A stretch of 63,222 bases of DNA, filler included, from Octopus bimaculoides (lineage: Eukaryota): NCBI RefSeq assembly GCF_001194135.2. It is 3 parts of 3 records of this genome, joined end to end, with 100 filler letters (N's around TTAATTAATTAA, not from the genome) between each part and the next. Parts side by side here need not be neighbours in the genome. Positions count along the whole stretch, not along the records: positions 30,851 to 52,669 come from NC_068997.1; 2 more parts are not named here. One strand, given 5' to 3'. Under the pieces are notes generated by a model. The model was given only the letters and a program-made list of their open reading frames with translations, was not told where the DNA came from and did not search any database. A program made the translations under genes and the position numbers. Shown here one piece after another: positions 1 to 63,222 of this stretch (positions are counted from its first letter, which is position 1; every line of letters starts with the position of its first letter).

Positions 1-1651
1 ATATATATATAGCGAGATCGTGCCAGTGCCGCTGGACTGCCTCCTGTGCAGGTGATACGTAAAATACACCATTTTGAGCATGGCCGTTGCCAGTACCGCC
101 TGACTGGCCTTCGTGCCAGTGGCACGTAAAAGCACCCACTACATTCTCGGAGTGGTTGGCGTTAGGAAGGGCATCCAGCTGTTGCAACTCTGCCAAATCA
201 GATCGGAGCCTGGTGTAGCCATCCGGTTCACCAGTCCTCAGTCAAATCGTCCAACCCATGCTTGCATGGAAAGCGGACGTTAAACGATGATGATGATGTA
301 TGTATATCTATCTATCCATACATATATGTATGTATGTGTGTGTGTGTGTATATATACATAAACCATCAACTTCATCATCATCATCATCATGGATTAAACG
401 GTTTGACTGGAGCTGATGAGCCAGAGAGCTACACTGGATTCCAGTTTGATTTGGCATGGTTTCTATGGTTTGATACCCTTCCAAACACCAATCATTCCAG
501 GAGTATAATGGATGCTTTTACATGCCACCAGTACAGATGCCATTTACCTGGCACTGGGAACCACAATGACTATGATGGCACTGTCAATAACCAGAACTAC
601 GATCCACAGGTTCCACTTACCTGATGTATGAAATGTTGGCTTGTCGTTAGTTATGAACACCTGCTCTTGATAACATCCAACAAGGTAGAAATACATCTGG
701 CGTTCTCATCAGCTTAGGTTGGTAACCGTCTGGCTCCAATGTATATATTGTGTTTTTAAACATAGCATGTNNNNNNNNNNNNNNNNNNNNNNNNNNNNNN
801 NNNNNNNNNNNNNNNNNNNNNNNNNNNNNNNNNNNNNNNNNNNNNNNNNNNNNNNNNNNNNNNNNNNNNNTATATATATATATATATATATATATTTGTA
901 TATGCATATATGTACATGTACATACAAACATATCTATGCACATTAATGCATACACAAACACACACACATATATATACACACACACATATGTATATGTATG
1001 CATGTGCATGAGTGTGTACATATATATGTATGTATATACATACATATATATATGCATACACTCACATATACAACAAATATGATGATAATCATCATCATCA
1101 TCATTTATGGACATTAAACTGATGAGGACCAGAATGACGATAATGTTGATGACGACAACAATGATATGTATAAATATATATACATATAAATATATGTACA
1201 TGTCTGTATGTGTGTATGTGTATGTATGCATATTACATGTGTGTTGCATCTCCCAATTGCAATAGATTTACACAAACAAATTGTAACTATTTATTATTGA
1301 TCTCTAGCCATTATTTGCAAACTGAAGAACAAAGATTTTTTTTTGATCTTCTTCGTAAATATTTTTGCTGAATTCTTTCAAGCAGCATAAAATTTTTTTT
1401 TTAGGAATTCCATTTTCTGTTTCACGTTTCCAATGTGGCTATTTATTTGTTCTTTAAAGAAAATGGAGAAATCAAAATCCATGCCATTGAATTTAAAGAA
1501 CTTGAACAATTGAGTTAGTTATTCATTTAGACCACTGTTTGAAAGCTTATAGTTTTCTGGTTAAGGTGTTTGGTTAATGATACTAACATCTTAGACTCAA
1601 TTCCTGGGTCGGGCTGAGAGTTATGTGTTTTGATGTCAGTATTCTCTTGTA

Positions 1652-2150
1652 TTCTACACATAAGCAATATGGAGCTATGGCAAACGACGAATCAAGTTCC
1701 GATTAGAGAGCAAATATTTAAGAAAAAGTGGAAGTGGATTGGTAGCACAATTAGAAAGGACACACCAAATGTAGCGAAATGTACTTTACAGTGGAATCCG
1801 GATGGATATAGAAAGAGGGGTAGGCCTAAGAACTCGTGGTGTAGATCAACACAAAAGGAACTAGAGAAAGGGGGACATTCATGGCAGAGTATAAGTACAG
1901 AAGCGAGAAATTATGCGACATGGAATTCAANNNNNNNNNNAATTAGAAAGGACACACCAAATGTAGCGAAATGTACTTTACAGTGGAATCCGGATGGATA
2001 TAGAAAGAGGGGTAGGCCTAAGAACTCGTGGTGTAGATCAACACAAAAGGAACTAGAGAAAGGGGGACATTCATGGCAGAGTATAAGTACAGAAGCGAGA
2101 AATTATGCGACATGGAATTCAATTATATGTGGCCTATACTCCGCGTTGGA
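1652..2150 (+). mobile_element. RTE-clade LINE 3' fragment (contains an assembly duplication)
   Basis: IREQIFKKKWKWIGSTIRK...LQWNPDGYRKRGRPKNSW is typical of the RTE ORF C-terminus. Confidence 0.75.
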
Positions 2151-2389
2151 GGGTTAAAGGTAAGAAGAAGAAAGATTCTCTTGTAGTCCAAGAAAAACGG
2201 TTCTGCAATTTCTTGCTGAACAACTGGCATGAATGGTTGCTTTATAGGGATCAAATGTATGTACTTGGTTTTATTTGTAGTTGTGGTGGCCAGCACCTGG
2301 AGAGGGTTGAGCTGACTCTGAGCAGCCAGTTTCAGTCTACTGCTCATGATTGCTGAGCACATTTGACAGTTGGCTCTGATGTTCCAGCA

Positions 2390-2725
2390 AGCAAAATAAT
2401 GCTTCTCCCTGCAACCCAAAGATTGTGTAGAGTGTGGTCATCTCAAGAAGACGATCAGGTTCCAGCTGCAAGAGATCTCCTTGATTGAGTCAAGAAATGA
2501 GAAAACATTTTGAAAAACAGTTGTAACAGCATGGATCTATGGCTATGATCTCACAACGAAGGCTGGAATGGAATCTCAGTAGAAACAAAGAAGTTTTCAA
2601 GATGTCAAGGAATTCCAAGAGAATGTGATGAGGCAGCTGCTCAGAATAACAAAAAAAGAGTTGCAGGAATCCTTCCATCAATGAAAACAACACTAGATAA
2701 AGGGTATTGTTTTAGGAAGGGACCA
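2390..2725 (+). mobile_element. Degenerate, internally deleted Tc1/mariner transposase remnant
   Basis: Broken translations resemble the mariner W(I)YGYDxxTK motif and the C-terminal RFQDVKEFQENV...ESFHQ segment. Confidence 0.4.
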
Positions 2726-3657
2726 AATGCTGACTTGATATGTGTTAAAGTTTTCATCTTATAGTACCAGTTCAGCTATTTTTTGATCAGACCTCGTATG
2801 TTAAATGTGTATGTGTGTATGTATGTGTGTGTGTACATATATATAGATATGTGTGTGTGTGTGTGTATTTATGTATGTGTGTGTGCGTGTGCATCCTTTA
2901 TCTTTTGTTTCAATCATTTGATCCATCTTTAAGGGTTTTAGTTGAACAAATCAACCCCTGGACTTAATTTTTTAGATCCTGGTACTAACTCTATTGGTCT
3001 CTTTTGCTGAACCACTAAGTTGTCAGGATCTAAACTCACCAACACCAGTTGCTGAGAAGTGGGTGTGGGGAGCACAAACACAGACACAACGAGACACACA
3101 CACACACAATGGGCTTCTTTCAGTTTTTGTCTACCAAATTTACTCACAAGGTTTTGGTCTGTTAAAGGCTGTCAAAAAAGACATTTGCTTATGTTGTTAT
3201 GCANNNNNNNNNNNNNNNNNNNNNNNNNNNNNNNNNNNNNNNNNNNNNNNNNNNNNNNNNNNNNNNNNNNNNNNNNNNNNNNNNNNNNNNNNNNNNNNNN
3301 NNNNNNNNNNNNNNNNNNNNNNNNNNNNNNNNNNNNNNNNNNNNNNNNNNNNNNNNNNNNNNNNNNNNNNNNNNNNNNNNNNNNNNNNNNNNNNNNNNNN
3401 NNNNNNNNNNNNNNNNNNNNNNNNNNNNNNNNNNNNNNNNNNNNNNNNNNNNNNNNNNNNNNNNNNNNNNNNNNNNNNNNNNNNNNNNNNNNNNNNNNNN
3501 NNNNNNNNNNNNNNNNNNNNNNNNNNNNNNNNNNNNNNNNNNNNNNNNNNNNNNNNNNNNNNNNNNNNNNNNNNNNNNNNNNNNNNNNNNNNNNNNNNNN
3601 NNNNNNNNNNNNNNNNNNNNNNNNNNNNNNNNNNNNNNNNNNNNNNNNNNNNNNNNN

Positions 3658-3700
<43 letters not shown>

Positions 3701-3981
3701 CATATACATTATATATACGTGTGTGTGTGTTGTAAGTAGTTCTAAATTCTGATAAGTGATTTTTATTTGATTTTAAAGTTCCATTCCAGACGCAAATTGA
3801 AATAGTTTTTACTTACAATTCTGCAGTAATTACTTATGTGCGTGTCAGCATAAAAGTGAATTTATTTCATTGTTTAAACTTTGCAATATTATTTTTGTTT
3901 TAATTTAACAATTTAACAATCATGAAAACAATATAAGAATCAGATTTATCAAATAGTGAAAGCACGAACCCATCCCTATAA

Positions 3982-4016
<35 letters not shown>

Positions 4017-4559
4017 TATGCATGTGTATGTGTGTGTGGGGGGGGGGATAATAATAATAATAATAACTGTCCTGATACAGTGCCAGGCTCTGGCTCTTGT
4101 GGTTTCTCATCTTAACTGATTTGAAGTGTTATCATGTACATTGTTTCGTCTTGGTATAAAAGATGGTCTACAGCAAATATTCTGCTCAATACCACAGATT
4201 TGCTTGTCAATTGTTTGACCAGTTGAACATGTCCCTTGGTGGCTGATGATATGTGCATTTACGATCATGCACAGAAGTAGTGCAGGCACATCACAGCTGG
4301 GTGATGAAAGGAATTATTTTGGCTTTCAGTAATTATGCTCTGAAAACATGGATGTTTTGCTCATCATCCTTACACAACCCTCATTCAAGAACCTTTTGAG
4401 TGGAATGGATTACTCGACCTGAGGATAATTCTAACTGCGCCCCACCTGCAAGGTCATGTGTAGATCAAACAGGATCATCTGCCGGAAGAGATTTGTGATT
4501 TGTCTGCCTTCCTACTTACTAAGACTTTGGTTTTTGCTAGATTGATTCGAAGGCCCTTC

Positions 4560-5610
4560 GATTCTAGACCTTGCTTCCACACCTGAAACTTCTCTTCTAG
4601 TTCTGATAATGACTCAGCTATTAGAGCAAAGCCATTAGCATAGAGGAGCTCCCAGGAGCATCCTGTCTTGAATTCCTCTGTTATTACCTGGAGGGATAAA
4701 CAAGAGGGGGCTGAGGACCGATTCTTGGTGAACCCTTACTTCTACCTGGAATCCTTCACTATATTCGTTGCCAACCCTCATCTAACTGACAGCATGTCTG
4801 TACAAGGCTTGTGCAGCTCTCACCAACCACTCATCTATCTCTAGCTCCTGTATTGATCACCAGACAAGGATTTTCAGAACCCTGTCAAAGGCTTTCTTCA
4901 TATCAACAAAAAGCAAAGTACAGAGATTTATCTTTGGCTAGGTATTTCTCCTGCAACTGTCTCACCATAAATATACCATCAGTGGTGCTTCTGGCACAAA
5001 CCCAAACTGCATCTCATCTAAACTAACTTTCTCCCTAATCAGTTGGGCTATGAGCCTCTCCGTGACTTTTGTCACCTGATCCAACAATTTGATAACCCTG
5101 TAATTATTCCTATCTAAGGCATCACCTTTACCTTTGTAGCAGTTGACTATGGTGCTGCTACACCAGTCATTGGGCATGACTCCTTTGTGTGTGTCCCAGT
5201 TAACTATACGGGTGACTAGACTATAGCCTATACTGCCAGATATTTTAAACATCTCAGCAGTGATTCCCGATGGGCTGCATGCTTTCCCTGACTTCATTCC
5301 TTTAATTGCTTTATCTACCAAGGTACAGTCAATTCAAATAGCCAGTCCCTCTGTTGGTTCGACATTTGGAAGACTCTCTTTCTACCATTTATTCTCTTCA
5401 TTTAGCAGCCTTTCATAATGGTGCCTCCAAGTCTCTCTCTTTGCAGCATCATTAAATGCAAGTGAGCCATCATCCATGCAGACACATTTCTTTCCTATGA
5501 CATCGTGACTTTCTCTCACACACTGTCTTGCAATTCGAAACACATCAAGTCTCTGGCCCTCAAGATGCAGAATATTGGCAAATTTCTTCTTATCTGCTTC
5601 CACTCTGGCT
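4560..5610 (-). mobile_element. RTE-clade LINE reverse-transcriptase fragment (pseudogenised)
   Basis: KAIKGMKSGKA..PSGITAEMFK, YKGKGDALDRNNYRVIKLLDQ and DEMQFGFVP motifs, with frameshifts. Confidence 0.85.
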
Positions 5611-5724
5611 AAATAAACCTATCTCCTAGCTTCCCTTCTGGCAATCTGATACAATTCCTTGCTACCACCACACTTCCAGTCTTTCCATGCCAGTTTATTT
5701 TCCCTAAATATATGTATGTATATA

Positions 5725-5814
<90 letters not shown>

Positions 5815-6270
5815 NNNNNNNNNNNNNNNNNNNNNNNNNNNNNNNNNNNNNNNNNNNNNNNNNNNNNNNNNNNNNNNNNNNNNNNNNNNNNNNNNNNNNN
5901 NNNNNNNNNNNNNNNNNNNNNNNNNNNNNNNNNNNNNNNNNNNNNNNNNNNNNNNNNNNNNNNNNNNNNNNNNNNNNNNNNNNNNNNNNNNNNNNNNNNN
6001 NNNNNNNNNNNNNNNNNNNNNNNNNNNNNNNNNNNNNNNNNNNNNNNNNNNNNNNNNNNNNNNNNNNNNNNNNNNNNNNNNNNNNNNNNNNNNNNNNNNN
6101 NNNNNNNNNNNNNNNNNNNNNNNNNNNNNNNNNNNNNNNNNNNNNNNNNNNNNNNNNNNNNNNNNNNNNNNNNNNNNNNNNNNNNNNNNNNNNNNNNNNN
6201 NNNNNNNNNNNNNNNNNNNNNNNNNNNNNNNNNNNNNNNNNNNNNNNNNNNNNNNNNNNNNNNNNNNNNN

Positions 6271-6310
<40 letters not shown>

Positions 6311-6920
6311 TAATCTGTCTCTCCTTATATTTATACACACACGCGCACACACATATATACATGCATCTGTCTACAAATATGTAAATGTGTGTTAGATAGT
6401 CTGGTCAGTTACCTATACATAATGTAGACAGCTCTGTTAGCAATATACCATATTCGAGATATTCCATATTCACTTCATTTCATTGGCTGTGAACGGAATC
6501 TACTGACCCGACACAAAAACCTACTGATGCACGCACTTAACATTATCAGTGCACATCTGCATGTCACAGATAGCATTTATATCAATCAAAATTCAACAAT
6601 TACTGAATCGACAGAGCTACGATTGTAAATTTTACTCTCAGGAAGATTTAAATAACTTATTGTCTCACAGAAGTAACTCAAAATAATATGTGCCTGGCAA
6701 ACATTCTCATTGCCGTACAAGCTTATAGAAGTTCATAGAAATCGCATTAGCTGCGTAGCTATGAGAATAGGATGGGTGCTGCTGAATTTCATAACGTTTG
6801 GCTGAGTGGTTAAGAAGCTTGGTTTCCAACCATTTGGATGTCTAGTTCAATTCCACTGCATGGTACCATCTTCGGTCTACAGAGTAAGACAAGTGTTTTC
6901 TATGTACTACAACAAACATG

Positions 6921-7282
6921 TGGAGGCGCAATGGCCCAGTGGTTAGGGCAACGGACTCGCGGTCATAGGATCGCGGTTTCGATTCCCAGACCGGGCGTTG
7001 TGAGTGTTTATTGAGCGAAAATACCTAAAGTTCCACGAGGCTCTGGCAGGGGATGGTGGCGAACCCTGCTGTACTCTTCCACCACAACTTTCTCTCACTC
7101 TTACTTCCTGTTTCTGTTGTGCCTGTAATTCAAAGGGTCAGCCTTGTCACACTGTGTCACGCTGAATATCCCCGAGAACTACGTTAAGGGTACACGTGTC
7201 TGTGGAGTGCTCAGCCACTTGCAGGCTATTCCGTTGATTGGATCAACTGGAACCCTTGTCGTCGTAACCGACGGAGTGCCAA
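6921..7282 (+). mobile_element. tRNA-derived SINE, family A (other copies: 13071-13454 -, 15959-16037 + head only, 30374-30740 -, 31388-31769 -, 44880-45123 -, about 62826-63000)
   Basis: Pol III A-box (tggcccagtggttag) and B-box (ggtttcgattcc) head; multiple near-identical copies in the window. Confidence 0.85.
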
Positions 7283-7954
7283 CCACAACAAACATGCATC
7301 ACATATACATCCTCATCATCATCATCATTATACTTATCCTCTTCTTCCTCCTCCTCCTCCTCATGATCACCATTATCATATTCATCATCATCATCATCAG
7401 GTTCATCATTGTCACCATCATCATCACTATCATCATGATCCTCATCATCACCCTTATTGTCATCATCATCATCAGTAACAGCAGCATCACCAGCCAGCAT
7501 CCTCCTCATCATTTTCAACATCATGATCATCACCATCATCATCTTCAACATCATTACCATCATTATGATCATAGTCATCATCATCATCTTCATAGATGTC
7601 ATTGTCATCACCTTTACATTTTAGCGTTCACATTTCCTATGCTTACATGGGTCAGATGGAATTTGCTGATGAAGATCCTCTACAGCTGGATGCCCTTCCT
7701 GTCACCAACACTCACCTGTTTCCAAGCAAGGTAAGATTTCTCCCATGGCTACACTTGTTTATTATAAAAAATCAGAAGTTGAATACACTGCTTGTACAAC
7801 AGTGATGCTTGTTTACAACTAATGTGTGATATCAAGACCAAGTAGTACAAACACACACACAAACACAAACAGAAAACACACACACACACAGAGACACTCA
7901 CACATGTAATCACTTGCTTACATACATATATATATAATCTATTCAAAGCTGAGG

Positions 7955-8029
<75 letters not shown>

Positions 8030-8031
<2 letters not shown>

Positions 8032-8175
8032 GCAGCAATATCAAAGCAAGGTTAACTGGCAAGATAGCTTTTGTGTGTGGCAGATGCACAGGGGCAATAA
8101 ACACCGAAGATGTACAGAAAGCAGATTCCATCACATGCCAAGGTGAAAAACTAGAAGTAGTTGATAGCTTCCGTG
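8030..8175 (+). mobile_element. Short RTE LINE fragment (related piece at about 15760-15955)
   Basis: FVCGRCTG..EKLEVVDSFR segment; similar sequence (gaagtagttgatagcttcc) recurs near 15797. Confidence 0.55.
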
Positions 8176-8220
8176 ATAGTGGTGGTGATTGTGATGATAG
8201 TAGTGCTGGTGGTAGCAGCT

Positions 8221-8251
<31 letters not shown>

Positions 8252-9439
8252 TAGTAGTTTTAGTAGTAGTCATAGTAGTCTTCTTTCACAAGGGGTATGA
8301 TTTGCTTGGCATCTTGTTGCTATTTCCAGCTGATCAAACAAGCACATAGCACCCTCCTCATCACCTCAGCAGCAGCAGCAGTAGCAGCAGTGGCAGTAGC
8401 AGCGGCAATAGCAGCAGCAGTGACACACTGTGTATTGAAAATCCCAGAAGTCAACAATGGGGTCGGCATTGTATTTCCTTTAAATCATTATAATGAAAAG
8501 ATTATGGATAAAAGTTTCGCTATTTTGACATATTCCTCTGAACAGGAAGAATATTGAGTCACCAAGTGAGATGAAATATTTGGTAATGGTAACATTGGTG
8601 GCATTGGCGGTGGGTGAGGCTGTGGCGGCAGTGGGTTTGGCAGTGGTGATGGTGTTGGTGGGGGTGGTGGTGGTGCCATCATCTATCTAGCAAACAGACA
8701 TAGGTCTTTAATCAATCGAAGCTATTTCAATTAGCGCGTTTGATCCTCGGCATTAGTAGTAAGTTATATCCTAAGTAGTAGCTAATTAAATTTAAAATAT
8801 CGTTAAGACTCCTATAATGATTCCGAGAATCTTTGAATGAATGTCTTTATTCCTCAATAGCTCAGTTTCAAAGCATCTATTTAATATCTTGTGTGAGTAA
8901 CCAGATCGATTCAAAAAGGGGTAGAAGAAGTAGAGCAGAGGTTTGATGGCTGATGGGAGTTTTAACTCTTCCATCTTCAATTAGAACTAGTTTTAATAAC
9001 AGAAATTAATTATATCTCGTACATTTAAATGTCAGTTAAGCTGATATCAGGATCCTTTTATGGAACATGTAATGTCTTCAGTATAGAACATCAGTGACTA
9101 ATGTGTATTACTTCATAACATGGTCTTTATACAATAAGCTAGAAATATGAGGACAGAACAAGGCCGAAACATCTCCAGGGTTGTCTCCCATACTTGCTGT
9201 ACAATGAAAATAGTACAAATGATTGGTTTAATAATATTGTTACTTCTGTTTTCATTGCATTATATTTATGTTTTAAGTATAACCATTTATCTTCTATTTT
9301 TTTGCTTGTTGTACCAACCACTCAAGGAGTGTAATGGGTGCTTTTACATTCTACTCACATCGGAGCCATTTACATGACTCCAGCAATGACCACAAATACT
9401 TCTACTACTATTACTACTAATAATAATAATAAACAATCA

Positions 9440-10285
9440 GGGAAATATTGAGGTGAATTTCAAATACAGAAAATCCTAGAATTAAATGTACTGGAAACAA
9501 GCACAGGAAAAGCTAAATGCATGAAAACTCTTGCTAGAAATGCTGCCCTAGATATTGTCACTGATAAAAGGCCAGAAAAACTTCTCAATCTCAAATCCCC
9601 AAAGAGAGCTTCCCATGCTGATGTTGACAAAGCCCTTACCTTAGTGTCTTCTGGTTTAAAATCAGAGACAGAAGGGTTTATCATAGCAGCCCAGGATCAA
9701 TGCCTACCTACAAGAAGCTACCAGGCTAACATCTGAAAGAACGGCAGTAGCCCAACATGTCTATGTAAACAACAGGCAGAAATCACCGATCATATTGTCT
9801 CCATGCACAGCTTTCTTGAACCACAGAATATCTCAACAGGCATGAATATATTCACTGGGTAATTTGCAAGGATCTGGACCTACTCCATGATAAAAACTGG
9901 TGGGAACACAAACCATCTCCAATGCTTGAAAATGATCATACCTCACTCTCTGGAACTTCACCGTTCAAACAGTCAGAAAGATAGATGCAAATAGGCCAGA
10001 CATTATATTGAAGGATTTCAGACAAAAATCATGCCTCCTCCTTGATATGATTGTCCTGATTGACATAAATGTGTGTCGAGACCTACCGAAACCAGAACAA
10101 ATAAAAAGATCTTGAAATAGAAATTGGCATAATGTGGAACCTCAAGACTACAACAATACCTGTTGTCATAGGCACTCTAGGAATGATAGCAAAAGGGGCT
10201 GATTGTTCCCTATCTCAGATACCAGGAAATTCCAAAATGCAAGAGATTAAAAAAATAGTGCTCTTGACAAATGCTCATCTCTGAT
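9440..10285 (+). mobile_element. RLE-type (R4/NeSL-like) non-LTR retrotransposon 3' fragment
   Basis: LKSETEGFIIAAQDQCLPTR, a degenerate zinc knuckle, NRPDII..D (PD-(D/E)xK nuclease) and IPVVIGTLG; broken by stops and frameshifts. Confidence 0.8.
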
Positions 10286-10599
10286 GAAAAATATTGTGAA
10301 TGTGATTCAAAAAACATTTTAATCTGTAAACATTATCAAAAGTACTTTTAAATTTACATAACAGCAAACACCTTTTACTGTCACCTTAACATCGGACTAT
10401 CATCCTATCAAATTATTTTTAAAACAAACTTCTAATTTTCTTATGTTTTGACAGACATTCTCTAGAACAATACTCTATGCAAAACCAAAATTATGACACC
10501 CTTATCATAATACAGACTTGAACTTCTAACTTGTTGTCTCTTGAGGTCTCTGAATCAGACTTGGAGTCAACTTGTATTAATACAAAGCAAAAGCCAAAC

Positions 10600-10630
<31 letters not shown>

Positions 10631-10779
10631 TTTCTTTTATTTACCACAAGGGCCCAAGACATTGAGGAAAATATTGAAGGACGAGTTACAGCAGCAAAAA
10701 ACAAAAAAAAATGTACAAAACAAAAACAGCTGCCGAAAACCATTAATAGGAAAACGATCCAAGATTTCTATACGGGGCT

Positions 10780-11310
10780 AGTTGAGGGCATGAGTGATGA
10801 TGGCCTCGGATTGACTCTTGGCATAGGCAGGAACAGTCTGAGTGGTCGCTTCCAGAGGACTTTTAGGTCAAAGATCACAGACAATTTCCAAAAGTTTTTG
10901 GCTTGCAGTGCTACAGAGGGGTGTTACCTGCTTGAGACAAGCTCTTCAGGCATGGAGGTATCAACAGCCGAACCTGTCTGAGATGCTTGTAAGGGAATGA
11001 AACTAACCTGCATGCAATAATTGAGTGCCCATGCATTAAAATGTTGTGGGATTGCATGGAGCAGCTGTTATCACGTGTAAGACAAATTCAGATGTCTACC
11101 AAGTATATAAGGAAGATTGATGCACCACCTTCCATTAGCAGAGAAGGAAAGCAGATCTTTCTCTGCTTAGGGACTGTGGTAAAAGGGGCTGTGTGGTGAA
11201 CCTGTCTGAAAGGTCTGGAGACAGGCACTTTCCTATCTGGCCAAGCCTTCACCAATTTCTTCAACTATCATTTAAAGTGGAAGGTGAGGGTAGGGAGGGA
11301 GGTACTACCT
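10780..11310 (+). mobile_element. L1/Tx1-clade LINE 3' fragment (zf-RVT region)
   Basis: QCYRGVLP..DKLFRHG...CLRC...NETNLHAIIECP....LW, with internal stops. Confidence 0.65.
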
Positions 11311-11770
11311 TTTAATGTGATAATCAAAAGATGGTCGACAGAGGCAAGATTGGGGAGACTGAATGGATTTACTCTGAATATGCTTTGCTAAGCAGGCAGA
11401 AAGAAACCAGAAGATTACTTTGCCTTGGAGATGGCAGAGTAATCTGAGATCTTTGTGTGGAGTTTACCACAGATTACCCTAAGTGAACTGCCCCACTATT
11501 GGGGATTCTATTTATTTATTATTTATTTCTCTGTTTTCTATTACATATAACAACAAAAATGGTTTCAAATTTTGGCACATGTTCAGCAAGTTCAGGGAAG
11601 GGGTAAGTCATTTAAATCGACCCCAGTATTCAACTGGTACTTATTTTATTAACCTTGAAAGATGAAAGACAAAGTCAACCTTGGCAGAATTTGCAGTCAG
11701 AATATAAAGACAGATGAAAAACTGCAAAGCATTTCGCCCGGGACGCCAACAATTCTGCCAGCTCACTGCC

Positions 11771-11805
<35 letters not shown>

Positions 11806-11865
11806 CATCATCATCATCATCATCATTTAACGTCCGCTTTCCATGCTAGCATGGGTTGGACGATG

Positions 11866-11903
<38 letters not shown>

Positions 11904-13070
11904 AATAATAATTCTTTCCATTATAGGCACAAGGCCTGGATTTTTTTAGTTGGGGAGACTATCGATCACATCGACCCAAATACTCAACTGGTACTTAATT
12001 TATCGACCCTGAAAGGGTGAAAGGCAAAGTCAACCTCAACTGAATTTGAACTCAGAATGTAGCAACAGGCGAAATACTGCTAAGCATTTTGTCCAGCATG
12101 CTAACGGTTCTGCCAGCTCACTGCCTTCATAATCATAATGATAATAATGATAATGATAATAATGATAATGATAATAACGATATTTCAAAAGGATTGGCAG
12201 AACTCCTCACAAAGGTAAATAGACAATATGAAGTGCTTGGATGCAATTGCAAGAGATATTTTACTGGTTTGAACGATATTGAACATGATAAAGACAGATG
12301 TGCTGTCAAAATATCAATCATACCAATAAAATATCGATGGCATTGTGCATTGTGCTCTTCATATAATAATAATAATAATAATAATAATGATGACAATAAT
12401 AATAATAATGATTTCAAATTTTTGCTACAATTTTTGCTTGGGGGAGGGGATTAAGTTAATTACATCGACCCCGAGAGGATGAAAAGCAATGTAGACTTTT
12501 GGACTCAATGTAGAAATGGGTGAAATAACGCTAAGCATATTACCTGGCATACTAACAATTCTCCCAACTCACCGCCTTAATAATAATAACAATAACAATA
12601 ATCTTCATCATCGTCGTTTAATGTCCGCTTTCCATGCTAGCATGGGTTGGACGATTTGACTGAGGACTGGTGAAACCAGATGGCTACACCAGGCTTCAAT
12701 CTGATTTGGCAAAGTTTCTACAGCTGGATGCCCTTCCTAACAACAACCACTCCGAGAGTGTAGTGGGTGCTTTTATGTGCCACCAGCACGAAAGCCAGTC
12801 AGGCGGTACTGGCAACGGCCACGCTCAAAATAATATCAATAATATTAATACCTTGATGCACTTCCAGACAGTGGCTCTCATGGGTTCTGATCTTAACTAA
12901 CTGAAAGTGTTATGTACATTGTTTTGTCTTGGTACAAATGATGGGCCACAGCAAATATTCTGCTCAATACTACAGATTTGCTTGTCAGTTGTTTGACCTT
13001 AACTAGTGGAGCATGTCCCTTGGTGGCTGGTGATATGTGCATCTCTGAATCTCTGATCATGAGCAGGAGT

Positions 13071-13454
13071 TGTTGGCACTCCGTCGCTTACGACGTCGAG
13101 GGTTCCAGTTGATCCGATCAACGGAACAGCCTGCTTGTGAAATTACCGTGCAAGTGGCTGAGCACTCCACAGACACGTGTACCCTTAACGTAGTTCTCGG
13201 GGATATTCAGCGTGACACAGAGTGTGACAAAGCTGACCCTTTGAATTACAAGTACAACAGAAACAGGAAGTAAGAGTGAGAGAAAGTTGTTGTGGAAGAG
13301 TACAGCAGGGTTCACCACCAATCCCCTGCCGAAGCCTCGTGGAGCTTTAGGTGTTTCCGCTCAATAAACACTCACAACGCCCGGTCTGGGAATCGAAACC
13401 GCGATCCTATGACTGAGAGTCTGCTGCCTAACCACTGGGCCATTGCGCCACGAC
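13071..13454 (-). mobile_element. Family A SINE inserted into another repeat with a 13-bp TSD
   Basis: catgagcaggagt at 13058-13070 and 13455-13467. Confidence 0.85.
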
Positions 13455-13909
13455 CATGAGCAGGAGTAGAGGGGGAACATCATAGCTATGTGTTTAGAGG
13501 AATGAATTATTTGGGGTTTAGATAATTCCTCTCAACACATAAATGGGTGTTTCATTCAACATCCTTAAATAATCCTCATTCAGGGACCTGAAGAAAACTA
13601 ACTGGGCCCCACCTCCAAGGTCATGCACTGTTTATCTTGATATGAAATCACCATGTCACACATATATGGTTGTGATGCATGTATCAGGTGTACCCTTATC
13701 AGACAGGTAGTCATGATAGATATACTGGGCTTTGTATATCCTATCCCAGCATCACTTTGATGCACTGCTCTCTCACTCAGTGATAATAATGGTTTCAAAT
13801 TTTGCCACAAGACCACTAACAACAATAATAATAATAATAATAATGATTTCAGTTGCATTTCTTTGAAAACATAATAATAATAATAATAATAATTATAATA
13901 ATAATAATC

Positions 13910-14282
13910 ATCATCATCGTTTAACGTCCGCTTTCCATGCTAGCATGGGTTGGACGATTTGACTGAGGACTGGTGAAACCGGATGGCAACACCAGGCTCC
14001 AATCTGATTTGGCAGAGTTTCTACAGCTGGATGCCCTTCCTAACGCCAACCACTCAGAGAGTGTAGTGGGTGCTTTTACGTGTCACCCGCACGAAAACGG
14101 CCACGCTCGAAATGGTGTCTTTTATGTGCCACCCGCACAAGCCAGTCCAGGGGCACTGGCAACGATCTCGCTCGAAAATCCTACAGGAGCCAGTCAGGCG
14201 GTACTGGCAACGGCCACGCTCAAAATGGTGCATCTCATGGGCCACCCGCACAAGAACCAGTCCAGGGGCACTGGCAACGATT
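13910..14282 (-). mobile_element. Abundant SINE-like repeat ending in aaagcggacgttaaacgatgatgat (copies near 14-295, 12609-12830, 16765-16880, 18890-19107, 44140-44390, 54100-54300, 62410-62580)
   Basis: Repeated core gatgcccttcctaacgccaaccactc and a (CAT)n tail in many copies. Confidence 0.8.
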
Positions 14283-14839
14283 GCCATCCTATTTCAATAT
14301 GTGTGTGGGATATTTTCATAACTTGAAACCCAAAATATATTTATGCTTTATACACATATAGGTTTGTGTCACCAACCCTCTATCTGTATGTATTTATTTA
14401 TACGCTTGTGTGTGCCTCAGTCTATGCATTACTTGCACTTTTAAAAACATAGATATTCAAATATTTCTTGGAAAAAATTTAGTGCCAAACAGCAATAATA
14501 ATAATAATAATTTGAAAGTCAATTAAACTTCCATCATATTTCAATCAGAAACTATTTGTATATGATGTATTCAAGTTGAAAAGAAATTTTTTCCCCCTCA
14601 AAATATTAAGAAGTAAAAAAAAAAAGTGAATTTTTTCTTTTTTTTTTTTTACTGATATATCGTTAAATATTCAATGAACTAAGTGGTGAAATGTAACCGT
14701 TCGTGTAACGTAAATCTCCACTTCTGATCTCTGAATTTTCATCTTACCATTTCTTCTTTCTTCATTTCTCTTTCTCTCTCTCCCTCTCTCTGTTTCTTTT
14801 GTTTTCATTTTCATCACCTCTTATTATTATTATTATTAC

Positions 14840-15290
14840 CATTGATATTACTATTTTTTATTATTATTACTATTCTTCTTCTTCTTATTATTATTACTAT
14901 TATTATTATTAAAATTACAATCACTATTATTATTAATATTATTCAATTTATTGCTATTATTATTATTATTATCATTATTATTATTATCATTGATATTACT
15001 ATTTTTTATTATTATTACTATTCTTCTTCTTCTTCTTATTATTATTATTATTACTATTATTATTATTAAAATTACTATCACTATTATTATTAATATTATT
15101 CAATTTATTGCTATTATTATTATTATTATTATCATTATTATTATTATTATCATTGATATTACTATTTTTTATTATTATTACTATTCTTCTTCTTATTATT
15201 ATTATTACTATTATTATTATTAAAATTACTATCACTATTATTATTAATATTGTTCAATTTATTGCTATTATTATTATTATTATCATTATT
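14840..15290. repeat. Three tandem units of about 150-160 bp built from degenerate (ATT)n
   Basis: Units start cattgatattactattttt at 14840, 14988 and 15151. Confidence 0.85.
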
Positions 15291-15438
15291 TCTATCATTA
15301 TCATCATCATCATCATCGTCATCATTGTGCTTCCAACAAGACACGCACACATTTCTCTCACTACTTAAAAGAAAACCAGAGAAATTGTTCCACTCAACTT
15401 GCTAAAATAATTTTGGTTCCTCTGGAATTTATTTGGAA

Positions 15439-15475
<37 letters not shown>

Positions 15476-16198
15476 ATGCATGTATTACATTGATTTTTGT
15501 CTATTTTTTTCTACACTAATATAGTATAGTTATAAGGAAGCATATATATATTCTTCTCATGGCTAAGAGTTGTTTTGACTCTTATTTCTTGCAATGTTGG
15601 TGCTTACTAGCATCCTCTGTCACTTTGGGGACAACTGTACTTGTTGCCCATGGCTCTAAATTGTGAATAACCACCTAGATAATTTATAATTGTATATGTA
15701 ATCCAGAAGATGTACCCAGCGCAAGCTATGGACACATAAGAGATACAGCAATATCAGAAGAAGATTAACAGGGAAAATACTAGAGAAAATAAGCAGAAGT
15801 AGTTGATAGCTTCCATTACTTTAGGTGACCAAGTCAGTAGCAGATGCTCTGAGAGTATAGCTGCTAGAATAAGAATAGAGAGCTCTTATCTCTGCTGGCA
15901 GCAAAGGGCCTCTCCCTCAGAGGGAAAGGCAGATTGTATGATGCCTGTGTGTGAACAGTGGAGGCGCAATGGCCCAGTGGTTAGGGCAGCGGATTCACGG
16001 TCATAGGATCACGATTTCGATTCCCAGACCGGGTGTTACCAGGATATTTATTATATCCTTTCATCGGAGATGACACATGCTGATATATGACCTACGTTGG
16101 ACCCCTTATTCGCACAATCGCCGAACCTGGAGCTTAACTGTCGTCTATCCATATGCTTACTCAGCATTACCTGACACCTTTGGGTCTTACTGACACCA

Positions 16199-16536
16199 AC
16201 GGAATGGAATGGATAAGATCTGGGCTACATATGTTTCATAGCGAGCGGAACCTCGGAAGTGGTAAACAACCAAGTGAGATGTATATCAAAGGAAACTCTT
16301 CAGACCAAGGATATCTTGATTAAACGAAAGCTTACATTGTCATAAGGAGGTTCTAGTTAACACAATCTGAATCATCCATGTGTTAACACGAACCTCCTTG
16401 TGACAATGTAAACTTTCATTTAATGAAGATATTTTTGGCCTGAAGAGTAGTCTGCGGTCTCACTTGGATATTTACCACTTTTAGGGTTCCACTCGCTATG
16501 AAATATATGTAGCCTGGATCTTGACTACTCCATTCT
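16199..16536. mobile_element. About 340-bp fold-back element
   Basis: Diverged inverted arms of about 160 bp around a short spacer (e.g. gaaagcttacattgtcataaggaggttc vs gaacctccttgtgacaatgtaaactttc). Confidence 0.75.
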
Positions 16537-16912
16537 GTAATTCTTATATTATTATTCACATGCCCAGCAACCCTGGTCACCTACTGTGAAATATAAAAAG
16601 AACATTTTTCAGTTTATCCTACATTGATACGAAAAATATCCATAACATTCCATCTCAATAAACCACTATTGTCCTTGAAAGTTGTTTTATATTTACTACA
16701 GACTGCTTGAAGCTAGCTTTCTTCTTACACCTAGATTCTTGACTCTTACATTTATATATGTAGAAACTCTGCCAAATCAGATTGGAGTCTGTTGTAGCCA
16801 TTGGGTTTCACCAGTCGTCAGTCAAATCGTCCAACCCATGCTAGCATGGAAAGTGGACGTTAAACGATGATGATGATGATGATATATATATATATATATA
16901 TGTGTGTGTATA

Positions 16913-17124
16913 TATCTGCAAAAATATGTGACACTTATTCAGTAGCCATGATAAAACTCCGAGTTTCAGATGCCAGAGTGGGGGCCCACGCCAACATCTC
17001 TTCAGTTATCCGGCCAATTGAAAATTCCTGTGAAAAATGACCATTAAAAATGCCCCCGCCCTGGCATCCGAAACGCGGAGTTTTATCATGGCTACTGAAT
17101 AAGTGTCACATATTTTTACAGATA
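16913..17124. mobile_element. MITE with inverted arms of about 72 bp
   Basis: aaaaatatgtgacacttattcagtagccatgataaaactccg and its exact reverse complement; TA-rich flanks. Confidence 0.8.
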
Positions 17125-18183
17125 AATTCCTCTATTTACATAATATTGAGTTCTCTTTCTTTCTTTTGTTGTCCTTCCTGTCAAATACAAACATATATAT
17201 ATATATACAAATGGGCTGAGGTTCTCTACACCTGTTTCAGACATGTTTTTCATTGATGAACAAATCAATTACATCATGTAAAAAAATGTTTTCTGCATGT
17301 AAATTAAAATAATATTTAACATTTATGATATTTTTCACACAATATTTAATCGACCAATGCATTACTAGATTCGAATTTATAGGGTGACAGTGACAAGAAA
17401 TGATTATAAATGTGTTGGTGTGTTGGAAGAGTGAGGTGTTAGCCTGTATATTTGTGTGTGTGTGCGTGTGTGTGTGCGTGTAGTGATGAAATCTGCTCAA
17501 GTTGAAGTATATGTGTGAATATGTGTATGTGGATGTGTGGTTTTGTAAATGCATGCATTCGTATGTATGATCACATATGTATTCATGTGTATGATGCATG
17601 TGTATATGTGTATGTATGTTTGTGCATGAGAGTGTGTACATACATACATACATACATACAACTATAGATTTATGGATAGATTAAAGAGAATTGAAATATT
17701 TGATGATTGTTTTTAGATTTTTGATGGGTAAAATACTACGAGTAATAGTTCTGATAATAAAAGTGCTTAAAAATAGGTACATATATCCATCTAGTTATTT
17801 GCCTGTCTGTCTATCTATCTCTCTATGTATCTGTCTATATCTACTTCTCTCTCTCTCTCTCTCTCTGTCTTTATATATGTGTCTGTCTGTCTGTCTGTCT
17901 GTATACTAATAAATATGAAATATATATTGATATTTTGTTGTGTCTAGGGAGAGTCATATTGCCTTAATATATTTAACATGCTCACCAATACAATTTCCAC
18001 TCATTTTGTATATACATTTTAAAATATAAATATGTATATATATATATTTACATATATTCCTAAGTAGATATATGTATACATACGCCACTGTGTGTGTTTA
18101 TGTATGTGTATAGAGAGGGAGAACGATAGACAGACAGATAAATAGATAGATACATTGATATGTATGTATATTGACAATACATA

Positions 18184-18350
18184 TATATAGTTGGAATTTA
18201 CAAAAAAGCAAAAGACGAAGACAGGTGTATAAACAACAAACAGGTGTAATAGTTTAATGCTCGGTAAGGTGAAAAAGTCTTTTACGTTTCGTGCCTATGC
18301 TCTTCAACAGAAAGGAACACGAGAAAATAAACAGAGAATAAAATAAGCTT
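18184..18350. mobile_element. Interspersed repeat, possibly a Penelope-type terminal repeat (related copies 27370-27520 and 43130-43270 inverted)
   Basis: Shared aaaagacgaagac...tagtttaa.gctcgg...tttcg.gcctatgctcttcaacagaaagga sequence. The class assignment is inference. Confidence 0.5.
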
Positions 18351-18378
18351 TAGTGGCTAGTGGCCATTTTCTCTCTCG

Positions 18379-18438
<60 letters not shown>

Positions 18439-18843
18439 ATATGTATATATAGTTCAGTGGTTAGAGCATTGGACTGGCAATCATGAGGTAGTGAGTTCAA
18501 TTCCTGGGCCATGTGTGTGCTGTGCTCTTGAGCAAGACACTTTATTTCGTATTGCTCCAGTTCACTCAGCTGTAGTGAGGTCATAAGCTGCATCAGTTAT
18601 TGTCTTTCCCTTGGATAACATTATCGGCAGGGCTGTGTATATTGGAGTTGTAAAACAATATATTCATCTGGAGTGTTAAGTATAAGAAAGCTCAAGTAAA
18701 TATAATTGGTAAAAATGTCAGATTGTGCTATTATGTGTATTCTTATTAAATAAATATAAACTTAAAATGTAGAGTTTAATTCAAATGTGTATAGTTACTA
18801 ATGTATAATTAAGGTAGAAGAAATTGTAACCTTTAATTTGTGC

Positions 18844-18885
<42 letters not shown>

Positions 18886-20124
18886 TCATCATCATCGTTT
18901 AACGTCCGCCTTCCATGCTAGCATGGGTTGGACGATTTAACTGAGGACTGGTGAAACCGGATGGCAACACCAGGCTCCAGTCTGATTTGGCAGAGTTTCT
19001 ACAGCTGGATGCCCTTCCTAACGCCAACCACTCAGAGAGTGTAGTGGGTGCTTTTACGTGTCACCCGCACGAAAACGGCCAGGCTCGAAATGGTGTCTTT
19101 TATGTGCNNNNNNNNNNNNNNNNNNNNNNNNNNNNNNNNNNNNNNNNNNNNNNNNNNNNNNNNNNNNNNNNNNNNNNNNNNNNNNNNNNNNNNNNNNNNN
19201 NNNNNNNNNNNNNNNNNNNNNNNNNNNNNNNNNNNNNNNNNNNNNNNNNNNNNNNNNNNNNNNNNNNNNNNNNNNNNNNNNNNNNNNNNNNNNNNNNNNN
19301 NNNNNNNNNNNNNNNNNNNNNNNNNNNNNNNNNNNNNNNNNNNNNNNNNNNNNNNNNNNNNNNNNNNNNNNNNNNNNNNNNNNNNNNNNNNNNNNNNNNN
19401 NNNNNNNNNNNNNNNNNNNNNNNNNNNNNNNNNNNNNNNNNNNNNNNNNNNNNNNNNNNNNNNNNNNNNNNNNNNNNNNNNNNNNNNNNNNNNNNNNNNN
19501 NNNNNNNNNNNNNNNNNNNNNNNNNNNNNNNNNNNNNNNNNNNNNNNNNNNNNNNNNNNNNNNNNNNNNNNNNNGGGAGAGTTATTCTTTTTTAATGACT
19601 TATTACTTAACACACTCAGTGCTTCGATTTGCACTCATTTACTTATTAATTTTTTCTAAAATTTTTGTTATGTCTTCCAATATTTTCAATAGCCATTGAC
19701 TCAACGTCTATTGAAAAGGTTGCAAGATGCAACGAAAATTTTAGAAAGAATAAATATGTAAAGGAGTGGAAATGAAACCAGAGTGTTAAGTAATAAGGCT
19801 TTAAAAGAGAATGACCCTCTATAGACACAATAAAATATGCTTCAACACACAAATTCACATAAAGAATCTTGCAATACAAAAACGAAATATATATATATAT
19901 AATATACATACTCTTTTACTTTTTACTTGTTTCAGTCATTTGACTGCGGCCATGCTGGAGCACCACCTTTAGTCGAGCAAATTGACCCCAGGACTTATTC
20001 TTTGGATGTCTAGTACATATTCTATCGGTCTTTTTTGCTGAACCGCTAAGTTACAGGGACATAAACACACCAGCATCGGTTGTCAAACGATGTTGGGGGG
20101 ACAAACACAGACACACAAACATAT

Positions 20125-20196
<72 letters not shown>

Positions 20197-21204
20197 AAGT
20201 ACTGGTGATGACGCCATGTAAAAAGCATCTGGTACACTCTGGAAAGTGACTGGCATTAGGAAGGATATCTGCCCAAAGAAACCATACCAAAACCAACAAC
20301 TGATCCCTGTTGCAGCTCTACACCTTAACAGCTTCTGCCAAGCGATGCAACTGATCCCAGCATGGAAAACAAGCATTAAATGGTGATCGTACATTGACTC
20401 ATGCAGATATTCTGCTGCAACTGATAGCTTGCAAGTTCCAATAATATTGTATCCCATGGAGAGAGATGCGAGTTCTTATTTCTGAAGCTAAGCTTTTTCT
20501 TTTGATGGAAAAATTAAATTATTCTTAAGATAGCAAATAGATTTAGTGCCATCCAATTTCCTGTGCGATGCTGTTTGCTCAGCGTGATCTTAAATATTCA
20601 TGTTTCCTTATCTATCGGAAACGGTTTCCTTTGAGAACTTAAAATACGTCTCTTCATGGTATATGAAGTTCTTTAAATTTGAAGACTTCTTCATTATCAA
20701 CATCGTTTTTGTCATCCTCGTTTGGCATCATTATCATTGTCAAAATCATCATCATCATAATCATCATTGTTATCACCATCATCGTCATTGTTATCATAAT
20801 CATGATCACTATCATCATCATGGTTTTCATCATCATAGTCATCATGATGCTGATCATTATCATCATCATCATTGTTATCATCATCGTTATCATCATTATC
20901 AGGATTACTGTCATCATCATCATGGACATTAGTAGCAGCATCATCACCATCTTCATCAACATCATTATCGTTACTAAAATTATCATCTTCATCATGATCA
21001 CCATCGTCATCATCAACCTCATCCTCATCTCACTGTTGTCATCATCATTGTCATCACTGTTGTCATTGTCATCATTATCATCAATCACCATCACATATTC
21101 TCCCCTACAGAACGTTACATAATGTGGGTGTGTGTGTGTGCGTGTGTGCGCGTGTGTGTGTGTGTGTGTGTGACAACTCAATCATGTAAGGAAATGTAAG
21201 CAGC

Positions 21205-21242
<38 letters not shown>

Positions 21243-21244
21243 TA

Positions 21245-22190
21245 ATAATGGTTCTATGGTTGTAAAGATCAGCTACTCATCAATAAGATGATCTTGGAAA
21301 ATTGTCACAAATGACACAAAACCTTGTCGATAATCTGGATAGACTATAAAAAAGCATTTGGTAGCCTACCACATAGCTGGATTAAGAAATGTCTGGAAAT
21401 GTATAAAATAGCTCCTACTCTGTGAAACTTTTTGTCTATAAGTATGAGATCATGGAGAACCACACTGACTTTGAGCAGTGTCAATGAATCTCTAAATGAT
21501 GGAGATGTAAGTATTTCATGTGGTGTTTGCCAGGGTGACTCTCTAACACCACTCCTCTTTTGTCTAGCCTTAATACCTCTCTCAAAATTGCCCAATGATG
21601 CACAGTATGGTTATAAAATGTTTGATAAAATATAAACCATTTTATTTACGTGGATGATTTAATGCTCTTTGCAAAATATTACCAGCAACTCAAGGGCTTA
21701 CTGTTGATTGTTAAACAATTCTGTGATGACATCAGGATGCAATTTGGTCTCGATAATTGTGCAAAACCTACCTTTATCAAAGGAAAAATGACAGAAACAT
21801 CAAATGTTAATCTTGACCAGCTGAATGTCAAAGTAGCTAGAACCAGCGGACAGCTACAAATACCTAGGGGTATTTGAAGGTGATGGAATCAGGTATTCAG
21901 TGATGAGGGAATGGATCAGGAGAGAATGTTATCGCAGGGTGAGAGCAATACTTAAGACAGAACTAAATGCAAGAAACAGGATCGAAGCGATCAATACTTT
22001 AAGCCATACCAGTCGTGACTTATAGTTTCAATATCATTAATTGGTCAATTACTGAAATATGTAATCTTGACAGAAAAATATGAAAATTGTTGACAGTGGA
22101 TAGAATGCAGATATAGAACATATATATGGATAGAGATATCTAAGGCAGATATAGAACAACTTTACCTGCCAAGAAAAGAGAGAGGCAACA
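21245..22190 (+). mobile_element. RLE-type non-LTR retrotransposon RT fragment (probably related to 9440-10285)
   Basis: WIDYKKAF, GVCQGDSLTPLLFCLALIPLS and YVDDLMLFAK RT motifs, interrupted. Confidence 0.85.
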
Positions 22191-22329
22191 ACTTTTAAGA
22201 AAGTTATCTCCTGCCGAACACGAAAAATACTGTAACTATATTTGGCCGATGAAACTAGGTGAGATTTGTTTCAATGAAACAATTTGTTATCGAGACTTTT
22301 CAGTGAAAGAAGTTCCCTGTTCAATACTC

Positions 22330-23120
22330 GATGGCAATGTTTAAATTTACTTAAAATAATGAAGATTCCGTCACCTGTGCTGAGGTCGTTAACAGAGAGT
22401 GTGAAAAATTCAAATTAAATGAAATGTTCAAATGTCTAATTTTTATTCAAGAAAAGATGCGAATATTCGCTCCCGTATATTAACGAAATTAGAACAGGAC
22501 AAAAAAAATTAACTCTACAGGCTGTGGCTGAAGAATACCAAAGGATAATAATTATGAGGTATGATGCAGATAAAACTGAAGAAAGAGATTGCTCTCAGAC
22601 ATATGCGTGTCATCCTGGAATGGATAAGAAAAAAAAAAAAACGAACCTCTAGGCCAAATCCATGCTATGTTTGCAGAGGTTTACATTTTAAAAGTAATTG
22701 TGTTTTTGAAAATCGTAAATGTTTTGATTGTGGAAAAATCGGACATAAAAGCTCACATTGTATAGCGAAACAGAAAAAAAGAGTCAAGCAAAAAGAAAAA
22801 TGCTAGAAAGAATGTATTGTTAAAAAAAAATTCGAAGCAAGGCTTAGAAAAGAAAATTTGTGTCCTTAAAAATGAATAACGTGAATATCAAGTTACAATT
22901 GGATACGAGCAGTGATATCACGAGAAGTAATACAGATACATGGAGAAAAATAGGGAAACCTAGATAAAAGGAAACTTCGAAAATTGCATGAGGTGTTTCA
23001 GGAAAAAATTGCATTTTATGGGTGAAATGATAAGTGATGTTTCATTTCATGGAAAAACTTTGAAAGCCAAATTTTTTGAGTTGAAAAATAAGACAAATTT
23101 ATTTGGAACACAAAAACACG
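22330..23120 (+). mobile_element. Gypsy LTR retrotransposon gag/protease remnant
   Basis: Tandem zinc-knuckle-like motifs CYVCRGLHFKSNC and CFDCGKIGHKSSHC, plus a protease-like LQLDTSSDIT segment. Confidence 0.75.
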
Positions 23121-23377
23121 ACAAATTTATTTGGAACCTGTACAAATAAGGCATCGGGGAGTTTAAAAAATGGGCGATCTTACGATACCAGTACCAAAGC
23201 ACCCACGCGTGTTTATTTACATCACATCGGCCTTTTCCGTAAAAAGTGTACGTACGTCCGCACGCAAACACGCACGCACACACACACACACACACATACA
23301 TAACCTCTCTTTCTCACACTGACAAAAGAACTTCACCACACTTTCTGTCTCGCATACTCACTATAAAAAGGAAATAA

Positions 23378-23521
23378 GGTAATTTTTCAGATTAACACCC
23401 GCACGATCTTCACTACGGTGTTAGGGTTAGAATTTTAGGGTTAGGGTTTTAGGGTTTGGGATAGGGAATTCCGTCCCTAACCTTAAAAAAGATTGTGCGG
23501 GTGTTAATCTGAAAAATTACC
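23378..23521. mobile_element. MITE with 33-bp TIRs enclosing TTAGGG-type repeats; Merlin-like ends
   Basis: TIRs at 23378-23410 and 23489-23521 (1 mismatch) begin GGTAA; 8-bp flanks ggaaataa / gaaaataa. Confidence 0.7.
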
Positions 23522-23551
23522 GAAAATAATAATTTCAGTTATCTCTTTCTT

Positions 23552-23588
<37 letters not shown>

Positions 23589-23824
23589 TACACACACCAA
23601 CACCAACTTCAAAAGAAATCGCACTCTCTCTATCTCTTTCGCTTTTAGGACGTCGTTTCCCTCTTTTCCTTCAATACTTTTTACGGAAAAGGCTGATCTT
23701 TGGTAAAGATCGCCGAAGACACTTTAAACAGAAAAGGCCGATCTTTGGTACTGGTATCGTAAGATCGCCAAAAAGAGAATTAAAACAAATTTTTCTTGAC
23801 GTTTTTTTTTTCTGAGGAATTGGG

Positions 23825-24000
23825 TCTTTGTACAAAACAGAAGTGAAGTTTCAAGTGAAAGGAAATGTTATTCTGGTATTTAAACCAAAAAGAAGAGCAC
23901 CTTTCGCAGCGTTGAAACAAGTCAACGAAGAATTGGATAGACTTGAAAAGCTTGGCGTGATTGAAAAAATTGATTACACAAATGGTATGGCGCCGTCATA
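23825..24000 (+). mobile_element. Gypsy RT N-terminal fragment
   Basis: PVFKP-like VFKPKRRAPFAALKQVNEELDRLEKLGVIEKIDY. Confidence 0.8.
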
Positions 24001-24029
24001 CCATGGTTCCGAATTCGCCTAAGTCGCTC

Positions 24030-24520
24030 GCTCGTTTCATGTAATTGTAACGTTATTCTGTTGTTGTGTGTTTTTCTACACTCTGTTTTTGCTGCCTTGC
24101 AGCGGTACTGCTAGTGTTTTCCCTCGGTTGAAGGGGAAAGCGTTGTGAATGATGCGGAGATGGACTATGTGAGTCTTAGTTCGTCCCCTATGACCTCGTC
24201 CGAGGAGGGCCTGAGAAAAAGTCTGGAAAGGATTGACAAAGTAATGGAAGGAAGGAAGGAAGGAAGGAAGGAAGAAAATGAACTTTGCAGCTGCGGCTGA
24301 TGATAAGAAAGAAGAAATCTCTCTCAACAAAAAAGAAAAGCAAAAATACAAAGAAACGTTGAAGAGAGAAGGACAAGAGGTGAAGGTGTCACCCCTCAGC
24401 AACAACACAAGAATTATCAAGGAAAGAAGTATCACATACAGAACCTATAACCCGAAATCCAACAAAGTGAAGAGAGTGGCAAAAGAACAAATAGAAGAAG
24501 CACTAAGAACCTGGGAGCAT
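24030..24520 (+). mobile_element. Possible 5' end / ORF1 start of a retroelement, frameshifted at a GGAA microsatellite
   Basis: MDYVSLSSSPMTSSEEGLRKSLERIDKV continues in another frame as a Lys/Glu-rich ORF (24278-24592); no recognisable domain. Confidence 0.3.
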
Positions 24521-24660
24521 TACTCTATTTTACTCTATTTTACTTGTTTCAGTCTTTTGACTGTGGCCATGCTGGAGCACCACCTTTGGTGATATTGAAC
24601 CCTGCCCAGGATGTTATTGGTGTCTACATATGCCTTTACCCACAAGACTACCGAGACACC

Positions 24661-24885
24661 TACGACCTTAATACCAAAGGGGAGTCGATTAAATTTATAA
24701 AACCCCTTATGGGTATTTATTGTCAATTATTTTGAACATTCCTCATCAACTTTTACCTGCAAATATGCTTCAAATAGGTCCAACTTTGAAAAAAATTTTC
24801 CTCCATTCAACTTTGCAAAAATTTCTTCTGGACTTGGTAACGGGTAATTATATGGCATCAAACATTCTTTTAATCCCGTTGAAAA
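24661..24885 (-). mobile_element. Gypsy RT fragment in opposite orientation
   Basis: FSTGLKECL..YPLPSPEEIFAKLNGGKFFSKLDL.EAYLQV..DEECSK and INTHKGFYKFNRLPFGIKV. Confidence 0.85.
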
Positions 24886-24924
24886 TAAAAAAGAAATAAT
24901 AATAATAATAATGATAATAATAAA

Positions 24925-25455
24925 TACCCTGATGCAATACCAGGCAGTGGCTCTCATGGCTTCTGATCTTAACTGATTGGAAGTGTTATCATGTACATTG
25001 TCTTGTCTTGGTATAAAGAGATGGGCTACAGCAAATATTCTGCTTAATACCACAGATTTGCTTGTCAGTTGTTTGACCTCAACCAGTTGAGCATGTCCCT
25101 TGGTGGCTGACGATATGTGCATCTCTGATCATGAGCAGACGTAGTGGAGGAGCATCATAGCCATGTGTTCAGAGGAATTCTTTGGAGTTTGAATAATTCA
25201 CTTTTGGAAACATGGGTGTTTTGTTCATCATCCTTAAAAGAAACCTTATTGAGCAGGATGGGCTACTCAACCTGCAGAACTGGGCCCCCACCTGCAAGAT
25301 CATGTACTGTTGATCTTGATATGCGTTCACCATGTTGCACACATATGGTTGTGATGCATGTGCCTGATGTACCTTTATCAGATGGGTAGACATGATGGGT
25401 ATACTGGGCTTTGTATATTTTACCCTAGCGTCACTTTGATGGGATGTGCCGCTCT
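24925..25455. mobile_element. Interspersed repeat family (cagtggctctcatggcttctgatcttaactg...; copies 4075-4480, 12865-13780, 27800-27900, 31920-32060)
   Basis: Multiple similar copies within the window. Confidence 0.75.
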
Positions 25456-26614
25456 CTCACTCACTCATAATAATGGTTTCAAATTTTTCCAAAAGGGTAG
25501 CAATATTGGGGGAGGGGGTGAGTTTATTACATCAACCCCAGTGTCCAACTGGTACTTATTTTTTATCGACCCTGAAAGGATGAAAAGTAAAGTCAACCTT
25601 GGTGGAATTTGAACTCAGAACATAAAGACAGACAAAATGCCACAAAACATTTTGCTTAGCATGCTAATGATTCTGCCAGTTCATCATCTTGATAATAATA
25701 ATGAAATACACAAGATGGCTGTTGAAATGTGAATCTATGAGCGTTTCTCTTTGATAGCAATAAAAAAATAATGTATATAGCAGTTTTATGAGTAGCATTG
25801 CTCTTGTGATATAGCCAGGATTCTAAAAGCACCAACACACACACAACCACACTCACACATACATGTGCAGAAAGGTTCTAAGGAAAAAACTGATTTTCTT
25901 TTAGTACCCAAATGAGCATATCATGAAAGTTTTTTTTATATTCTTATATTATGTCTTTATTGATTTCAGAGAAGCAAATATCTCTTAGAATCCTTTCTCT
26001 AAATCTGAGACTTAACAATTGATTTTGTCAGAAAGAAGGTTAAAAGTGTCACTAGAATTTGACATAAATTCTAAAAGGAATCGGCAACAATCAAAACTAA
26101 ATAGGAAACTCATATAGAAATATAGCATATTTGTTTGCCAATAATGGCACTTCTTAAGAGCTGACATAAAATGCTAAAATGGCGATTCTATTGTGGAATC
26201 AACGGTGATGATCGTCTCATATGAAAATAAACGTTTATATTTTATACATCGCAAATAGATTTGATGATGTTCATGTCTTTTTTTTCCCCATTTTTTATGT
26301 GTGTGCATGTAAGTGGATGTATGATTTTCTCAAAGCAAACATTACACACACACTCTCACCACACACACACACACACACTCACACATAATGCTCGCAGGCA
26401 CAGTCTGGTAAACACACATAAGCCCAACTATATATTTATATACGTGTGCAGGAATGGCTATGTGTTTAAGAAGTTTGCTACACAACCATCTGGTGCTGGG
26501 TTCAATCCTACCCTGAACACCTTAGGCAAGTGTCTTCTTCTATAGCACCATGCCCATCAAAGAAATGTGAATGAATTTGGTAAATAGAAATGAAAGGAAC
26601 CCATTCAATATGTC

Positions 26615-26650
<36 letters not shown>

Positions 26651-28820
26651 AGTGTATCCTTACGCATATGTGTATGTGTGTGTGTGTGTGTGTGAGTGTA
26701 TCCTTACGCATATGTGTATGTGTATGTGTGTGTGTATTGACAAATCACATGTAATAATGAGAGGAGTAGACCTCAATATCATTAGAAATAGAGGGATATA
26801 TGCATTGAATGACATAGTTATGGAGACTCACATACAGGACTTGAAGTTTCTGTGCCTGCCTTAAGGTAAGGGCACCGGGCTTATGACAGGTGAAGTGCAA
26901 CAGTCATATCGTTAACTCAGAAACTTAAAGTCCTATATCTGCTTTTCCATATGCCTATCATTCAATATATGTATCATCATCATCTTCATATATATCATCA
27001 TCATGTTCACTTTCCATGTTGGCATGGGTTAGACTGGTAAGCTGGAGAGCCACACCTGGTTCCAGTTTGATTTGGCATTGGTTCTAAACCTGGATACCCT
27101 TTCTAACACCAACCACTTTACAGAGTGTAATGGGTGCTTTCAACAGACCACTGGCACGAGTGCCATTTGCATGATACTGGTAATGACTATAACTACGATT
27201 TCAGGGTTGCCCTTTCCATGGCCCTGACAGCAGTCATGACTATGTTTCCCCTTGGATCGATGAGACTTTCCAAGCACAACATATTACCAAGTTCTCAGTT
27301 ACTTGTCATTGCCTCATGTGTGTGTGTGTGTGTGTGTGTATGTGTGTGTGTGTGTGTGTGTGTGTACATATATAAATTTACAGAAAACAAAAGATGAAGA
27401 CAGAAGTAGGAACATCAAACAAGCGTATTAGTTTAACGCTTGGAAAGAATGGAAAAGTCTTTTATGATTTGAGCCTATGCTCTTCAGCAGAAAGGATTGA
27501 AAGGAAAAAGAACGGAATAAATATAGAATGATGCGGAGGCAAAGCCAACTCCTCCAGCATTGAGGTGCAAAATAAGGAAAATTCTTAGTCTCAGCAACTC
27601 TGAGAAAGTTTTCCTTCTTTACTTCATTTGGCACAGCTTCACTTGTGCCAGTGTGGTCAGTTGAAAACTTTGTATATAAATTGTGAGTAGTTTCCAGAGG
27701 TCTTCAGGAGAGATTGTACAGTTCTTCAGAGCCTTCCTTTCAACAGCTTTACAACGTATAGGCTGCAAACATTGACACGAGGCCCGGATTAACCACTTAA
27801 GCATGTCCCTTAGTGGCTGACGATATGTGCATCTCTGATGAAGAGCAGGAGTAGTGGAGGAGTATCATAGCCATAGAGGAATTCTTTGGAGTTTGAATAA
27901 GTGTAAGAAAATCAAAGTTTGAAGGAAATATTAACCATTTTTCATGTTTTCTAGGGATAAGCAAATTGGAAATAACAGTTTCTACCCAAGGACAAAAATT
28001 GTGTTACAGTTTTATCTATGAACACGGATTACTTCTCTCACTAGGATTCCTCATTCCATTCCAACTGTAGCTTTCTCAACAATTGCTTGGATTTCTTGAA
28101 GCTAAATTTATAAGTTCTAAAATTGCAGAAGAATTCATTGCTGGGCAGTTTAGTTTAATGGTAAAACACTTGATGTGTAATCACAGAGATGTGAGTTCGA
28201 GTCTCATGGCTGGCCAGTAACGTATTTTTCTGCAGTATATGGATAATTTATACTGATCTCGCTATTTATAGCATTATCACGCGTTTGAGAAATAAATTTA
28301 TTTCTGCATCTTATAATAGAAGGTGTGTTTTAAGAGAGATTTGGGTGCTATTTCTAGCATGTCTAAGAACTGCATATAAGAAGCACCATTCTGTGACTGA
28401 TTAAAAAGTATTTGAACAAAAAGTTGGAGATAGGTATTATTATCACTGAGATCAAAATAACTAGAAGTGATTAGAAAAAAGTTTGTAACTTATGTTGACA
28501 TGGAGACATTTGCCAATAGAATATGAGATGATGGAGCAGGGGAATGGTTTCAAATGAATTCATTAATGAAATTGAAAGTGCGATAAAGATACCACTTTCA
28601 GTAAATCGAAGATGTTGAAATGGAATTATAATTTGATTCAGTTGTGAGACAGTATTAAGTTTAACACACAAGCAGAGACAGATTGTCTTGAAGAATTCCT
28701 GCAGATGACTTCTGCTCTACATGAAACAGTAATTGATATTCACATGCATGTGCACATATAGACAAACACACACCATACACAGACAAGTGTATACATACAC
28801 ACATATATATTTGTGTTTGG

Positions 28821-28897
<77 letters not shown>

Positions 28898-29679
28898 TGA
28901 GTGTTTTTATACATGTATGCATAAATATATGTGTATGTATGAGTATATATGTATATATATATATATATATATNNNNNNNNNNNNNNNNNNNNNNNNNNNN
29001 NNNNNNNNNNNNNNNNNNNNNNNNNNNNNNNNNNNNNNNNNNNNNNNNNNNNNNNNNNNNNNNNNNNNNNNNNNNNNNNNNNNNNNNNNNNNNNNNNNNN
29101 NNNNNNNNNNNNNNNNNNNNNNNNNNNNNNNNNNNNNNNNNNNNNNNNNNNNNNNNNNNNNNNNNNNNNNNNNNNNNNNNNNNNNNNNNNNNNNNNNNNN
29201 NNNNNNNNNNNNNNNNNNNNNNNNNNNNNNNNNNNNNNNNNNNNNNNNNNNNNNNNNNNNNNNNNNNNNNNNNNNNNNNNNNNNNNNNNNNNNNNNNNNN
29301 NNNNNNNNNNNNNNNNNNNNNNNNNNNNNNNNNNNNNNNNNNNNNNNNNNNNNNNNNNNNNNNNNNNNNNNNNNNNNNNNNNNNNNNNNNNNNNNNNNNN
29401 NNNNNNNNNNNNNNNNNNNNNNNNNNNNNNNNNNNNNNNNNNNNNNNNNNNNNNNNNNNNNNNNNNNNNNNNNNNNNNNNNNNNNNNNNNNNNNNNNNNN
29501 NNNNNNNNNNNNNNNNNNNNNNNNNNNNNNNNNNNNNNNNNNNNNNNNNNNNNNNNNNNNNNNNNNNNNNNNNNNNNNNNNNNNNNNNNNNNNNNNNNNN
29601 NNNNNNNNNNNNNNNNNNNNNNNNNTATATATATATAAGTATATATATATATTTATACATATATACACAATCTTGCAGG

Positions 29680-30370
29680 GTATATAATAACTGTCCTGTA
29701 GGAGGCTGATGCGAGGCTATGGTGATATCTAGACCTGATATCCACAATAACAGTAATGTAGCGTCAGACAGCAATATTATTAGCAGATTAACCAGTTCTC
29801 ATGCCAATACAATTGTCACACCCAGAGATAACCAGTCCAGGAGCAGCATCACAGGGAGCATCACCAAAGACCCCTACCACCATCACAGATAATGAACAAA
29901 CCATAGATACAAATAGAGTAACTAGGCCCACAAAGTATGTTACCACCAGGGCAGACACTGCACCTAGAAATAATGTCATATCCAGGACCAGCGACTTGGA
30001 GGAGGTATCTACTGTTCCCAGTTCTGCCACCTCAGAAGATGACCAAATAATTGTCTTCAACACCGATGGGATGATCAGCCCCACACTGTATATTACCAGG
30101 AGTGCGAATAGGACCACATCCCATGTGAGTAAATATATTGGTTCTGCAAGTACTTCATTTAAGCGATGTTTTCATAACCACCAGTCATCCTTCAGAGTCC
30201 CAGAAAGATAGTTTGTCATGTCCCTGGCCCACTGTGTATGGTACCTCAAAGATCAAGGGTCCCCATGTGGTATCAGGTGGAAATTAATTAATCATCCAGG
30301 CCCGTATATTAATGGAAGTGAGCGTTGCAATATTTGCATCGTGGAGAGAGCCAAAATTCTTAACGACTAT
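29680..30370 (+). mobile_element. Penelope-like element GIY-YIG endonuclease remnant
   Basis: NNCPVGG.C, KYIGSASTSFKRCFHNHQSSF, SLAHCVWYLK...IRWKLI and CNIC..ERAKIL match the PLE GIY-YIG/CCHH layout; stops present. Confidence 0.7.
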
Positions 30371-32080
30371 AAGAGTGGCACTCCGTTGCTTACGACATCA
30401 AGGGTTCCAGTTGATTCGATCAATGGAACAGCCTGCTCGTCAAATTAACGTGCAAGTGGCTGAGCACTCCACAGACACGTGTACCCTTAACGTAGTTCTC
30501 GGGGATATTCAGCGTGACACAGTGTGACAAGGCTGACCCTTTGAATTACAGGCACAACAGAAATAGGAAGTAAGAGTGAGATAAAGTTGTGGTGAAAGAG
30601 TACAGCAGGGTTCGCCGCCATCCCCTGCCGGAGCCTCGTGGAGCTTTAGGTGTTTTGGCTCAATAAACACAATGCCCGGTTTGGGAATCGAAACCGCGAT
30701 CCTATGACCGCGAATCCGCTGCCCTAACCACTGTGCCTCCACTTATCTATNNNNNNNNNNNNNNNNNNNNNNNNNNNNNNNNNNNNNNNNNNNNTTAATT
30801 AATTAANNNNNNNNNNNNNNNNNNNNNNNNNNNNNNNNNNNNNNNNNNNNTATATATATATACCATTTGATACACAAACATACGTGTGTGTGTGTGTGTC
30901 TGTGTAGCTGTGTGTGTCTGTGTGTGTCTGTGTGTGTGTGTGTGTGTCTGTGTGTGTGTGTGTCTGTGTGTGCGTGCGTGCGTGGGTGTGCGTGTTACTG
31001 TGTACCTCTTCCTTTTCTTCGTCGTCGTCGTCGCCGTCGACCCCTTTGTCTTCGTTTTTTTCTCTTCCTTTTGCTTAGCTTTCCTCCTCCCCCTCCTCCT
31101 CCTCCTCCTTTCGGTTTCCCTCACCAATTCTCCTACTGTCAAATAAGTCAACAATAACATTAACCAAGTGTAGGTGTTCGACTATAAAAACCTCAACACA
31201 TCACTGCAGTCCCAATCAAAACACCATCAACAGACGCAAACCATGGACTTCTCTGATCTGTAAGTAACCAAGTTTCCTTACACTTTTATAAATACACACA
31301 CACATATACACACACACACATACACATACATACATACATACATACATACATACATACATACATACATACATACATACATTCTTGTTTTTGGCACTCCGTC
31401 GCTTACGACGTCGAGGGTTCCAGTTGATCCGATCAACAGAACAGCCTGCTCGTAAAATTAACGTGCAAGTGGCTGAGCACTCCACAGACACGTGTACCCT
31501 TAACGTAGTTCTCGGGGATATTCAGCGTGACACAGAGTGTGACAAGGCTAGCCCTTTAAATTACAGGTACAACAGAAACAGGAAATAAGAGTGAGAGAAA
31601 GTTTTGGTGAAAGAGTACAGCAGGGTTCGCCACCATCCTCTGCCGGAGCCTCGGTGAGCTTTAGGTGTTTTCGTTCAATAAACATTCACAACGCCCGGTC
31701 TGGGAATCGAAACCGCGATCCTATGACCGCGAGTCCGCTGCCCTAACCACTGGGCCATTGCACCTCCACATACATACATACATACAAGTGTGTGAATCTT
31801 AGCGAAGGATATGCTGAATAAAATCATAATTAACTGATCCGCCCTCATTTTCTCTTACTGAAAGCCAAGAACTTTTCAGCCAAGAACGTACATACATACA
31901 TACAAACATGTAATACTTCACCCCTGGAATCATGGGTGTTTTGTTCATCATCCTTAAACAACCCTTATTCAGGGACCTTTTGAGCGGGAAGGGCTACTCG
32001 TCGTAAAGTTTGGGCCTCGTAAATTTATACCCCAGCGTCACTTTGATGGCGTGTGAGAGATGCCCTCTCACTATGAAAGA

Positions 32081-32145
32081 TGCTCTCTCGCTATGAAAGA
32101 TGCTCTCTCGCTATGAAAGATGCTCTCTTGCTATGTATGTGTATA
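32081..32145. repeat. 20-bp minisatellite, 3 copies
   Basis: ctatgaaagatgctctctcg repeated. Confidence 0.85.
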
Positions 32146-32508
32146 TAGGCGGATGGCCAAGTGGTTAGAGTGTTGCTCTTACGATCGCGAGATCGTGGTT
32201 TCAATTCCTGGACCGGGTGATGCATTGTGTTCTTGAGCAAAACGTTTCATCAAACATTGCTCGGCCATCCCTTCGAAACCTGACGTATGGTACACGTCAG
32301 GTGTCGAAGGGATCACAAAACAATGTGTTGCCAGGACAACGTTGATTTGGTGGCGCAGTGAGTTAATGTACAGCACGTGCCTTTGATCACTATAAAGAAT
32401 CCTTTTGTGCAGGCTGCTCAGCCAGAAATTGCAGAACCGTCTTGTTTTGACCGTGAGAGACAACCGTGAGAGACAACCATATGTATGTTGTCAACCGTGA
32501 GAGACAAC

Positions 32509-32547
<39 letters not shown>

Positions 32548-33486
32548 NNNNNNNNNNNNNNNNNNNNNNNNNNNNNNNNNNNNNNNNNNNNNNNNNNNNN
32601 NNNNNNNNNNNNNNNNNNNNNNNNNNNNNNNNNNNNNNNNNNNNNNNNNNNNNNNNNNNNNNNNNNNNNNNNNNNNNNNNNNNNNNNNNNNNNNNNNNNN
32701 NNNNNNNNNNNNNNNNNNNNNNNNNNNNNNNNNNNNNNNNNNNNNNNNNNNNNNNNNNNNNNNNNNNNNNNNNNNNNNNNNNNNNNNNNNNNNNNNNNNN
32801 NNNNNNNNNNNNNNNNNNNNNNNNNNNNNNNNNNNNNNNNNNNNNNNNNNNNNNNNNNNNNNNNNNNNNNNNNNNNNNNNNNNNNNNNNNNNNNNNNNNN
32901 NNNNNNNNNNNNNNNNNNNNNNNNNNNNNNNNNNNNNNNNNNNNNNNNNNNNNNNNNNNNNNNNNNNNNNNNNNNNNNNNNNNNNNNNNNNNNNNNNNNN
33001 NNNNNNNNNNNNNNNNNNNNNNNNNNNNNNNNNNNNNNNNNNNNNNNNNNNNNNNNNNNNNNNNNNNNNNNNNNNNNNNNNNNNNNNNNNNNNNNNNNNN
33101 NNNNNNNNNNNNNNNNNNNNNNNNNNNNNNNNNNNNNNNNNNNNNNNNNNNNNNNNNNNNNNNNNNNNNNNNNNNNNNNNNNNNNNNNNNNNNNNNNNNN
33201 NNNNNNNNNNNNNNNNNNNNNNNNNNNNNNNNNNNNNNNNNNNNNNNNNNNNNNNNNNNNNNNNNNNNNNNNNNNNNNNNNNNNNNNNNNNNNNNNNNNN
33301 NNNNNNNNNNNNNNNNNNNNNNNNNNNNNNNNNNNNNNNNNNNNNNNNNNNNNNNNNNNNNNNNNNNNNNNNNNNNNNNNNNNNNNNNNNNNNNNNNNNN
33401 NNNNNNNNNNNNNNNNNNNNNNNNNNNNNNNNNNNNNNNNNNNNNNNNNNNNNNNNNNNNNNNNNNNNNNNNNNNNNNNNNNNNNN

Positions 33487-34278
33487 TTTAAGGAGAAAAT
33501 GCTCCAAAAACTTGCAAAAACATTTGTGAAGTTTATGGTGATGAGGCTGTAGGTGAATCAACTGTTAGAAGGTGGTTTGCAAAACTTAGAGCTGGAGAGT
33601 TTAGCTTAGAAGATGACAGTTGCAGTGGAAGACCTTCAAAATTGGATGAGGACGTTTTGAAGGTAAAAACTGAAGAAAACTCAAATATCACGACTAGAAA
33701 ACTTGCAGAAGAGCTGGAAGTTTCTAAATGTACAGCTCCTGAACACCTAATAAAGCTAGAATACATTTCTCGCTATAATGTATGGGTCCCTCACAAACTC
33801 TCAGAAAAGAATTGCTTGGACCGGTATTCCGTTTGTGATGTGCTTTTGAAACGGAATGAAAACATACCTTTTTTGAAACAACTTGTAACTGGAGATGAAA
33901 AATGAATTGCGTATGAAAACGTAGTACGGAAAAGATCATGGAGTTTGCGTAAGGATGACCCAAAACAGCAACCAAAGACGAATATCCATGCCAAAAAGCT
34001 ATGCTTTGTGTTTGGTGGGGTCATAAAGGCTTTCCCTACAAAACCAGACCATTAATTCTGATGTTTACTTTCGTCAGCTGGCTTACTTGAACAAAAAAAA
34101 AAAAATCAAAGAATTGAGGCTGGAGATTGCCAACAGGAAAGTGGTAGTGTTCCAACAAGACAATGCCCGACCACATGTGTCTTTGACTACCCGAACAAAG
34201 TTACGTAAACTTGGTTGGGATCTCTTACTCCATCCACCATATTCTCTTGATATTGTGCCATCAGACTACAACTTGTGA
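33487..34278 (+). mobile_element. Mariner transposase pseudogene
   Basis: HTH region, SGRP, WVPHKL, VTGDEK, QDNARPH and HPPYSLDIVPSDY motifs, with stops, frameshifts and deletions. Confidence 0.92.
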
Positions 34279-35052
34279 CACAAGGGCTCATTGGTATTTA
34301 TTTCATTGACTCCCGAATGGATGAAAGACAATATCAACCCTTCAGCTGAAGTTGAACTCAGAACGTAAAGACAGACGAAATGCCGCTAAGCATTTTGACC
34401 AGCGTGCCAAAATAGCACAGTCTGCTAGCACAAGCTTATAAAAAAATCCCCTTTTCTTCTTCTTCTTCTTCTTCTTCTTCTTCTTCTTCTTCTTCTTCTT
34501 CTTCTTCTTCTTCATCTTCTTCTTCTCCTCCTCCTCCTCCTTCTTCTTCTTCTACTATCCGTCATAGGTCAACGTTGTTCTTTCTAATTTTGTTTCAAAG
34601 CCAGCAATTTTGAGGAGGGAGGTCGATTACATGAATTCCAATGCTCAGCCGGTATTTATTTTAATTTCAAGCTGTCTTTTAAATTGAAACTGTCTTGTAC
34701 AGTATGCTGGGCTTGTATATGACATGGCCACTTGCTTGGACTCGAAAAAATCTTGTGACCGTCGATATAGAGTTTTGTTTTTGTTGAGTTTTGTTTTTTT
34801 GTCTAAAAGTTCTATATCCAAACAACCGCTGTTCTACTTATTGGTGCTCACATCCTATGTCTTTCCATTTCAAGATTATTACACTCCGACAATTATTTCC
34901 TGGTAGTGTCTAGTGGGGCTTGGCTAATATTTTACACAGTAAATGTTATTAACAACTTTTCAGGGTGGTAGCGAATAACAATGTAAACGGTTTTTTAAAA
35001 ATAATTTCTGAACAGAAGACCTCCCTGCGTACTGACAATTCATATTTTTGTG

Positions 35053-35060
35053 TATAAATA
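35053..35060 (+). promoter_or_regulatory. Candidate TATA box of paralog A
   Basis: TATAAATA ending 36 nt upstream of the ATG. The region is AT-rich, so a chance match is possible. Confidence 0.35.
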
Positions 35061-35095
35061 AACTGTATAGCGACGTCGATTATTTTAAATAACCA

Positions 35096-36574
35096 ATGAA
35101 CATTTTAGAAGATTTTAATAGTGTCAACTTTTCGTTTCCTTTCAGTTCTGATTTTATCGAACCATTTAAAATACATATTGTAGAAAATATACAGATCAAT
35201 ACTCGTAACGACAGATTAACTGCTCTCGAGAAAACTGGTTACAACGTCTTTAAAATACATCCCGAAGATGTTATTATTGATTTCCTCACAGACGCTGGTA
35301 CTAATGGTTTGAGTCTTAAGCAAAATTCAAGATTATGGATGGGCGATGAAAGCTATGCTGGATCAAGTAGTTTCGAAATTTTGAAGGACAACACCACCTA
35401 CATTTCTGGTTTTGAAAACATATTACCTGTTTTTTCTAAACGTACTAGCGAAGAGATTGTCGCTTCTTATCTCGCAAAAGCTGGAGACAAAGTCATTGGA
35501 AATACGTTTACTTACACGCTTGAAAATCATCTGAAGCATATTAAGGCGGAACCGATTTCTATGGTGGATTGGTCAGATGAGAATTTCGGAGGAAATTTAG
35601 ATACTAAAGCATTCAGAAATTTCCTGAAACAAAATGATAAAGAAGAAATTTCTTTCGTTATCATGAATGTACCATCAAAGAATCTTGGTGGCCAGCCGGT
35701 TAGTATGTCCAACATGAAAGAAGTTTCCGATCTTTGTCGAGAACATTCGATTCCCATCTATATCGAAAGCAGTATGTATGGTGAGAATTGCTGGCGCACA
35801 AAGATGCACGAAGAAAACTATTTTAATAAATCATTGGTTGAAATATCTCTGGAAATGTTCTCGTATTTCGATGGCTGCATCCTTTCTGCTAAAAGAGACG
35901 GCAGAAGTGAGATAGGGAGCGTCATTTGTCTTCGAGACGAAGAAATGATTCGAGAACTGGGCAGTGTTATAACCTTTAAAGCAGGTTTCATCACTTATGG
36001 TGGAATGGCTGGCCGAGACATGGAAATAGTAGCAGAAGGCATGCGCAGTGCATTGGATGAACAGCTCCAAGATTATAGAGAAAAACAATTAGCATATTTC
36101 AAAAAATCCTTGAAGGAATTTGGAGTCCCAATTGTAGAACCTATTGGTTGCAACACCATCTTCATTGACGCCGAAAAAGCTTTCCCACAACTTAGTCGAA
36201 AGTTTTATCCCGCTTGGTCTTTAGCTTGTGCTGCTTATATAATCGGGGGTATTCGATGCGCAGAGTTTGGTCAAATTACACATGCAACCCAAAGCTTACC
36301 CGATGATCATCCACTAAAAGGCCGAGAATTGATCAAACTTGAGGTACCTCGTTTTATATATACGACATGTCATTTCATTTATGTCGCCTACGTTTTCTCG
36401 CAGCTGATTTCTCATAAAATGATTTCTGGAATGGAAATTGTCGATTCCCCTGAATGTAAAGTAAAACATATTAAAACATCGATGGTACCACTCAGCTCGA
36501 TGGACTATGGAGATATCCATCTTCTACCAGTGCTGCAAAATTGTGATCACCTCCACTTCTTTAAACACATTTAA
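35096..36574 (+). CDS. Tryptophanase/tyrosine phenol-lyase family (beta-eliminating lyase, fold-type I PLP) paralog A; uninterrupted ORF, lacks the Schiff-base Lys
   Basis: Intact 492-aa ORF colinear with TnaA/TPL: EPFKI, DFLTDAGT, MGDESYAGS, GGQPVSM, EMFSYFDG, GFITYGGMAGRDME, GGIRCAEFG, PRFIYT. The SxKKD motif reads SAKRD (R267, AGA at 35894-35896). In-frame TAA at 35090-35092 lies just upstream of the ATG. Confidence 0.93.
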   Translation: MNILEDFNSVNFSFPFSSDFIEPFKIHIVENIQINTRNDRLTALEKTGYNVFKIHPEDVIIDFLTDAGTNGLSLKQNSRLWMGDESYAGSSSFEILKDNTTYISGFENILPVFSKRTSEEIVASYLAKAGDKVIGNTFTYTLENHLKHIKAEPISMVDWSDENFGGNLDTKAFRNFLKQNDKEEISFVIMNVPSKNLGGQPVSMSNMKEVSDLCREHSIPIYIESSMYGENCWRTKMHEENYFNKSLVEISLEMFSYFDGCILSAKRDGRSEIGSVICLRDEEMIRELGSVITFKAGFITYGGMAGRDMEIVAEGMRSALDEQLQDYREKQLAYFKKSLKEFGVPIVEPIGCNTIFIDAEKAFPQLSRKFYPAWSLACAAYIIGGIRCAEFGQITHATQSLPDDHPLKGRELIKLEVPRFIYTTCHFIYVAYVFSQLISHKMISGMEIVDSPECKVKHIKTSMVPLSSMDYGDIHLLPVLQNCDHLHFFKHI

Positions 36575-36578
36575 TAAA
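36573..36578 (+). terminator. Candidate polyadenylation signal overlapping the stop codon of paralog A
   Basis: AATAAA overlaps the TAA stop at 36572-36574. Confidence 0.3.
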
Positions 36579-36938
36579 CCAGTTTTAACCACTCAACACC
36601 TGCTTAGAAATACCAACCTTTCATTTGAATTACACTCCTCTTAAAATAGATGAGATACATCTGATAATGTCGTCTTGAATGCCCTAAAGAGAACAGATAA
36701 CATGCAGTTAGTCCCAGATCAATTAAGGATAATCTAGGATTAAACAATATATGTAACAACAACATCAATAACACAGACTCAAGAGATTTTTATTTTGCGC
36801 TCAAATTCATCTGAAAATATATTTTATAATTCATATATTTTTATAATTTGGCGAAATATTCTGTTAATTTTTGTTCGTATTTCTTTTCAATGCTTCTACT
36901 CCAGTTCCCCATATCTATCTATCTATATATATATATAT

Positions 36939-37074
36939 ATCAAAATAAGCAACAAGGATATCCAAAGTTAACGCAGTACGATCATTTCATACGACTCCAC
37001 ATATTTAGATAAGTGGAGTCGCATGAAACGATCGTATTGCATTAACTTTGGATTTCCTTGTTGCTTATTTTGAT
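36939..37074. repeat. 62-bp-arm palindrome (12-nt loop) downstream of paralog A
   Basis: Arms at 36939-37000 and 37013-37074, with 5 mismatches by manual comparison. Confidence 0.85.
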
Positions 37075-37989
37075 TTTAATCACCATATTTTGAAATTTTA
37101 TGGATAATACGGTACTTAATTCTGGTTCCTAAACTTAAGTACCATATTCACCTTGAATCTAAATTTTATATAACTACCTATTGATTGAGCTCTATCTCCC
37201 TCTAACAAAAGTATTTGGCCATTAAATTCTTAAATATGATTGCATTCACAAAATCTCTTCAACTAAAACATTGTGCTATGTATATTATCATAACAAACAA
37301 GGAAATAAAATGTATTTGGAAACTCGAAGATATTTTTCTCGTGATTTTTACTATTGTTTTATCAACTCTTTAAGAAAAAGAATAATAATTCTACGGAAAT
37401 AATTTCTAATTTTGGAAGACATTGTGATGCAATATTGCTATTTATCATTTATTATGCTAATGCTATTTAGCCTTTCAAAAATAATGAAATGCCTTTGTCA
37501 CATTAAAAATGAGACGACAAAATACTATAAAGTGAAAACGCGTGGCTGCCCTATTCGAAAATAGAACCCATGTGATATATGGTCAAAATACCACCGCGGT
37601 GAATATGATGACGAAGTAAATCTATATAGATTTTTATATAGATAAGGATATGACCATTATTTAACGATCAAATCAAGTGGCAGCATGAGAAGAAAAAACC
37701 TCATAGGTTATAATTATTATTAAAATTATTGAAATTTTCCTTTATTGTATGATATTGCACCTAGCTGTTTATATTAATTTGTGTGTGTGTGTGTGTATGC
37801 GCGTGTAGAAGGTTGATAGGTATGACCGTTCAGAGAGTGACCATTGGTTTCGCACCTATAAAGCGCTTAGCTCTATAAGCGACTCGTCAGACTCAAATGG
37901 CCGGAGGTATATAACCTCTCTACAACTGCAGAGAGAAAAAACATCACCTATAAACTACTTATGCATTATTATCTTATTTGTATCTCTTC

Positions 37990-38023
<34 letters not shown>

Positions 38024-39542
38024 NNNNNNNNNNNNNNNNNNNNNNNNNNNNNNNNNNNNNNNNNNNNNNNNNNNNNNNNNNNNNNNNNNNNNNNNNNNNN
38101 NNNNNNNNNNNNNNNNNNNNNNNNNNNNNNNNNNNNNNNNNNNNNNNNNNNNNNNNNNNNNNNNNNNNNNNNNNNNNNNNNNNNNNNNNNNNNNNNNNNN
38201 NNNNNNNNNNNNNNNNNNNNNNNNNNNNNNNNNNNNNNNNNNNNNNNNNNNNNNNNNNNNNNNNNNNNNNNNNNNNNNNNNNNNNNNNNNNNNNNNNNNN
38301 NNNNNNNNNNNNNNNNNNNNNNNNNNNNNNNNNNNNNNNNNNNNNNNNNNNNNNNNNNNNNNNNNNNNNNNNNNNNNNNNNNNNNNNNNNNNNNNNNNNN
38401 NNNNNNNNNNNNNNNNNNNNNNNNNNNNNNNNNNNNNNNNNNNNNNNNNNNNNNNNNNNNNNNNNNNNNNNNNNNNNNNNNNNNNNNNNNNNNNNNNNNN
38501 NNNNNNNNNNNNNNNNNNNNNNNNNNNNNNNNNNNNNNNNNNNNNNNNNNNNNNNNNNNNNNNNNNNNNNNNNNNNNNNNNNNNNNNNNNNNNNNNNNNN
38601 NNNNNNNNNNNNNNNNNNNNNNNNNNNNNNNNNNNNNNNNNNNNNNNNNNNNNNNNNNNNNNNNNNNNNNNNNNNNNNNNNNNNNNNNNNNNNNNNNNNN
38701 NNNNNNNNNNNNNNNNNNNNNNNNNNNNNNNNNNNNNNNNNNNNNNNNNNNNNNNNNNNNNNNNNNNNNNNNNNNNNNNNNNNNNNNNNNNNNNNNNNNN
38801 NNNNNNNNNNNNNNNNNNNNNNNNNNNNNNNNNNNNNNNNNNNNNNNNNNNNNNNNNNNNNNNNNNNNNNNNNNNNNNNNNNNNNNNNNNNNNNNNNNNN
38901 NNNNNNNNNNNNNNNNNNNNNNNNNNNNNNNNNNNNNNNNNNNNNNNNNNNNNNNNNNNNNNNNNNNNNNNNNNNNNNNNNNNNNNNTTTTTTCTTTTTT
39001 TTTTTTTTTCGCGTCATTCGGAAGACTTTGGTGAAAAATATTGGAAAAACTTCCAGTCAAAACGGAGAAATTCCGGCTTACGTGGGCCGTCTGATCCGAA
39101 ACTCACTTTCCCAACTAATGAAATCATAGAGTTACTGCGTTTTATTGTCATTGATATTGAGGTGGTTTGCCATTTCCTTCCTCAAATGGATGGCCGTCGG
39201 CTCTTCCGTTCTACGACAGGTTTTATTTTCGTCCTATTGGCTGTCCAGACACCCTCCTGACAAGAGTCGCAAGCGACTCAAACAAGGGTTTTTGGTTTAC
39301 TCGCCGACCAGTAGCCAGCAATTAAACCGGCTCCCTGCTCTTAAGTAACCTGCTTCCCATTCAAGTGGTCGGTGATGACCAACGAGCACACACTCAGATA
39401 CACACACACACACATACACATAGCAGGCGCACTAACGTATACGCATATATGCACACACGCAATCGCAAGTACACACACACACTTTTTTTAATCTCCTCCT
39501 TCACTTCGCTTGTAAATAACTACGTCTCTACACCCCTACATG

Positions 39543-39900
39543 TAAGAGGTCATGTCGAAAGGTTCCTGGCTTTGGGTAAAAGAAAATGCAGGAAGATCAG
39601 TTAATTATGGCTTCATTCAACATATTCTCTTCTCAGTGGTCCTTGAGTTTTTGTTAAACCCTGTAAAAGAACTCGGAAGTTTAGGCTTCCAACCAAGCCT
39701 ATTGCGATACACTTAAAACCAGAAACTAACATACCCACTAACATACTCAACACACATGCACACACACATATGAGGTGGTGCTGCAAAGTTCCTGGATTCG
39801 GGTAAAAGAAAATAACAGGAGGATCACTTAATTATGATTTTATTCAACATATTCCCCTTTCAGGTTTTCACACTTATTGATGCGGCCCTTTGCAGCGTTA
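39543..39900 (-). mobile_element. Two tandem mariner 3'-end/TIR remnants
   Basis: Direct repeat aa(a/g)gttcctgg..tt.gggtaaaagaaaat..caggargatca.ttaattatg at about 39559 and 39786. The minus strand encodes KCENLKGEYVE-stop (mariner C-terminus) followed by a TIR-like end, TATGAGGTGGTGCTGCAAAGTTCC. Confidence 0.65.
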
Positions 39901-40095
39901 CAACAAACACGCGAATTGGTTGTCATTTGTGAATCGTTATGGAAACCACGCCACAATGACGCTTCAATCAGCGCCAAAACGCCCAATGCAAGAATAAGAA
40001 CGTGGGAGTGTGTGTGTGGGGGGGGTTCGTATGTGTGTGCGAACACACACAGACGAGCGCAGGCACAGACATACACACACACACAAGTACACACA

Positions 40096-40170
<75 letters not shown>

Positions 40171-40203
40171 ACACATGACAAGCTTGTACCCAGTTTTTTA
40201 AAA

Positions 40204-40231
40204 CTTAATTTCCATTTTTTCTCTTTGCCAG
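40204..40231 (+). promoter_or_regulatory. Candidate 3' splice acceptor just upstream of paralog B
   Basis: CTTAAT branch-like motif, pyrimidine tract (ttccattttttctctttgc) and CAG ending 10 nt before the ATG. Confidence 0.55.
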
Positions 40232-40241
40232 TCTCCAAGCT

Positions 40242-41612
40242 ATGGAACCTTACAAAATCAAGGTTTTTTATCCCACCAAGCTAATCTCAAGAGAAGACCG
40301 CATAAATTGTCTGACGGAAGCTCATTACAATCCATTCCTTTTGAAATCAGATGATATATTCATTGATCTGCTAACAGATTCCGGCACTGGAAGCCAAAGC
40401 GCAGCTCAGTGGTCCGCCATGATAAATGCTGGCCATTCAACCATTAATTCGGAATACGTCACACAGTTTATACGTACCATTCAACATGTTACCAAATTCA
40501 AACATGTATTTCCTGTTCACCAAGGTAGAGGAGCAGAAGACTTGGTAGCAAAACTGTTACTGAATAAAAACAGCGTTGTCCTGAGCAATTCATTGTTTGA
40601 TACGACACGTGCACACGTCGAATCGTCTGGTGCAATGGGGATAGACTTAGCAGCCACCTCTTCTAAGTTTATGGGAGATGTCAATGTGGAAAAATTCAAG
40701 GAATCGCTAGATAAATATGGATCATGGATTCATCTTGTAATAATTACCTGCACCAATAATGTCGTAGCTGGAGCTCCAGTAAGTATGCAAAATATAGAAG
40801 TAATAACGAAGTTATGTAGAACAAATAATATCCCGGTTTTCATGGATGCGTGTCGTTTCGTTGAAAATGCTTATTTTATCAAGACTTTAGACGAGAAATA
40901 TTCAAAGCACACCATCATAGATATTGCACATGAAATGTTTTCCCATTTTGATGGTGCATCTATGTCTCTTAAAAAGGATGGTATAAGCAACGGAGGGGGA
41001 TTTTTGGCTTTGAACAACGATAAATGGGCAAAAGAAATATTTGATATCGTTGAATACAAAAGTGGTTATTCAACATTTGGTGGAATAACTGGGGCAAATC
41101 TTGCTGCATGCACTGTAGGAATTTCTGAAGCCATGAACGAAAATTACCTTCGGTCAAGAATCCATCAAGCAAAGTTGTTGGCTGGTTTCTTGGAAGACAA
41201 TAACGTTCCAGTCTTTAAACCGGTCGGGGCACACGCAGTTTATGTGAAGGCAAATGAAGCGTTGCCACATCTAGAATTCGCTAAATATCCTGCATGGTCT
41301 CTTAATTGTGCCGTATATATTGAAGGTGGAATTCGATGCGGAGAAATCGGTAATGTAATGTTTGGTGAATCTCCAGATGGATCGAAACACACTCACCCTT
41401 TTGAATACGTTCGACTGGCTTTACCCAGAAGAACCTATACTGTCAATCATCTACATTTTGTAGCAAAAGTATTTGGCAATGTCACCAAAAAGGCCCAGCT
41501 CGTCCACGGAATGGAAATTGTCAAATCTTCGCATCTCTTGAGACATTTCACGATTTGGATGAAACCTATAAACGATATTCTAATAGGAAACGATATCAAT
41601 GATAAAAACTGA
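40242..41612 (+). CDS. Tryptophanase-like paralog B; uninterrupted ORF, PLP site intact but lacks the catalytic Tyr (TPL Tyr71 / TnaA Tyr74)
   Basis: Intact 456-aa ORF with YNPFLL, DLLTDSGT, HQGRGAE, LFDTTR, TNN, MDACRFVENAYFI, SLKKD (K245), GGIRCGEIG, VRLALPRRTYT, LRHFT. The GDEAY motif is replaced by AGHST (T67, ACC at 40440-40442). Confidence 0.95.
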   Translation: MEPYKIKVFYPTKLISREDRINCLTEAHYNPFLLKSDDIFIDLLTDSGTGSQSAAQWSAMINAGHSTINSEYVTQFIRTIQHVTKFKHVFPVHQGRGAEDLVAKLLLNKNSVVLSNSLFDTTRAHVESSGAMGIDLAATSSKFMGDVNVEKFKESLDKYGSWIHLVIITCTNNVVAGAPVSMQNIEVITKLCRTNNIPVFMDACRFVENAYFIKTLDEKYSKHTIIDIAHEMFSHFDGASMSLKKDGISNGGGFLALNNDKWAKEIFDIVEYKSGYSTFGGITGANLAACTVGISEAMNENYLRSRIHQAKLLAGFLEDNNVPVFKPVGAHAVYVKANEALPHLEFAKYPAWSLNCAVYIEGGIRCGEIGNVMFGESPDGSKHTHPFEYVRLALPRRTYTVNHLHFVAKVFGNVTKKAQLVHGMEIVKSSHLLRHFTIWMKPINDILIGNDINDKN

Positions 41613-41844
41613 GCTGTCTTCTCTTTGCAAGAGTCCGCTGCAAGTAATGACAGGTTACATTTGGTAATGCCTTCCTTCCCTGTGTTTTTCATTCGTTCTT
41701 AGCTCTGGACTCATTTCTCTGAAAGGTGCTTTACGAATACTCTAACCGTGTGCTTTGCAAAAAAAAAAAAAAGAAAAAAAAATCAATCAGCAGATAAGAA
41801 GCTAATTTTATACAGTTTATAAGGATTATTACTATCAAGTATAA

Positions 41845-42055
41845 CGCAGCGAGTTGGCAGAATTGTTAGAACGTCGGAAAACAAAACTTAGCAGCATTTC
41901 GCCCGTCTTTACGTTCTGCGTTCGAATTCCATCGAAGTCGACTTTGTTTTTTATCCTTTCGGGGACGATTAAATAAGTACCAGTTGTGCACTGGGTCGAT
42001 GTAAACGACTTAACCCCTCTTCCGAAATTGCTGCTCCTGTACCAATATTTGAAAG
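41845..42055 (+). mobile_element. tRNA-derived SINE with core gtcgacttt...atcctttcgggg...aaataagtaccag (minus-strand copies near 11560-11770, 11920-12130, 12405-12580, 25455-25690, 34270-34420, 45520-45675, 50170-50350, 51780-51970)
   Basis: B-box-like ttcgaattcc and a conserved core repeated many times. Confidence 0.75.
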
Positions 42056-42083
42056 TGTTATATAGGTGTGTGCGTATATATAT

Positions 42084-42345
42084 AATTGCCAACTATGGCG
42101 GTCCCATACAGGACGATGCTACTGTTATTTTTAGCCCCAGGAGGACATCTCCCCCAGCTGTCTAACGACACACTGCCTGTGTCCGGTGTGTATCACGTAA
42201 GGCTAGAGATGGAAACGATGATTTCTCCTCACAAATACTAATCGGACACAGACAATGTGTCGTCAGCCAGCTGCAGGAGATGTCTTCCTGGGGCTAAAAA
42301 CAACAGTAGTATCGTCCCCTATGGGACTGCCATTTAGTTGGCAAT
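42084..42345. mobile_element. Fold-back MITE (arms of about 105 bp) downstream of paralog B
   Basis: aattgccaact...tgtgtccg and cggacaca...agttggcaatt; TA flanks. Confidence 0.8.
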
Positions 42346-45300
42346 TATATTTTACGATTCCGTACTGCTACTGTTTACTTCCCGCTCAGAGATTTAATAT
42401 TAGATTAATGTATGTTGGTGTATTGCTGTGTGTGTGTGTATACGTTTGAGATGGTACCAGTGTTTATACATTTGTTAATGAATAAACAGATAGTTCATCT
42501 CCGCCTTTCTCCCTCTCTAGTTATATTAATGCTACGTTTACCTTTATCTACAAGTGGAGTAGCGTGAGATTGTAAACTCGAAAACCTTATCAATAAAACT
42601 TATATCTAAAATGTTTAACGCAATTTTATATTTTGAAATGAATTAAAACTGAATAAATTTATTCGTTTTCAACTGATGTACGTTGATGTCGCGTTGTTTC
42701 TTCTTTATTTCGTCTCTATTTACTTTTCTGTATCTACGTGTATGTCGTGTGTGTATTTGTGTGTCTCTATGTATATGTACGTTTATTTTTTTCTTTCCGA
42801 TTCACTTTAGTTCTTTTTCGTGGAGTTCGAGCCAGTCACTAATAAAGTGGCATGGGTTGATAGTGACCTGAGACGATATTTTAATTAGCATTCATTATAT
42901 ATATTTCCATAGTTTTCAAATGCAAAGGATGTTTTCCTTTTTCTGCCAGTCTCTCTTTTTTACTCTCTCTCTCTCTGATTTAGCATGGCTTCTACGGCTG
43001 GATGCCCTTCCTAACACCAACCACTCCGAAAGCGTAACACACACATGCATATATATATATATATATATATCAATGTAACCTCGTGGATATCGTTGGCGAT
43101 TTTTTCTTCCTCCGTCTTTCCCTTCTTTGGACTTTTCTTTGCTTCCGACGAAGAGCTCCGCTCGAAACGTCAAATTCACTTTCTTTCCTTTCCCGAGCGT
43201 CCAGTAACACAATCTGTATCAGGTCCTCACGTTGTTGTTTTTTCTTGTCTTTTTCCTTTTTTGAACTATATATATANNNNNNNNNNNNNNNNNNNNNNNN
43301 NNNNNNNNNNNNNNNNNNNNNNNNNNNNNNNNNNNNNNNNNNNNNNNNNNNNNNNNNNNNNNNNNNNNNNNNNNNNNNNNNNNNNNNNNNNNNNNNNNNN
43401 NNNNNNNNNNNNNNNNNNNNNNNNNNNNNNNNNNNNNNNNNNNNNNNNNNNNNNNNNNNNNNNNNNNNNNNNNNNNNNNNNNNNNNNNNNNNNNNNNNNN
43501 NNNNNNNNNNNNNNNNNNNNNNNNNNNNNNNNNNNNNNNNNNNNNNNNNNNNNNNNNNNNNNNNNNNNNNNNNNNNNNNNNNNNNNNNNNNNNNNNNNNN
43601 NNNNNNNNNNNNNNNNNNNNNNNNNNNNNNNNNNNNNNNNNNNNNNNNNNNNNNNNNNNNNNNNNNNNNNNNNNNNNNNNNNNNNNNNNNNNNNNNNNNN
43701 NNNNNNNNNNNNNNNNNNNNNNNNNNNNNNNNNNNNATATATATGCACAAGCACACACATATATACACACAGTAGTGATTTGACATTATACTTTCACACG
43801 TAAGGAAAAATAAAAGTAAAATATTTTAATATACAAACGAAAACATAATATAGATTTATCATTATAAGATAGATAGATAGATATACATATTCATTTATTT
43901 TGTTTTAACGTCCACTTTTCCAAGCCAGCATGAGTTAGACGGAATTCATTGAGACAGATTTTCTACATTTGAATGCATTTCCTGTAGTCAACCCTCGCCT
44001 GTTCCAAAGTAAGGCAATGTTCCCCCTTCCTCACAGAATATTGGGAAACAAGGTAGAACACTTCAATGACAGTTTCCCTCACAACTGTAATACGATGTGA
44101 AGGAAGGAGATACATGCATGATACATACATCATCATCATTGTTTAACGTCCGTTTTCCATGCTGGCATGGGTTGGACGGTTTGACTGGGGACTGGCAAGC
44201 CAGAAGGCTGCACCAGGCTCCATTCTGATCTGGCAATGTTTCTACAGCGGGATGCCCTCCCTAACGCCAACCACTCTGAGAGTATAGTGGGTGCTTTTAT
44301 GTGCCACTGGCACGGGAGCTAGTCAGACGGCACTGGCATTGGCCTCTTTCGGATGGTGCTTTTTATGTACCACCGGCACGGGGAATGTGTGTATGTCATC
44401 AGCATCATTATTTAACGTCTGTTTTCCATACTGACATGAGTTGGACGGTTTGACAAGAGCTGGCAAGCTAGAGGATAAGGTGTTAGATAGATAGATAGAT
44501 AGATAAAGGGAGAGAGAGGAAGAGATTCTATAGACGTCTTTTACTTCTTATCTACCAAATCCACTAACAAGGCTATAATCAGTCCATGGCTATCACAGAC
44601 ATCTGCCCAAGGTGCAACATTGAGTTTGAACCCAACGCCACATGACTGGGACGTGAGCTTCCTATTCACACACCCATGTCACATCTATACATATGTCTTC
44701 ATTTAATTTCTGCTTTCCATTGCTGGCATGGGTTGGACGGCTTGACAGGAGCTTGTAAGCCACTAAAGCCAAGATTTGCCTCAAATCGCACCCTACCATT
44801 TTAAAAGAATTCCTAATAGAAGTGGCACCACCCTACATATTTTGTTTTTTCTTCTAATACACCGGTTTCTATGGTGGCATATGTGTTCCCCACAGCTGGA
44901 CGGGACGACAGTCCATCGCAGTGTTACTCAAGAAATAGAAAGAAAGAATGAGAGAAAGTTGGAGCAAAAGAGTACAACAGGGGTCACCACCACCTGCCAG
45001 AGCCTTGTGAAGCATTAGGTGTTTGCGCTCAATAAACACACACAACGCTCGGTCTGGGAATCGAAACCACGATCCTCTGACCGTGAGTCCGCTGCCCTAA
45101 CCACTGGGCCATTGCGCCTCCACCGCTAATGATTCCACTAGCTCAATAATGATGATGATGATACAGATGAGATTGAGATATCTAGGGCGTGGCAATTAAA
45201 AACCAAAACCATCTCTGTTGCTGTAAGTACCCTGGGAATGATCAAAAAAGGGTACTGGTACATTTTTTGACCAGATCCCTGGGAAACAAACAATTTATGA

Positions 45301-46615
45301 GACTCAAAAACTTGTGTTGACACCAACTGCCTACATTCTCAGGAAGTTTTTTTCCATCTAATATATACATGCCTTAGGTCTCTGGTTGAGACCCGAGCGG
45401 AAGATGAAATAAAACACAAATCAATTAGAAAATAATAATAAGAATGATAATAATAACAATAACAGTAATAACAACAACAATAATAATAAAACCAATCCTT
45501 TGTAATGTAGGCACAAGGCCTGAAATTTGGGGAAGGACAAGACTAGTCGATTAGACCCCGAAAGAATAAAAAGGAAAATCAACCTTGGCAGAATTGAACC
45601 TCAGAGTGTAACTACAGACGAGACGCCTCTAAGCATTTCACCCGATGTGTTAACCATTCTGCCAGCACACTGCCTTATTAATTATAATTATTATTAATAA
45701 TAATAATAATAAAAATAACCCATAATTATATTTCTACCTAAATCTAGTACTTCATTGCAGGATGAAAGATACAGTTGACCTTGGTGGGATTTGAACATGG
45801 AACACAGGGAGCCAGAAGAAATGCTACTAAGCATATTAATAATAATAATAATAATAATAACAATGATAATATTTTGTCTATTAGCCAAGAGGACATTAAT
45901 TTAATACAGTGAAGAGGGAACTAAAAAATTAATGTGGGTGGGAGAGGGGTGGAAGATGTTATACAGGAAACGAAGAGTGGTGTTTATTATAAGGAAATAA
46001 TAAACATATAAAATAACACAAAAGTATAAAAATACATATACATAAAACGTGTGATGGCTATACAAACATACATACATATATGTGTGTGTGTGCATATGTG
46101 TGCACACATGTATGTATAGTATTTATGTATAGATATCACTCATGCAGACACATGCATATGTGTATATATATATATATNNNNNNNNNNNNNNNNNNNNNNN
46201 NNNNNNNNNNNNNNNNNNNNNNNNNNNNNNNNNNNNNNNNNNNNNNNNNNNNNNNNNNNNNNNNNNNNNNNNNNNNNNNNNNNNNNNNNNNNNTATATAT
46301 ACACATATAAATATAAATAAGAAATAGTGGCACAAGACACCTATGTTTGGTAGAAAACAGTTGATAACCATACACATCTTTACCTATATATATTCAGTGA
46401 ATCTTTACATAGTGTCATATGGCTATCGACTGCTATTTCCAGCAAACATTGGTGCCTTATTGTGCCACCATTTCCTTTTTATAATTCTACCTTTACACTG
46501 TTTTATTTCCCTGGAAAATAACACCATTGTATTGTAATGATATCTATAATTCATATATATATATATATATATATATAACAAAGTAAAATTGGAAGGTACT
46601 GCACAAGTGAAAATA

Positions 46616-47147
46616 TATAGGGAAGAGGATTTGAAACTGCAGAGGTCTTTTAAAGATGTTTATTGACATGACCGGTTTCACTTTTTTTAAAAATTGATTT
46701 TCAAAAGTAAAAAGTAAGGCTTTGTGTAACCTTTTCAGTGTCAAAAAATGGTTATCATAAATGTATCAAAATACAGTGATAGAGTCTTTGACAACGATAA
46801 GAAAATGTTAAGAGGGATTTTGTGTTTAAACAGTTGACATAAAAGTGTTCAAAATAGGTAGTAAAATAAATTCATTATTATTTATAAGTTCATCAAAAAT
46901 CATGATTGTATATAAGCATACATACAGAAAGAATTTGTAGACAGTATTGGATAGGAGAAAGCATATATTGCTTAGTCAAAACTTTATCAGAAATCATATT
47001 TAAATGTTTATAAGGCTTTTAGGGGAATGACCAACCTTTTTTCTTTTTCTTTCTGAATTTATTTTACTACCTATTTTGAACACTTTTATGTCAACTGTTT
47101 AAACAAAAGTTCCTCTTAACATTTTCTTATCAGTTTCAAATCCTCTC

Positions 47148-47154
<7 letters not shown>
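46616..47154. mobile_element. About 540-bp TA-flanked MITE with terminal and internal inverted repeats
   Basis: 24-bp TIRs tataggg(a/g)agaggatttgaaactg (1 mismatch); internal inverted arms at 46796-46873 and 47055-47131. Confidence 0.7.
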
Positions 47155-47183
<29 letters not shown>

Positions 47184-47593
47184 TAAATGAAAGACAGAAG
47201 ATGGAATATATGAGAATTTTTATTATCAATCACGACAATTGTTTCGACACATCCACATTGATCCCTCACGGGTGGGAAACTTAACAACTGGTTCAGGAGC
47301 ATTCAACGATGCAGATGTGTCTCACTGGGCGATAAATAAATATCACTCATTAAAATAACAGTTACGCAATGTATTTTCTCATTTCATAGAGAGAAAAACA
47401 GCAAAGTAAAAGAAAGATCTTCATTTATATAGAAGATCCAAGAGCCATGTGGCTCATTTTGGTGTTAACTTTTGGTATAGTTTAAGGAACTATGTGTATA
47501 CTATATAAAATTTTAAAATATCAATGTACAATCTCCATATCCTAATACAATAAAAATACATTTCATATATACATACATACATACGTACATACA

Positions 47594-47627
<34 letters not shown>

Positions 47628-47845
47628 CGTATGTACGTATGAATGTATACACACACATATCTCTGATACGTCTCATTATCTATTATTATTATTATTATCA
47701 TTATTATTAAAATAGCATTATCATTCTTATTATTGCAGTTTGTAATACTGACTAAGGCAGCAGTGAAGTCAGTTATTGTACAAAAACAACATCCAGAAGA
47801 AAGTGGGTGTTTTAACAAACTCCCTCCAAAACCAGGACAGCTCTG

Positions 47846-47921
47846 TTAGAACATTGGTACAAAATTAAATTCATCAACTGAATAATCAGTGGATAAGTCG
47901 TTTAAAATCAGCTCTTCAATC
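47846..47921 (-). CDS. Terminal coding exon of the minus-strand host gene
   Basis: Long poly-T tract and GCAG acceptor, phase 2; IEELILNDLSTDYSVDEFNFVPMF then TAA. Confidence 0.65.
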
Positions 47922-48165
47922 CTGCAAAAAAAAACAAAAAAAAAAAAAANNNNNNNNNNAATACAAAAAAAAAAAAAGAAACAAAAAGAAGATTCATTCA
48001 ACAGGCTTGGTTTTGTGGTAAAGAAGTTTGCTTCCCAATCACGTGGTCTTGGGATCAGTCCCACTCTACAGCACCTTGGGCAAGTGTCTTCAAATATTGC
48101 CTGAAGTCGACCAAAGCCTTGTGAGTGGATTTTTATAGATGGAAACTGAAAGAAGTCTATCATAT

Positions 48166-48224
<59 letters not shown>

Positions 48225-48266
48225 TATATATATATATACATAAATACATGTATATGTATAGATACA

Positions 48267-48309
<43 letters not shown>

Positions 48310-48334
48310 CTATATAATATAGATAAACATAGAC

Positions 48335-48369
<35 letters not shown>

Positions 48370-48370
48370 C

Positions 48371-48437
<67 letters not shown>

Positions 48438-48880
48438 TAGATAGACAGGCAGGCAGATAGGTGCACATGTATATATTTGTGCATGTCTTTGTGCCCCCAC
48501 CCCCACCCCCATCACTACTTGACAGCTGGTGTTGGTTTGATTACATCTCTGTAACTTTGTGGCTCAGAAAAAAAAGGAGACTGATGGAATAATATCATGC
48601 TTTAAAACAAATTGAGTATCACGTTCAATTATCACAGCTAAAGCCTTCAAATTGGTGCCCCAGTATGGGCACAGACTGAACCTGGAACCATGTGGTTGGG
48701 AAGCAAGCTTCTTACCACACAGCCACTCCTGCACCTATTATTATTATTGTTGTTGTTGTTGCTGCTTCAAATTTTGGCACAAACAAGCAACTTTAAGGGG
48801 AGGAATTGGTTGATTACATCAGCGCACCACAACCGGGATGCCGTCGCACACTGGTGTGCCACGAGACGATGCTCGGTGTG

Positions 48881-48946
48881 CCACAGTGTAACCTGAATAT
48901 AATTTTTTTTCCCTATACTTTTAGTTATATTCAGGTTACACTGTGG
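48881..48946. repeat. Perfect 22-bp inverted repeat inside a hAT-like MITE remnant (about 48830-49022)
   Basis: ccacagtgtaacctgaatataa / ttatattcaggttacactgtgg; surrounding ggtgtgcc subterminal-like motifs. Confidence 0.6.
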
Positions 48947-49364
48947 TACATCTACTTTAGGTGTGCTGAATTTTGAAAAGAATGAAAGTGTACCACAAGT
49001 AGAAAAAAGTTGCAGGGCCCTGGATTACACCAAAGTCATAAAGGGGTCTGAAATTTTAATAATAATCTTTTACCTAAATTTTTTCTTTTTTTTTAGTATT
49101 TTTTCTTTAAGGATTTTATGACTGAATATTATAATTTCTTATGTCATCATCAGTTTTTAACATCCATTTTTTCTTGCTAGCAAGGGTCAGACAGAATTTG
49201 TTGAAGCAGATTTTCTTTAGCCGAATTTCCTCCCAGTCACCAATATTATATACTTGTCTCTATTAAGCAAGGTAATATTTCTCCCTGGCCAGACATGCTT
49301 TTCCTAGAAGATTGGAAACTAAGAACACCGCTGCTTGTATGATGGTGAAGCTCATTTACAACTA

Positions 49365-49592
49365 TTAACCGTTTAGTGTTTAAACCGGCCATATCTGGCC
49401 CAGATATTCAACATGTTTTATATTCAAACTGTCCATATCTAGCCTCTCACACCTAACCTACATTGACATTCTAAAAATGAACAATCACATCATTGAAACC
49501 TCAAAGCTATAAGATAATGCATGATTAATTCAAAACAATTTGAGTGAAAAAGTATTACATTTAACAGAGTAATCTGAACACTAAAGGGTTAA
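49365..49592. mobile_element. piggyBac-type MITE with TTAA target-site duplication
   Basis: TTAA|CCGTTTAGTGTT ... AACACTAAAGGG|TTAA. Confidence 0.65.
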
Positions 49593-49835
49593 ACAATGTC
49601 AAGAAATGGAAATGCTAACACACACACAGAGGATGAGTTTCATTCAGTTTCTGTCAAAAAAATTCACTTACTAAGCTTTGGATGAACCAGGGCTATAATA
49701 GAAGACACCTGCCCAAGGAACCATGCAGTGAAATTAAATCCAAAACCAGCAAACACATATTAAAAAAAAAAAAAAAAACGTACATAAAAAAAACAAATAT
49801 TAAAATTTCAGACCTTTCCATGACTTTTGGCTTAC

Positions 49836-49878
49836 CCTGTATTATACTTATTTTGTTTTTTGTTTCCATTCACCAGAA
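49836..49878 (-). CDS. Internal coding exon (43 nt, phase 1-2) of the minus-strand host gene
   Basis: cttacag acceptor and gtaagc donor; open frame VLVNGNKKQNKYNTG; bridges the phases of the flanking exons. An alternative upstream acceptor is possible. Confidence 0.55.
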
Positions 49879-50105
49879 CTGTAAGTTCATATCCAACCTA
49901 AACACCTTTCTTTGGTAATTTTTTCCCCTGGCTGTACAATGTTATCACAGAATACTGGAAACGAAAGACACCATTTATATAATGGTGACGATTATTTACA
50001 ACTATCAAAGTTGACTTCAGTGAAATTTGAACTCAGAACGTAAAGGCAGATAAAATGCTACTAAGCGTTTGCTCCACTTGCTAACAATTCTTCCACCTCA
50101 CCACC

Positions 50106-50167
<62 letters not shown>

Positions 50168-51058
50168 AATGATTTCAAATTATGGCACAAGGCCAGCAAT
50201 TCTGGAGGCAAGAATAAGTAGATTACATTGACTCCAGTGATCAACTGGTACTTATTTTATCGACCCCAACAGAACGAAAAGTGAAGTCGACCTCAGAAGA
50301 ATTTGAACTCTGAACATGAAGACAGACAAAATGCTGCTAAGGATTCTTCCAGTTTTCCACCTAACTACAACTAATAAAAAAGTTCCTTCCTGTGTCATAA
50401 AAAACTCATAAGGGCCGGTTTCCTGGTTTCCGTGGCATATATATTGTTCACCTGGATGGGACGCCGGTCCTTTGCAGGGTAACTCATCTTTGCCAGATGA
50501 CCAGACTGGAGCAACATAAAATGAAGTGTTATACTCAAAAACACGATGCGTCACCTGCTCCAGAAATTGAAACCAAAATCTTACGATCATGAGTTCAACA
50601 CCCCTAACCACTAAACCACATGCCTCCAGCTTACTACAACTACTACTACTACTGCTAATAATAATAATAATAATAATAATAATGATAATAATAATAATAA
50701 AGAAAAATAACTGTGTATTACTTACAATGGCATAGGGCTGTCCTGACAATCCATGGAGTCATTTAGGGGGCAGTTGTTGTTGTCCATTCTAAATTGTGAG
50801 ATATAAAAAAAAAGAAAGGAACAAGCATAATGTTAGAAATACTCAAAGTCATTTTACAGCTACTGCATAACAACAACTGGTCGGTTTTGACCAGAAACTG
50901 ACCGACAAGGAACACAAATAAAACACTATCAATATTTTTGTGAAAGAAGAGAATTAGGAAAATAGAGCAATGGCCTTTGTCAGCATGGAATAAAGAGAAA
51001 AAAATTTCACTAAGTGTGATAAAATACTTTGTTGCGAGGGAGAGGAGGAGGAGGAGAC

Positions 51059-51095
<37 letters not shown>

Positions 51096-51589
51096 AAGAG
51101 CGAGACAGACAGAGAGAGAAAGACAGACAGAGAGAGAGAGACAGACAGAGAGAGAGGTGGGGGAAGAGGAGGAGGATATATATGTATGCATATATATATA
51201 TATATATANNNNNNNNNNNNNNNNNNNNNNNNNNNNNNNNNNNNNNNNNNNNNNNNNNNNNNNNNNNNNNNNNNNNNNNNNNNNNNNNNNNNNNNNNNNN
51301 NNNNNNNNCTTTCAGTTTCCGTCTACCAAATCCACTCACAAGGGTTTGGTCAGCCCAATGCTATAGTAGAAGACACTTGCCCAAGGTACCACACAGCCAC
51401 TCCATATATAATATATACATCGGCAATGGTTTTTGATAAGCATCATCAGTGTTTACAATTCTGTAAATAATAATACTAGTATCTTATAAACTTTAAGCTT
51501 ATAAAATACTTCACCCACTGCCCAAGAATTTAAAAAGAAAAGTTCTTGATTTAATTTTTAAAAAAGTAGGAACCACAAGTTTATATTAC

Positions 51590-51742
51590 CCTCTTCTTCA
51601 AAAGTCTTTGGAAAGGCATCATTTTTCACAGTGTCTGGATACAAATATATCAACATCTTCAAATCGTGTATTCTTTTCTCTAAGGATCGAATACTAAGTG
51701 CCTTGTGGTCATATGGCTTCAAGTTCCAAACAGTCATTTTAC
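51590..51742 (-). CDS. Internal coding exon (153 nt, phase 1-1) of the minus-strand host gene
   Basis: tcatccttag acceptor and gtaata donor; open frame GKMTVWNLKPYDHKALSIRSLEKRIHDLKMLIYLYPDTVKNDAFPKTFEEE with ordinary protein-like composition. Confidence 0.7.
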
Positions 51743-51965
51743 CTAAGGATGACAGTAATAGCAATACTTTAAACAAAAACAATAACGGTTTCAAATTTTG
51801 GCACAAGGCCAGCAATTACGGAGGATGGGGTAAGCGAATTACATTAAACCCAGCACTCCACTGGTACTTGTTTCATCAGCTTTGAAAGAATGACAAGTAG
51901 AGCCAACCTCAGTGGAATTTGAACTCAGAACATAAAGATACTAATGGTTCTGCCAGTTTGCTGCC

Positions 51966-52011
<46 letters not shown>

Positions 52012-52199
52012 GTGTGACCATGAGATAGAGAATAGGAAGCCAGACATAGCCTTAATTGAGAAAAAAAACAAACTGTGCTGGATCATAGATATAGGGCTTT
52101 CCTATAAGTAGGTTATCTCCCTTGGTTAGGCGGCGCTCCATGTAGACAATTAAACTTCCGCAGACTATCTACGCTATTGTTATTGTTTTACGTCTTATC

Positions 52200-52376
52200 A
52201 TGGATATAAAGCAATTCGATGATTCAGCTATCGAAATACTTACTGTGCCTGAGTTAAAGAAATATTTAAGATTATATGGACAGTATGTTACTGGAAGAAA
52301 GGCGGACTTGATTGAATGGTTGAAAGGTATAAAAATTCTGTCGATATGGCAACAAAGTAAATTCATCGGACGATAA
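52200..52376 (+). pseudogene. SAP-domain mini-ORF (58 aa), probably a transposon remnant
   Basis: LTVPELKKYLRLYGQYVTGRKADLIEWLK fits the SAP motif; too short for the ORF track; the following sequence is frameshifted. Confidence 0.55.
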
Positions 52377-52569
52377 GTCTGAAGTATCGGACGATACTTC
52401 AGACAGGAATAAGCAGAAGTATTGCCTGATCCCAATCTGCTTTCAGCAACTATTCACTGATTTGGCCATGAGCATGATGAGGTGTAGAAGAGGTAGGGAC
52501 AGTCACACTATAAAGTCTAATAATTAGAGGAATATTAGATTCAATGCTGTAAGTTTATTATTTAATCAA

Positions 52570-52610
<41 letters not shown>

Positions 52611-53107
52611 AAAATGAGAATGTGTGATTGATTTCAAGGCCTTCCCAGATAAGAGACTGGTTATTCTAANNNNNNNNNNNNNNNNNNNNNNNNNNNNNNN
52701 NNNNNNNNNNNNNTTAATTAATTAANNNNNNNNNNNNNNNNNNNNNNNNNNNNNNNNNNNNNNNNNNNNATATATATATATATAGTCAGTAGTTCATATA
52801 TCTGAACAGAAAAGCACACTCTAAAACATAAGAGCAGTAACATATTTTTTTAGTAAGGTAAATGTTATGGTCTACCATAGAGTGACCAATGGTTTCATGC
52901 CTATAAAGTACTTAGAAGTATAAGCAACTTGTCAGACTCCAATGGCTAAAGGCACATATGTTTATATTTATATAAGAATACACACACACTTGCAGACACA
53001 GACAGGCAAACATACATACAAATGTTAACAAATAGAGAAACATATCCACACACAGAGGAATATGTATAGCGCAACATGTACACACACACACACATGCACA
53101 CACGCAC

Positions 53108-53197
53108 CTAGCACTGTGCAACTCCTGGCTGATGTTGTCCTCAATTTCCAAGACAGCAAGACATTATTTGAAAGGAGTCTGCCTATTAAAGGAACAT
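53108..53197 (-). CDS. Internal coding exon (90 nt, phase 1-1) of an unidentified minus-strand host gene
   Basis: ttttatctag acceptor and gtgcgt donor; open frame (D)VPLIGRLLSNNVLLSWKLRTTSARSCTVL; phase matches the next exon. Confidence 0.55.
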
Positions 53198-55187
53198 CTA
53201 GATAAAATGACTCAATTGATTCTTAATACCCATTTCTTAAGTGAGAGCTTTTTAAGTAATAAACAAATTCATGTAGAAAGAATATTAGAAATGGTACTTC
53301 CCAATCATAACCACTGCTATGATTATTCTAAAATTATCAAAATGTCGTTAGTCCTTAAAATTGTCAGTCGTTTTACCATGGAGTCTGATTGAGTAATCTA
53401 ATTAGACAATACGACAATACATTACATTATTTTAAAAATTAACCAGATTCATAGCTATCTGTTAGGTGACTATTTTCATTAGCTGTGTTGTGCTAAAATA
53501 TGCAAGAAATTAACTAAATTAGTAACATTAATTGTAAGAATGAATTAATTTCAAAAGTTTTCAGATGAAAGAGTAACAAAGAGATTGTGAATAAAGAATG
53601 CAAAATGACCAAAACCTTAATGAACAAACAAACGAAGCATTTATGCACACATTAACGAAGCATGTTGCAATGATTAAACTTTTAAAGCAATCATTAGGAA
53701 TGTTTAACATTCATTTTTGTGCAATTAATTACGATGCTATTATTTTCACTATTTTAAAAGAAATATCGTTGAAGTAGGAGATCAATAAGTATGGGATCAT
53801 TAAGCAAGACATTGCTATAATTTGAACATGTTAAGCAAACAAGCAGAATGACCCACCACCACCCCACTAACTTACCCCCTTCCACCTTAGCTCATGTGTG
53901 TCATAATCAAAAACACAAGAAGGGGTTTGTGGAAGATAAGTTAGTTTGGTTTACTCATAAATAGAACACGATCAAGCTTTCACTATCAAGTGAAACTTAA
54001 ATTTATATAGACTAGCTTTCTATCCCAAGAAAAAGTTATCTCTCATCTGCTAAATGTTACAAAAATTGGAGAGGAGCACTGATCCTAAAAGTTCAGGAGA
54101 GTGTAGTGAGTGCTTTTACGTGCCACCAGCACAAGGGCCAGTCATGCGGTACTGGCAACGGCCATGCTCAAAATGGTGTTTTTTACATGCCACCTGTACA
54201 GGAGCCAGTCCAGTGGCATTGGCAACGACCTCACTCAGATAATTTTCTAACGTACCACCGGCACAAGTGCCAGTAAGGCGATGCTGGTAGTAAGGCGACA
54301 CTGACATGTGCAATAGATATCTGTCATGTGCCTCAAATATCTGTCATGTACCACAGATATTTGTGATGTACTACAGATATCTGTTAGCAGACTTTGGGCT
54401 AAATTTTATCATTTGATTTGTGTCTTAGCCATAAGCAGATCATTGTTAATTCTGACTGCATGCCATCATAAGACTCAAAAGAGACAATCATAGGGAATTT
54501 CGTTGAAACTTCCTTATTGGCTCACATTGTTGCAGTGTTTAATATAATTGTTAAGGGGCATTAAGGTGGGATTTACCAACTACAATAAACAGGGGTTAAG
54601 TGAAGATACCAATACACAAGTCCTCCAATTAGTTCATGTGATCCCTATTTCAAAGATGAAAAAGGGGTTTGTTAACAAAAGATTTGTTGTCTCCAATGTA
54701 GGGGGTCAAGTGACTGTGTAGAATGGAGCTCTTTCATTGGTTGATTATAAGATCCCCATTTTCAAGATGAAATACAATTGTTCAGAGAAGACAGGTTTGG
54801 CAGTTGTACAGAGTCGGTAGAGCGATTGTTACATAGAGGTGTCTTCTCTCCCCCGACTCCACTCTGCTCTCAGTGCCTTTGTCAGCTGCTGATATATAAC
54901 ATGTGATGTAGCCTTTGGCAACTTTATGACATAATTAAACTCGTTAGTAATTTTTAGTGATGCTGTAACCAAGGCAACAGAAAATTTCAATATGAAGCTA
55001 TATAATAAGACTGCGATTCAAAGTCAGAGTTACATCAGACAATTTTATGAGAGGAAGAAGAAAATAACAACGAAATAGATTGCAAAAAAAAAAAAAAATT
55101 TTTTTTTTTTAAATCCGAAAAGAATGAAAAAAAAATAAAACAAAGATCAATAGAATTGGAAAAGCTGAAAGAGAAATAATTCCCCGT

Positions 55188-55201
55188 GTTTCTATGGCAA
55201 C
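55188..55201. promoter_or_regulatory. Candidate RFX X-box
   Basis: GTTTCTATGGCAAC closely matches the palindromic X-box consensus and lies in unique-looking sequence. Confidence 0.35.
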
Positions 55202-55306
55202 AAAGACTTTGTTGCATGTGAAGTGAGGGTTGTGCAGTGATTTTCCTCAGCAATGATAGCCATCTCTGCATCTATTAACATATAAAATATAATTTGATTT
55301 TATAAG

Positions 55307-55349
<43 letters not shown>

Positions 55350-56341
55350 GGCATATGTGTATAGGCATGCGTATGTATGTATGGGTACGTATGTGTGTGT
55401 ATATGTGCATGTGTGTGTAAATGTATGGGTGTGTACGCAAGGGTGTGCATGTATGTGCATACGTATGTGTGTATGTATATATGTGTGTGTGGTGCTTGCA
55501 TGTGTGTGTGTGTGTGTGTGTGTTTACATATATGCATGTCTGACCATGTACAAATGTGTGGGTATGTTTCTATGTGTGAGTCTTTGTGTGTACATGTTAG
55601 TGTAGAATTGTTATGTGTACGCATGTGTTTGAGAGTATATGCGCATGTGTGTGCATCTGCCTGAATATGTGTGTGTGTGCATGTGTGTGTTTAAGTGTGA
55701 TTAGAACCTCAAGAGAAGAAACCCAACACACACACACACACACACACACACCTACCCAGTCCACCTCCAGGCCTACCCATCAGTCAGTTCCAGTATGGTT
55801 CAGTGAAGTGTGACCAAAGTAACAAAAATTAATAACATACAACACAATATCTCTCCAAGAATCATTAATGGTAAATTTACTTTCTTTTACCTCCTCTNNN
55901 NNNNNNNCCATTTTCTTCCACACCCAAAATAAACTTTTAATAGAATCAATACCCGGATTATAGACGTCCGCCTCTTCTTTGACCGGTCTCCGACACTGGA
56001 GTGAGGCCAGTCAGGAATACCCCAGCCAATGGTTTTGAGTTGGTTGTATCGACCGAGGTCCATACAGCTGTCTGCTACTTTTTTCATGAATCTCTATTTA
56101 CCAAATCGCTAAGCTTCACCTTTTTTGACATAAAGGGAAAATGCTTGATACACTGCCTTAGATTGCTATATACACACACACACACACACACATGGACATG
56201 GTATATATATAAATATACACACACATTTGTCCATATATATATATGTACACAAACGCACACACATTAATTGCACAAATAGTTTACATTTAAAATAACATTT
56301 TTGTGCACAAAACAACTCGTAAGAAGGATTAATTACTACAT

Positions 56342-56430
<89 letters not shown>

Positions 56431-57036
56431 CCTTTCTGCTATAGGTACAAGGCCTGAATTTTGGAGGGGTGGGGGCAAGTTGATCTCATTGACTTCAATA
56501 CTTGACTGAAACAAGTAAAAGAGTAAAAGAGTAACCCTAAAATTCCAGACTTTGTGCCTATAGTAAAAAGGATTATTATTATTGTTGTTGTTGTTTTTGT
56601 CTTCTGGTTGATATCAAAGTAAATGTGAAAAAAGTATTCTTAAAACATAACAAAATATTAAAAACATTCTTTGCATGTTCTATAAAAAAAAAAAAAATTG
56701 TCATAAATTTATAATTTTATTTTCACAGATTGTCGTTCGATGTGAAATTCCGGAGAAAAATAAGTTGTCTTTGAGGAATTGGATCACATCAAAAAAAAAT
56801 TATTGACGTCTGGAAACAGGACCAAGTGGAATTTAACATAAATAACAATAATGATTTCTTTTATTGGCCACAAGAGCACAAGACATTGAGGGCAGCATCA
56901 AAGGATAAAATACAACACACAATAATAATCAAAAGTAAATGTTGAAGAATGAGTGAGGAGCTAAGTGTCTCATTGGCAGCACCAAAAGTGATTCCAAGCA
57001 AGAATCAGTTACCAAAGTTACCAAGTTTGGAACAAT

Positions 57037-58398
57037 ATGAATGAAAGAAATCTGCATCATCATCGACAACTCCATGAATGGTACGAGCTGCATAAGTTCA
57101 ACCAGCTAAACAACAACAACAACAACAACAACAGTGGTAGTGGAGGTGGTGGTGGTGGTGGCAGCGGTGGCGGTGTCGGAAACATGTGCGTGACTGCATC
57201 GTTGACGCCTTACTTATCACCGCAGAAGGCCATGTGGATCGAGAACTGGAGGCAGGAGGTGAACAAGGCCTTCTTTAAGATACCCGACACCCAGGTGTCG
57301 ACGACGGCCAACACCACTGCTCAAAGCAGTGAAACCAACAACAACAACAACAATAACAATAACAACAAGAACAACAACAGCATTATTGCTAATGGTGTTG
57401 TGGTGAATTCGAAACTGAAAAATGGAATATTGCCAAAGAACGGCATCAAATTAAACCAAAGTCTGAATGGACATTTAAGTAGTCAACACACCCCAGCTAA
57501 AAGTGCTGAATGGAAAGATCAAGTTAGCAAAAGCCCTTTACAACTGCAGTCAAAGGTCCTCTCTTGTAGTTTTTCAGATTTAAACCTCCAGCCGGGTTAT
57601 AATCTAGAAAAGAAGTCATCAAGGAAACGAAATGGTAAATTCTGTCCTAACGACCAAAACCTTTTAAAATTTTCAGACACAAAAACATCGGCAAAGTCAG
57701 TTTCATCAAAAGACTGTCAGCATGCACGACTGAATGAGGTTCATGTAGGGGTGTTCCCCCCATCAGATGAGAGTGGAGAGGAATTATTTCAGTCGAAACC
57801 TAAAGATGGGGTCACAACTTTGGCTTTGCGTTCTTCCTCGAATAGCTTGCTTAATGTAATTTCTGTTGATGATTGTCGTGCGACAGTGCACTATCACACG
57901 CCGCACAAGTCTACGACAGCTACCGCTGAAGGGTACCAGCCTTTGGAGCAGAAAAATAGTCCACAAAGTACGACAAAAACTCAGAAGCGACTGCTGAAAA
58001 GGCTACAGGCTCGATATTTGAGTCAAAACGGGACAGACCCCACTGCTTTATGCACTTCAAACCATTCCAGTATTGCTTCTGAACACCTGGAAGATTCGTT
58101 GTGCCCTGCGACTGCGAGTAAAGACTTTAACGCAGTCACGCATGACACAATTCACAAGGAGTCGAGTCGCACAACAAAATCAAATTCTTTCACGGCATCG
58201 AGTGACAGTCCTGTGTTCAAGAGACTCAATACAAACCTGCGAAAACACATGAAGACATTGCTTCAGTCACAGAGGAATGCTGTCAAGTCACGATTGAAAC
58301 CAGCTGAACGCCAGTCGTCTACATCGGGATGTTGCCTGCGTGTCTGTGAATTACAAGGGGACTGTAATCCCTCTGATGAACACCTACATAGTAGCTAA
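57037..58398 (+). CDS. 453-aa low-complexity (Asn/Gly/Ser/Thr-rich) protein of unknown function; single-exon CDS or large terminal exon
   Basis: 1.36-kb stop-free ORF in otherwise stop-rich DNA; poly-N and poly-G runs flank ordered-looking segments (SPQKAMWIENWRQEVNKAFF); followed by AT-rich UTR-like sequence with AATAAA motifs. No family recognised; the true 5' end is uncertain. Confidence 0.65.
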   Translation: MNERNLHHHRQLHEWYELHKFNQLNNNNNNNNSGSGGGGGGGSGGGVGNMCVTASLTPYLSPQKAMWIENWRQEVNKAFFKIPDTQVSTTANTTAQSSETNNNNNNNNNNKNNNSIIANGVVVNSKLKNGILPKNGIKLNQSLNGHLSSQHTPAKSAEWKDQVSKSPLQLQSKVLSCSFSDLNLQPGYNLEKKSSRKRNGKFCPNDQNLLKFSDTKTSAKSVSSKDCQHARLNEVHVGVFPPSDESGEELFQSKPKDGVTTLALRSSSNSLLNVISVDDCRATVHYHTPHKSTTATAEGYQPLEQKNSPQSTTKTQKRLLKRLQARYLSQNGTDPTALCTSNHSSIASEHLEDSLCPATASKDFNAVTHDTIHKESSRTTKSNSFTASSDSPVFKRLNTNLRKHMKTLLQSQRNAVKSRLKPAERQSSTSGCCLRVCELQGDCNPSDEHLHSS

Positions 58399-60251
58399 AA
58401 GACAGGCACAGTGAAACATGTGTAATGGAGCATAAGGAGTTGATTTAAGAGATATACAGCAGAAAGAAGTTTGAAGTTTGTTACTCTTAACACTAAACAG
58501 ACGTCTGATAACCAACCAAAATATGAAATACAGGTTTGTTAGAGCATGAAATCTAAAGAACACCGGAAAGCTCGAGTGAGGCATTTGAAATTCGTTACAA
58601 GTAAGAGTGTAATTGACAGTGGATAATTTTCAGAACGTGAAGTTTATTGTGAATCTAGAACAAAAAGAAAAGAAAAAAGCCAGAATGACAAGAGATGTGA
58701 CCCCAAAAAGCTAACTACTGTACCTCGAAAAAGTTGATGTGAAATTTTGATTTGGAAAACAAAACATTTAAAAAGGTATATATAAAAAGAGAAAAAAAAA
58801 AAAACGGAAAAAAAAACTACCTGATGTTATCAATTTATTTTAAAAGTGTCAAAAGCAAGAAATTCAAAAAATTTATTATATTTAATAAAAAAAAAAAAAG
58901 GAGTTTAAAATGAGGAAGGGAAAGAAACAACAACAACAAGGAAACTGTTGTAGAATTTCTATGACATCACTAATTACGATCTTAGGAAAGAATGTGCATG
59001 TGTGAGATCTTTTTTTTTTTTTTTTCTCCTTAAACAGGTCAGAAATATTCCCTAGTGGAATAACTATATTTCTGTACCAAAAGCCATTTACATGAATGGA
59101 AATATATAAACATATTTTTTTGGAACTAATAAACAGAAACATTCAAAGACTTCCAAAGAATGTTGTCAACACCAGTCTTTCATTTACAGCAGGTAATATT
59201 CCTCGAATCATTGGTTCAGTTTTGGTTAAAAAATGGTAAGATTCTTCAATAGAATAACCTGACCATTTCCAAAGGATTGTTTTGTTTTGTTTTCTTTTAT
59301 CTGATTTTTTTTTAAACAAAAGTTAAAAAAAAAAAATTATGCAATAAATACAGAAAAAAATTAATTAAATAAATATTGACTTTGTAAATGGATGTGTGTA
59401 TATAAATAACTATATATAAATATATTAATGTATACAGTATTGAAGATCTATTTCAGCCCATCTTACCAATCAGTTTCGCACTGGCAGAATGTAGGGTTTT
59501 GTACATGTCTAGGGTGTTTAAAATTTAGGGTTGTTGTTATTTAGTTTAAACAGACCTATCACTAAAGGCAATCCAAATATGGCCATCCTATCATTTTAGA
59601 ATTATGTAAGACTACATTATTTAATGTATCCTGTTCTTGAGAGACAGAGAGAGAGAGAGAGGGTAAGGTGTAATACAAAGGAGATTTGGTTGCTATTTCT
59701 ACAGGTTAAGTGACCTTTGTAGGGGCAGGAGTATGATTTTGTAGGTTGAGGGCACAGGAAATGAGTATTGAAAGTACATACAAGCAATTAAAACACTCAC
59801 ACAAAGCAGAACATCAACAAATGCACAAACACAAACGTATGTACACACACACACACTAATAACCAACATCATGTACGTACACACATCTTCCTCACTTTAA
59901 CTGCCCCTCTCTTTCTCTATCATCTCCTCTCTTTCAATACCTCTCTCTATCTGTCTATCTCTCTCTTTTTCTCACACATAACATACAAACACTAAATGTC
60001 TTATGTATTCACAAACAGAACCATTTCAAACATATTAACACACACACACACAAAATACAGGTCATATGCAGACAAAACCATCACCACAAATATACTCACA
60101 CACAAACATGCATACACACACACACACACACACACACGTACAGGTGCATATGTGTGTGTGTGTGTTTATGTATGTATTCCATACATAAAACCAACCCCCA
60201 AACATAAGCTCAAATTTATGAACACTCACATATATACAAACAACTATCTCC

Positions 60252-60282
<31 letters not shown>

Positions 60283-60762
60283 AACAAGCAAACAAACAAA
60301 TCCACCTCCACATACAAATACACACATACACATACATGCATATAAATACACAATAAAAATTAAAACCTCCTCCGCACACAAATATGCAGACAAACATATA
60401 TATTTATACATACATACACACATACATATACACAATTAAAAACAAACAAAAACCACCTCCGCACACAAATACATACATACATACACACACATTTATACAT
60501 ACACACATATGTATATACACAAACATACACACACAAATACACATCAATGAACAAAAAAGACTGGGTTTTCAAACAAAAAAAATTCTTTTTTAATCAAGAA
60601 CATATATAAATTTTAAAAAAAAATTAAAACTAGCCTAGTTTTTCCTTATTTTAATTCTTTTTTATTTATTTGTATAGAATTTTTATAAATTAATTTATTA
60701 AAGAAAATAAAAATAGAGAAATTAAATTTTTTGAAAACGAAACAAAGAATAACAACAATAAC

Positions 60763-60801
<39 letters not shown>

Positions 60802-63222
60802 CCTAACGAGAAGAATTAATCCAAGAAGACCAAAACGGAATCAACTAAAAGAATGAATTAAAGAGAATCAGACAATATTGGAAATCATAAGAATTACACA
60901 ATTCTCATTCATGGGAGGAGGAGGAGGAGGAGGAGGAGGAGTAGGTGGTGGTGGTGGTGGTGGAAATGGTAGTGCCAGTGCTGCTGCTGCTTACTAGTGT
61001 AGGTGGCAGTGTTAATGTTGGTAATGTTGTTGTTGTTGATGATGATGATGGTGGTGTTGGTGGTGGTGGGTGGGTTTTTGTTTTGTTTTTATTGTTGTTG
61101 TTCATGAATGTTTTTTTTTTTCAAGACAATTGCTATTATTACGATATTCTATTGAATATATTGAAACAGTGTCAGATATTGATAACTTCAACAAACATCT
61201 GGCCTGCTCTTTAACAACAACAACAACAACAACAATAATAATAATAATAATGGTAATAATAATGATGATGGTAATGATAATATAATAATAATGATGATGA
61301 TGATGAGGATGATGGTTCCATCCTCCACTGCCTTCATAATGCAAGTGATGATGATGATAATATAAGAAATGAAAACAAAGACATCAAACCAAATAGAAAG
61401 ATCTGCAAATAAAGATAACCAGAATGTGGGGTCTAAAAAGAGAAACAGTTCTGATGATGATGATGATGATGATGATGACGGTGATGGTGGTGGTGGTGGT
61501 GGTGGTGATGCTGACAGGGGTTGTGGTAATGGTAATGGTGGTGATGGTGGTGGTGGTGGTGGTGGTGGTGGTGATGCTGACAGGGGTTGTGGTAATGGTN
61601 NNNNNNNNNNNNNNNNNNNNNNNNNNNNNNNNNNNNNNNNNNNNNNNNNNNNNNNNNNNNNNNNNNNNNNNNNNNNNNNNNNNNNNNNNNNNNNNNNNNN
61701 NNNNNNNNNNNNNNNNNNNNNNNNNNNNNNNNNNNNNNNNNNNNNNNNNNNNNNNNNNNNNNNNNNNNNNNNNNNNNNNNNNNNNNNNNNNNNNNNNNNN
61801 NNNNNNNNNNNNNNNNNNNNNNNNNNNNNNNNNNNNNNNNNNNNNNNNNNNNNNNNNNAAAAAAAAAAAAAAAACCTTTCATCTAAATTTCCTGTTAATT
61901 TATATTCCAAACACCAGATTATTAATGGCGAAAGTTATTTTACAAAATTCTTCCATTATTTTCAAAATTGATAGAAACAAAAGCAAAATATTTCAAGAGA
62001 AATATGGTAACACAATGTTTAAAAAGGAACACCCAAGACTTGAAAATATTCTCTGACATCATCCGTCTGTGAATCTATTACCAATATTGCAATCATCACT
62101 GCTGTTGGCTAATTGAGAACCATGCCCCATCGTTATCGACACGCCATTTTTGTTTTCCAACAGAAATCTTTAATCTTTAATCTTTAATCCATTTTAACAT
62201 TCATACACTTTGCTTTGTCTTAGTCATAGATTATCTTGTAGCTTTGAACATTTTGACGATGTAATCATTTATTTCCAAAATGACATTGCAGGGCAGATGT
62301 GAGATGCCAGATCTAGCCAGTTTGAACATAAAACAGGAAGAACATTTGGGCTGGGTATGGACGGTTTAAATGCTAAAAGATAACTCCTGCAAACATCATC
62401 ATCATCATCATCATCATTTAGCATCCATTTTCTATGCTGGCATGGATTAGATGGCTTGATTGGAATTGGTAAATCAGAGAGCTGTACCAAGCTCCAGTCT
62501 ATTTTGGCTTGGTTTCTAGGGCTGGATGCCCTTCCTAATGCCAACCACTCCACAAAGTGTAGTGAGTGCCTATTACATGTTACCGGTATTTAGAATAAAA
62601 TCTTGTTGCCCTTCATCAGAATCTTCTAGATTTTATCTCAACAGTTGTATACATCATCTGCATCTTTGATTTTCCATTCCAAGAGAATGTCTAGTTGCTG
62701 TGAGTCTTGCAGTCATTGACAAAGCGCAATACTCAAAGGAGACCCAAATTAGTGCCATCTGTGAGTGGACAGTTACAAAGGGTTTAATTCTGGACTGACA
62801 ACCCATCTTCTTAATCAACATATAGCACTCCGTCAGTTACAACAATGAGGTTCTCAGCTGATATGATCAACAGAACAGCTTGCTCGTGAAATTAATGTGC
62901 AAGTGGCTGAGCACTCCACAGACATGTGTACCCTTAACATAGTTCTCAGGGAGATTCAGCACTATATAGAAGGTGACAAAGCTGGCCCTTTGAAATACAG
63001 GTACGACTCATTTTTGCCAGCTGAGTGGACTGCAGCAAACATGAAATAAAGTGTCTTGCTCAAGGACATAACGCGTCGCTAGGAACTGAACTCACGACCT
63101 AATGATCATGAGCCAAATACCCTAACCACTAAGCCAAGCACCTTTCAGAGTCAATAAATTAAGTACCAGCAAAGTTAGTGGTGCTTTTGGTGGTAGTGGT
63201 GGTGGTTTTGGTGGTGGTGGTA

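What the first reader, a model, noticed from the sequence alone, without database searches (positions are those of the whole stretch)
33487..43277. Bacterial-type enzyme genes with uninterrupted ORFs embedded in animal DNA: likely horizontal acquisition then tandem duplication
Both CDSs are uninterrupted and colinear with bacterial TnaA/TPL, a family absent from vertebrates and patchy in eukaryotes. Each sits on an N-free contig with host features. Contig 33487-38023 has a mariner pseudogene, a host SINE and microsatellites; contig 38989-43277 has host SINEs and (CA)n. This argues against simple bacterial contamination. The paralogs share motifs that differ from the recalled bacterial sequences (YPAWSLxCAxYIxGGIRC vs FPAQ..., EMFSxFDG, GMEIV), suggesting one acquisition followed by duplication. 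No bacterial operon neighbours (tnaB, tnaC) are present.
Basis: partly seen in the sequence, partly recalled or inferred. Interest (0 to 1): 0.75.

Follow-up and report, generated by a model that had tools for sequence, protein, structure and literature searches.

The report
Octopus split tryptophanase: two half-dead paralogues
Two neighbouring octopus genes of a mostly bacterial enzyme family (tryptophanase) are true host genes, and each has lost the half of the catalytic machinery that the other keeps, so they most likely work only as a pair with one shared active site.

Summary
Octopus bimaculoides carries two tryptophanase/tyrosine phenol-lyase-like ORFs, A (35096-36574) and B (40242-41612), and both are already annotated at NCBI. 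They are host genes, not contamination. Both are spliced from one shared 17-nt leader exon (31243-31259; TATA box, GTAAGT donor) to in-phase acceptors at 35146 and 40232. A mariner remnant lies in the intron and a STAT gene lies downstream. The A-B order and the leader are conserved in Argonauta, dN/dS is 0.13 and 0.08, and GC matches the flanks. The assembly gap touches neither CDS.

Origin is only partly resolved. The family also occurs in chiton, bivalve and cnidarians, so any transfer was ancient. The duplication is old: A and B are 31% identical and both occur in non-octopod relatives.

The new result is reciprocal decay. A keeps the trans-acting Tyr loop but has lost the PLP lysine and most pocket residues. 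B keeps the whole pocket but has lost the Tyr loop. In TnaA that Tyr serves the neighbouring subunit's active site. I infer an obligate A:B heteromer with one composite active site, as in eukaryotic serine palmitoyltransferase. Bacterial fused double-domain TPL-like proteins show the same pattern independently. Nothing has been tested biochemically.

The parts
31183..31190 (+). TATAAAAA box about 53 nt upstream of the leader-exon ATG (putative core promoter)
   Evidence: Read directly from the sequence. A similar CTATAAAAC lies upstream of the leader in the non-octopod B-type contig L011. Promoter function is inferred.
31243..31259 (+). Shared leader coding exon (ATG GAC TTC TCT GAT CT = MDFSD + 2 nt of a Leu codon), followed by the donor GTAAGT at 31260-31265
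   Evidence: This is the only MDFSDL in the piece. Both NCBI gene calls start at this base. Joining it to either body reproduces P0121 and P0001 exactly. The exon and a GTGAGT donor are conserved in Argonauta at L002:455.
31260..35145 (+). Intron from the leader to body A (3886 nt). It contains the N gap 32548-33486, the dispersed repeat 31574-31769 and a mariner remnant.
33642..34278 (+). Degenerate mariner-type transposase remnant inside the intron
   Evidence: The ORF at 34087-34275 matches SETMAR and Mos1 transposase catalytic domains (E 1e-13 to 1e-6). The ORF at 33642-33905 gave only weak HTH hits.
35146..36574 (+). Gene A main exon (acceptor TTTCGTTTCCTTTCAG| ending at 35145; phase 2). 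It encodes the predicted non-catalytic partner. In NCBI model P0121 it keeps E74/Y76/F287/Y290 (the trans-acting elements) and has R256 in place of the PLP lysine, plus E213, M216, K184 and K403.
   Evidence: dN/dS against Argonauta is 0.125.
35354..35356 (+). Codon TAT for A Tyr76, equivalent to the general-acid Tyr71 of TPL and Tyr74 of E. coli TnaA
   Evidence: The residue's role and trans action come from PMC2770544 and PMC10170061.
35894..35896 (+). Codon AGA for A Arg256, at the position of the PLP Schiff-base lysine (TPL K257, TnaA K270)
   Evidence: This position is Arg in all five A-lineage sequences.
36575..40231 (+). A's 3' region and the rest of the 8972-nt leader-to-B intron. It contains the assembly gap 38024-38987 and a (CA)n tract around 40050-40180.
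   Evidence: Candidate poly(A) signals after the A stop lie at 36739 and 37304.
40232..41612 (+). Gene B main exon (acceptor TTTTTTCTCTTTGCCAG| ending at 40231; phase 2). It encodes the predicted catalytic subunit. In NCBI model P0001 it keeps K253/K254, D211, R214, N182, R105 and R400 and the TnaA-type D129, I378 and His-Phe. Its Tyr loop is replaced by AGHSTIN (T76).
   Evidence: dN/dS against Argonauta is 0.077.
40440..40442 (+). Codon ACC for B Thr76, at the position of the general-acid Tyr
   Evidence: The five B-lineage sequences have T, T, S, G and N here.
40974..40976 (+). Codon AAG for B Lys254, the predicted PLP Schiff-base lysine
51558..52669 (-). 3' end of the neighbouring host STAT gene (context only, not part of the system)
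   Evidence: In the NCBI gene table for CM046617.1, the product carries STAT_bind, STAT_linker and SH2 domains and starts at L001:30316, which is window position about 51558.

Best explanation
The locus is one octopus transcription unit with a single promoter and a 17-nt leader exon. That exon is spliced either to body A or to body B, two old tandem paralogues of a tryptophanase-type PLP lyase. The family is mostly bacterial and entered, or was retained in, molluscs long before octopuses arose.

After the duplication, the two copies decayed in complementary ways:
- B keeps the complete cis pocket: the PLP lysine, the Asp that pairs with the PLP nitrogen, the phosphate and carboxylate arginines, and the TnaA-type substrate residues. 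It has lost the loop carrying the general-acid tyrosine.
- A keeps that loop and the second trans-acting tyrosine, but it has lost the lysine and most of the pocket.

In this enzyme family the tyrosine loop of one subunit reaches into the active site of the other subunit of the catalytic dimer. I therefore infer that A and B form an obligate heterodimer, probably an A2B2 tetramer. It would have one working composite site per dimer (B's pocket plus A's Tyr loop) and one dead site. It most likely cleaves tryptophan to indole, pyruvate and ammonia. Sharing one promoter and leader would make both partners in the same cells.

Shown: the gene structure, conservation, purifying selection, the residue pattern, and the parallel pattern in bacterial fusions.
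Inferred: the physical heteromer, the activity, the substrate, co-expression and the horizontal origin.
For: Host gene and structure:
- Both NCBI models start at the same base.
- The spliced CDSs I rebuilt equal P0121 and P0001 exactly.
- The donor is GTAAGT, and both acceptors are polypyrimidine-AG in the same phase, 13 nt before the GAA of EP(F/Y)K. The same acceptor position and phase occur in A-type and B-type genes of a non-octopod genome (L003, L004).
- The leader exon and the A-B order are conserved in Argonauta.
- dN/dS is 0.125 for A and 0.077 for B. CDS GC is 0.38/0.39 against 0.367 in the flanks.

Reciprocal decay:
- In the table of 18 cis and 8 trans positions, all 5 A sequences keep D68-E69-S-Y71-A-G, F288 and Y291 and have lost G99, F123, D124, N185, D214, C216, R217, K257, N262 and R404. 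All 5 B sequences show the reverse. Chiton, bivalve, Nematostella and bacteria keep both sets.
- In the unbiased scan of 152 near-invariant columns, 41 are lost only in A, 20 only in B, and 2 in both.

Geometry from the literature:
- In E. coli TnaA, Tyr74 and Tyr307 of one subunit bind the PLP phosphate of the neighbouring subunit. Y74F has negligible activity, and PLP sits on Lys270 (PMC2770544).
- In TPL, Lys257 is the Schiff base and C-alpha base, and Tyr71 is the general acid (PMC10170061).

Independent natural parallel:
- Eleven bacterial double-domain proteins of about 900 aa keep DEAYAG and Y291 in the N half (11/11) while that half's pocket decays. They keep the full pocket in the C half (11/11) while that half's Tyr elements decay.
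- These are single ORFs in about 45 bacterial genomes.
- The columns lost in A match those lost in N halves: 15:0 against 3:4 for B (Fisher p 0.005, Mann-Whitney p 0.0006).

Precedent:
- In eukaryotic SPT, LCB1 lacks the PLP lysine and the heterodimer is proposed to have a single active site (PMC3794620).
Against: - There is no direct evidence that A and B bind each other, that either binds PLP, or that any activity exists.
- I did not see RNA reads. Leader-to-A splicing in octopus rests on the NCBI model plus a conserved, phase-compatible acceptor.
- In non-octopod relatives A has a different leader (MDSANA against MNFDEL). Leader sharing is therefore octopod-specific and not required by the model.
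- About half of the replaced pocket residues in A are themselves invariant within the A lineage, and several replacements are conservative (K to R, D to E, R to K). This suggests the 'dead' pocket still does something, which the simple model does not explain.
- Some columns lost only in B (E14, Q190, I263, D348) behave like N-half losses, not C-half losses.
- One B-type cluster (P0004) has no A-type partner in the data.
- Only Y74 and Y307 are documented as trans-acting in the papers I read. The assignment of E69 and F288 is from memory or from adjacency.
- The taxon of the non-octopod relatives is unknown.
Confidence: 0.6

Rival explanations
1. A and B work separately. B would be a homomeric PLP lyase with altered chemistry that does not need the general-acid tyrosine, for example elimination from substrates with good leaving groups such as cysteine derivatives. 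A would be a non-catalytic pseudoenzyme with an unrelated binding or regulatory role.
For: B has every cis residue needed to bind PLP and an amino acid. From my memory of the TPL Y71F literature, that mutant keeps activity on good-leaving-group substrates. A's replaced pocket residues are conserved in their new state, which hints at a function of A's own pocket.
Against: This does not explain why A keeps exactly the trans-acting loop (6/6 residues plus F288 and Y291 in 5/5 sequences) while losing the pocket. It does not explain why B loses exactly that loop. It does not explain why covalently fused bacterial proteins show the same complementary pattern. In octopods the two bodies share one promoter and leader.
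Confidence: 0.25
2. On origin: the genes are not horizontally acquired. They descend vertically from an ancient eukaryotic or animal gene that was lost in most lineages.
For: Homologues occur in Cnidaria and in three mollusc classes, and by report in hemichordates, a hermit crab and others (PMC8537960). The NJ point tree recovers one animal clade and a mollusc clade. The animal groups share some rare residues.
Against: Animal proteins are as similar to particular marine bacterial TnaAs (51-58%) as to those of other animal phyla. Support for the animal clade is only 28%. Intron structures differ completely between Nematostella (4 internal introns) and molluscs (none in the body). The family's distribution in eukaryotes is patchy.
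Confidence: 0.25
3. The cephalopod pair descends from a bacterial fused double-domain gene (N half A-like, C half B-like, in the same order as A then B) that was transferred and later split.
For: The octopus gene order, A then B on one strand, mirrors the N-then-C order of the fusions.
Against: In 100 bootstraps, A+N and B+C were never recovered. Both fusion halves sit with the TPL clade, while A and B sit with chiton and bivalve. ObA is 31-32% identical to the halves against 39% to chiton, and ObB is 36% against 47%. The C halves are mostly TPL-type (T124, R381), whereas B is TnaA-type (D, I/L, His-Phe). A and B share an intron position.
Confidence: 0.03
4. The ORFs are bacterial contamination, an assembly artefact, or decaying pseudogenes.
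For: The draft assembly has many gaps. The family is typically bacterial. The CDS bodies have no introns.
Against: - There is a spliced leader exon with canonical signals.
- A mariner remnant and host repeats lie in the intron.
- A STAT gene is the neighbour.
- GC and GC3 are host-like.
- The same locus structure occurs in Argonauta and in a second Octopus species.
- dN/dS is 0.08-0.13 over dS above 1.4.
- The ORFs are intact in every species sampled.
Confidence: 0.02

Closest known systems
Bacterial tryptophanase (TnaA, tryptophan indole-lyase) and tyrosine phenol-lyase (TPL); Pfam PF01212, NCBIfam NF009709
   Same: Both proteins have the same fold-type I PLP lyase domain and are colinear with it over the whole length (about 45% identity for B and about 40% for A). 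B has all the PLP and substrate pocket residues and the TnaA-type specificity residues (Asp at TPL-124, Ile at 381, His-Phe at 448/449).
   Different: - The bacterial enzymes are homotetramers in which every subunit has both the pocket and the Tyr loop. Here each paralogue has only one of the two.
- Both score far below the TnaA and TPL equivalog cut-offs.
- There is no tnaC or tnaB operon.
- The gene structure is eukaryotic, with a shared spliced leader.
Eukaryotic serine palmitoyltransferase LCB1/LCB2 (SPTLC1/SPTLC2)
   Same: This is a fold-type I PLP enzyme whose bacterial form is a homodimer. In eukaryotes it became a heterodimer of paralogues. Only one of them keeps the PLP lysine, while the other keeps residues that serve the shared site, giving a single active site (PMC3794620). 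It is the closest match for how the octopus pair is proposed to work.
   Different: It belongs to a different subfamily (alpha-oxoamine synthase) and a different reaction. It is membrane-bound with small subunits, its genes are unlinked, and it is universal in eukaryotes. The octopus pair is not a member of this family.
Bacterial fused double-domain TPL-like proteins (for example the 882-aa ORF of Plebeiibacterium marinum D04, L038:4001-6649; P0327-P0331 and others)
   Same: They show the same reciprocal decay. One module keeps the Tyr loop and loses the lysine pocket. The other keeps the pocket and loses the Tyr elements.
   Different: They are a single polypeptide. They are TPL-type rather than TnaA-type, and phylogenetically separate from the cephalopod genes. 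I found no description of them in the searchable literature.
Trypanosomatid 'prozyme' systems (AdoMetDC/prozyme, deoxyhypusine synthase DHSc/DHSp). This comparison is from my own knowledge.
   Same: An enzyme is paired with a catalytically dead paralogue, and the pair forms the active hetero-oligomer. In DHS there is one functional and one dead site at the interface.
   Different: The folds and cofactors are unrelated. In those cases the live subunit is merely weak on its own. Here each partner is predicted to lack an essential element.

Membership tests
Beta-eliminating lyase family (Pfam PF01212) | Significant match to the family HMM above the gathering score | tested here: met
   A scores 130.9 bits and B 176.5 bits against a cut-off of 27.
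Tryptophanase subfamily (NCBIfam NF009709 / PRK13238) | Score above the curated cut-off of 285 bits | tested here: met
   A scores 409.3, B 486.4 and chiton 595.8.
TnaA equivalogs (TIGR02617, NF053783) and TPL equivalog (TIGR02618) | Score above the equivalog cut-offs (825.8, 750 and 720.7 bits) | tested here: not met
   A scores 272, 334 and 336. B scores 336, 392 and 381. Neither can be named TnaA or TPL by NCBI's criteria.
Catalytically competent TnaA/TPL subunit | PLP Schiff-base lysine (TPL K257, E. coli TnaA K270) | tested here: inconclusive
   Met in B (K254 of the model; 5/5 B sequences). Not met in A (R256; Arg in 5/5 A sequences, and the preceding Lys is also absent in P0124 and P0125).
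Catalytically competent TnaA/TPL subunit | General-acid tyrosine in the GDE(A/S)YAG loop (TPL Y71, TnaA Y74), which acts on the neighbouring subunit's site | tested here: inconclusive
   Met in A (Y76; the loop is intact in 5/5). Not met in B (T76; the loop is replaced and variable in 5/5). Trans action is from PMC2770544.
Catalytically competent TnaA/TPL subunit | PLP-N1 aspartate (D214), R217, N185, phosphate-site Q98-G99-R100, and carboxylate arginine R404 | tested here: inconclusive
   All are present in B. In A the changes are D to E, R to M, N to K, G to K and R404 to K.
TnaA rather than TPL specificity | Asp at TPL-124, an aliphatic residue at TPL-381, and His-Phe at TPL-448/449. The residue roles are from PMC10170061 and my own knowledge. 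| tested here: met
   B has D129, I378 and RHF. A has Y, F and KHI. This applies to B only.
Bacterial tna operon | Leader peptide tnaC and permease tnaB next to tnaA | tested here: not met
   There are no other long ORFs in the piece. The neighbours are a mariner remnant and a STAT gene.
SPT-like single-site heterodimer (how it works, not family membership) | One paralogue lacks the PLP lysine but keeps the residues that serve the partner's site, and the other keeps the lysine | tested here: met
SPT-like single-site heterodimer (how it works, not family membership) | A physical heterodimer, with activity that depends on both subunits | not testable with these tools
   This needs co-expression, pull-down and an assay. 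The available structure tool folds single chains and returns no coordinates.
Horizontally acquired gene in an animal | Stable integration in host chromosome with host-type gene structure | tested here: met
Horizontally acquired gene in an animal | Recipient sequences nest with support inside a donor (bacterial) clade, and the gene is absent from sister taxa | tested here: inconclusive
NJ bootstraps are 28% for an animal clade and 55% for a mollusc clade. The bacterial sample is narrow, and long-branch effects are likely.

The most novel reading that the evidence does not exclude
Cephalopods run a split tryptophanase. After a tandem duplication, the two copies underwent complementary loss, of the pocket in one and of the trans-acting Tyr loop in the other. 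This produced an obligate heteromer with one composite active site per dimer. In octopods the two are made from one promoter by alternative splicing of a shared leader exon to two complete gene bodies. The same solution evolved independently in bacteria as fused double-domain TPL-like proteins. That would make this a repeated evolutionary outcome for this enzyme family, and neither system appears to have been described.
Probability: 0.55. Interest if true: 0.75.

Novelty: new variant of a known kind. Interest (0 to 1): 0.62.

Why it matters
If the pairing is real, it is a clear animal example of duplication followed by complementary degeneration locking two paralogues into an obligate hetero-oligomer, in an enzyme family so far known only as homotetramers. 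The bacterial fusions provide an independent natural replicate. It would also show that cephalopods have their own conserved enzyme that likely makes indole from tryptophan. That matters because indole is usually treated as a purely microbial signal. The shared-leader arrangement, with one promoter spliced to two complete alternative gene bodies, is an unusual way to co-express partners. For annotation, the label 'tryptophanase' on gene A is misleading, because A cannot bind PLP covalently.

Tried and rejected
- Pfam on the mariner-like ORFs gave nothing at threshold. A PDB sequence search confirmed the transposase remnant instead.
- The listing of cluster members gave no names for the unnamed relatives. 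Searching papers for the SRA and ERZ accessions found nothing. The taxon of P0002-4, P0124 and P0125 therefore remains unknown; decapodiform cephalopods are only my guess.
- L008 (Octopus sp.) was tested as a bridge over the 38024-38987 gap. It aligns only to 35020-36897 and 37167-37570.
- The chiton 5' intron was tested as a homologue of the cephalopod intron. The architecture is similar, but it is phase 0 and 15 nt before the GAA, against phase 2 and 13 nt in cephalopods. Homology cannot be claimed.
- Origin from a bacterial fusion was rejected.
- I considered L011 as evidence of an intron-less B gene. It may instead be a spliced transcript, and this is undecided.
- Only neighbour-joining with Kimura distances was possible, because no ML program was available. 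Deep nodes are unreliable.
- I did not run structure prediction. The tool folds single chains and returns no coordinates, so it could not test the heterodimer.

Full report
**1. What is there**

The piece (30851-52669) is Octopus bimaculoides chromosome DNA, CM046617.1 of GCA_001194135.2. It holds two long + strand ORFs: A at 35096-36574 (492 aa) and B at 40242-41612 (456 aa). Both match Pfam PF01212. Both align end to end with solved tyrosine phenol-lyase (TPL) and tryptophanase (TnaA) structures. They are 100% identical to the NCBI models 'tryptophanase 1 isoform X1' (P0121) and 'tryptophanase isoform X2' (P0001). A 2021 survey also lists octopus among animals that carry tnaA, and it leaves the origin open (PMC8537960).

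**2. Gap and gene structure**

The N run at 38024-38987 lies between the A stop and the B acceptor, so no reading frame crosses it. The chromosome-level assembly has the same coordinates, so it is not an independent test. A contig from a second Octopus species does not bridge the gap. The gap-free Argonauta locus does have the same A-then-B order and orientation.

Both NCBI proteins begin with MDFSDL, which is not in either ORF. The only MDFSDL in the piece is at 31243-31259. A TATAAAAA box precedes it (31183-31190) and a GTAAGT donor follows it. Joining this exon to 35146-36574 or to 40232-41612 reproduces P0121 and P0001 exactly. Both acceptors are polypyrimidine-AG, in phase 2, 13 nt before the GAA of the conserved EP(F/Y)K motif.

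The genes therefore each have one 5' intron, of 3886 and 8972 nt, and they share a promoter and first exon. Body A lies inside the intron of the B transcript. The ATG of ORF A at 35096 is intronic, and it is ATT in another Octopus species whose acceptor is otherwise identical.

**3. Host gene, not contaminant**

- The A intron holds a mariner transposase remnant (E 1e-13 to SETMAR/Mos1).
- It also holds a dispersed repeat that recurs downstream of B.
- A STAT gene lies about 10 kb downstream.
- CDS GC (0.38/0.39) and GC3 (0.35) match the flanks (0.367).
- Argonauta hians has the leader exon (MDFSDL plus GTGAGT) and an A-B-A-B array whose second pair is nearly identical to the first.
- dN/dS between Octopus and Argonauta is 0.125 for A and 0.077 for B, although dS is saturated above 1.4.

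**4. Origin and age**

Relatives with intact catalytic residues occur in the following animals:
- A chiton (Liolophura). It has the same architecture: a tiny 5' exon, a 7-kb intron and one large exon. The intron is 2 nt away from the cephalopod position and in phase 0.
- A bivalve (Sinanodonta), whose CDS has no introns.
- Nematostella, with four internal introns.
- A coral.

A-type sequences (P0124, P0125) and B-type sequences (P0002-4) also exist in non-octopod genomes and read sets of unknown name. Both types have the cephalopod intron position there. The duplication therefore predates that split, which fits the 31% identity between A and B.

Animal proteins are 51-58% identical to marine Chloroflexota, Balneolaceae and Planctomycetota TnaAs, and no more similar than that to each other.

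Bootstrapped NJ trees give 100% for the A lineage, the B lineage and the cnidarians. They give only 55% for a mollusc clade and 28% for an animal clade. Rare shared residues link A, B, chiton and bivalve: 5-13 per pair among the four, including 6 for A with B, against 1-6 between cnidarians and any one of them.

I conclude three things:
- A and B are tandem paralogues within a mollusc-type gene.
- A bacterial origin is plausible but ancient.
- Whether there was one transfer, several transfers or vertical descent remains open.

**5. The unexpected part: reciprocal decay**

I mapped the sequences onto C. freundii TPL numbering, taking the TPL sequence from the alignment.

- **A lineage.** All five A sequences keep D68-E69-S-Y71-A-G, F288 and Y291. 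They have G99K, F123T, D124Y/H, N185K, D214E, C216S, R217M, K257R, N262E/L and R404K.
- **B lineage.** All five B sequences keep every pocket residue and the TnaA-type D124, I/L381 and His-Phe. Their 68-73 loop is replaced and variable (GHSTIN, GFSSLN, GVSGPD, GFSNPE), and positions 288 and 291 vary.
- **Outgroups.** Chiton, bivalve, Nematostella and bacteria keep both sets.

An unbiased scan of 152 columns that are near-invariant outside cephalopods found 41 lost only in A, 20 lost only in B, and 2 lost in both.

The literature gives the geometry. PLP sits on Lys270 (TnaA) or Lys257 (TPL), which is also the C-alpha base. Tyr71/74 is the general acid. In TnaA, Tyr74 and Tyr307 of one subunit contact the PLP phosphate of the neighbouring subunit of the catalytic dimer, and Y74F is nearly inactive (PMC2770544 and PMC10170061).

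It follows that an A:A or a B:B dimer lacks an essential element at every site. An A:B dimer has one complete site (B's pocket plus A's Tyr loop) and one site that is dead on both sides.

**6. Independent replicate in bacteria**

An exhaustive profile search brought up proteins of about 900 aa with two lyase domains.
- In all 11 representatives the N half keeps DEAYAG and Y291, while its pocket decays (K257 lost in 6, N185 in 9).
- The C half keeps the whole pocket in 11/11, while Y291 (11/11) and Y71 (8/11) are lost.
- They are single ORFs in about 45 bacterial genomes, including Prolixibacteraceae (among them the cultured Plebeiibacterium marinum), Desulfobacterales, Elusimicrobiota and Acidobacteria.
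- Columns lost only in cephalopod A are the ones lost in N halves: 15:0, against 3:4 for B (Fisher p 0.005, Mann-Whitney p 0.0006).
- The fusions group with TPL, not with A or B. A+N and B+C each have 0% bootstrap. The pattern therefore arose independently.

When two modules of this enzyme are forced to pair, this is how they decay. That is the strongest indirect support for an A:B heteromer.

**7. Mechanism proposed, and its limits**

The best explanation, at confidence about 0.6, is an obligate A:B heteromer with a single active site per dimer. It probably cleaves tryptophan to indole, and in octopods both partners are co-produced from one promoter by alternative splicing. The closest functional analogue is eukaryotic serine palmitoyltransferase LCB1/LCB2 (PMC3794620).

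The following remain unshown or unexplained:
- No binding, cofactor, activity or expression data exist.
- A's altered pocket is itself conserved, with conservative replacements K to R, D to E and R to K. This hints at a residual ligand-binding role.
- Leader sharing is octopod-specific, because non-octopod A has a different leader.

The main rival is that B acts alone on easier substrates and A does something else. It does not explain the selective retention of the trans loop in A or the parallel with the fusions.

**8. Classification**

Both proteins belong to PF01212 and to NCBI's tryptophanase subfamily. They fail the TnaA and TPL equivalog cut-offs. A fails the defining lysine and B fails the defining tyrosine. 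Neither should be filed as a standard TnaA.

The presence of the genes is already known. The split-enzyme reading, the shared leader and the bacterial fusions appear to be undescribed in the literature I could search.

Noticed in passing
L038:4001-6649 (Plebeiibacterium marinum D04), L013:3064-5805 (Desulfobacteria MAG), and about 45 further loci L014-L074: A widespread bacterial family of single-ORF, double-domain TPL-like proteins of about 880-930 aa. The N-terminal module keeps the Tyr loop but has a decayed PLP pocket. The C-terminal module is a complete TPL pocket without the Tyr elements. This amounts to a covalent single-site pseudo-heterodimer. NCBIfam scores the whole protein as tyrosine phenol-lyase. 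I found no description of it in the searchable literature.
   Followed up: partly
L002:6906-16263 (Argonauta hians BAAFZT010000080.1): The A-B unit is duplicated in tandem as A-B-A-B. The two A copies are 100% identical and the two B copies 98.7% identical at the protein level. This is either a very recent duplication or an assembly duplication. The NCBI model P0122 (847 aa) wrongly fuses a truncated B with the following A.
   Followed up: partly
window 35096-35145: The first 50 nt of ORF A, including its ATG, are intron sequence. The apparent start codon is ATT in a second Octopus species (L008-L010). A gene caller working on raw ORFs therefore gives a wrong N-terminus, or in that species a truncated 410-aa protein (P0123).
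   Followed up: yes
A-lineage alignment columns (TPL numbering 99, 123, 139, 155, 181-185, 214-217, 257, 265, 343-346, 403-406): About half of the pocket positions that A has changed are invariant in their new state across all A sequences, and several are charge-conserving (K257R, D214E, R404K). The 'dead' pocket looks constrained rather than drifting, so it may still bind a ligand.
   Followed up: no
L011:1-160 (SRR27666082) versus L004:300-360 (ERZ21867824): One non-octopod B-type contig has the TATAAAA box, the leader MNFDEL and the body contiguous with no intron. Another non-octopod genome has the intron at the octopus position. Either L011 is a spliced transcript that starts upstream of the TATA-like motif, or that species has lost the intron.
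   Followed up: partly
P0335, P0338, P0339, P0342 (representative search, origin unknown): These single-domain relatives cluster near the mollusc sequences and have partly altered Tyr loops or pockets (for example ADESYKNS, or R404K in P0339). They may be further diverging animal paralogues.
   Followed up: no
window 30881-31013 and 40040-40177: Long (TG)n and (CA)n microsatellites lie just upstream of the leader exon and just upstream of the B acceptor. They form an imperfect inverted repeat of about 125 nt, roughly 9 kb apart, that brackets the leader-to-B intron. This is probably just microsatellite composition. I did not test whether pairing could favour the long splice.
   Followed up: no

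What the first reader, a model, noticed from the sequence alone, without database searches (positions are those of the whole stretch)
35096..41612. Two tandem tryptophanase paralogs with reciprocal active-site losses: predicted obligate heteromeric PLP lyase
Seen in sequence (manual alignment to recalled C. freundii TPL; gap-free around the key motifs): Paralog A has replaced the same-subunit machinery: Schiff-base Lys257->R267, Ser51->A67, Gln98/Gly99->S114/K115, Phe123->T139, Asn185->K195, Asp214->E224, Arg217->M227, Arg404->K414. It keeps Glu69 (E85), catalytic Tyr71 (Y87) and the Tyr291 loop (GFITYGGMAGRDME, Y301). Paralog B keeps all those same-subunit residues (S47, Q94-G95-R96, F119, N173, D202, R205, K245, N250, R391). 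It has lost exactly the other set: Tyr71->T67, Glu69->H65, Tyr291->F279, and GRDME->GANLA. Established: in TPL/tryptophanase the active site lies at the catalytic-dimer interface, and Tyr71 (the general acid) and the cation ligand Glu69 come from the partner subunit. The Tyr291 loop also faces the partner site (recalled, less certain). Inference: each homomer should be inactive or altered, while an A:B dimer (likely A2B2) would rebuild one complete site from B's PLP pocket plus A's Tyr/Glu. This parallels serine palmitoyltransferase, where the Lys-less LCB1 completes the LCB2 site. I know of no description of this arrangement for the tryptophanase family, but I cannot search the literature.
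Basis: partly seen in the sequence, partly recalled or inferred. Interest (0 to 1): 0.96.

Follow-up and report, generated by a model that had tools for sequence, protein, structure and literature searches.

The report
Octopus split tryptophanase: two complementary halves
Octopus carries two adjacent tryptophanase copies, each missing the half of the active site that the other keeps, so only a mixed complex should work; the pattern is real and conserved, but a 2023 paper on cephalopod tryptophan indole-lyases appears to have described it already.

Summary

The reciprocal pattern is conserved. All 5 A-type orthologues have K257R, D214E, R217M, N185K, F123T, G99K and R404K, yet keep the GDESYAG (Glu69/Tyr71) loop. 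All B-type orthologues keep the PLP and tryptophan pocket but have a scrambled 67-73 loop. Both copies are under purifying selection.

Tyr74 and Tyr307 of E. coli tryptophanase contact the partner subunit's PLP (PMC2770544). All conserved parts therefore map to one composite site (B pocket plus A loops), and all degenerate parts map to the other.

The heteromer reading is supported but is not new. [quoted passage not shown] As I recall it, neither paralog is active alone and co-expression gives an active heterotetramer.

Possibly new: both proteins are alternative terminal exons spliced to one shared 17-nt coding exon (31243-31259). This layout is conserved in O. sinensis and Argonauta.

The parts
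31183..31189 (+). TATAAAA box about 55 nt upstream of the shared start codon; putative core promoter of the locus
   Evidence: Read directly in the sequence. Motif only; function is inferred.
31243..31259 (+). Shared coding mini-exon 1 (ATGGACTTCTCTGATCT, encoding MDFSD + 2 nt of Leu), followed by donor GTAAGT
   Evidence: Joining it to either acceptor reproduces the NCBI models XP_014791032.1 and XP_014791033.1 exactly. The homologous exon is present in Argonauta and O. sinensis.
31260..35145 (+). Intron 1 for isoform A. Contains an N gap at 32548-33486 and an HTH-like ORF at 33642-33905. Ends in the polypyrimidine tract ...tttcctttcag
35146..36574 (+). Terminal exon A: a whole Lys-less lyase body (paralog A, 481-aa protein with exon 1). 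Donates the Glu69/Tyr71 and Tyr291 loops; its own PLP pocket is remodelled
35348..35356 (+). A codons E85-S86-Y87 (TPL Glu69, Tyr71): the trans-acting cation ligand and general acid, invariant in all A orthologues
35894..35896 (+). A codon R267 (AGA) at the Schiff-base Lys257 position; Arg in all 5 A-type sequences
35996..35998 (+). A codon Y301 (TPL Tyr291 / E. coli Tyr307), which H-bonds the partner's PLP phosphate
38024..38987 (.). Assembly gap (N). It lies between A's stop and B's acceptor: intergenic for A, intronic for isoform B. It interrupts neither ORF
40232..41612 (+). Terminal exon B: a whole lyase body (paralog B, 465-aa protein with exon 1). Intact PLP and tryptophan pocket; degenerate trans loop. 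Acceptor ...tctctttgccag, same phase as A
40434..40442 (+). B codons H65-S66-T67, replacing TPL Glu69 and Tyr71; this loop is variable across B orthologues (H/F/V/F and T/S/G/N)
40974..40976 (+). B codon K245 (AAG), the retained Schiff-base lysine (TPL Lys257)
40599..40601 (+). B codon D120 (TPL position 124, E. coli Asp137): a tryptophanase-type specificity residue, retained in all B and lost in all A
   Evidence: Its role is from established knowledge of TnaA.

Best explanation
This locus encodes the two subunits of a heteromeric tryptophan indole-lyase (tryptophanase), probably an A2B2 tetramer.

B supplies the PLP-binding lysine, the cofactor pocket and the tryptophan-specific pocket. A cannot bind PLP covalently, but it reaches across the catalytic-dimer interface with its intact Glu69/Tyr71 loop and Tyr291 to complete B's site. 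The mirror-image site (A's pocket plus B's loops) is dead. The complex therefore has half the sites of a bacterial homotetramer.

The two subunits arose by tandem duplication of the single large coding exon in a cephalopod ancestor. In octopods both are expressed from one promoter, by splicing one 17-nt coding exon to either terminal exon.

Shown here: sequence, conservation, purifying selection and gene structure. Inferred: physical A:B association and activity. A published study (Yuasa 2023) reports these, as far as I recall.
For: 1. Family membership and near full-length alignment to TPL/TnaA structures.
2. All reader-listed substitutions are verified.
3. Conservation. The A clade has 5 sequences (O. 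bimaculoides, a second octopus, Argonauta, and two from a deeper subclade). It is invariant for K257R, D214E, R217M, N185K, F123T, G99K and R404K, and invariant for G67-D-E-S-Y-A-G73 and Y291. The B clade is invariant for all PLP-pocket residues, D124 and LRHFT. It is variable at 66-73.
4. The unbiased scan and Fisher tests.
5. dN/dS is 0.28 for A and 0.11-0.17 for B, so neither is a pseudogene.
6. Both clades have 100% bootstrap support and the same two-subclade structure, so the duplication predates that split.
7. Tyr74 and Tyr307 of E. coli tryptophanase bind the neighbouring subunit's PLP phosphate, and Y74F is nearly inactive (PMC2770544). [quoted passage not shown] Phillips et al. 2002 report that hybrid H463F/Y74F dimers rescue activity (title only).
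8. Co-expression. XP_014791032.1 (isoform X1 = A) and XP_014791033.1 (isoform X2 = B) share exon 1. O. sinensis shows the same. Argonauta has one MDFSDL mini-exon plus same-phase acceptors before A and B. B-type transcripts in other species carry the homologous mini-exon.
9. Yuasa 2023 exists. Its content, as I recall it: neither paralog is active alone, co-expression gives an active heterotetramer, and mutagenesis points to the alpha/beta heterodimer.
Against: - No physical or enzymatic data could be produced or read here, and the key paper is not in the held library.
- A's replaced pocket residues are themselves invariant rather than decayed. A's pocket may therefore have a retained role that the simple 'dead site' picture does not explain.
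- Tyr291 loss in B is not conserved, so that loop is only partly degenerate.
- Replacement of Tyr71 in TPL affects activity differently for different substrates (PMC3870968). B homomers might therefore keep some activity.
- The NJ tree does not place A as sister to B. A is a long branch, so a cephalopod-specific duplication is inferred from synteny rather than from the tree.
- The trans role of Glu69 as cation ligand rests on my recollection of the TPL/Trpase structures; two searches found no statement of it.
Confidence: 0.85

Rival explanations
1. B is a stand-alone homomeric lyase with altered chemistry, for example elimination from substrates with good leaving groups such as S-substituted cysteines or serine, which do not need the Tyr71 general acid. 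A is an unrelated-function pseudoenzyme that merely sits next to it.
For: Replacement of Tyr71 in TPL affects activity differently for different substrates (PMC3870968). B keeps every cis residue. A's pocket is remodelled to a new, invariant state.
Against: A's trans-acting loop is perfectly conserved although A has no cofactor site of its own to serve. B's equivalent loop is free to vary. Both share one promoter exon. E. coli Y74F is nearly inactive even on the good-leaving-group substrate SOPC, and it binds PLP poorly. As I recall, Yuasa 2023 found neither protein active alone.
Confidence: 0.07
2. A and B do associate, but A is mainly a regulatory or stabilising subunit. Its conserved, remodelled pocket (K115, T139, K195, E224, M227, R267, K414) binds a ligand or fills the cofactor void. 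Modulation of B, rather than donation of Tyr/Glu, is what selection maintains.
For: The seven replaced pocket residues are invariant across the whole A clade, whereas B's useless loop drifts. The replacements are mostly conservative in charge or size. Omega for A is 0.28, which shows constraint.
Against: This does not explain why exactly the Glu69/Tyr71/Tyr291 elements stay canonical in A. It is not mutually exclusive with the main explanation. No ligand or allostery evidence exists.
Confidence: 0.1
3. Artefact or decay: A is a pseudogene, the substitutions are assembly errors around the gap, or the genes are bacterial contamination.
For: The draft assembly has many N gaps. The family is mostly bacterial. 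The AGA (Arg) codon is one base from AAA (Lys).
Against: The gap is intergenic. Intact ORFs with the same substitutions occur in O. sinensis, O. vulgaris, Argonauta, a further octopus and two deeper lineages. Omega is well below 1. The genes are spliced to a eukaryotic mini-exon, are flanked by microsatellites, and sit on 21-80 Mb chromosomes.
Confidence: 0.01

Closest known systems
Cephalopod tryptophan indole-lyases TIL-alpha / TIL-beta (Yuasa HJ 2023, J Mol Evol 91:912-921, PMID 38007709)
   Same: Almost certainly the same two genes: cephalopod-specific paralogs, each with disruptive substitutions. As I recall the abstract, they are inactive alone and form a weakly active heterotetramer when co-expressed, with mutagenesis implicating the alpha/beta heterodimer.
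   Different: I could not read the paper. I therefore cannot say which of A and B is alpha or beta. I also cannot say whether it reports the shared 5' mini-exon with alternative terminal exons, the Argonauta A-B-A-B arrangement, or the clade-wide cis/trans conservation statistics given here.
Engineered hybrid dimers of E. coli tryptophan indole-lyase Y74F + H463F (Phillips, Johnson, Kamath 2002, Biochemistry 41:4012)
   Same: Same enzyme family and the same logic. A subunit defective in the trans-acting Tyr and a subunit defective in a cis residue complement each other in a mixed catalytic dimer (title).
   Different: That case is a laboratory construct with single point mutations. Here the split is natural, involves dozens of fixed substitutions, and is old enough to be shared by two deep cephalopod subclades.
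Serine palmitoyltransferase LCB1/LCB2 (SPTLC1/SPTLC2)
   Same: A fold-type I PLP enzyme in which a Lys-less paralog pairs with a Lys-bearing paralog to form a single composite active site at the dimer interface (established knowledge).
   Different: It belongs to a different family (alpha-oxoamine synthases), is membrane-bound, has separate unlinked genes, and the catalytic subunit has not reciprocally lost its trans-acting loop in the same way. This is a comparison of how it works, not of membership.
Trypanosomatid enzyme-prozyme pairs (AdoMetDC/prozyme; deoxyhypusine synthase DHSc/DHSp)
   Same: Paralog duplication followed by degeneration, so that activity requires a heteromer of a dead and an impaired subunit with interface active sites (established knowledge).
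   Different: Unrelated folds and cofactors, and not encoded as alternative terminal exons of one transcription unit.
Canonical bacterial and other metazoan tryptophanase / tyrosine phenol-lyase homotetramers
   Same: Same fold and 35-49% identity. Chiton, bivalve and Nematostella homologues keep both residue sets in one chain.
   Different: Those proteins are self-sufficient with four sites per tetramer. Here the cis and trans residue sets are partitioned between two chains.

Membership tests
Beta-eliminating lyase family (PF01212; TnaA/TPL) | Significant full-length match to the family profile and to solved TPL/TnaA structures | tested here: met
   A: 130.9 bits. B: 176.5 bits. Cut-off: 27. 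PDB hits at E = 2e-88 and 9e-98 cover about 430 residues.
Beta-eliminating lyase family (PF01212; TnaA/TPL) | Schiff-base lysine (TPL Lys257 / E. coli Lys270) | tested here: not met
   Not met for A: Arg267, and Arg in all 5 A-type sequences. Met for B: Lys245, and Lys in all B-type sequences. A is a family member by descent and by fold prediction, but not a competent PLP enzyme on its own.
Beta-eliminating lyase family (PF01212; TnaA/TPL) | Cis PLP-binding set (G99/R100, F123, N185, D214, R217, S254) and the carboxylate-binding R404 | tested here: inconclusive
   The result is split between the two chains. B keeps all of them. A keeps only R100 and S254, and has K, T, K, E, M and K at the others.
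Beta-eliminating lyase family (PF01212; TnaA/TPL) | Trans-acting Tyr71 general acid, Glu69 cation ligand and Tyr291 | tested here: inconclusive
   The result is split the opposite way. A keeps all three. B has H65/T67, variable in its orthologues, and F279, which is Tyr in some orthologues. The trans role of the two tyrosines is from PMC2770544. The role of Glu69 is recalled.
Tryptophan indole-lyase (as opposed to tyrosine phenol-lyase) | Asp at TPL position 124, aliphatic residue at 381, and His-Phe in the C-terminal LRHFT motif | tested here: met
   B has D120, I at position 381 and LLRHFT, conserved in the B clade and in canonical metazoan and bacterial TILs. A has Y/H, F/Y and KH(I/L)K instead. 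The residue roles are from established TnaA/TPL knowledge.
Cephalopod TIL-alpha/TIL-beta heteromer (Yuasa 2023) | Two cephalopod paralogs, each carrying disruptive substitutions, with a duplication older than the deepest sampled cephalopod split | tested here: met
   The species identity of the second subclade (samples ERZ21867824, SRR27666075/82, SRR8281693) could not be established.
Cephalopod TIL-alpha/TIL-beta heteromer (Yuasa 2023) | Physical heterotetramer, with activity only when both are present | not testable with these tools
   This needs protein work or multimer modelling. The paper could not be read.
Enzyme-pseudoenzyme paralog heteromers with shared interface sites (SPT LCB1/LCB2 type) | One subunit lacks the catalytic Lys but contributes residues to the partner's site | tested here: met
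   This is met at sequence level only. It describes what the locus works like; it is not a homologous family.

The most novel reading that the evidence does not exclude
The two subunits of an obligate heteromeric enzyme are encoded as mutually exclusive, whole-protein terminal exons. Both are spliced to one shared 17-nt coding exon under a single promoter, so the choice of splice and polyadenylation site, rather than two promoters, sets the subunit ratio. This layout is conserved across octopods (O. bimaculoides, O. sinensis, Argonauta). In addition, A's cofactor pocket is not simply dead. It is fixed in a new, invariant state that may bind something else or stabilise a cofactor-free fold. Either point may be absent from the 2023 paper.
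Probability: 0.3. Interest if true: 0.5.

Novelty: already known. Interest (0 to 1): 0.3.

Why it matters
This is a clean natural example of complementary degeneration after gene duplication. A self-sufficient homotetramer has become an obligate heteromer, with all conserved residues in one composite site and all degenerate ones in the other.

It also shows that homology-based annotation misleads here. Both genes are named 'tryptophanase' or 'tyrosine phenol-lyase', yet neither alone should be one. And it bears on whether animals can make indole themselves.

Because the core point appears to be published with experiments, the added value here is limited to three items:
- independent, clade-wide sequence statistics;
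- evidence of purifying selection on both copies;
- the shared-exon gene architecture, which would explain how co-expression is guaranteed.

Tried and rejected
[quoted passage not shown] None is held. Papers that cite them list them only in their references, with no descriptive sentence.
- I searched for a held paper stating that Glu69 ligates the cation from the partner subunit. None was found, so that point rests on memory.
- I searched the literature for the SRA/ENA accessions to name the species of the second subclade. There were no hits.
- I used BLAST to look for the mini-exon of the transcripts in the other genomic loci (L001, L002). Only microsatellite noise came back, so whether the shared exon extends beyond octopods is unknown. 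In L001 no second lyase lies within 10 kb downstream of the A-type gene.
- The NJ tree could not show A and B as sisters, because A is a long branch drawn toward the TPL outgroup. The first tree script timed out.
- Pseudogene, assembly-gap and contamination explanations were considered and rejected.
- B Tyr72 as a substitute general acid was rejected because it is Cys in the other B subclade.
- Structure prediction was not run. The tool returns single-chain confidence only and cannot test the interface.

Full report
**What is there.** The piece (30851-52669) is Octopus bimaculoides nuclear DNA. It is AT-rich, full of microsatellites, and has six N gaps. It contains two long uninterrupted ORFs on the + strand: A at 35096-36574 and B at 40242-41612. 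Both are clear members of the beta-eliminating lyase family PF01212. Both align almost end to end with solved tyrosine phenol-lyase and tryptophanase structures, at E = 1e-88 to 1e-98. They are only 31% identical to each other. The flagged assembly gap (38024-38987) lies between A's stop and B's start, so continuity across it does not affect either reading frame.

**The observation.** I aligned both proteins, their orthologues and canonical relatives to C. freundii TPL. The TPL sequence was taken from the PDB alignment printed (entry 7tcs, an M379A variant).
- A has A67, S114, K115, T139, K195, E224, M227, R267 and K414 at TPL Ser51, Gln98, Gly99, Phe123, Asn185, Asp214, Arg217, Lys257 and Arg404. 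It keeps E85, Y87 and Y301.
- B keeps all of those pocket residues. It has H65, T67 and F279 at Glu69, Tyr71 and Tyr291.

**Is it conserved?** Database searches found five A-type and five B-type relatives.
- A-type: O. bimaculoides/sinensis/vulgaris, a second octopus at 86% identity, Argonauta hians at 73%, and two sequences at 45-48%.
- B-type: the Octopus species, Argonauta at about 80%, and three sequences at 52-57%.
- One A-type (P0005) and one B-type (P0122) come from the same assembly.

In all A-type sequences, K257R, D214E, R217M, N185K, F123T, G99K and R404K are invariant, and the G-D-E-S-Y-A-G loop and Tyr291 are untouched. In all B-type sequences the pocket residues are invariant. 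So are Asp124 and the C-terminal LRHFT motif, except LRHLM in P0124. Positions 66-73 are different in nearly every lineage: H/F/V/F at 69 and T/S/G/N at 71.

Tyr291 is Phe only in Octopus and one other B sequence, and Tyr elsewhere. S51A and Q98S are octopod-only.

**An unbiased scan.** I took the 146 columns invariant in six canonical tryptophanases (chiton, bivalve, Nematostella, three bacteria). Of these, 26 are lost in every A and kept in every B. They fall at 54, 99, 123-131, 181-185, 214-217, 253-265, 343-344, 355, 385, 393 and 403-404. Fourteen show the reverse, at 13, 14, 68, 69, 71, 72, 73, 76, 223, 229, 288, 300, 348 and 402. A-only losses are enriched in pocket segments (18/29 versus 8/113, p = 9e-10). 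B-only losses are enriched in the two loops 66-76 and 286-300 (8/16 versus 6/126, p = 8e-6). I fixed the segment lists after seeing the data, so the p-values are indicative only.

**Selection and history.** A is not decaying. Between O. bimaculoides and the 86%-identical octopus, dN = 0.072 and dS = 0.26, giving omega of about 0.28. B orthologues give omega of 0.11-0.17, with dS near saturation. In an NJ tree, the A clade and the B clade each have 100% bootstrap support. Each splits into an octopod group and a second group, as expected if the duplication preceded that split. A is the faster-evolving copy, and its long branch prevents the tree from showing A and B as sisters. Other molluscs and Nematostella have a single canonical-looking protein.

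**Why reciprocal loss implies a heteromer.** In E. coli tryptophanase, the hydroxyls of Tyr74 and Tyr307 (TPL Tyr71 and Tyr291) bind the PLP phosphate of the neighbouring subunit of the catalytic dimer, and Y74F is almost inactive (PMC2770544). [quoted passage not shown] Phillips et al. 2002 report that hybrid dimers of Y74F and H463F regain activity (title only). That Glu69 ligates the monovalent cation from the partner subunit is my recollection of the TPL and P. vulgaris tryptophanase structures; I found no held text for it.

Given this geometry, an A:B catalytic dimer has two sites. One is B's pocket plus A's loops, built entirely from the conserved elements. The other is A's pocket plus B's loops, built entirely from the altered elements. 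That co-localisation is what a heterodimer predicts. It is hard to explain if A and B act separately.

One nuance remains. A's altered pocket residues are fixed, not drifting, whereas B's loop drifts. A's pocket is therefore still constrained, either structurally or for some ligand.

**Gene structure.** The NCBI models for A (XP_014791032.1, 'isoform X1') and B (XP_014791033.1, 'isoform X2') both begin MDFSDL. That peptide is encoded once in the window, at 31243-31259. It is followed by GTAAGT and preceded by a TATAAAA box at 31183-31189. A and B are each preceded by a polypyrimidine tract and cag|T, in the same phase, at 35146 and 40232. Joining exon 1 to either acceptor reproduces the two models exactly, at 481 and 465 aa. 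The related octopus has no ATG there, and Argonauta has stops.

O. sinensis has the same X1/X2 pair with the same MDFSDL start. In Argonauta hians there is one mini-exon (ATGGATTTCTCAGATCT|GTGAGT) about 6.4 kb upstream. It is followed by A-B-A-B, with identical acceptor positions. The two A-B units are 99.5% identical, and the first B is truncated, so this is a recent duplication or an assembly artefact. Spliced B-type transcripts from other species carry homologous mini-exons, MNFDEL and MDFNEM. An A-type transcript (L003) starts MDSANA..., so sharing outside octopods is unresolved.

The locus thus looks like one transcription unit with two alternative terminal exons, each a complete subunit. 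That arrangement would guarantee co-expression.

[quoted passage not shown] The paper is not held. From memory of its abstract, which the tools did not verify:
- Cephalopods have TIL-alpha and TIL-beta from a duplication before the octopus-squid split.
- Each has disruptive substitutions and is inactive alone.
- Co-expression gives a heterotetramer with low activity.
- Mutagenesis indicates that the alpha/beta heterodimer is the active unit.

An earlier survey listed octopus tnaA without comment on this (PMC8537960).

**Verdict.** It is not novel. The shared mini-exon with alternative terminal exons and the constrained state of A's pocket are the only aspects that might add to the literature. 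Interest is scored accordingly.

Noticed in passing
L011 (Argonauta hians BAAFZT010000080.1) 6000-16300: The A-B unit is present twice in tandem (A 6885-8351, B 10001-11287, A 11632-13098, B 14854-16218) at 99.5-99.6% nucleotide identity. The first B copy ends early at residue 429. The deposited gene model (847 aa) is a B-A chimera spanning the two units. This is either a very recent duplication or uncollapsed haplotypes.
   Followed up: partly
L003 1-400 versus L004 1-185 and L007 1-365: In the non-octopod subclade the A-type transcript begins MDSANAIY..., while the B-type transcripts begin MNFDEL / MDFNEM, with unrelated 5' UTRs. Either these are different species or A and B use different first exons there, unlike in octopods.
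   Followed up: partly
window 33642-33905 (+), inside intron 1: An 87-aa ORF with weak helix-turn-helix Pfam hits, below the curated cut-offs. From memory, the sequence resembles the N-terminal part of a mariner-type transposase, so it is probably a transposon remnant.
   Followed up: partly
window 40064-40175 and 34454-34553: A (CA)56 microsatellite lies about 60 nt upstream of B's splice acceptor, and a (TTC)33 array lies about 600 nt upstream of A's acceptor. Repeats this close to the competing acceptors could influence splice choice. This was not examined.
   Followed up: no
P0215 (O. vulgaris CAI9735558.1) N-terminus: The O. vulgaris A-type model starts MHLQRQSNLMLMEYLNCRIGGQS before SDFIEPF, instead of MDFSDL. 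This is either a different upstream exon or a mis-prediction by another annotation pipeline. The O. vulgaris B-type model is only a 258-aa C-terminal fragment.
   Followed up: no
window 32548-33486, 38024-38987, 43277-43736, 46178-46293, 51209-51308: The ORFs that run across these five assembly gaps read as YIYIYI-type peptides on at least one flank, which points to TA/CA-rich simple repeats next to the gaps. That suggests the assembler broke at microsatellites rather than at complex sequence.
   Followed up: no
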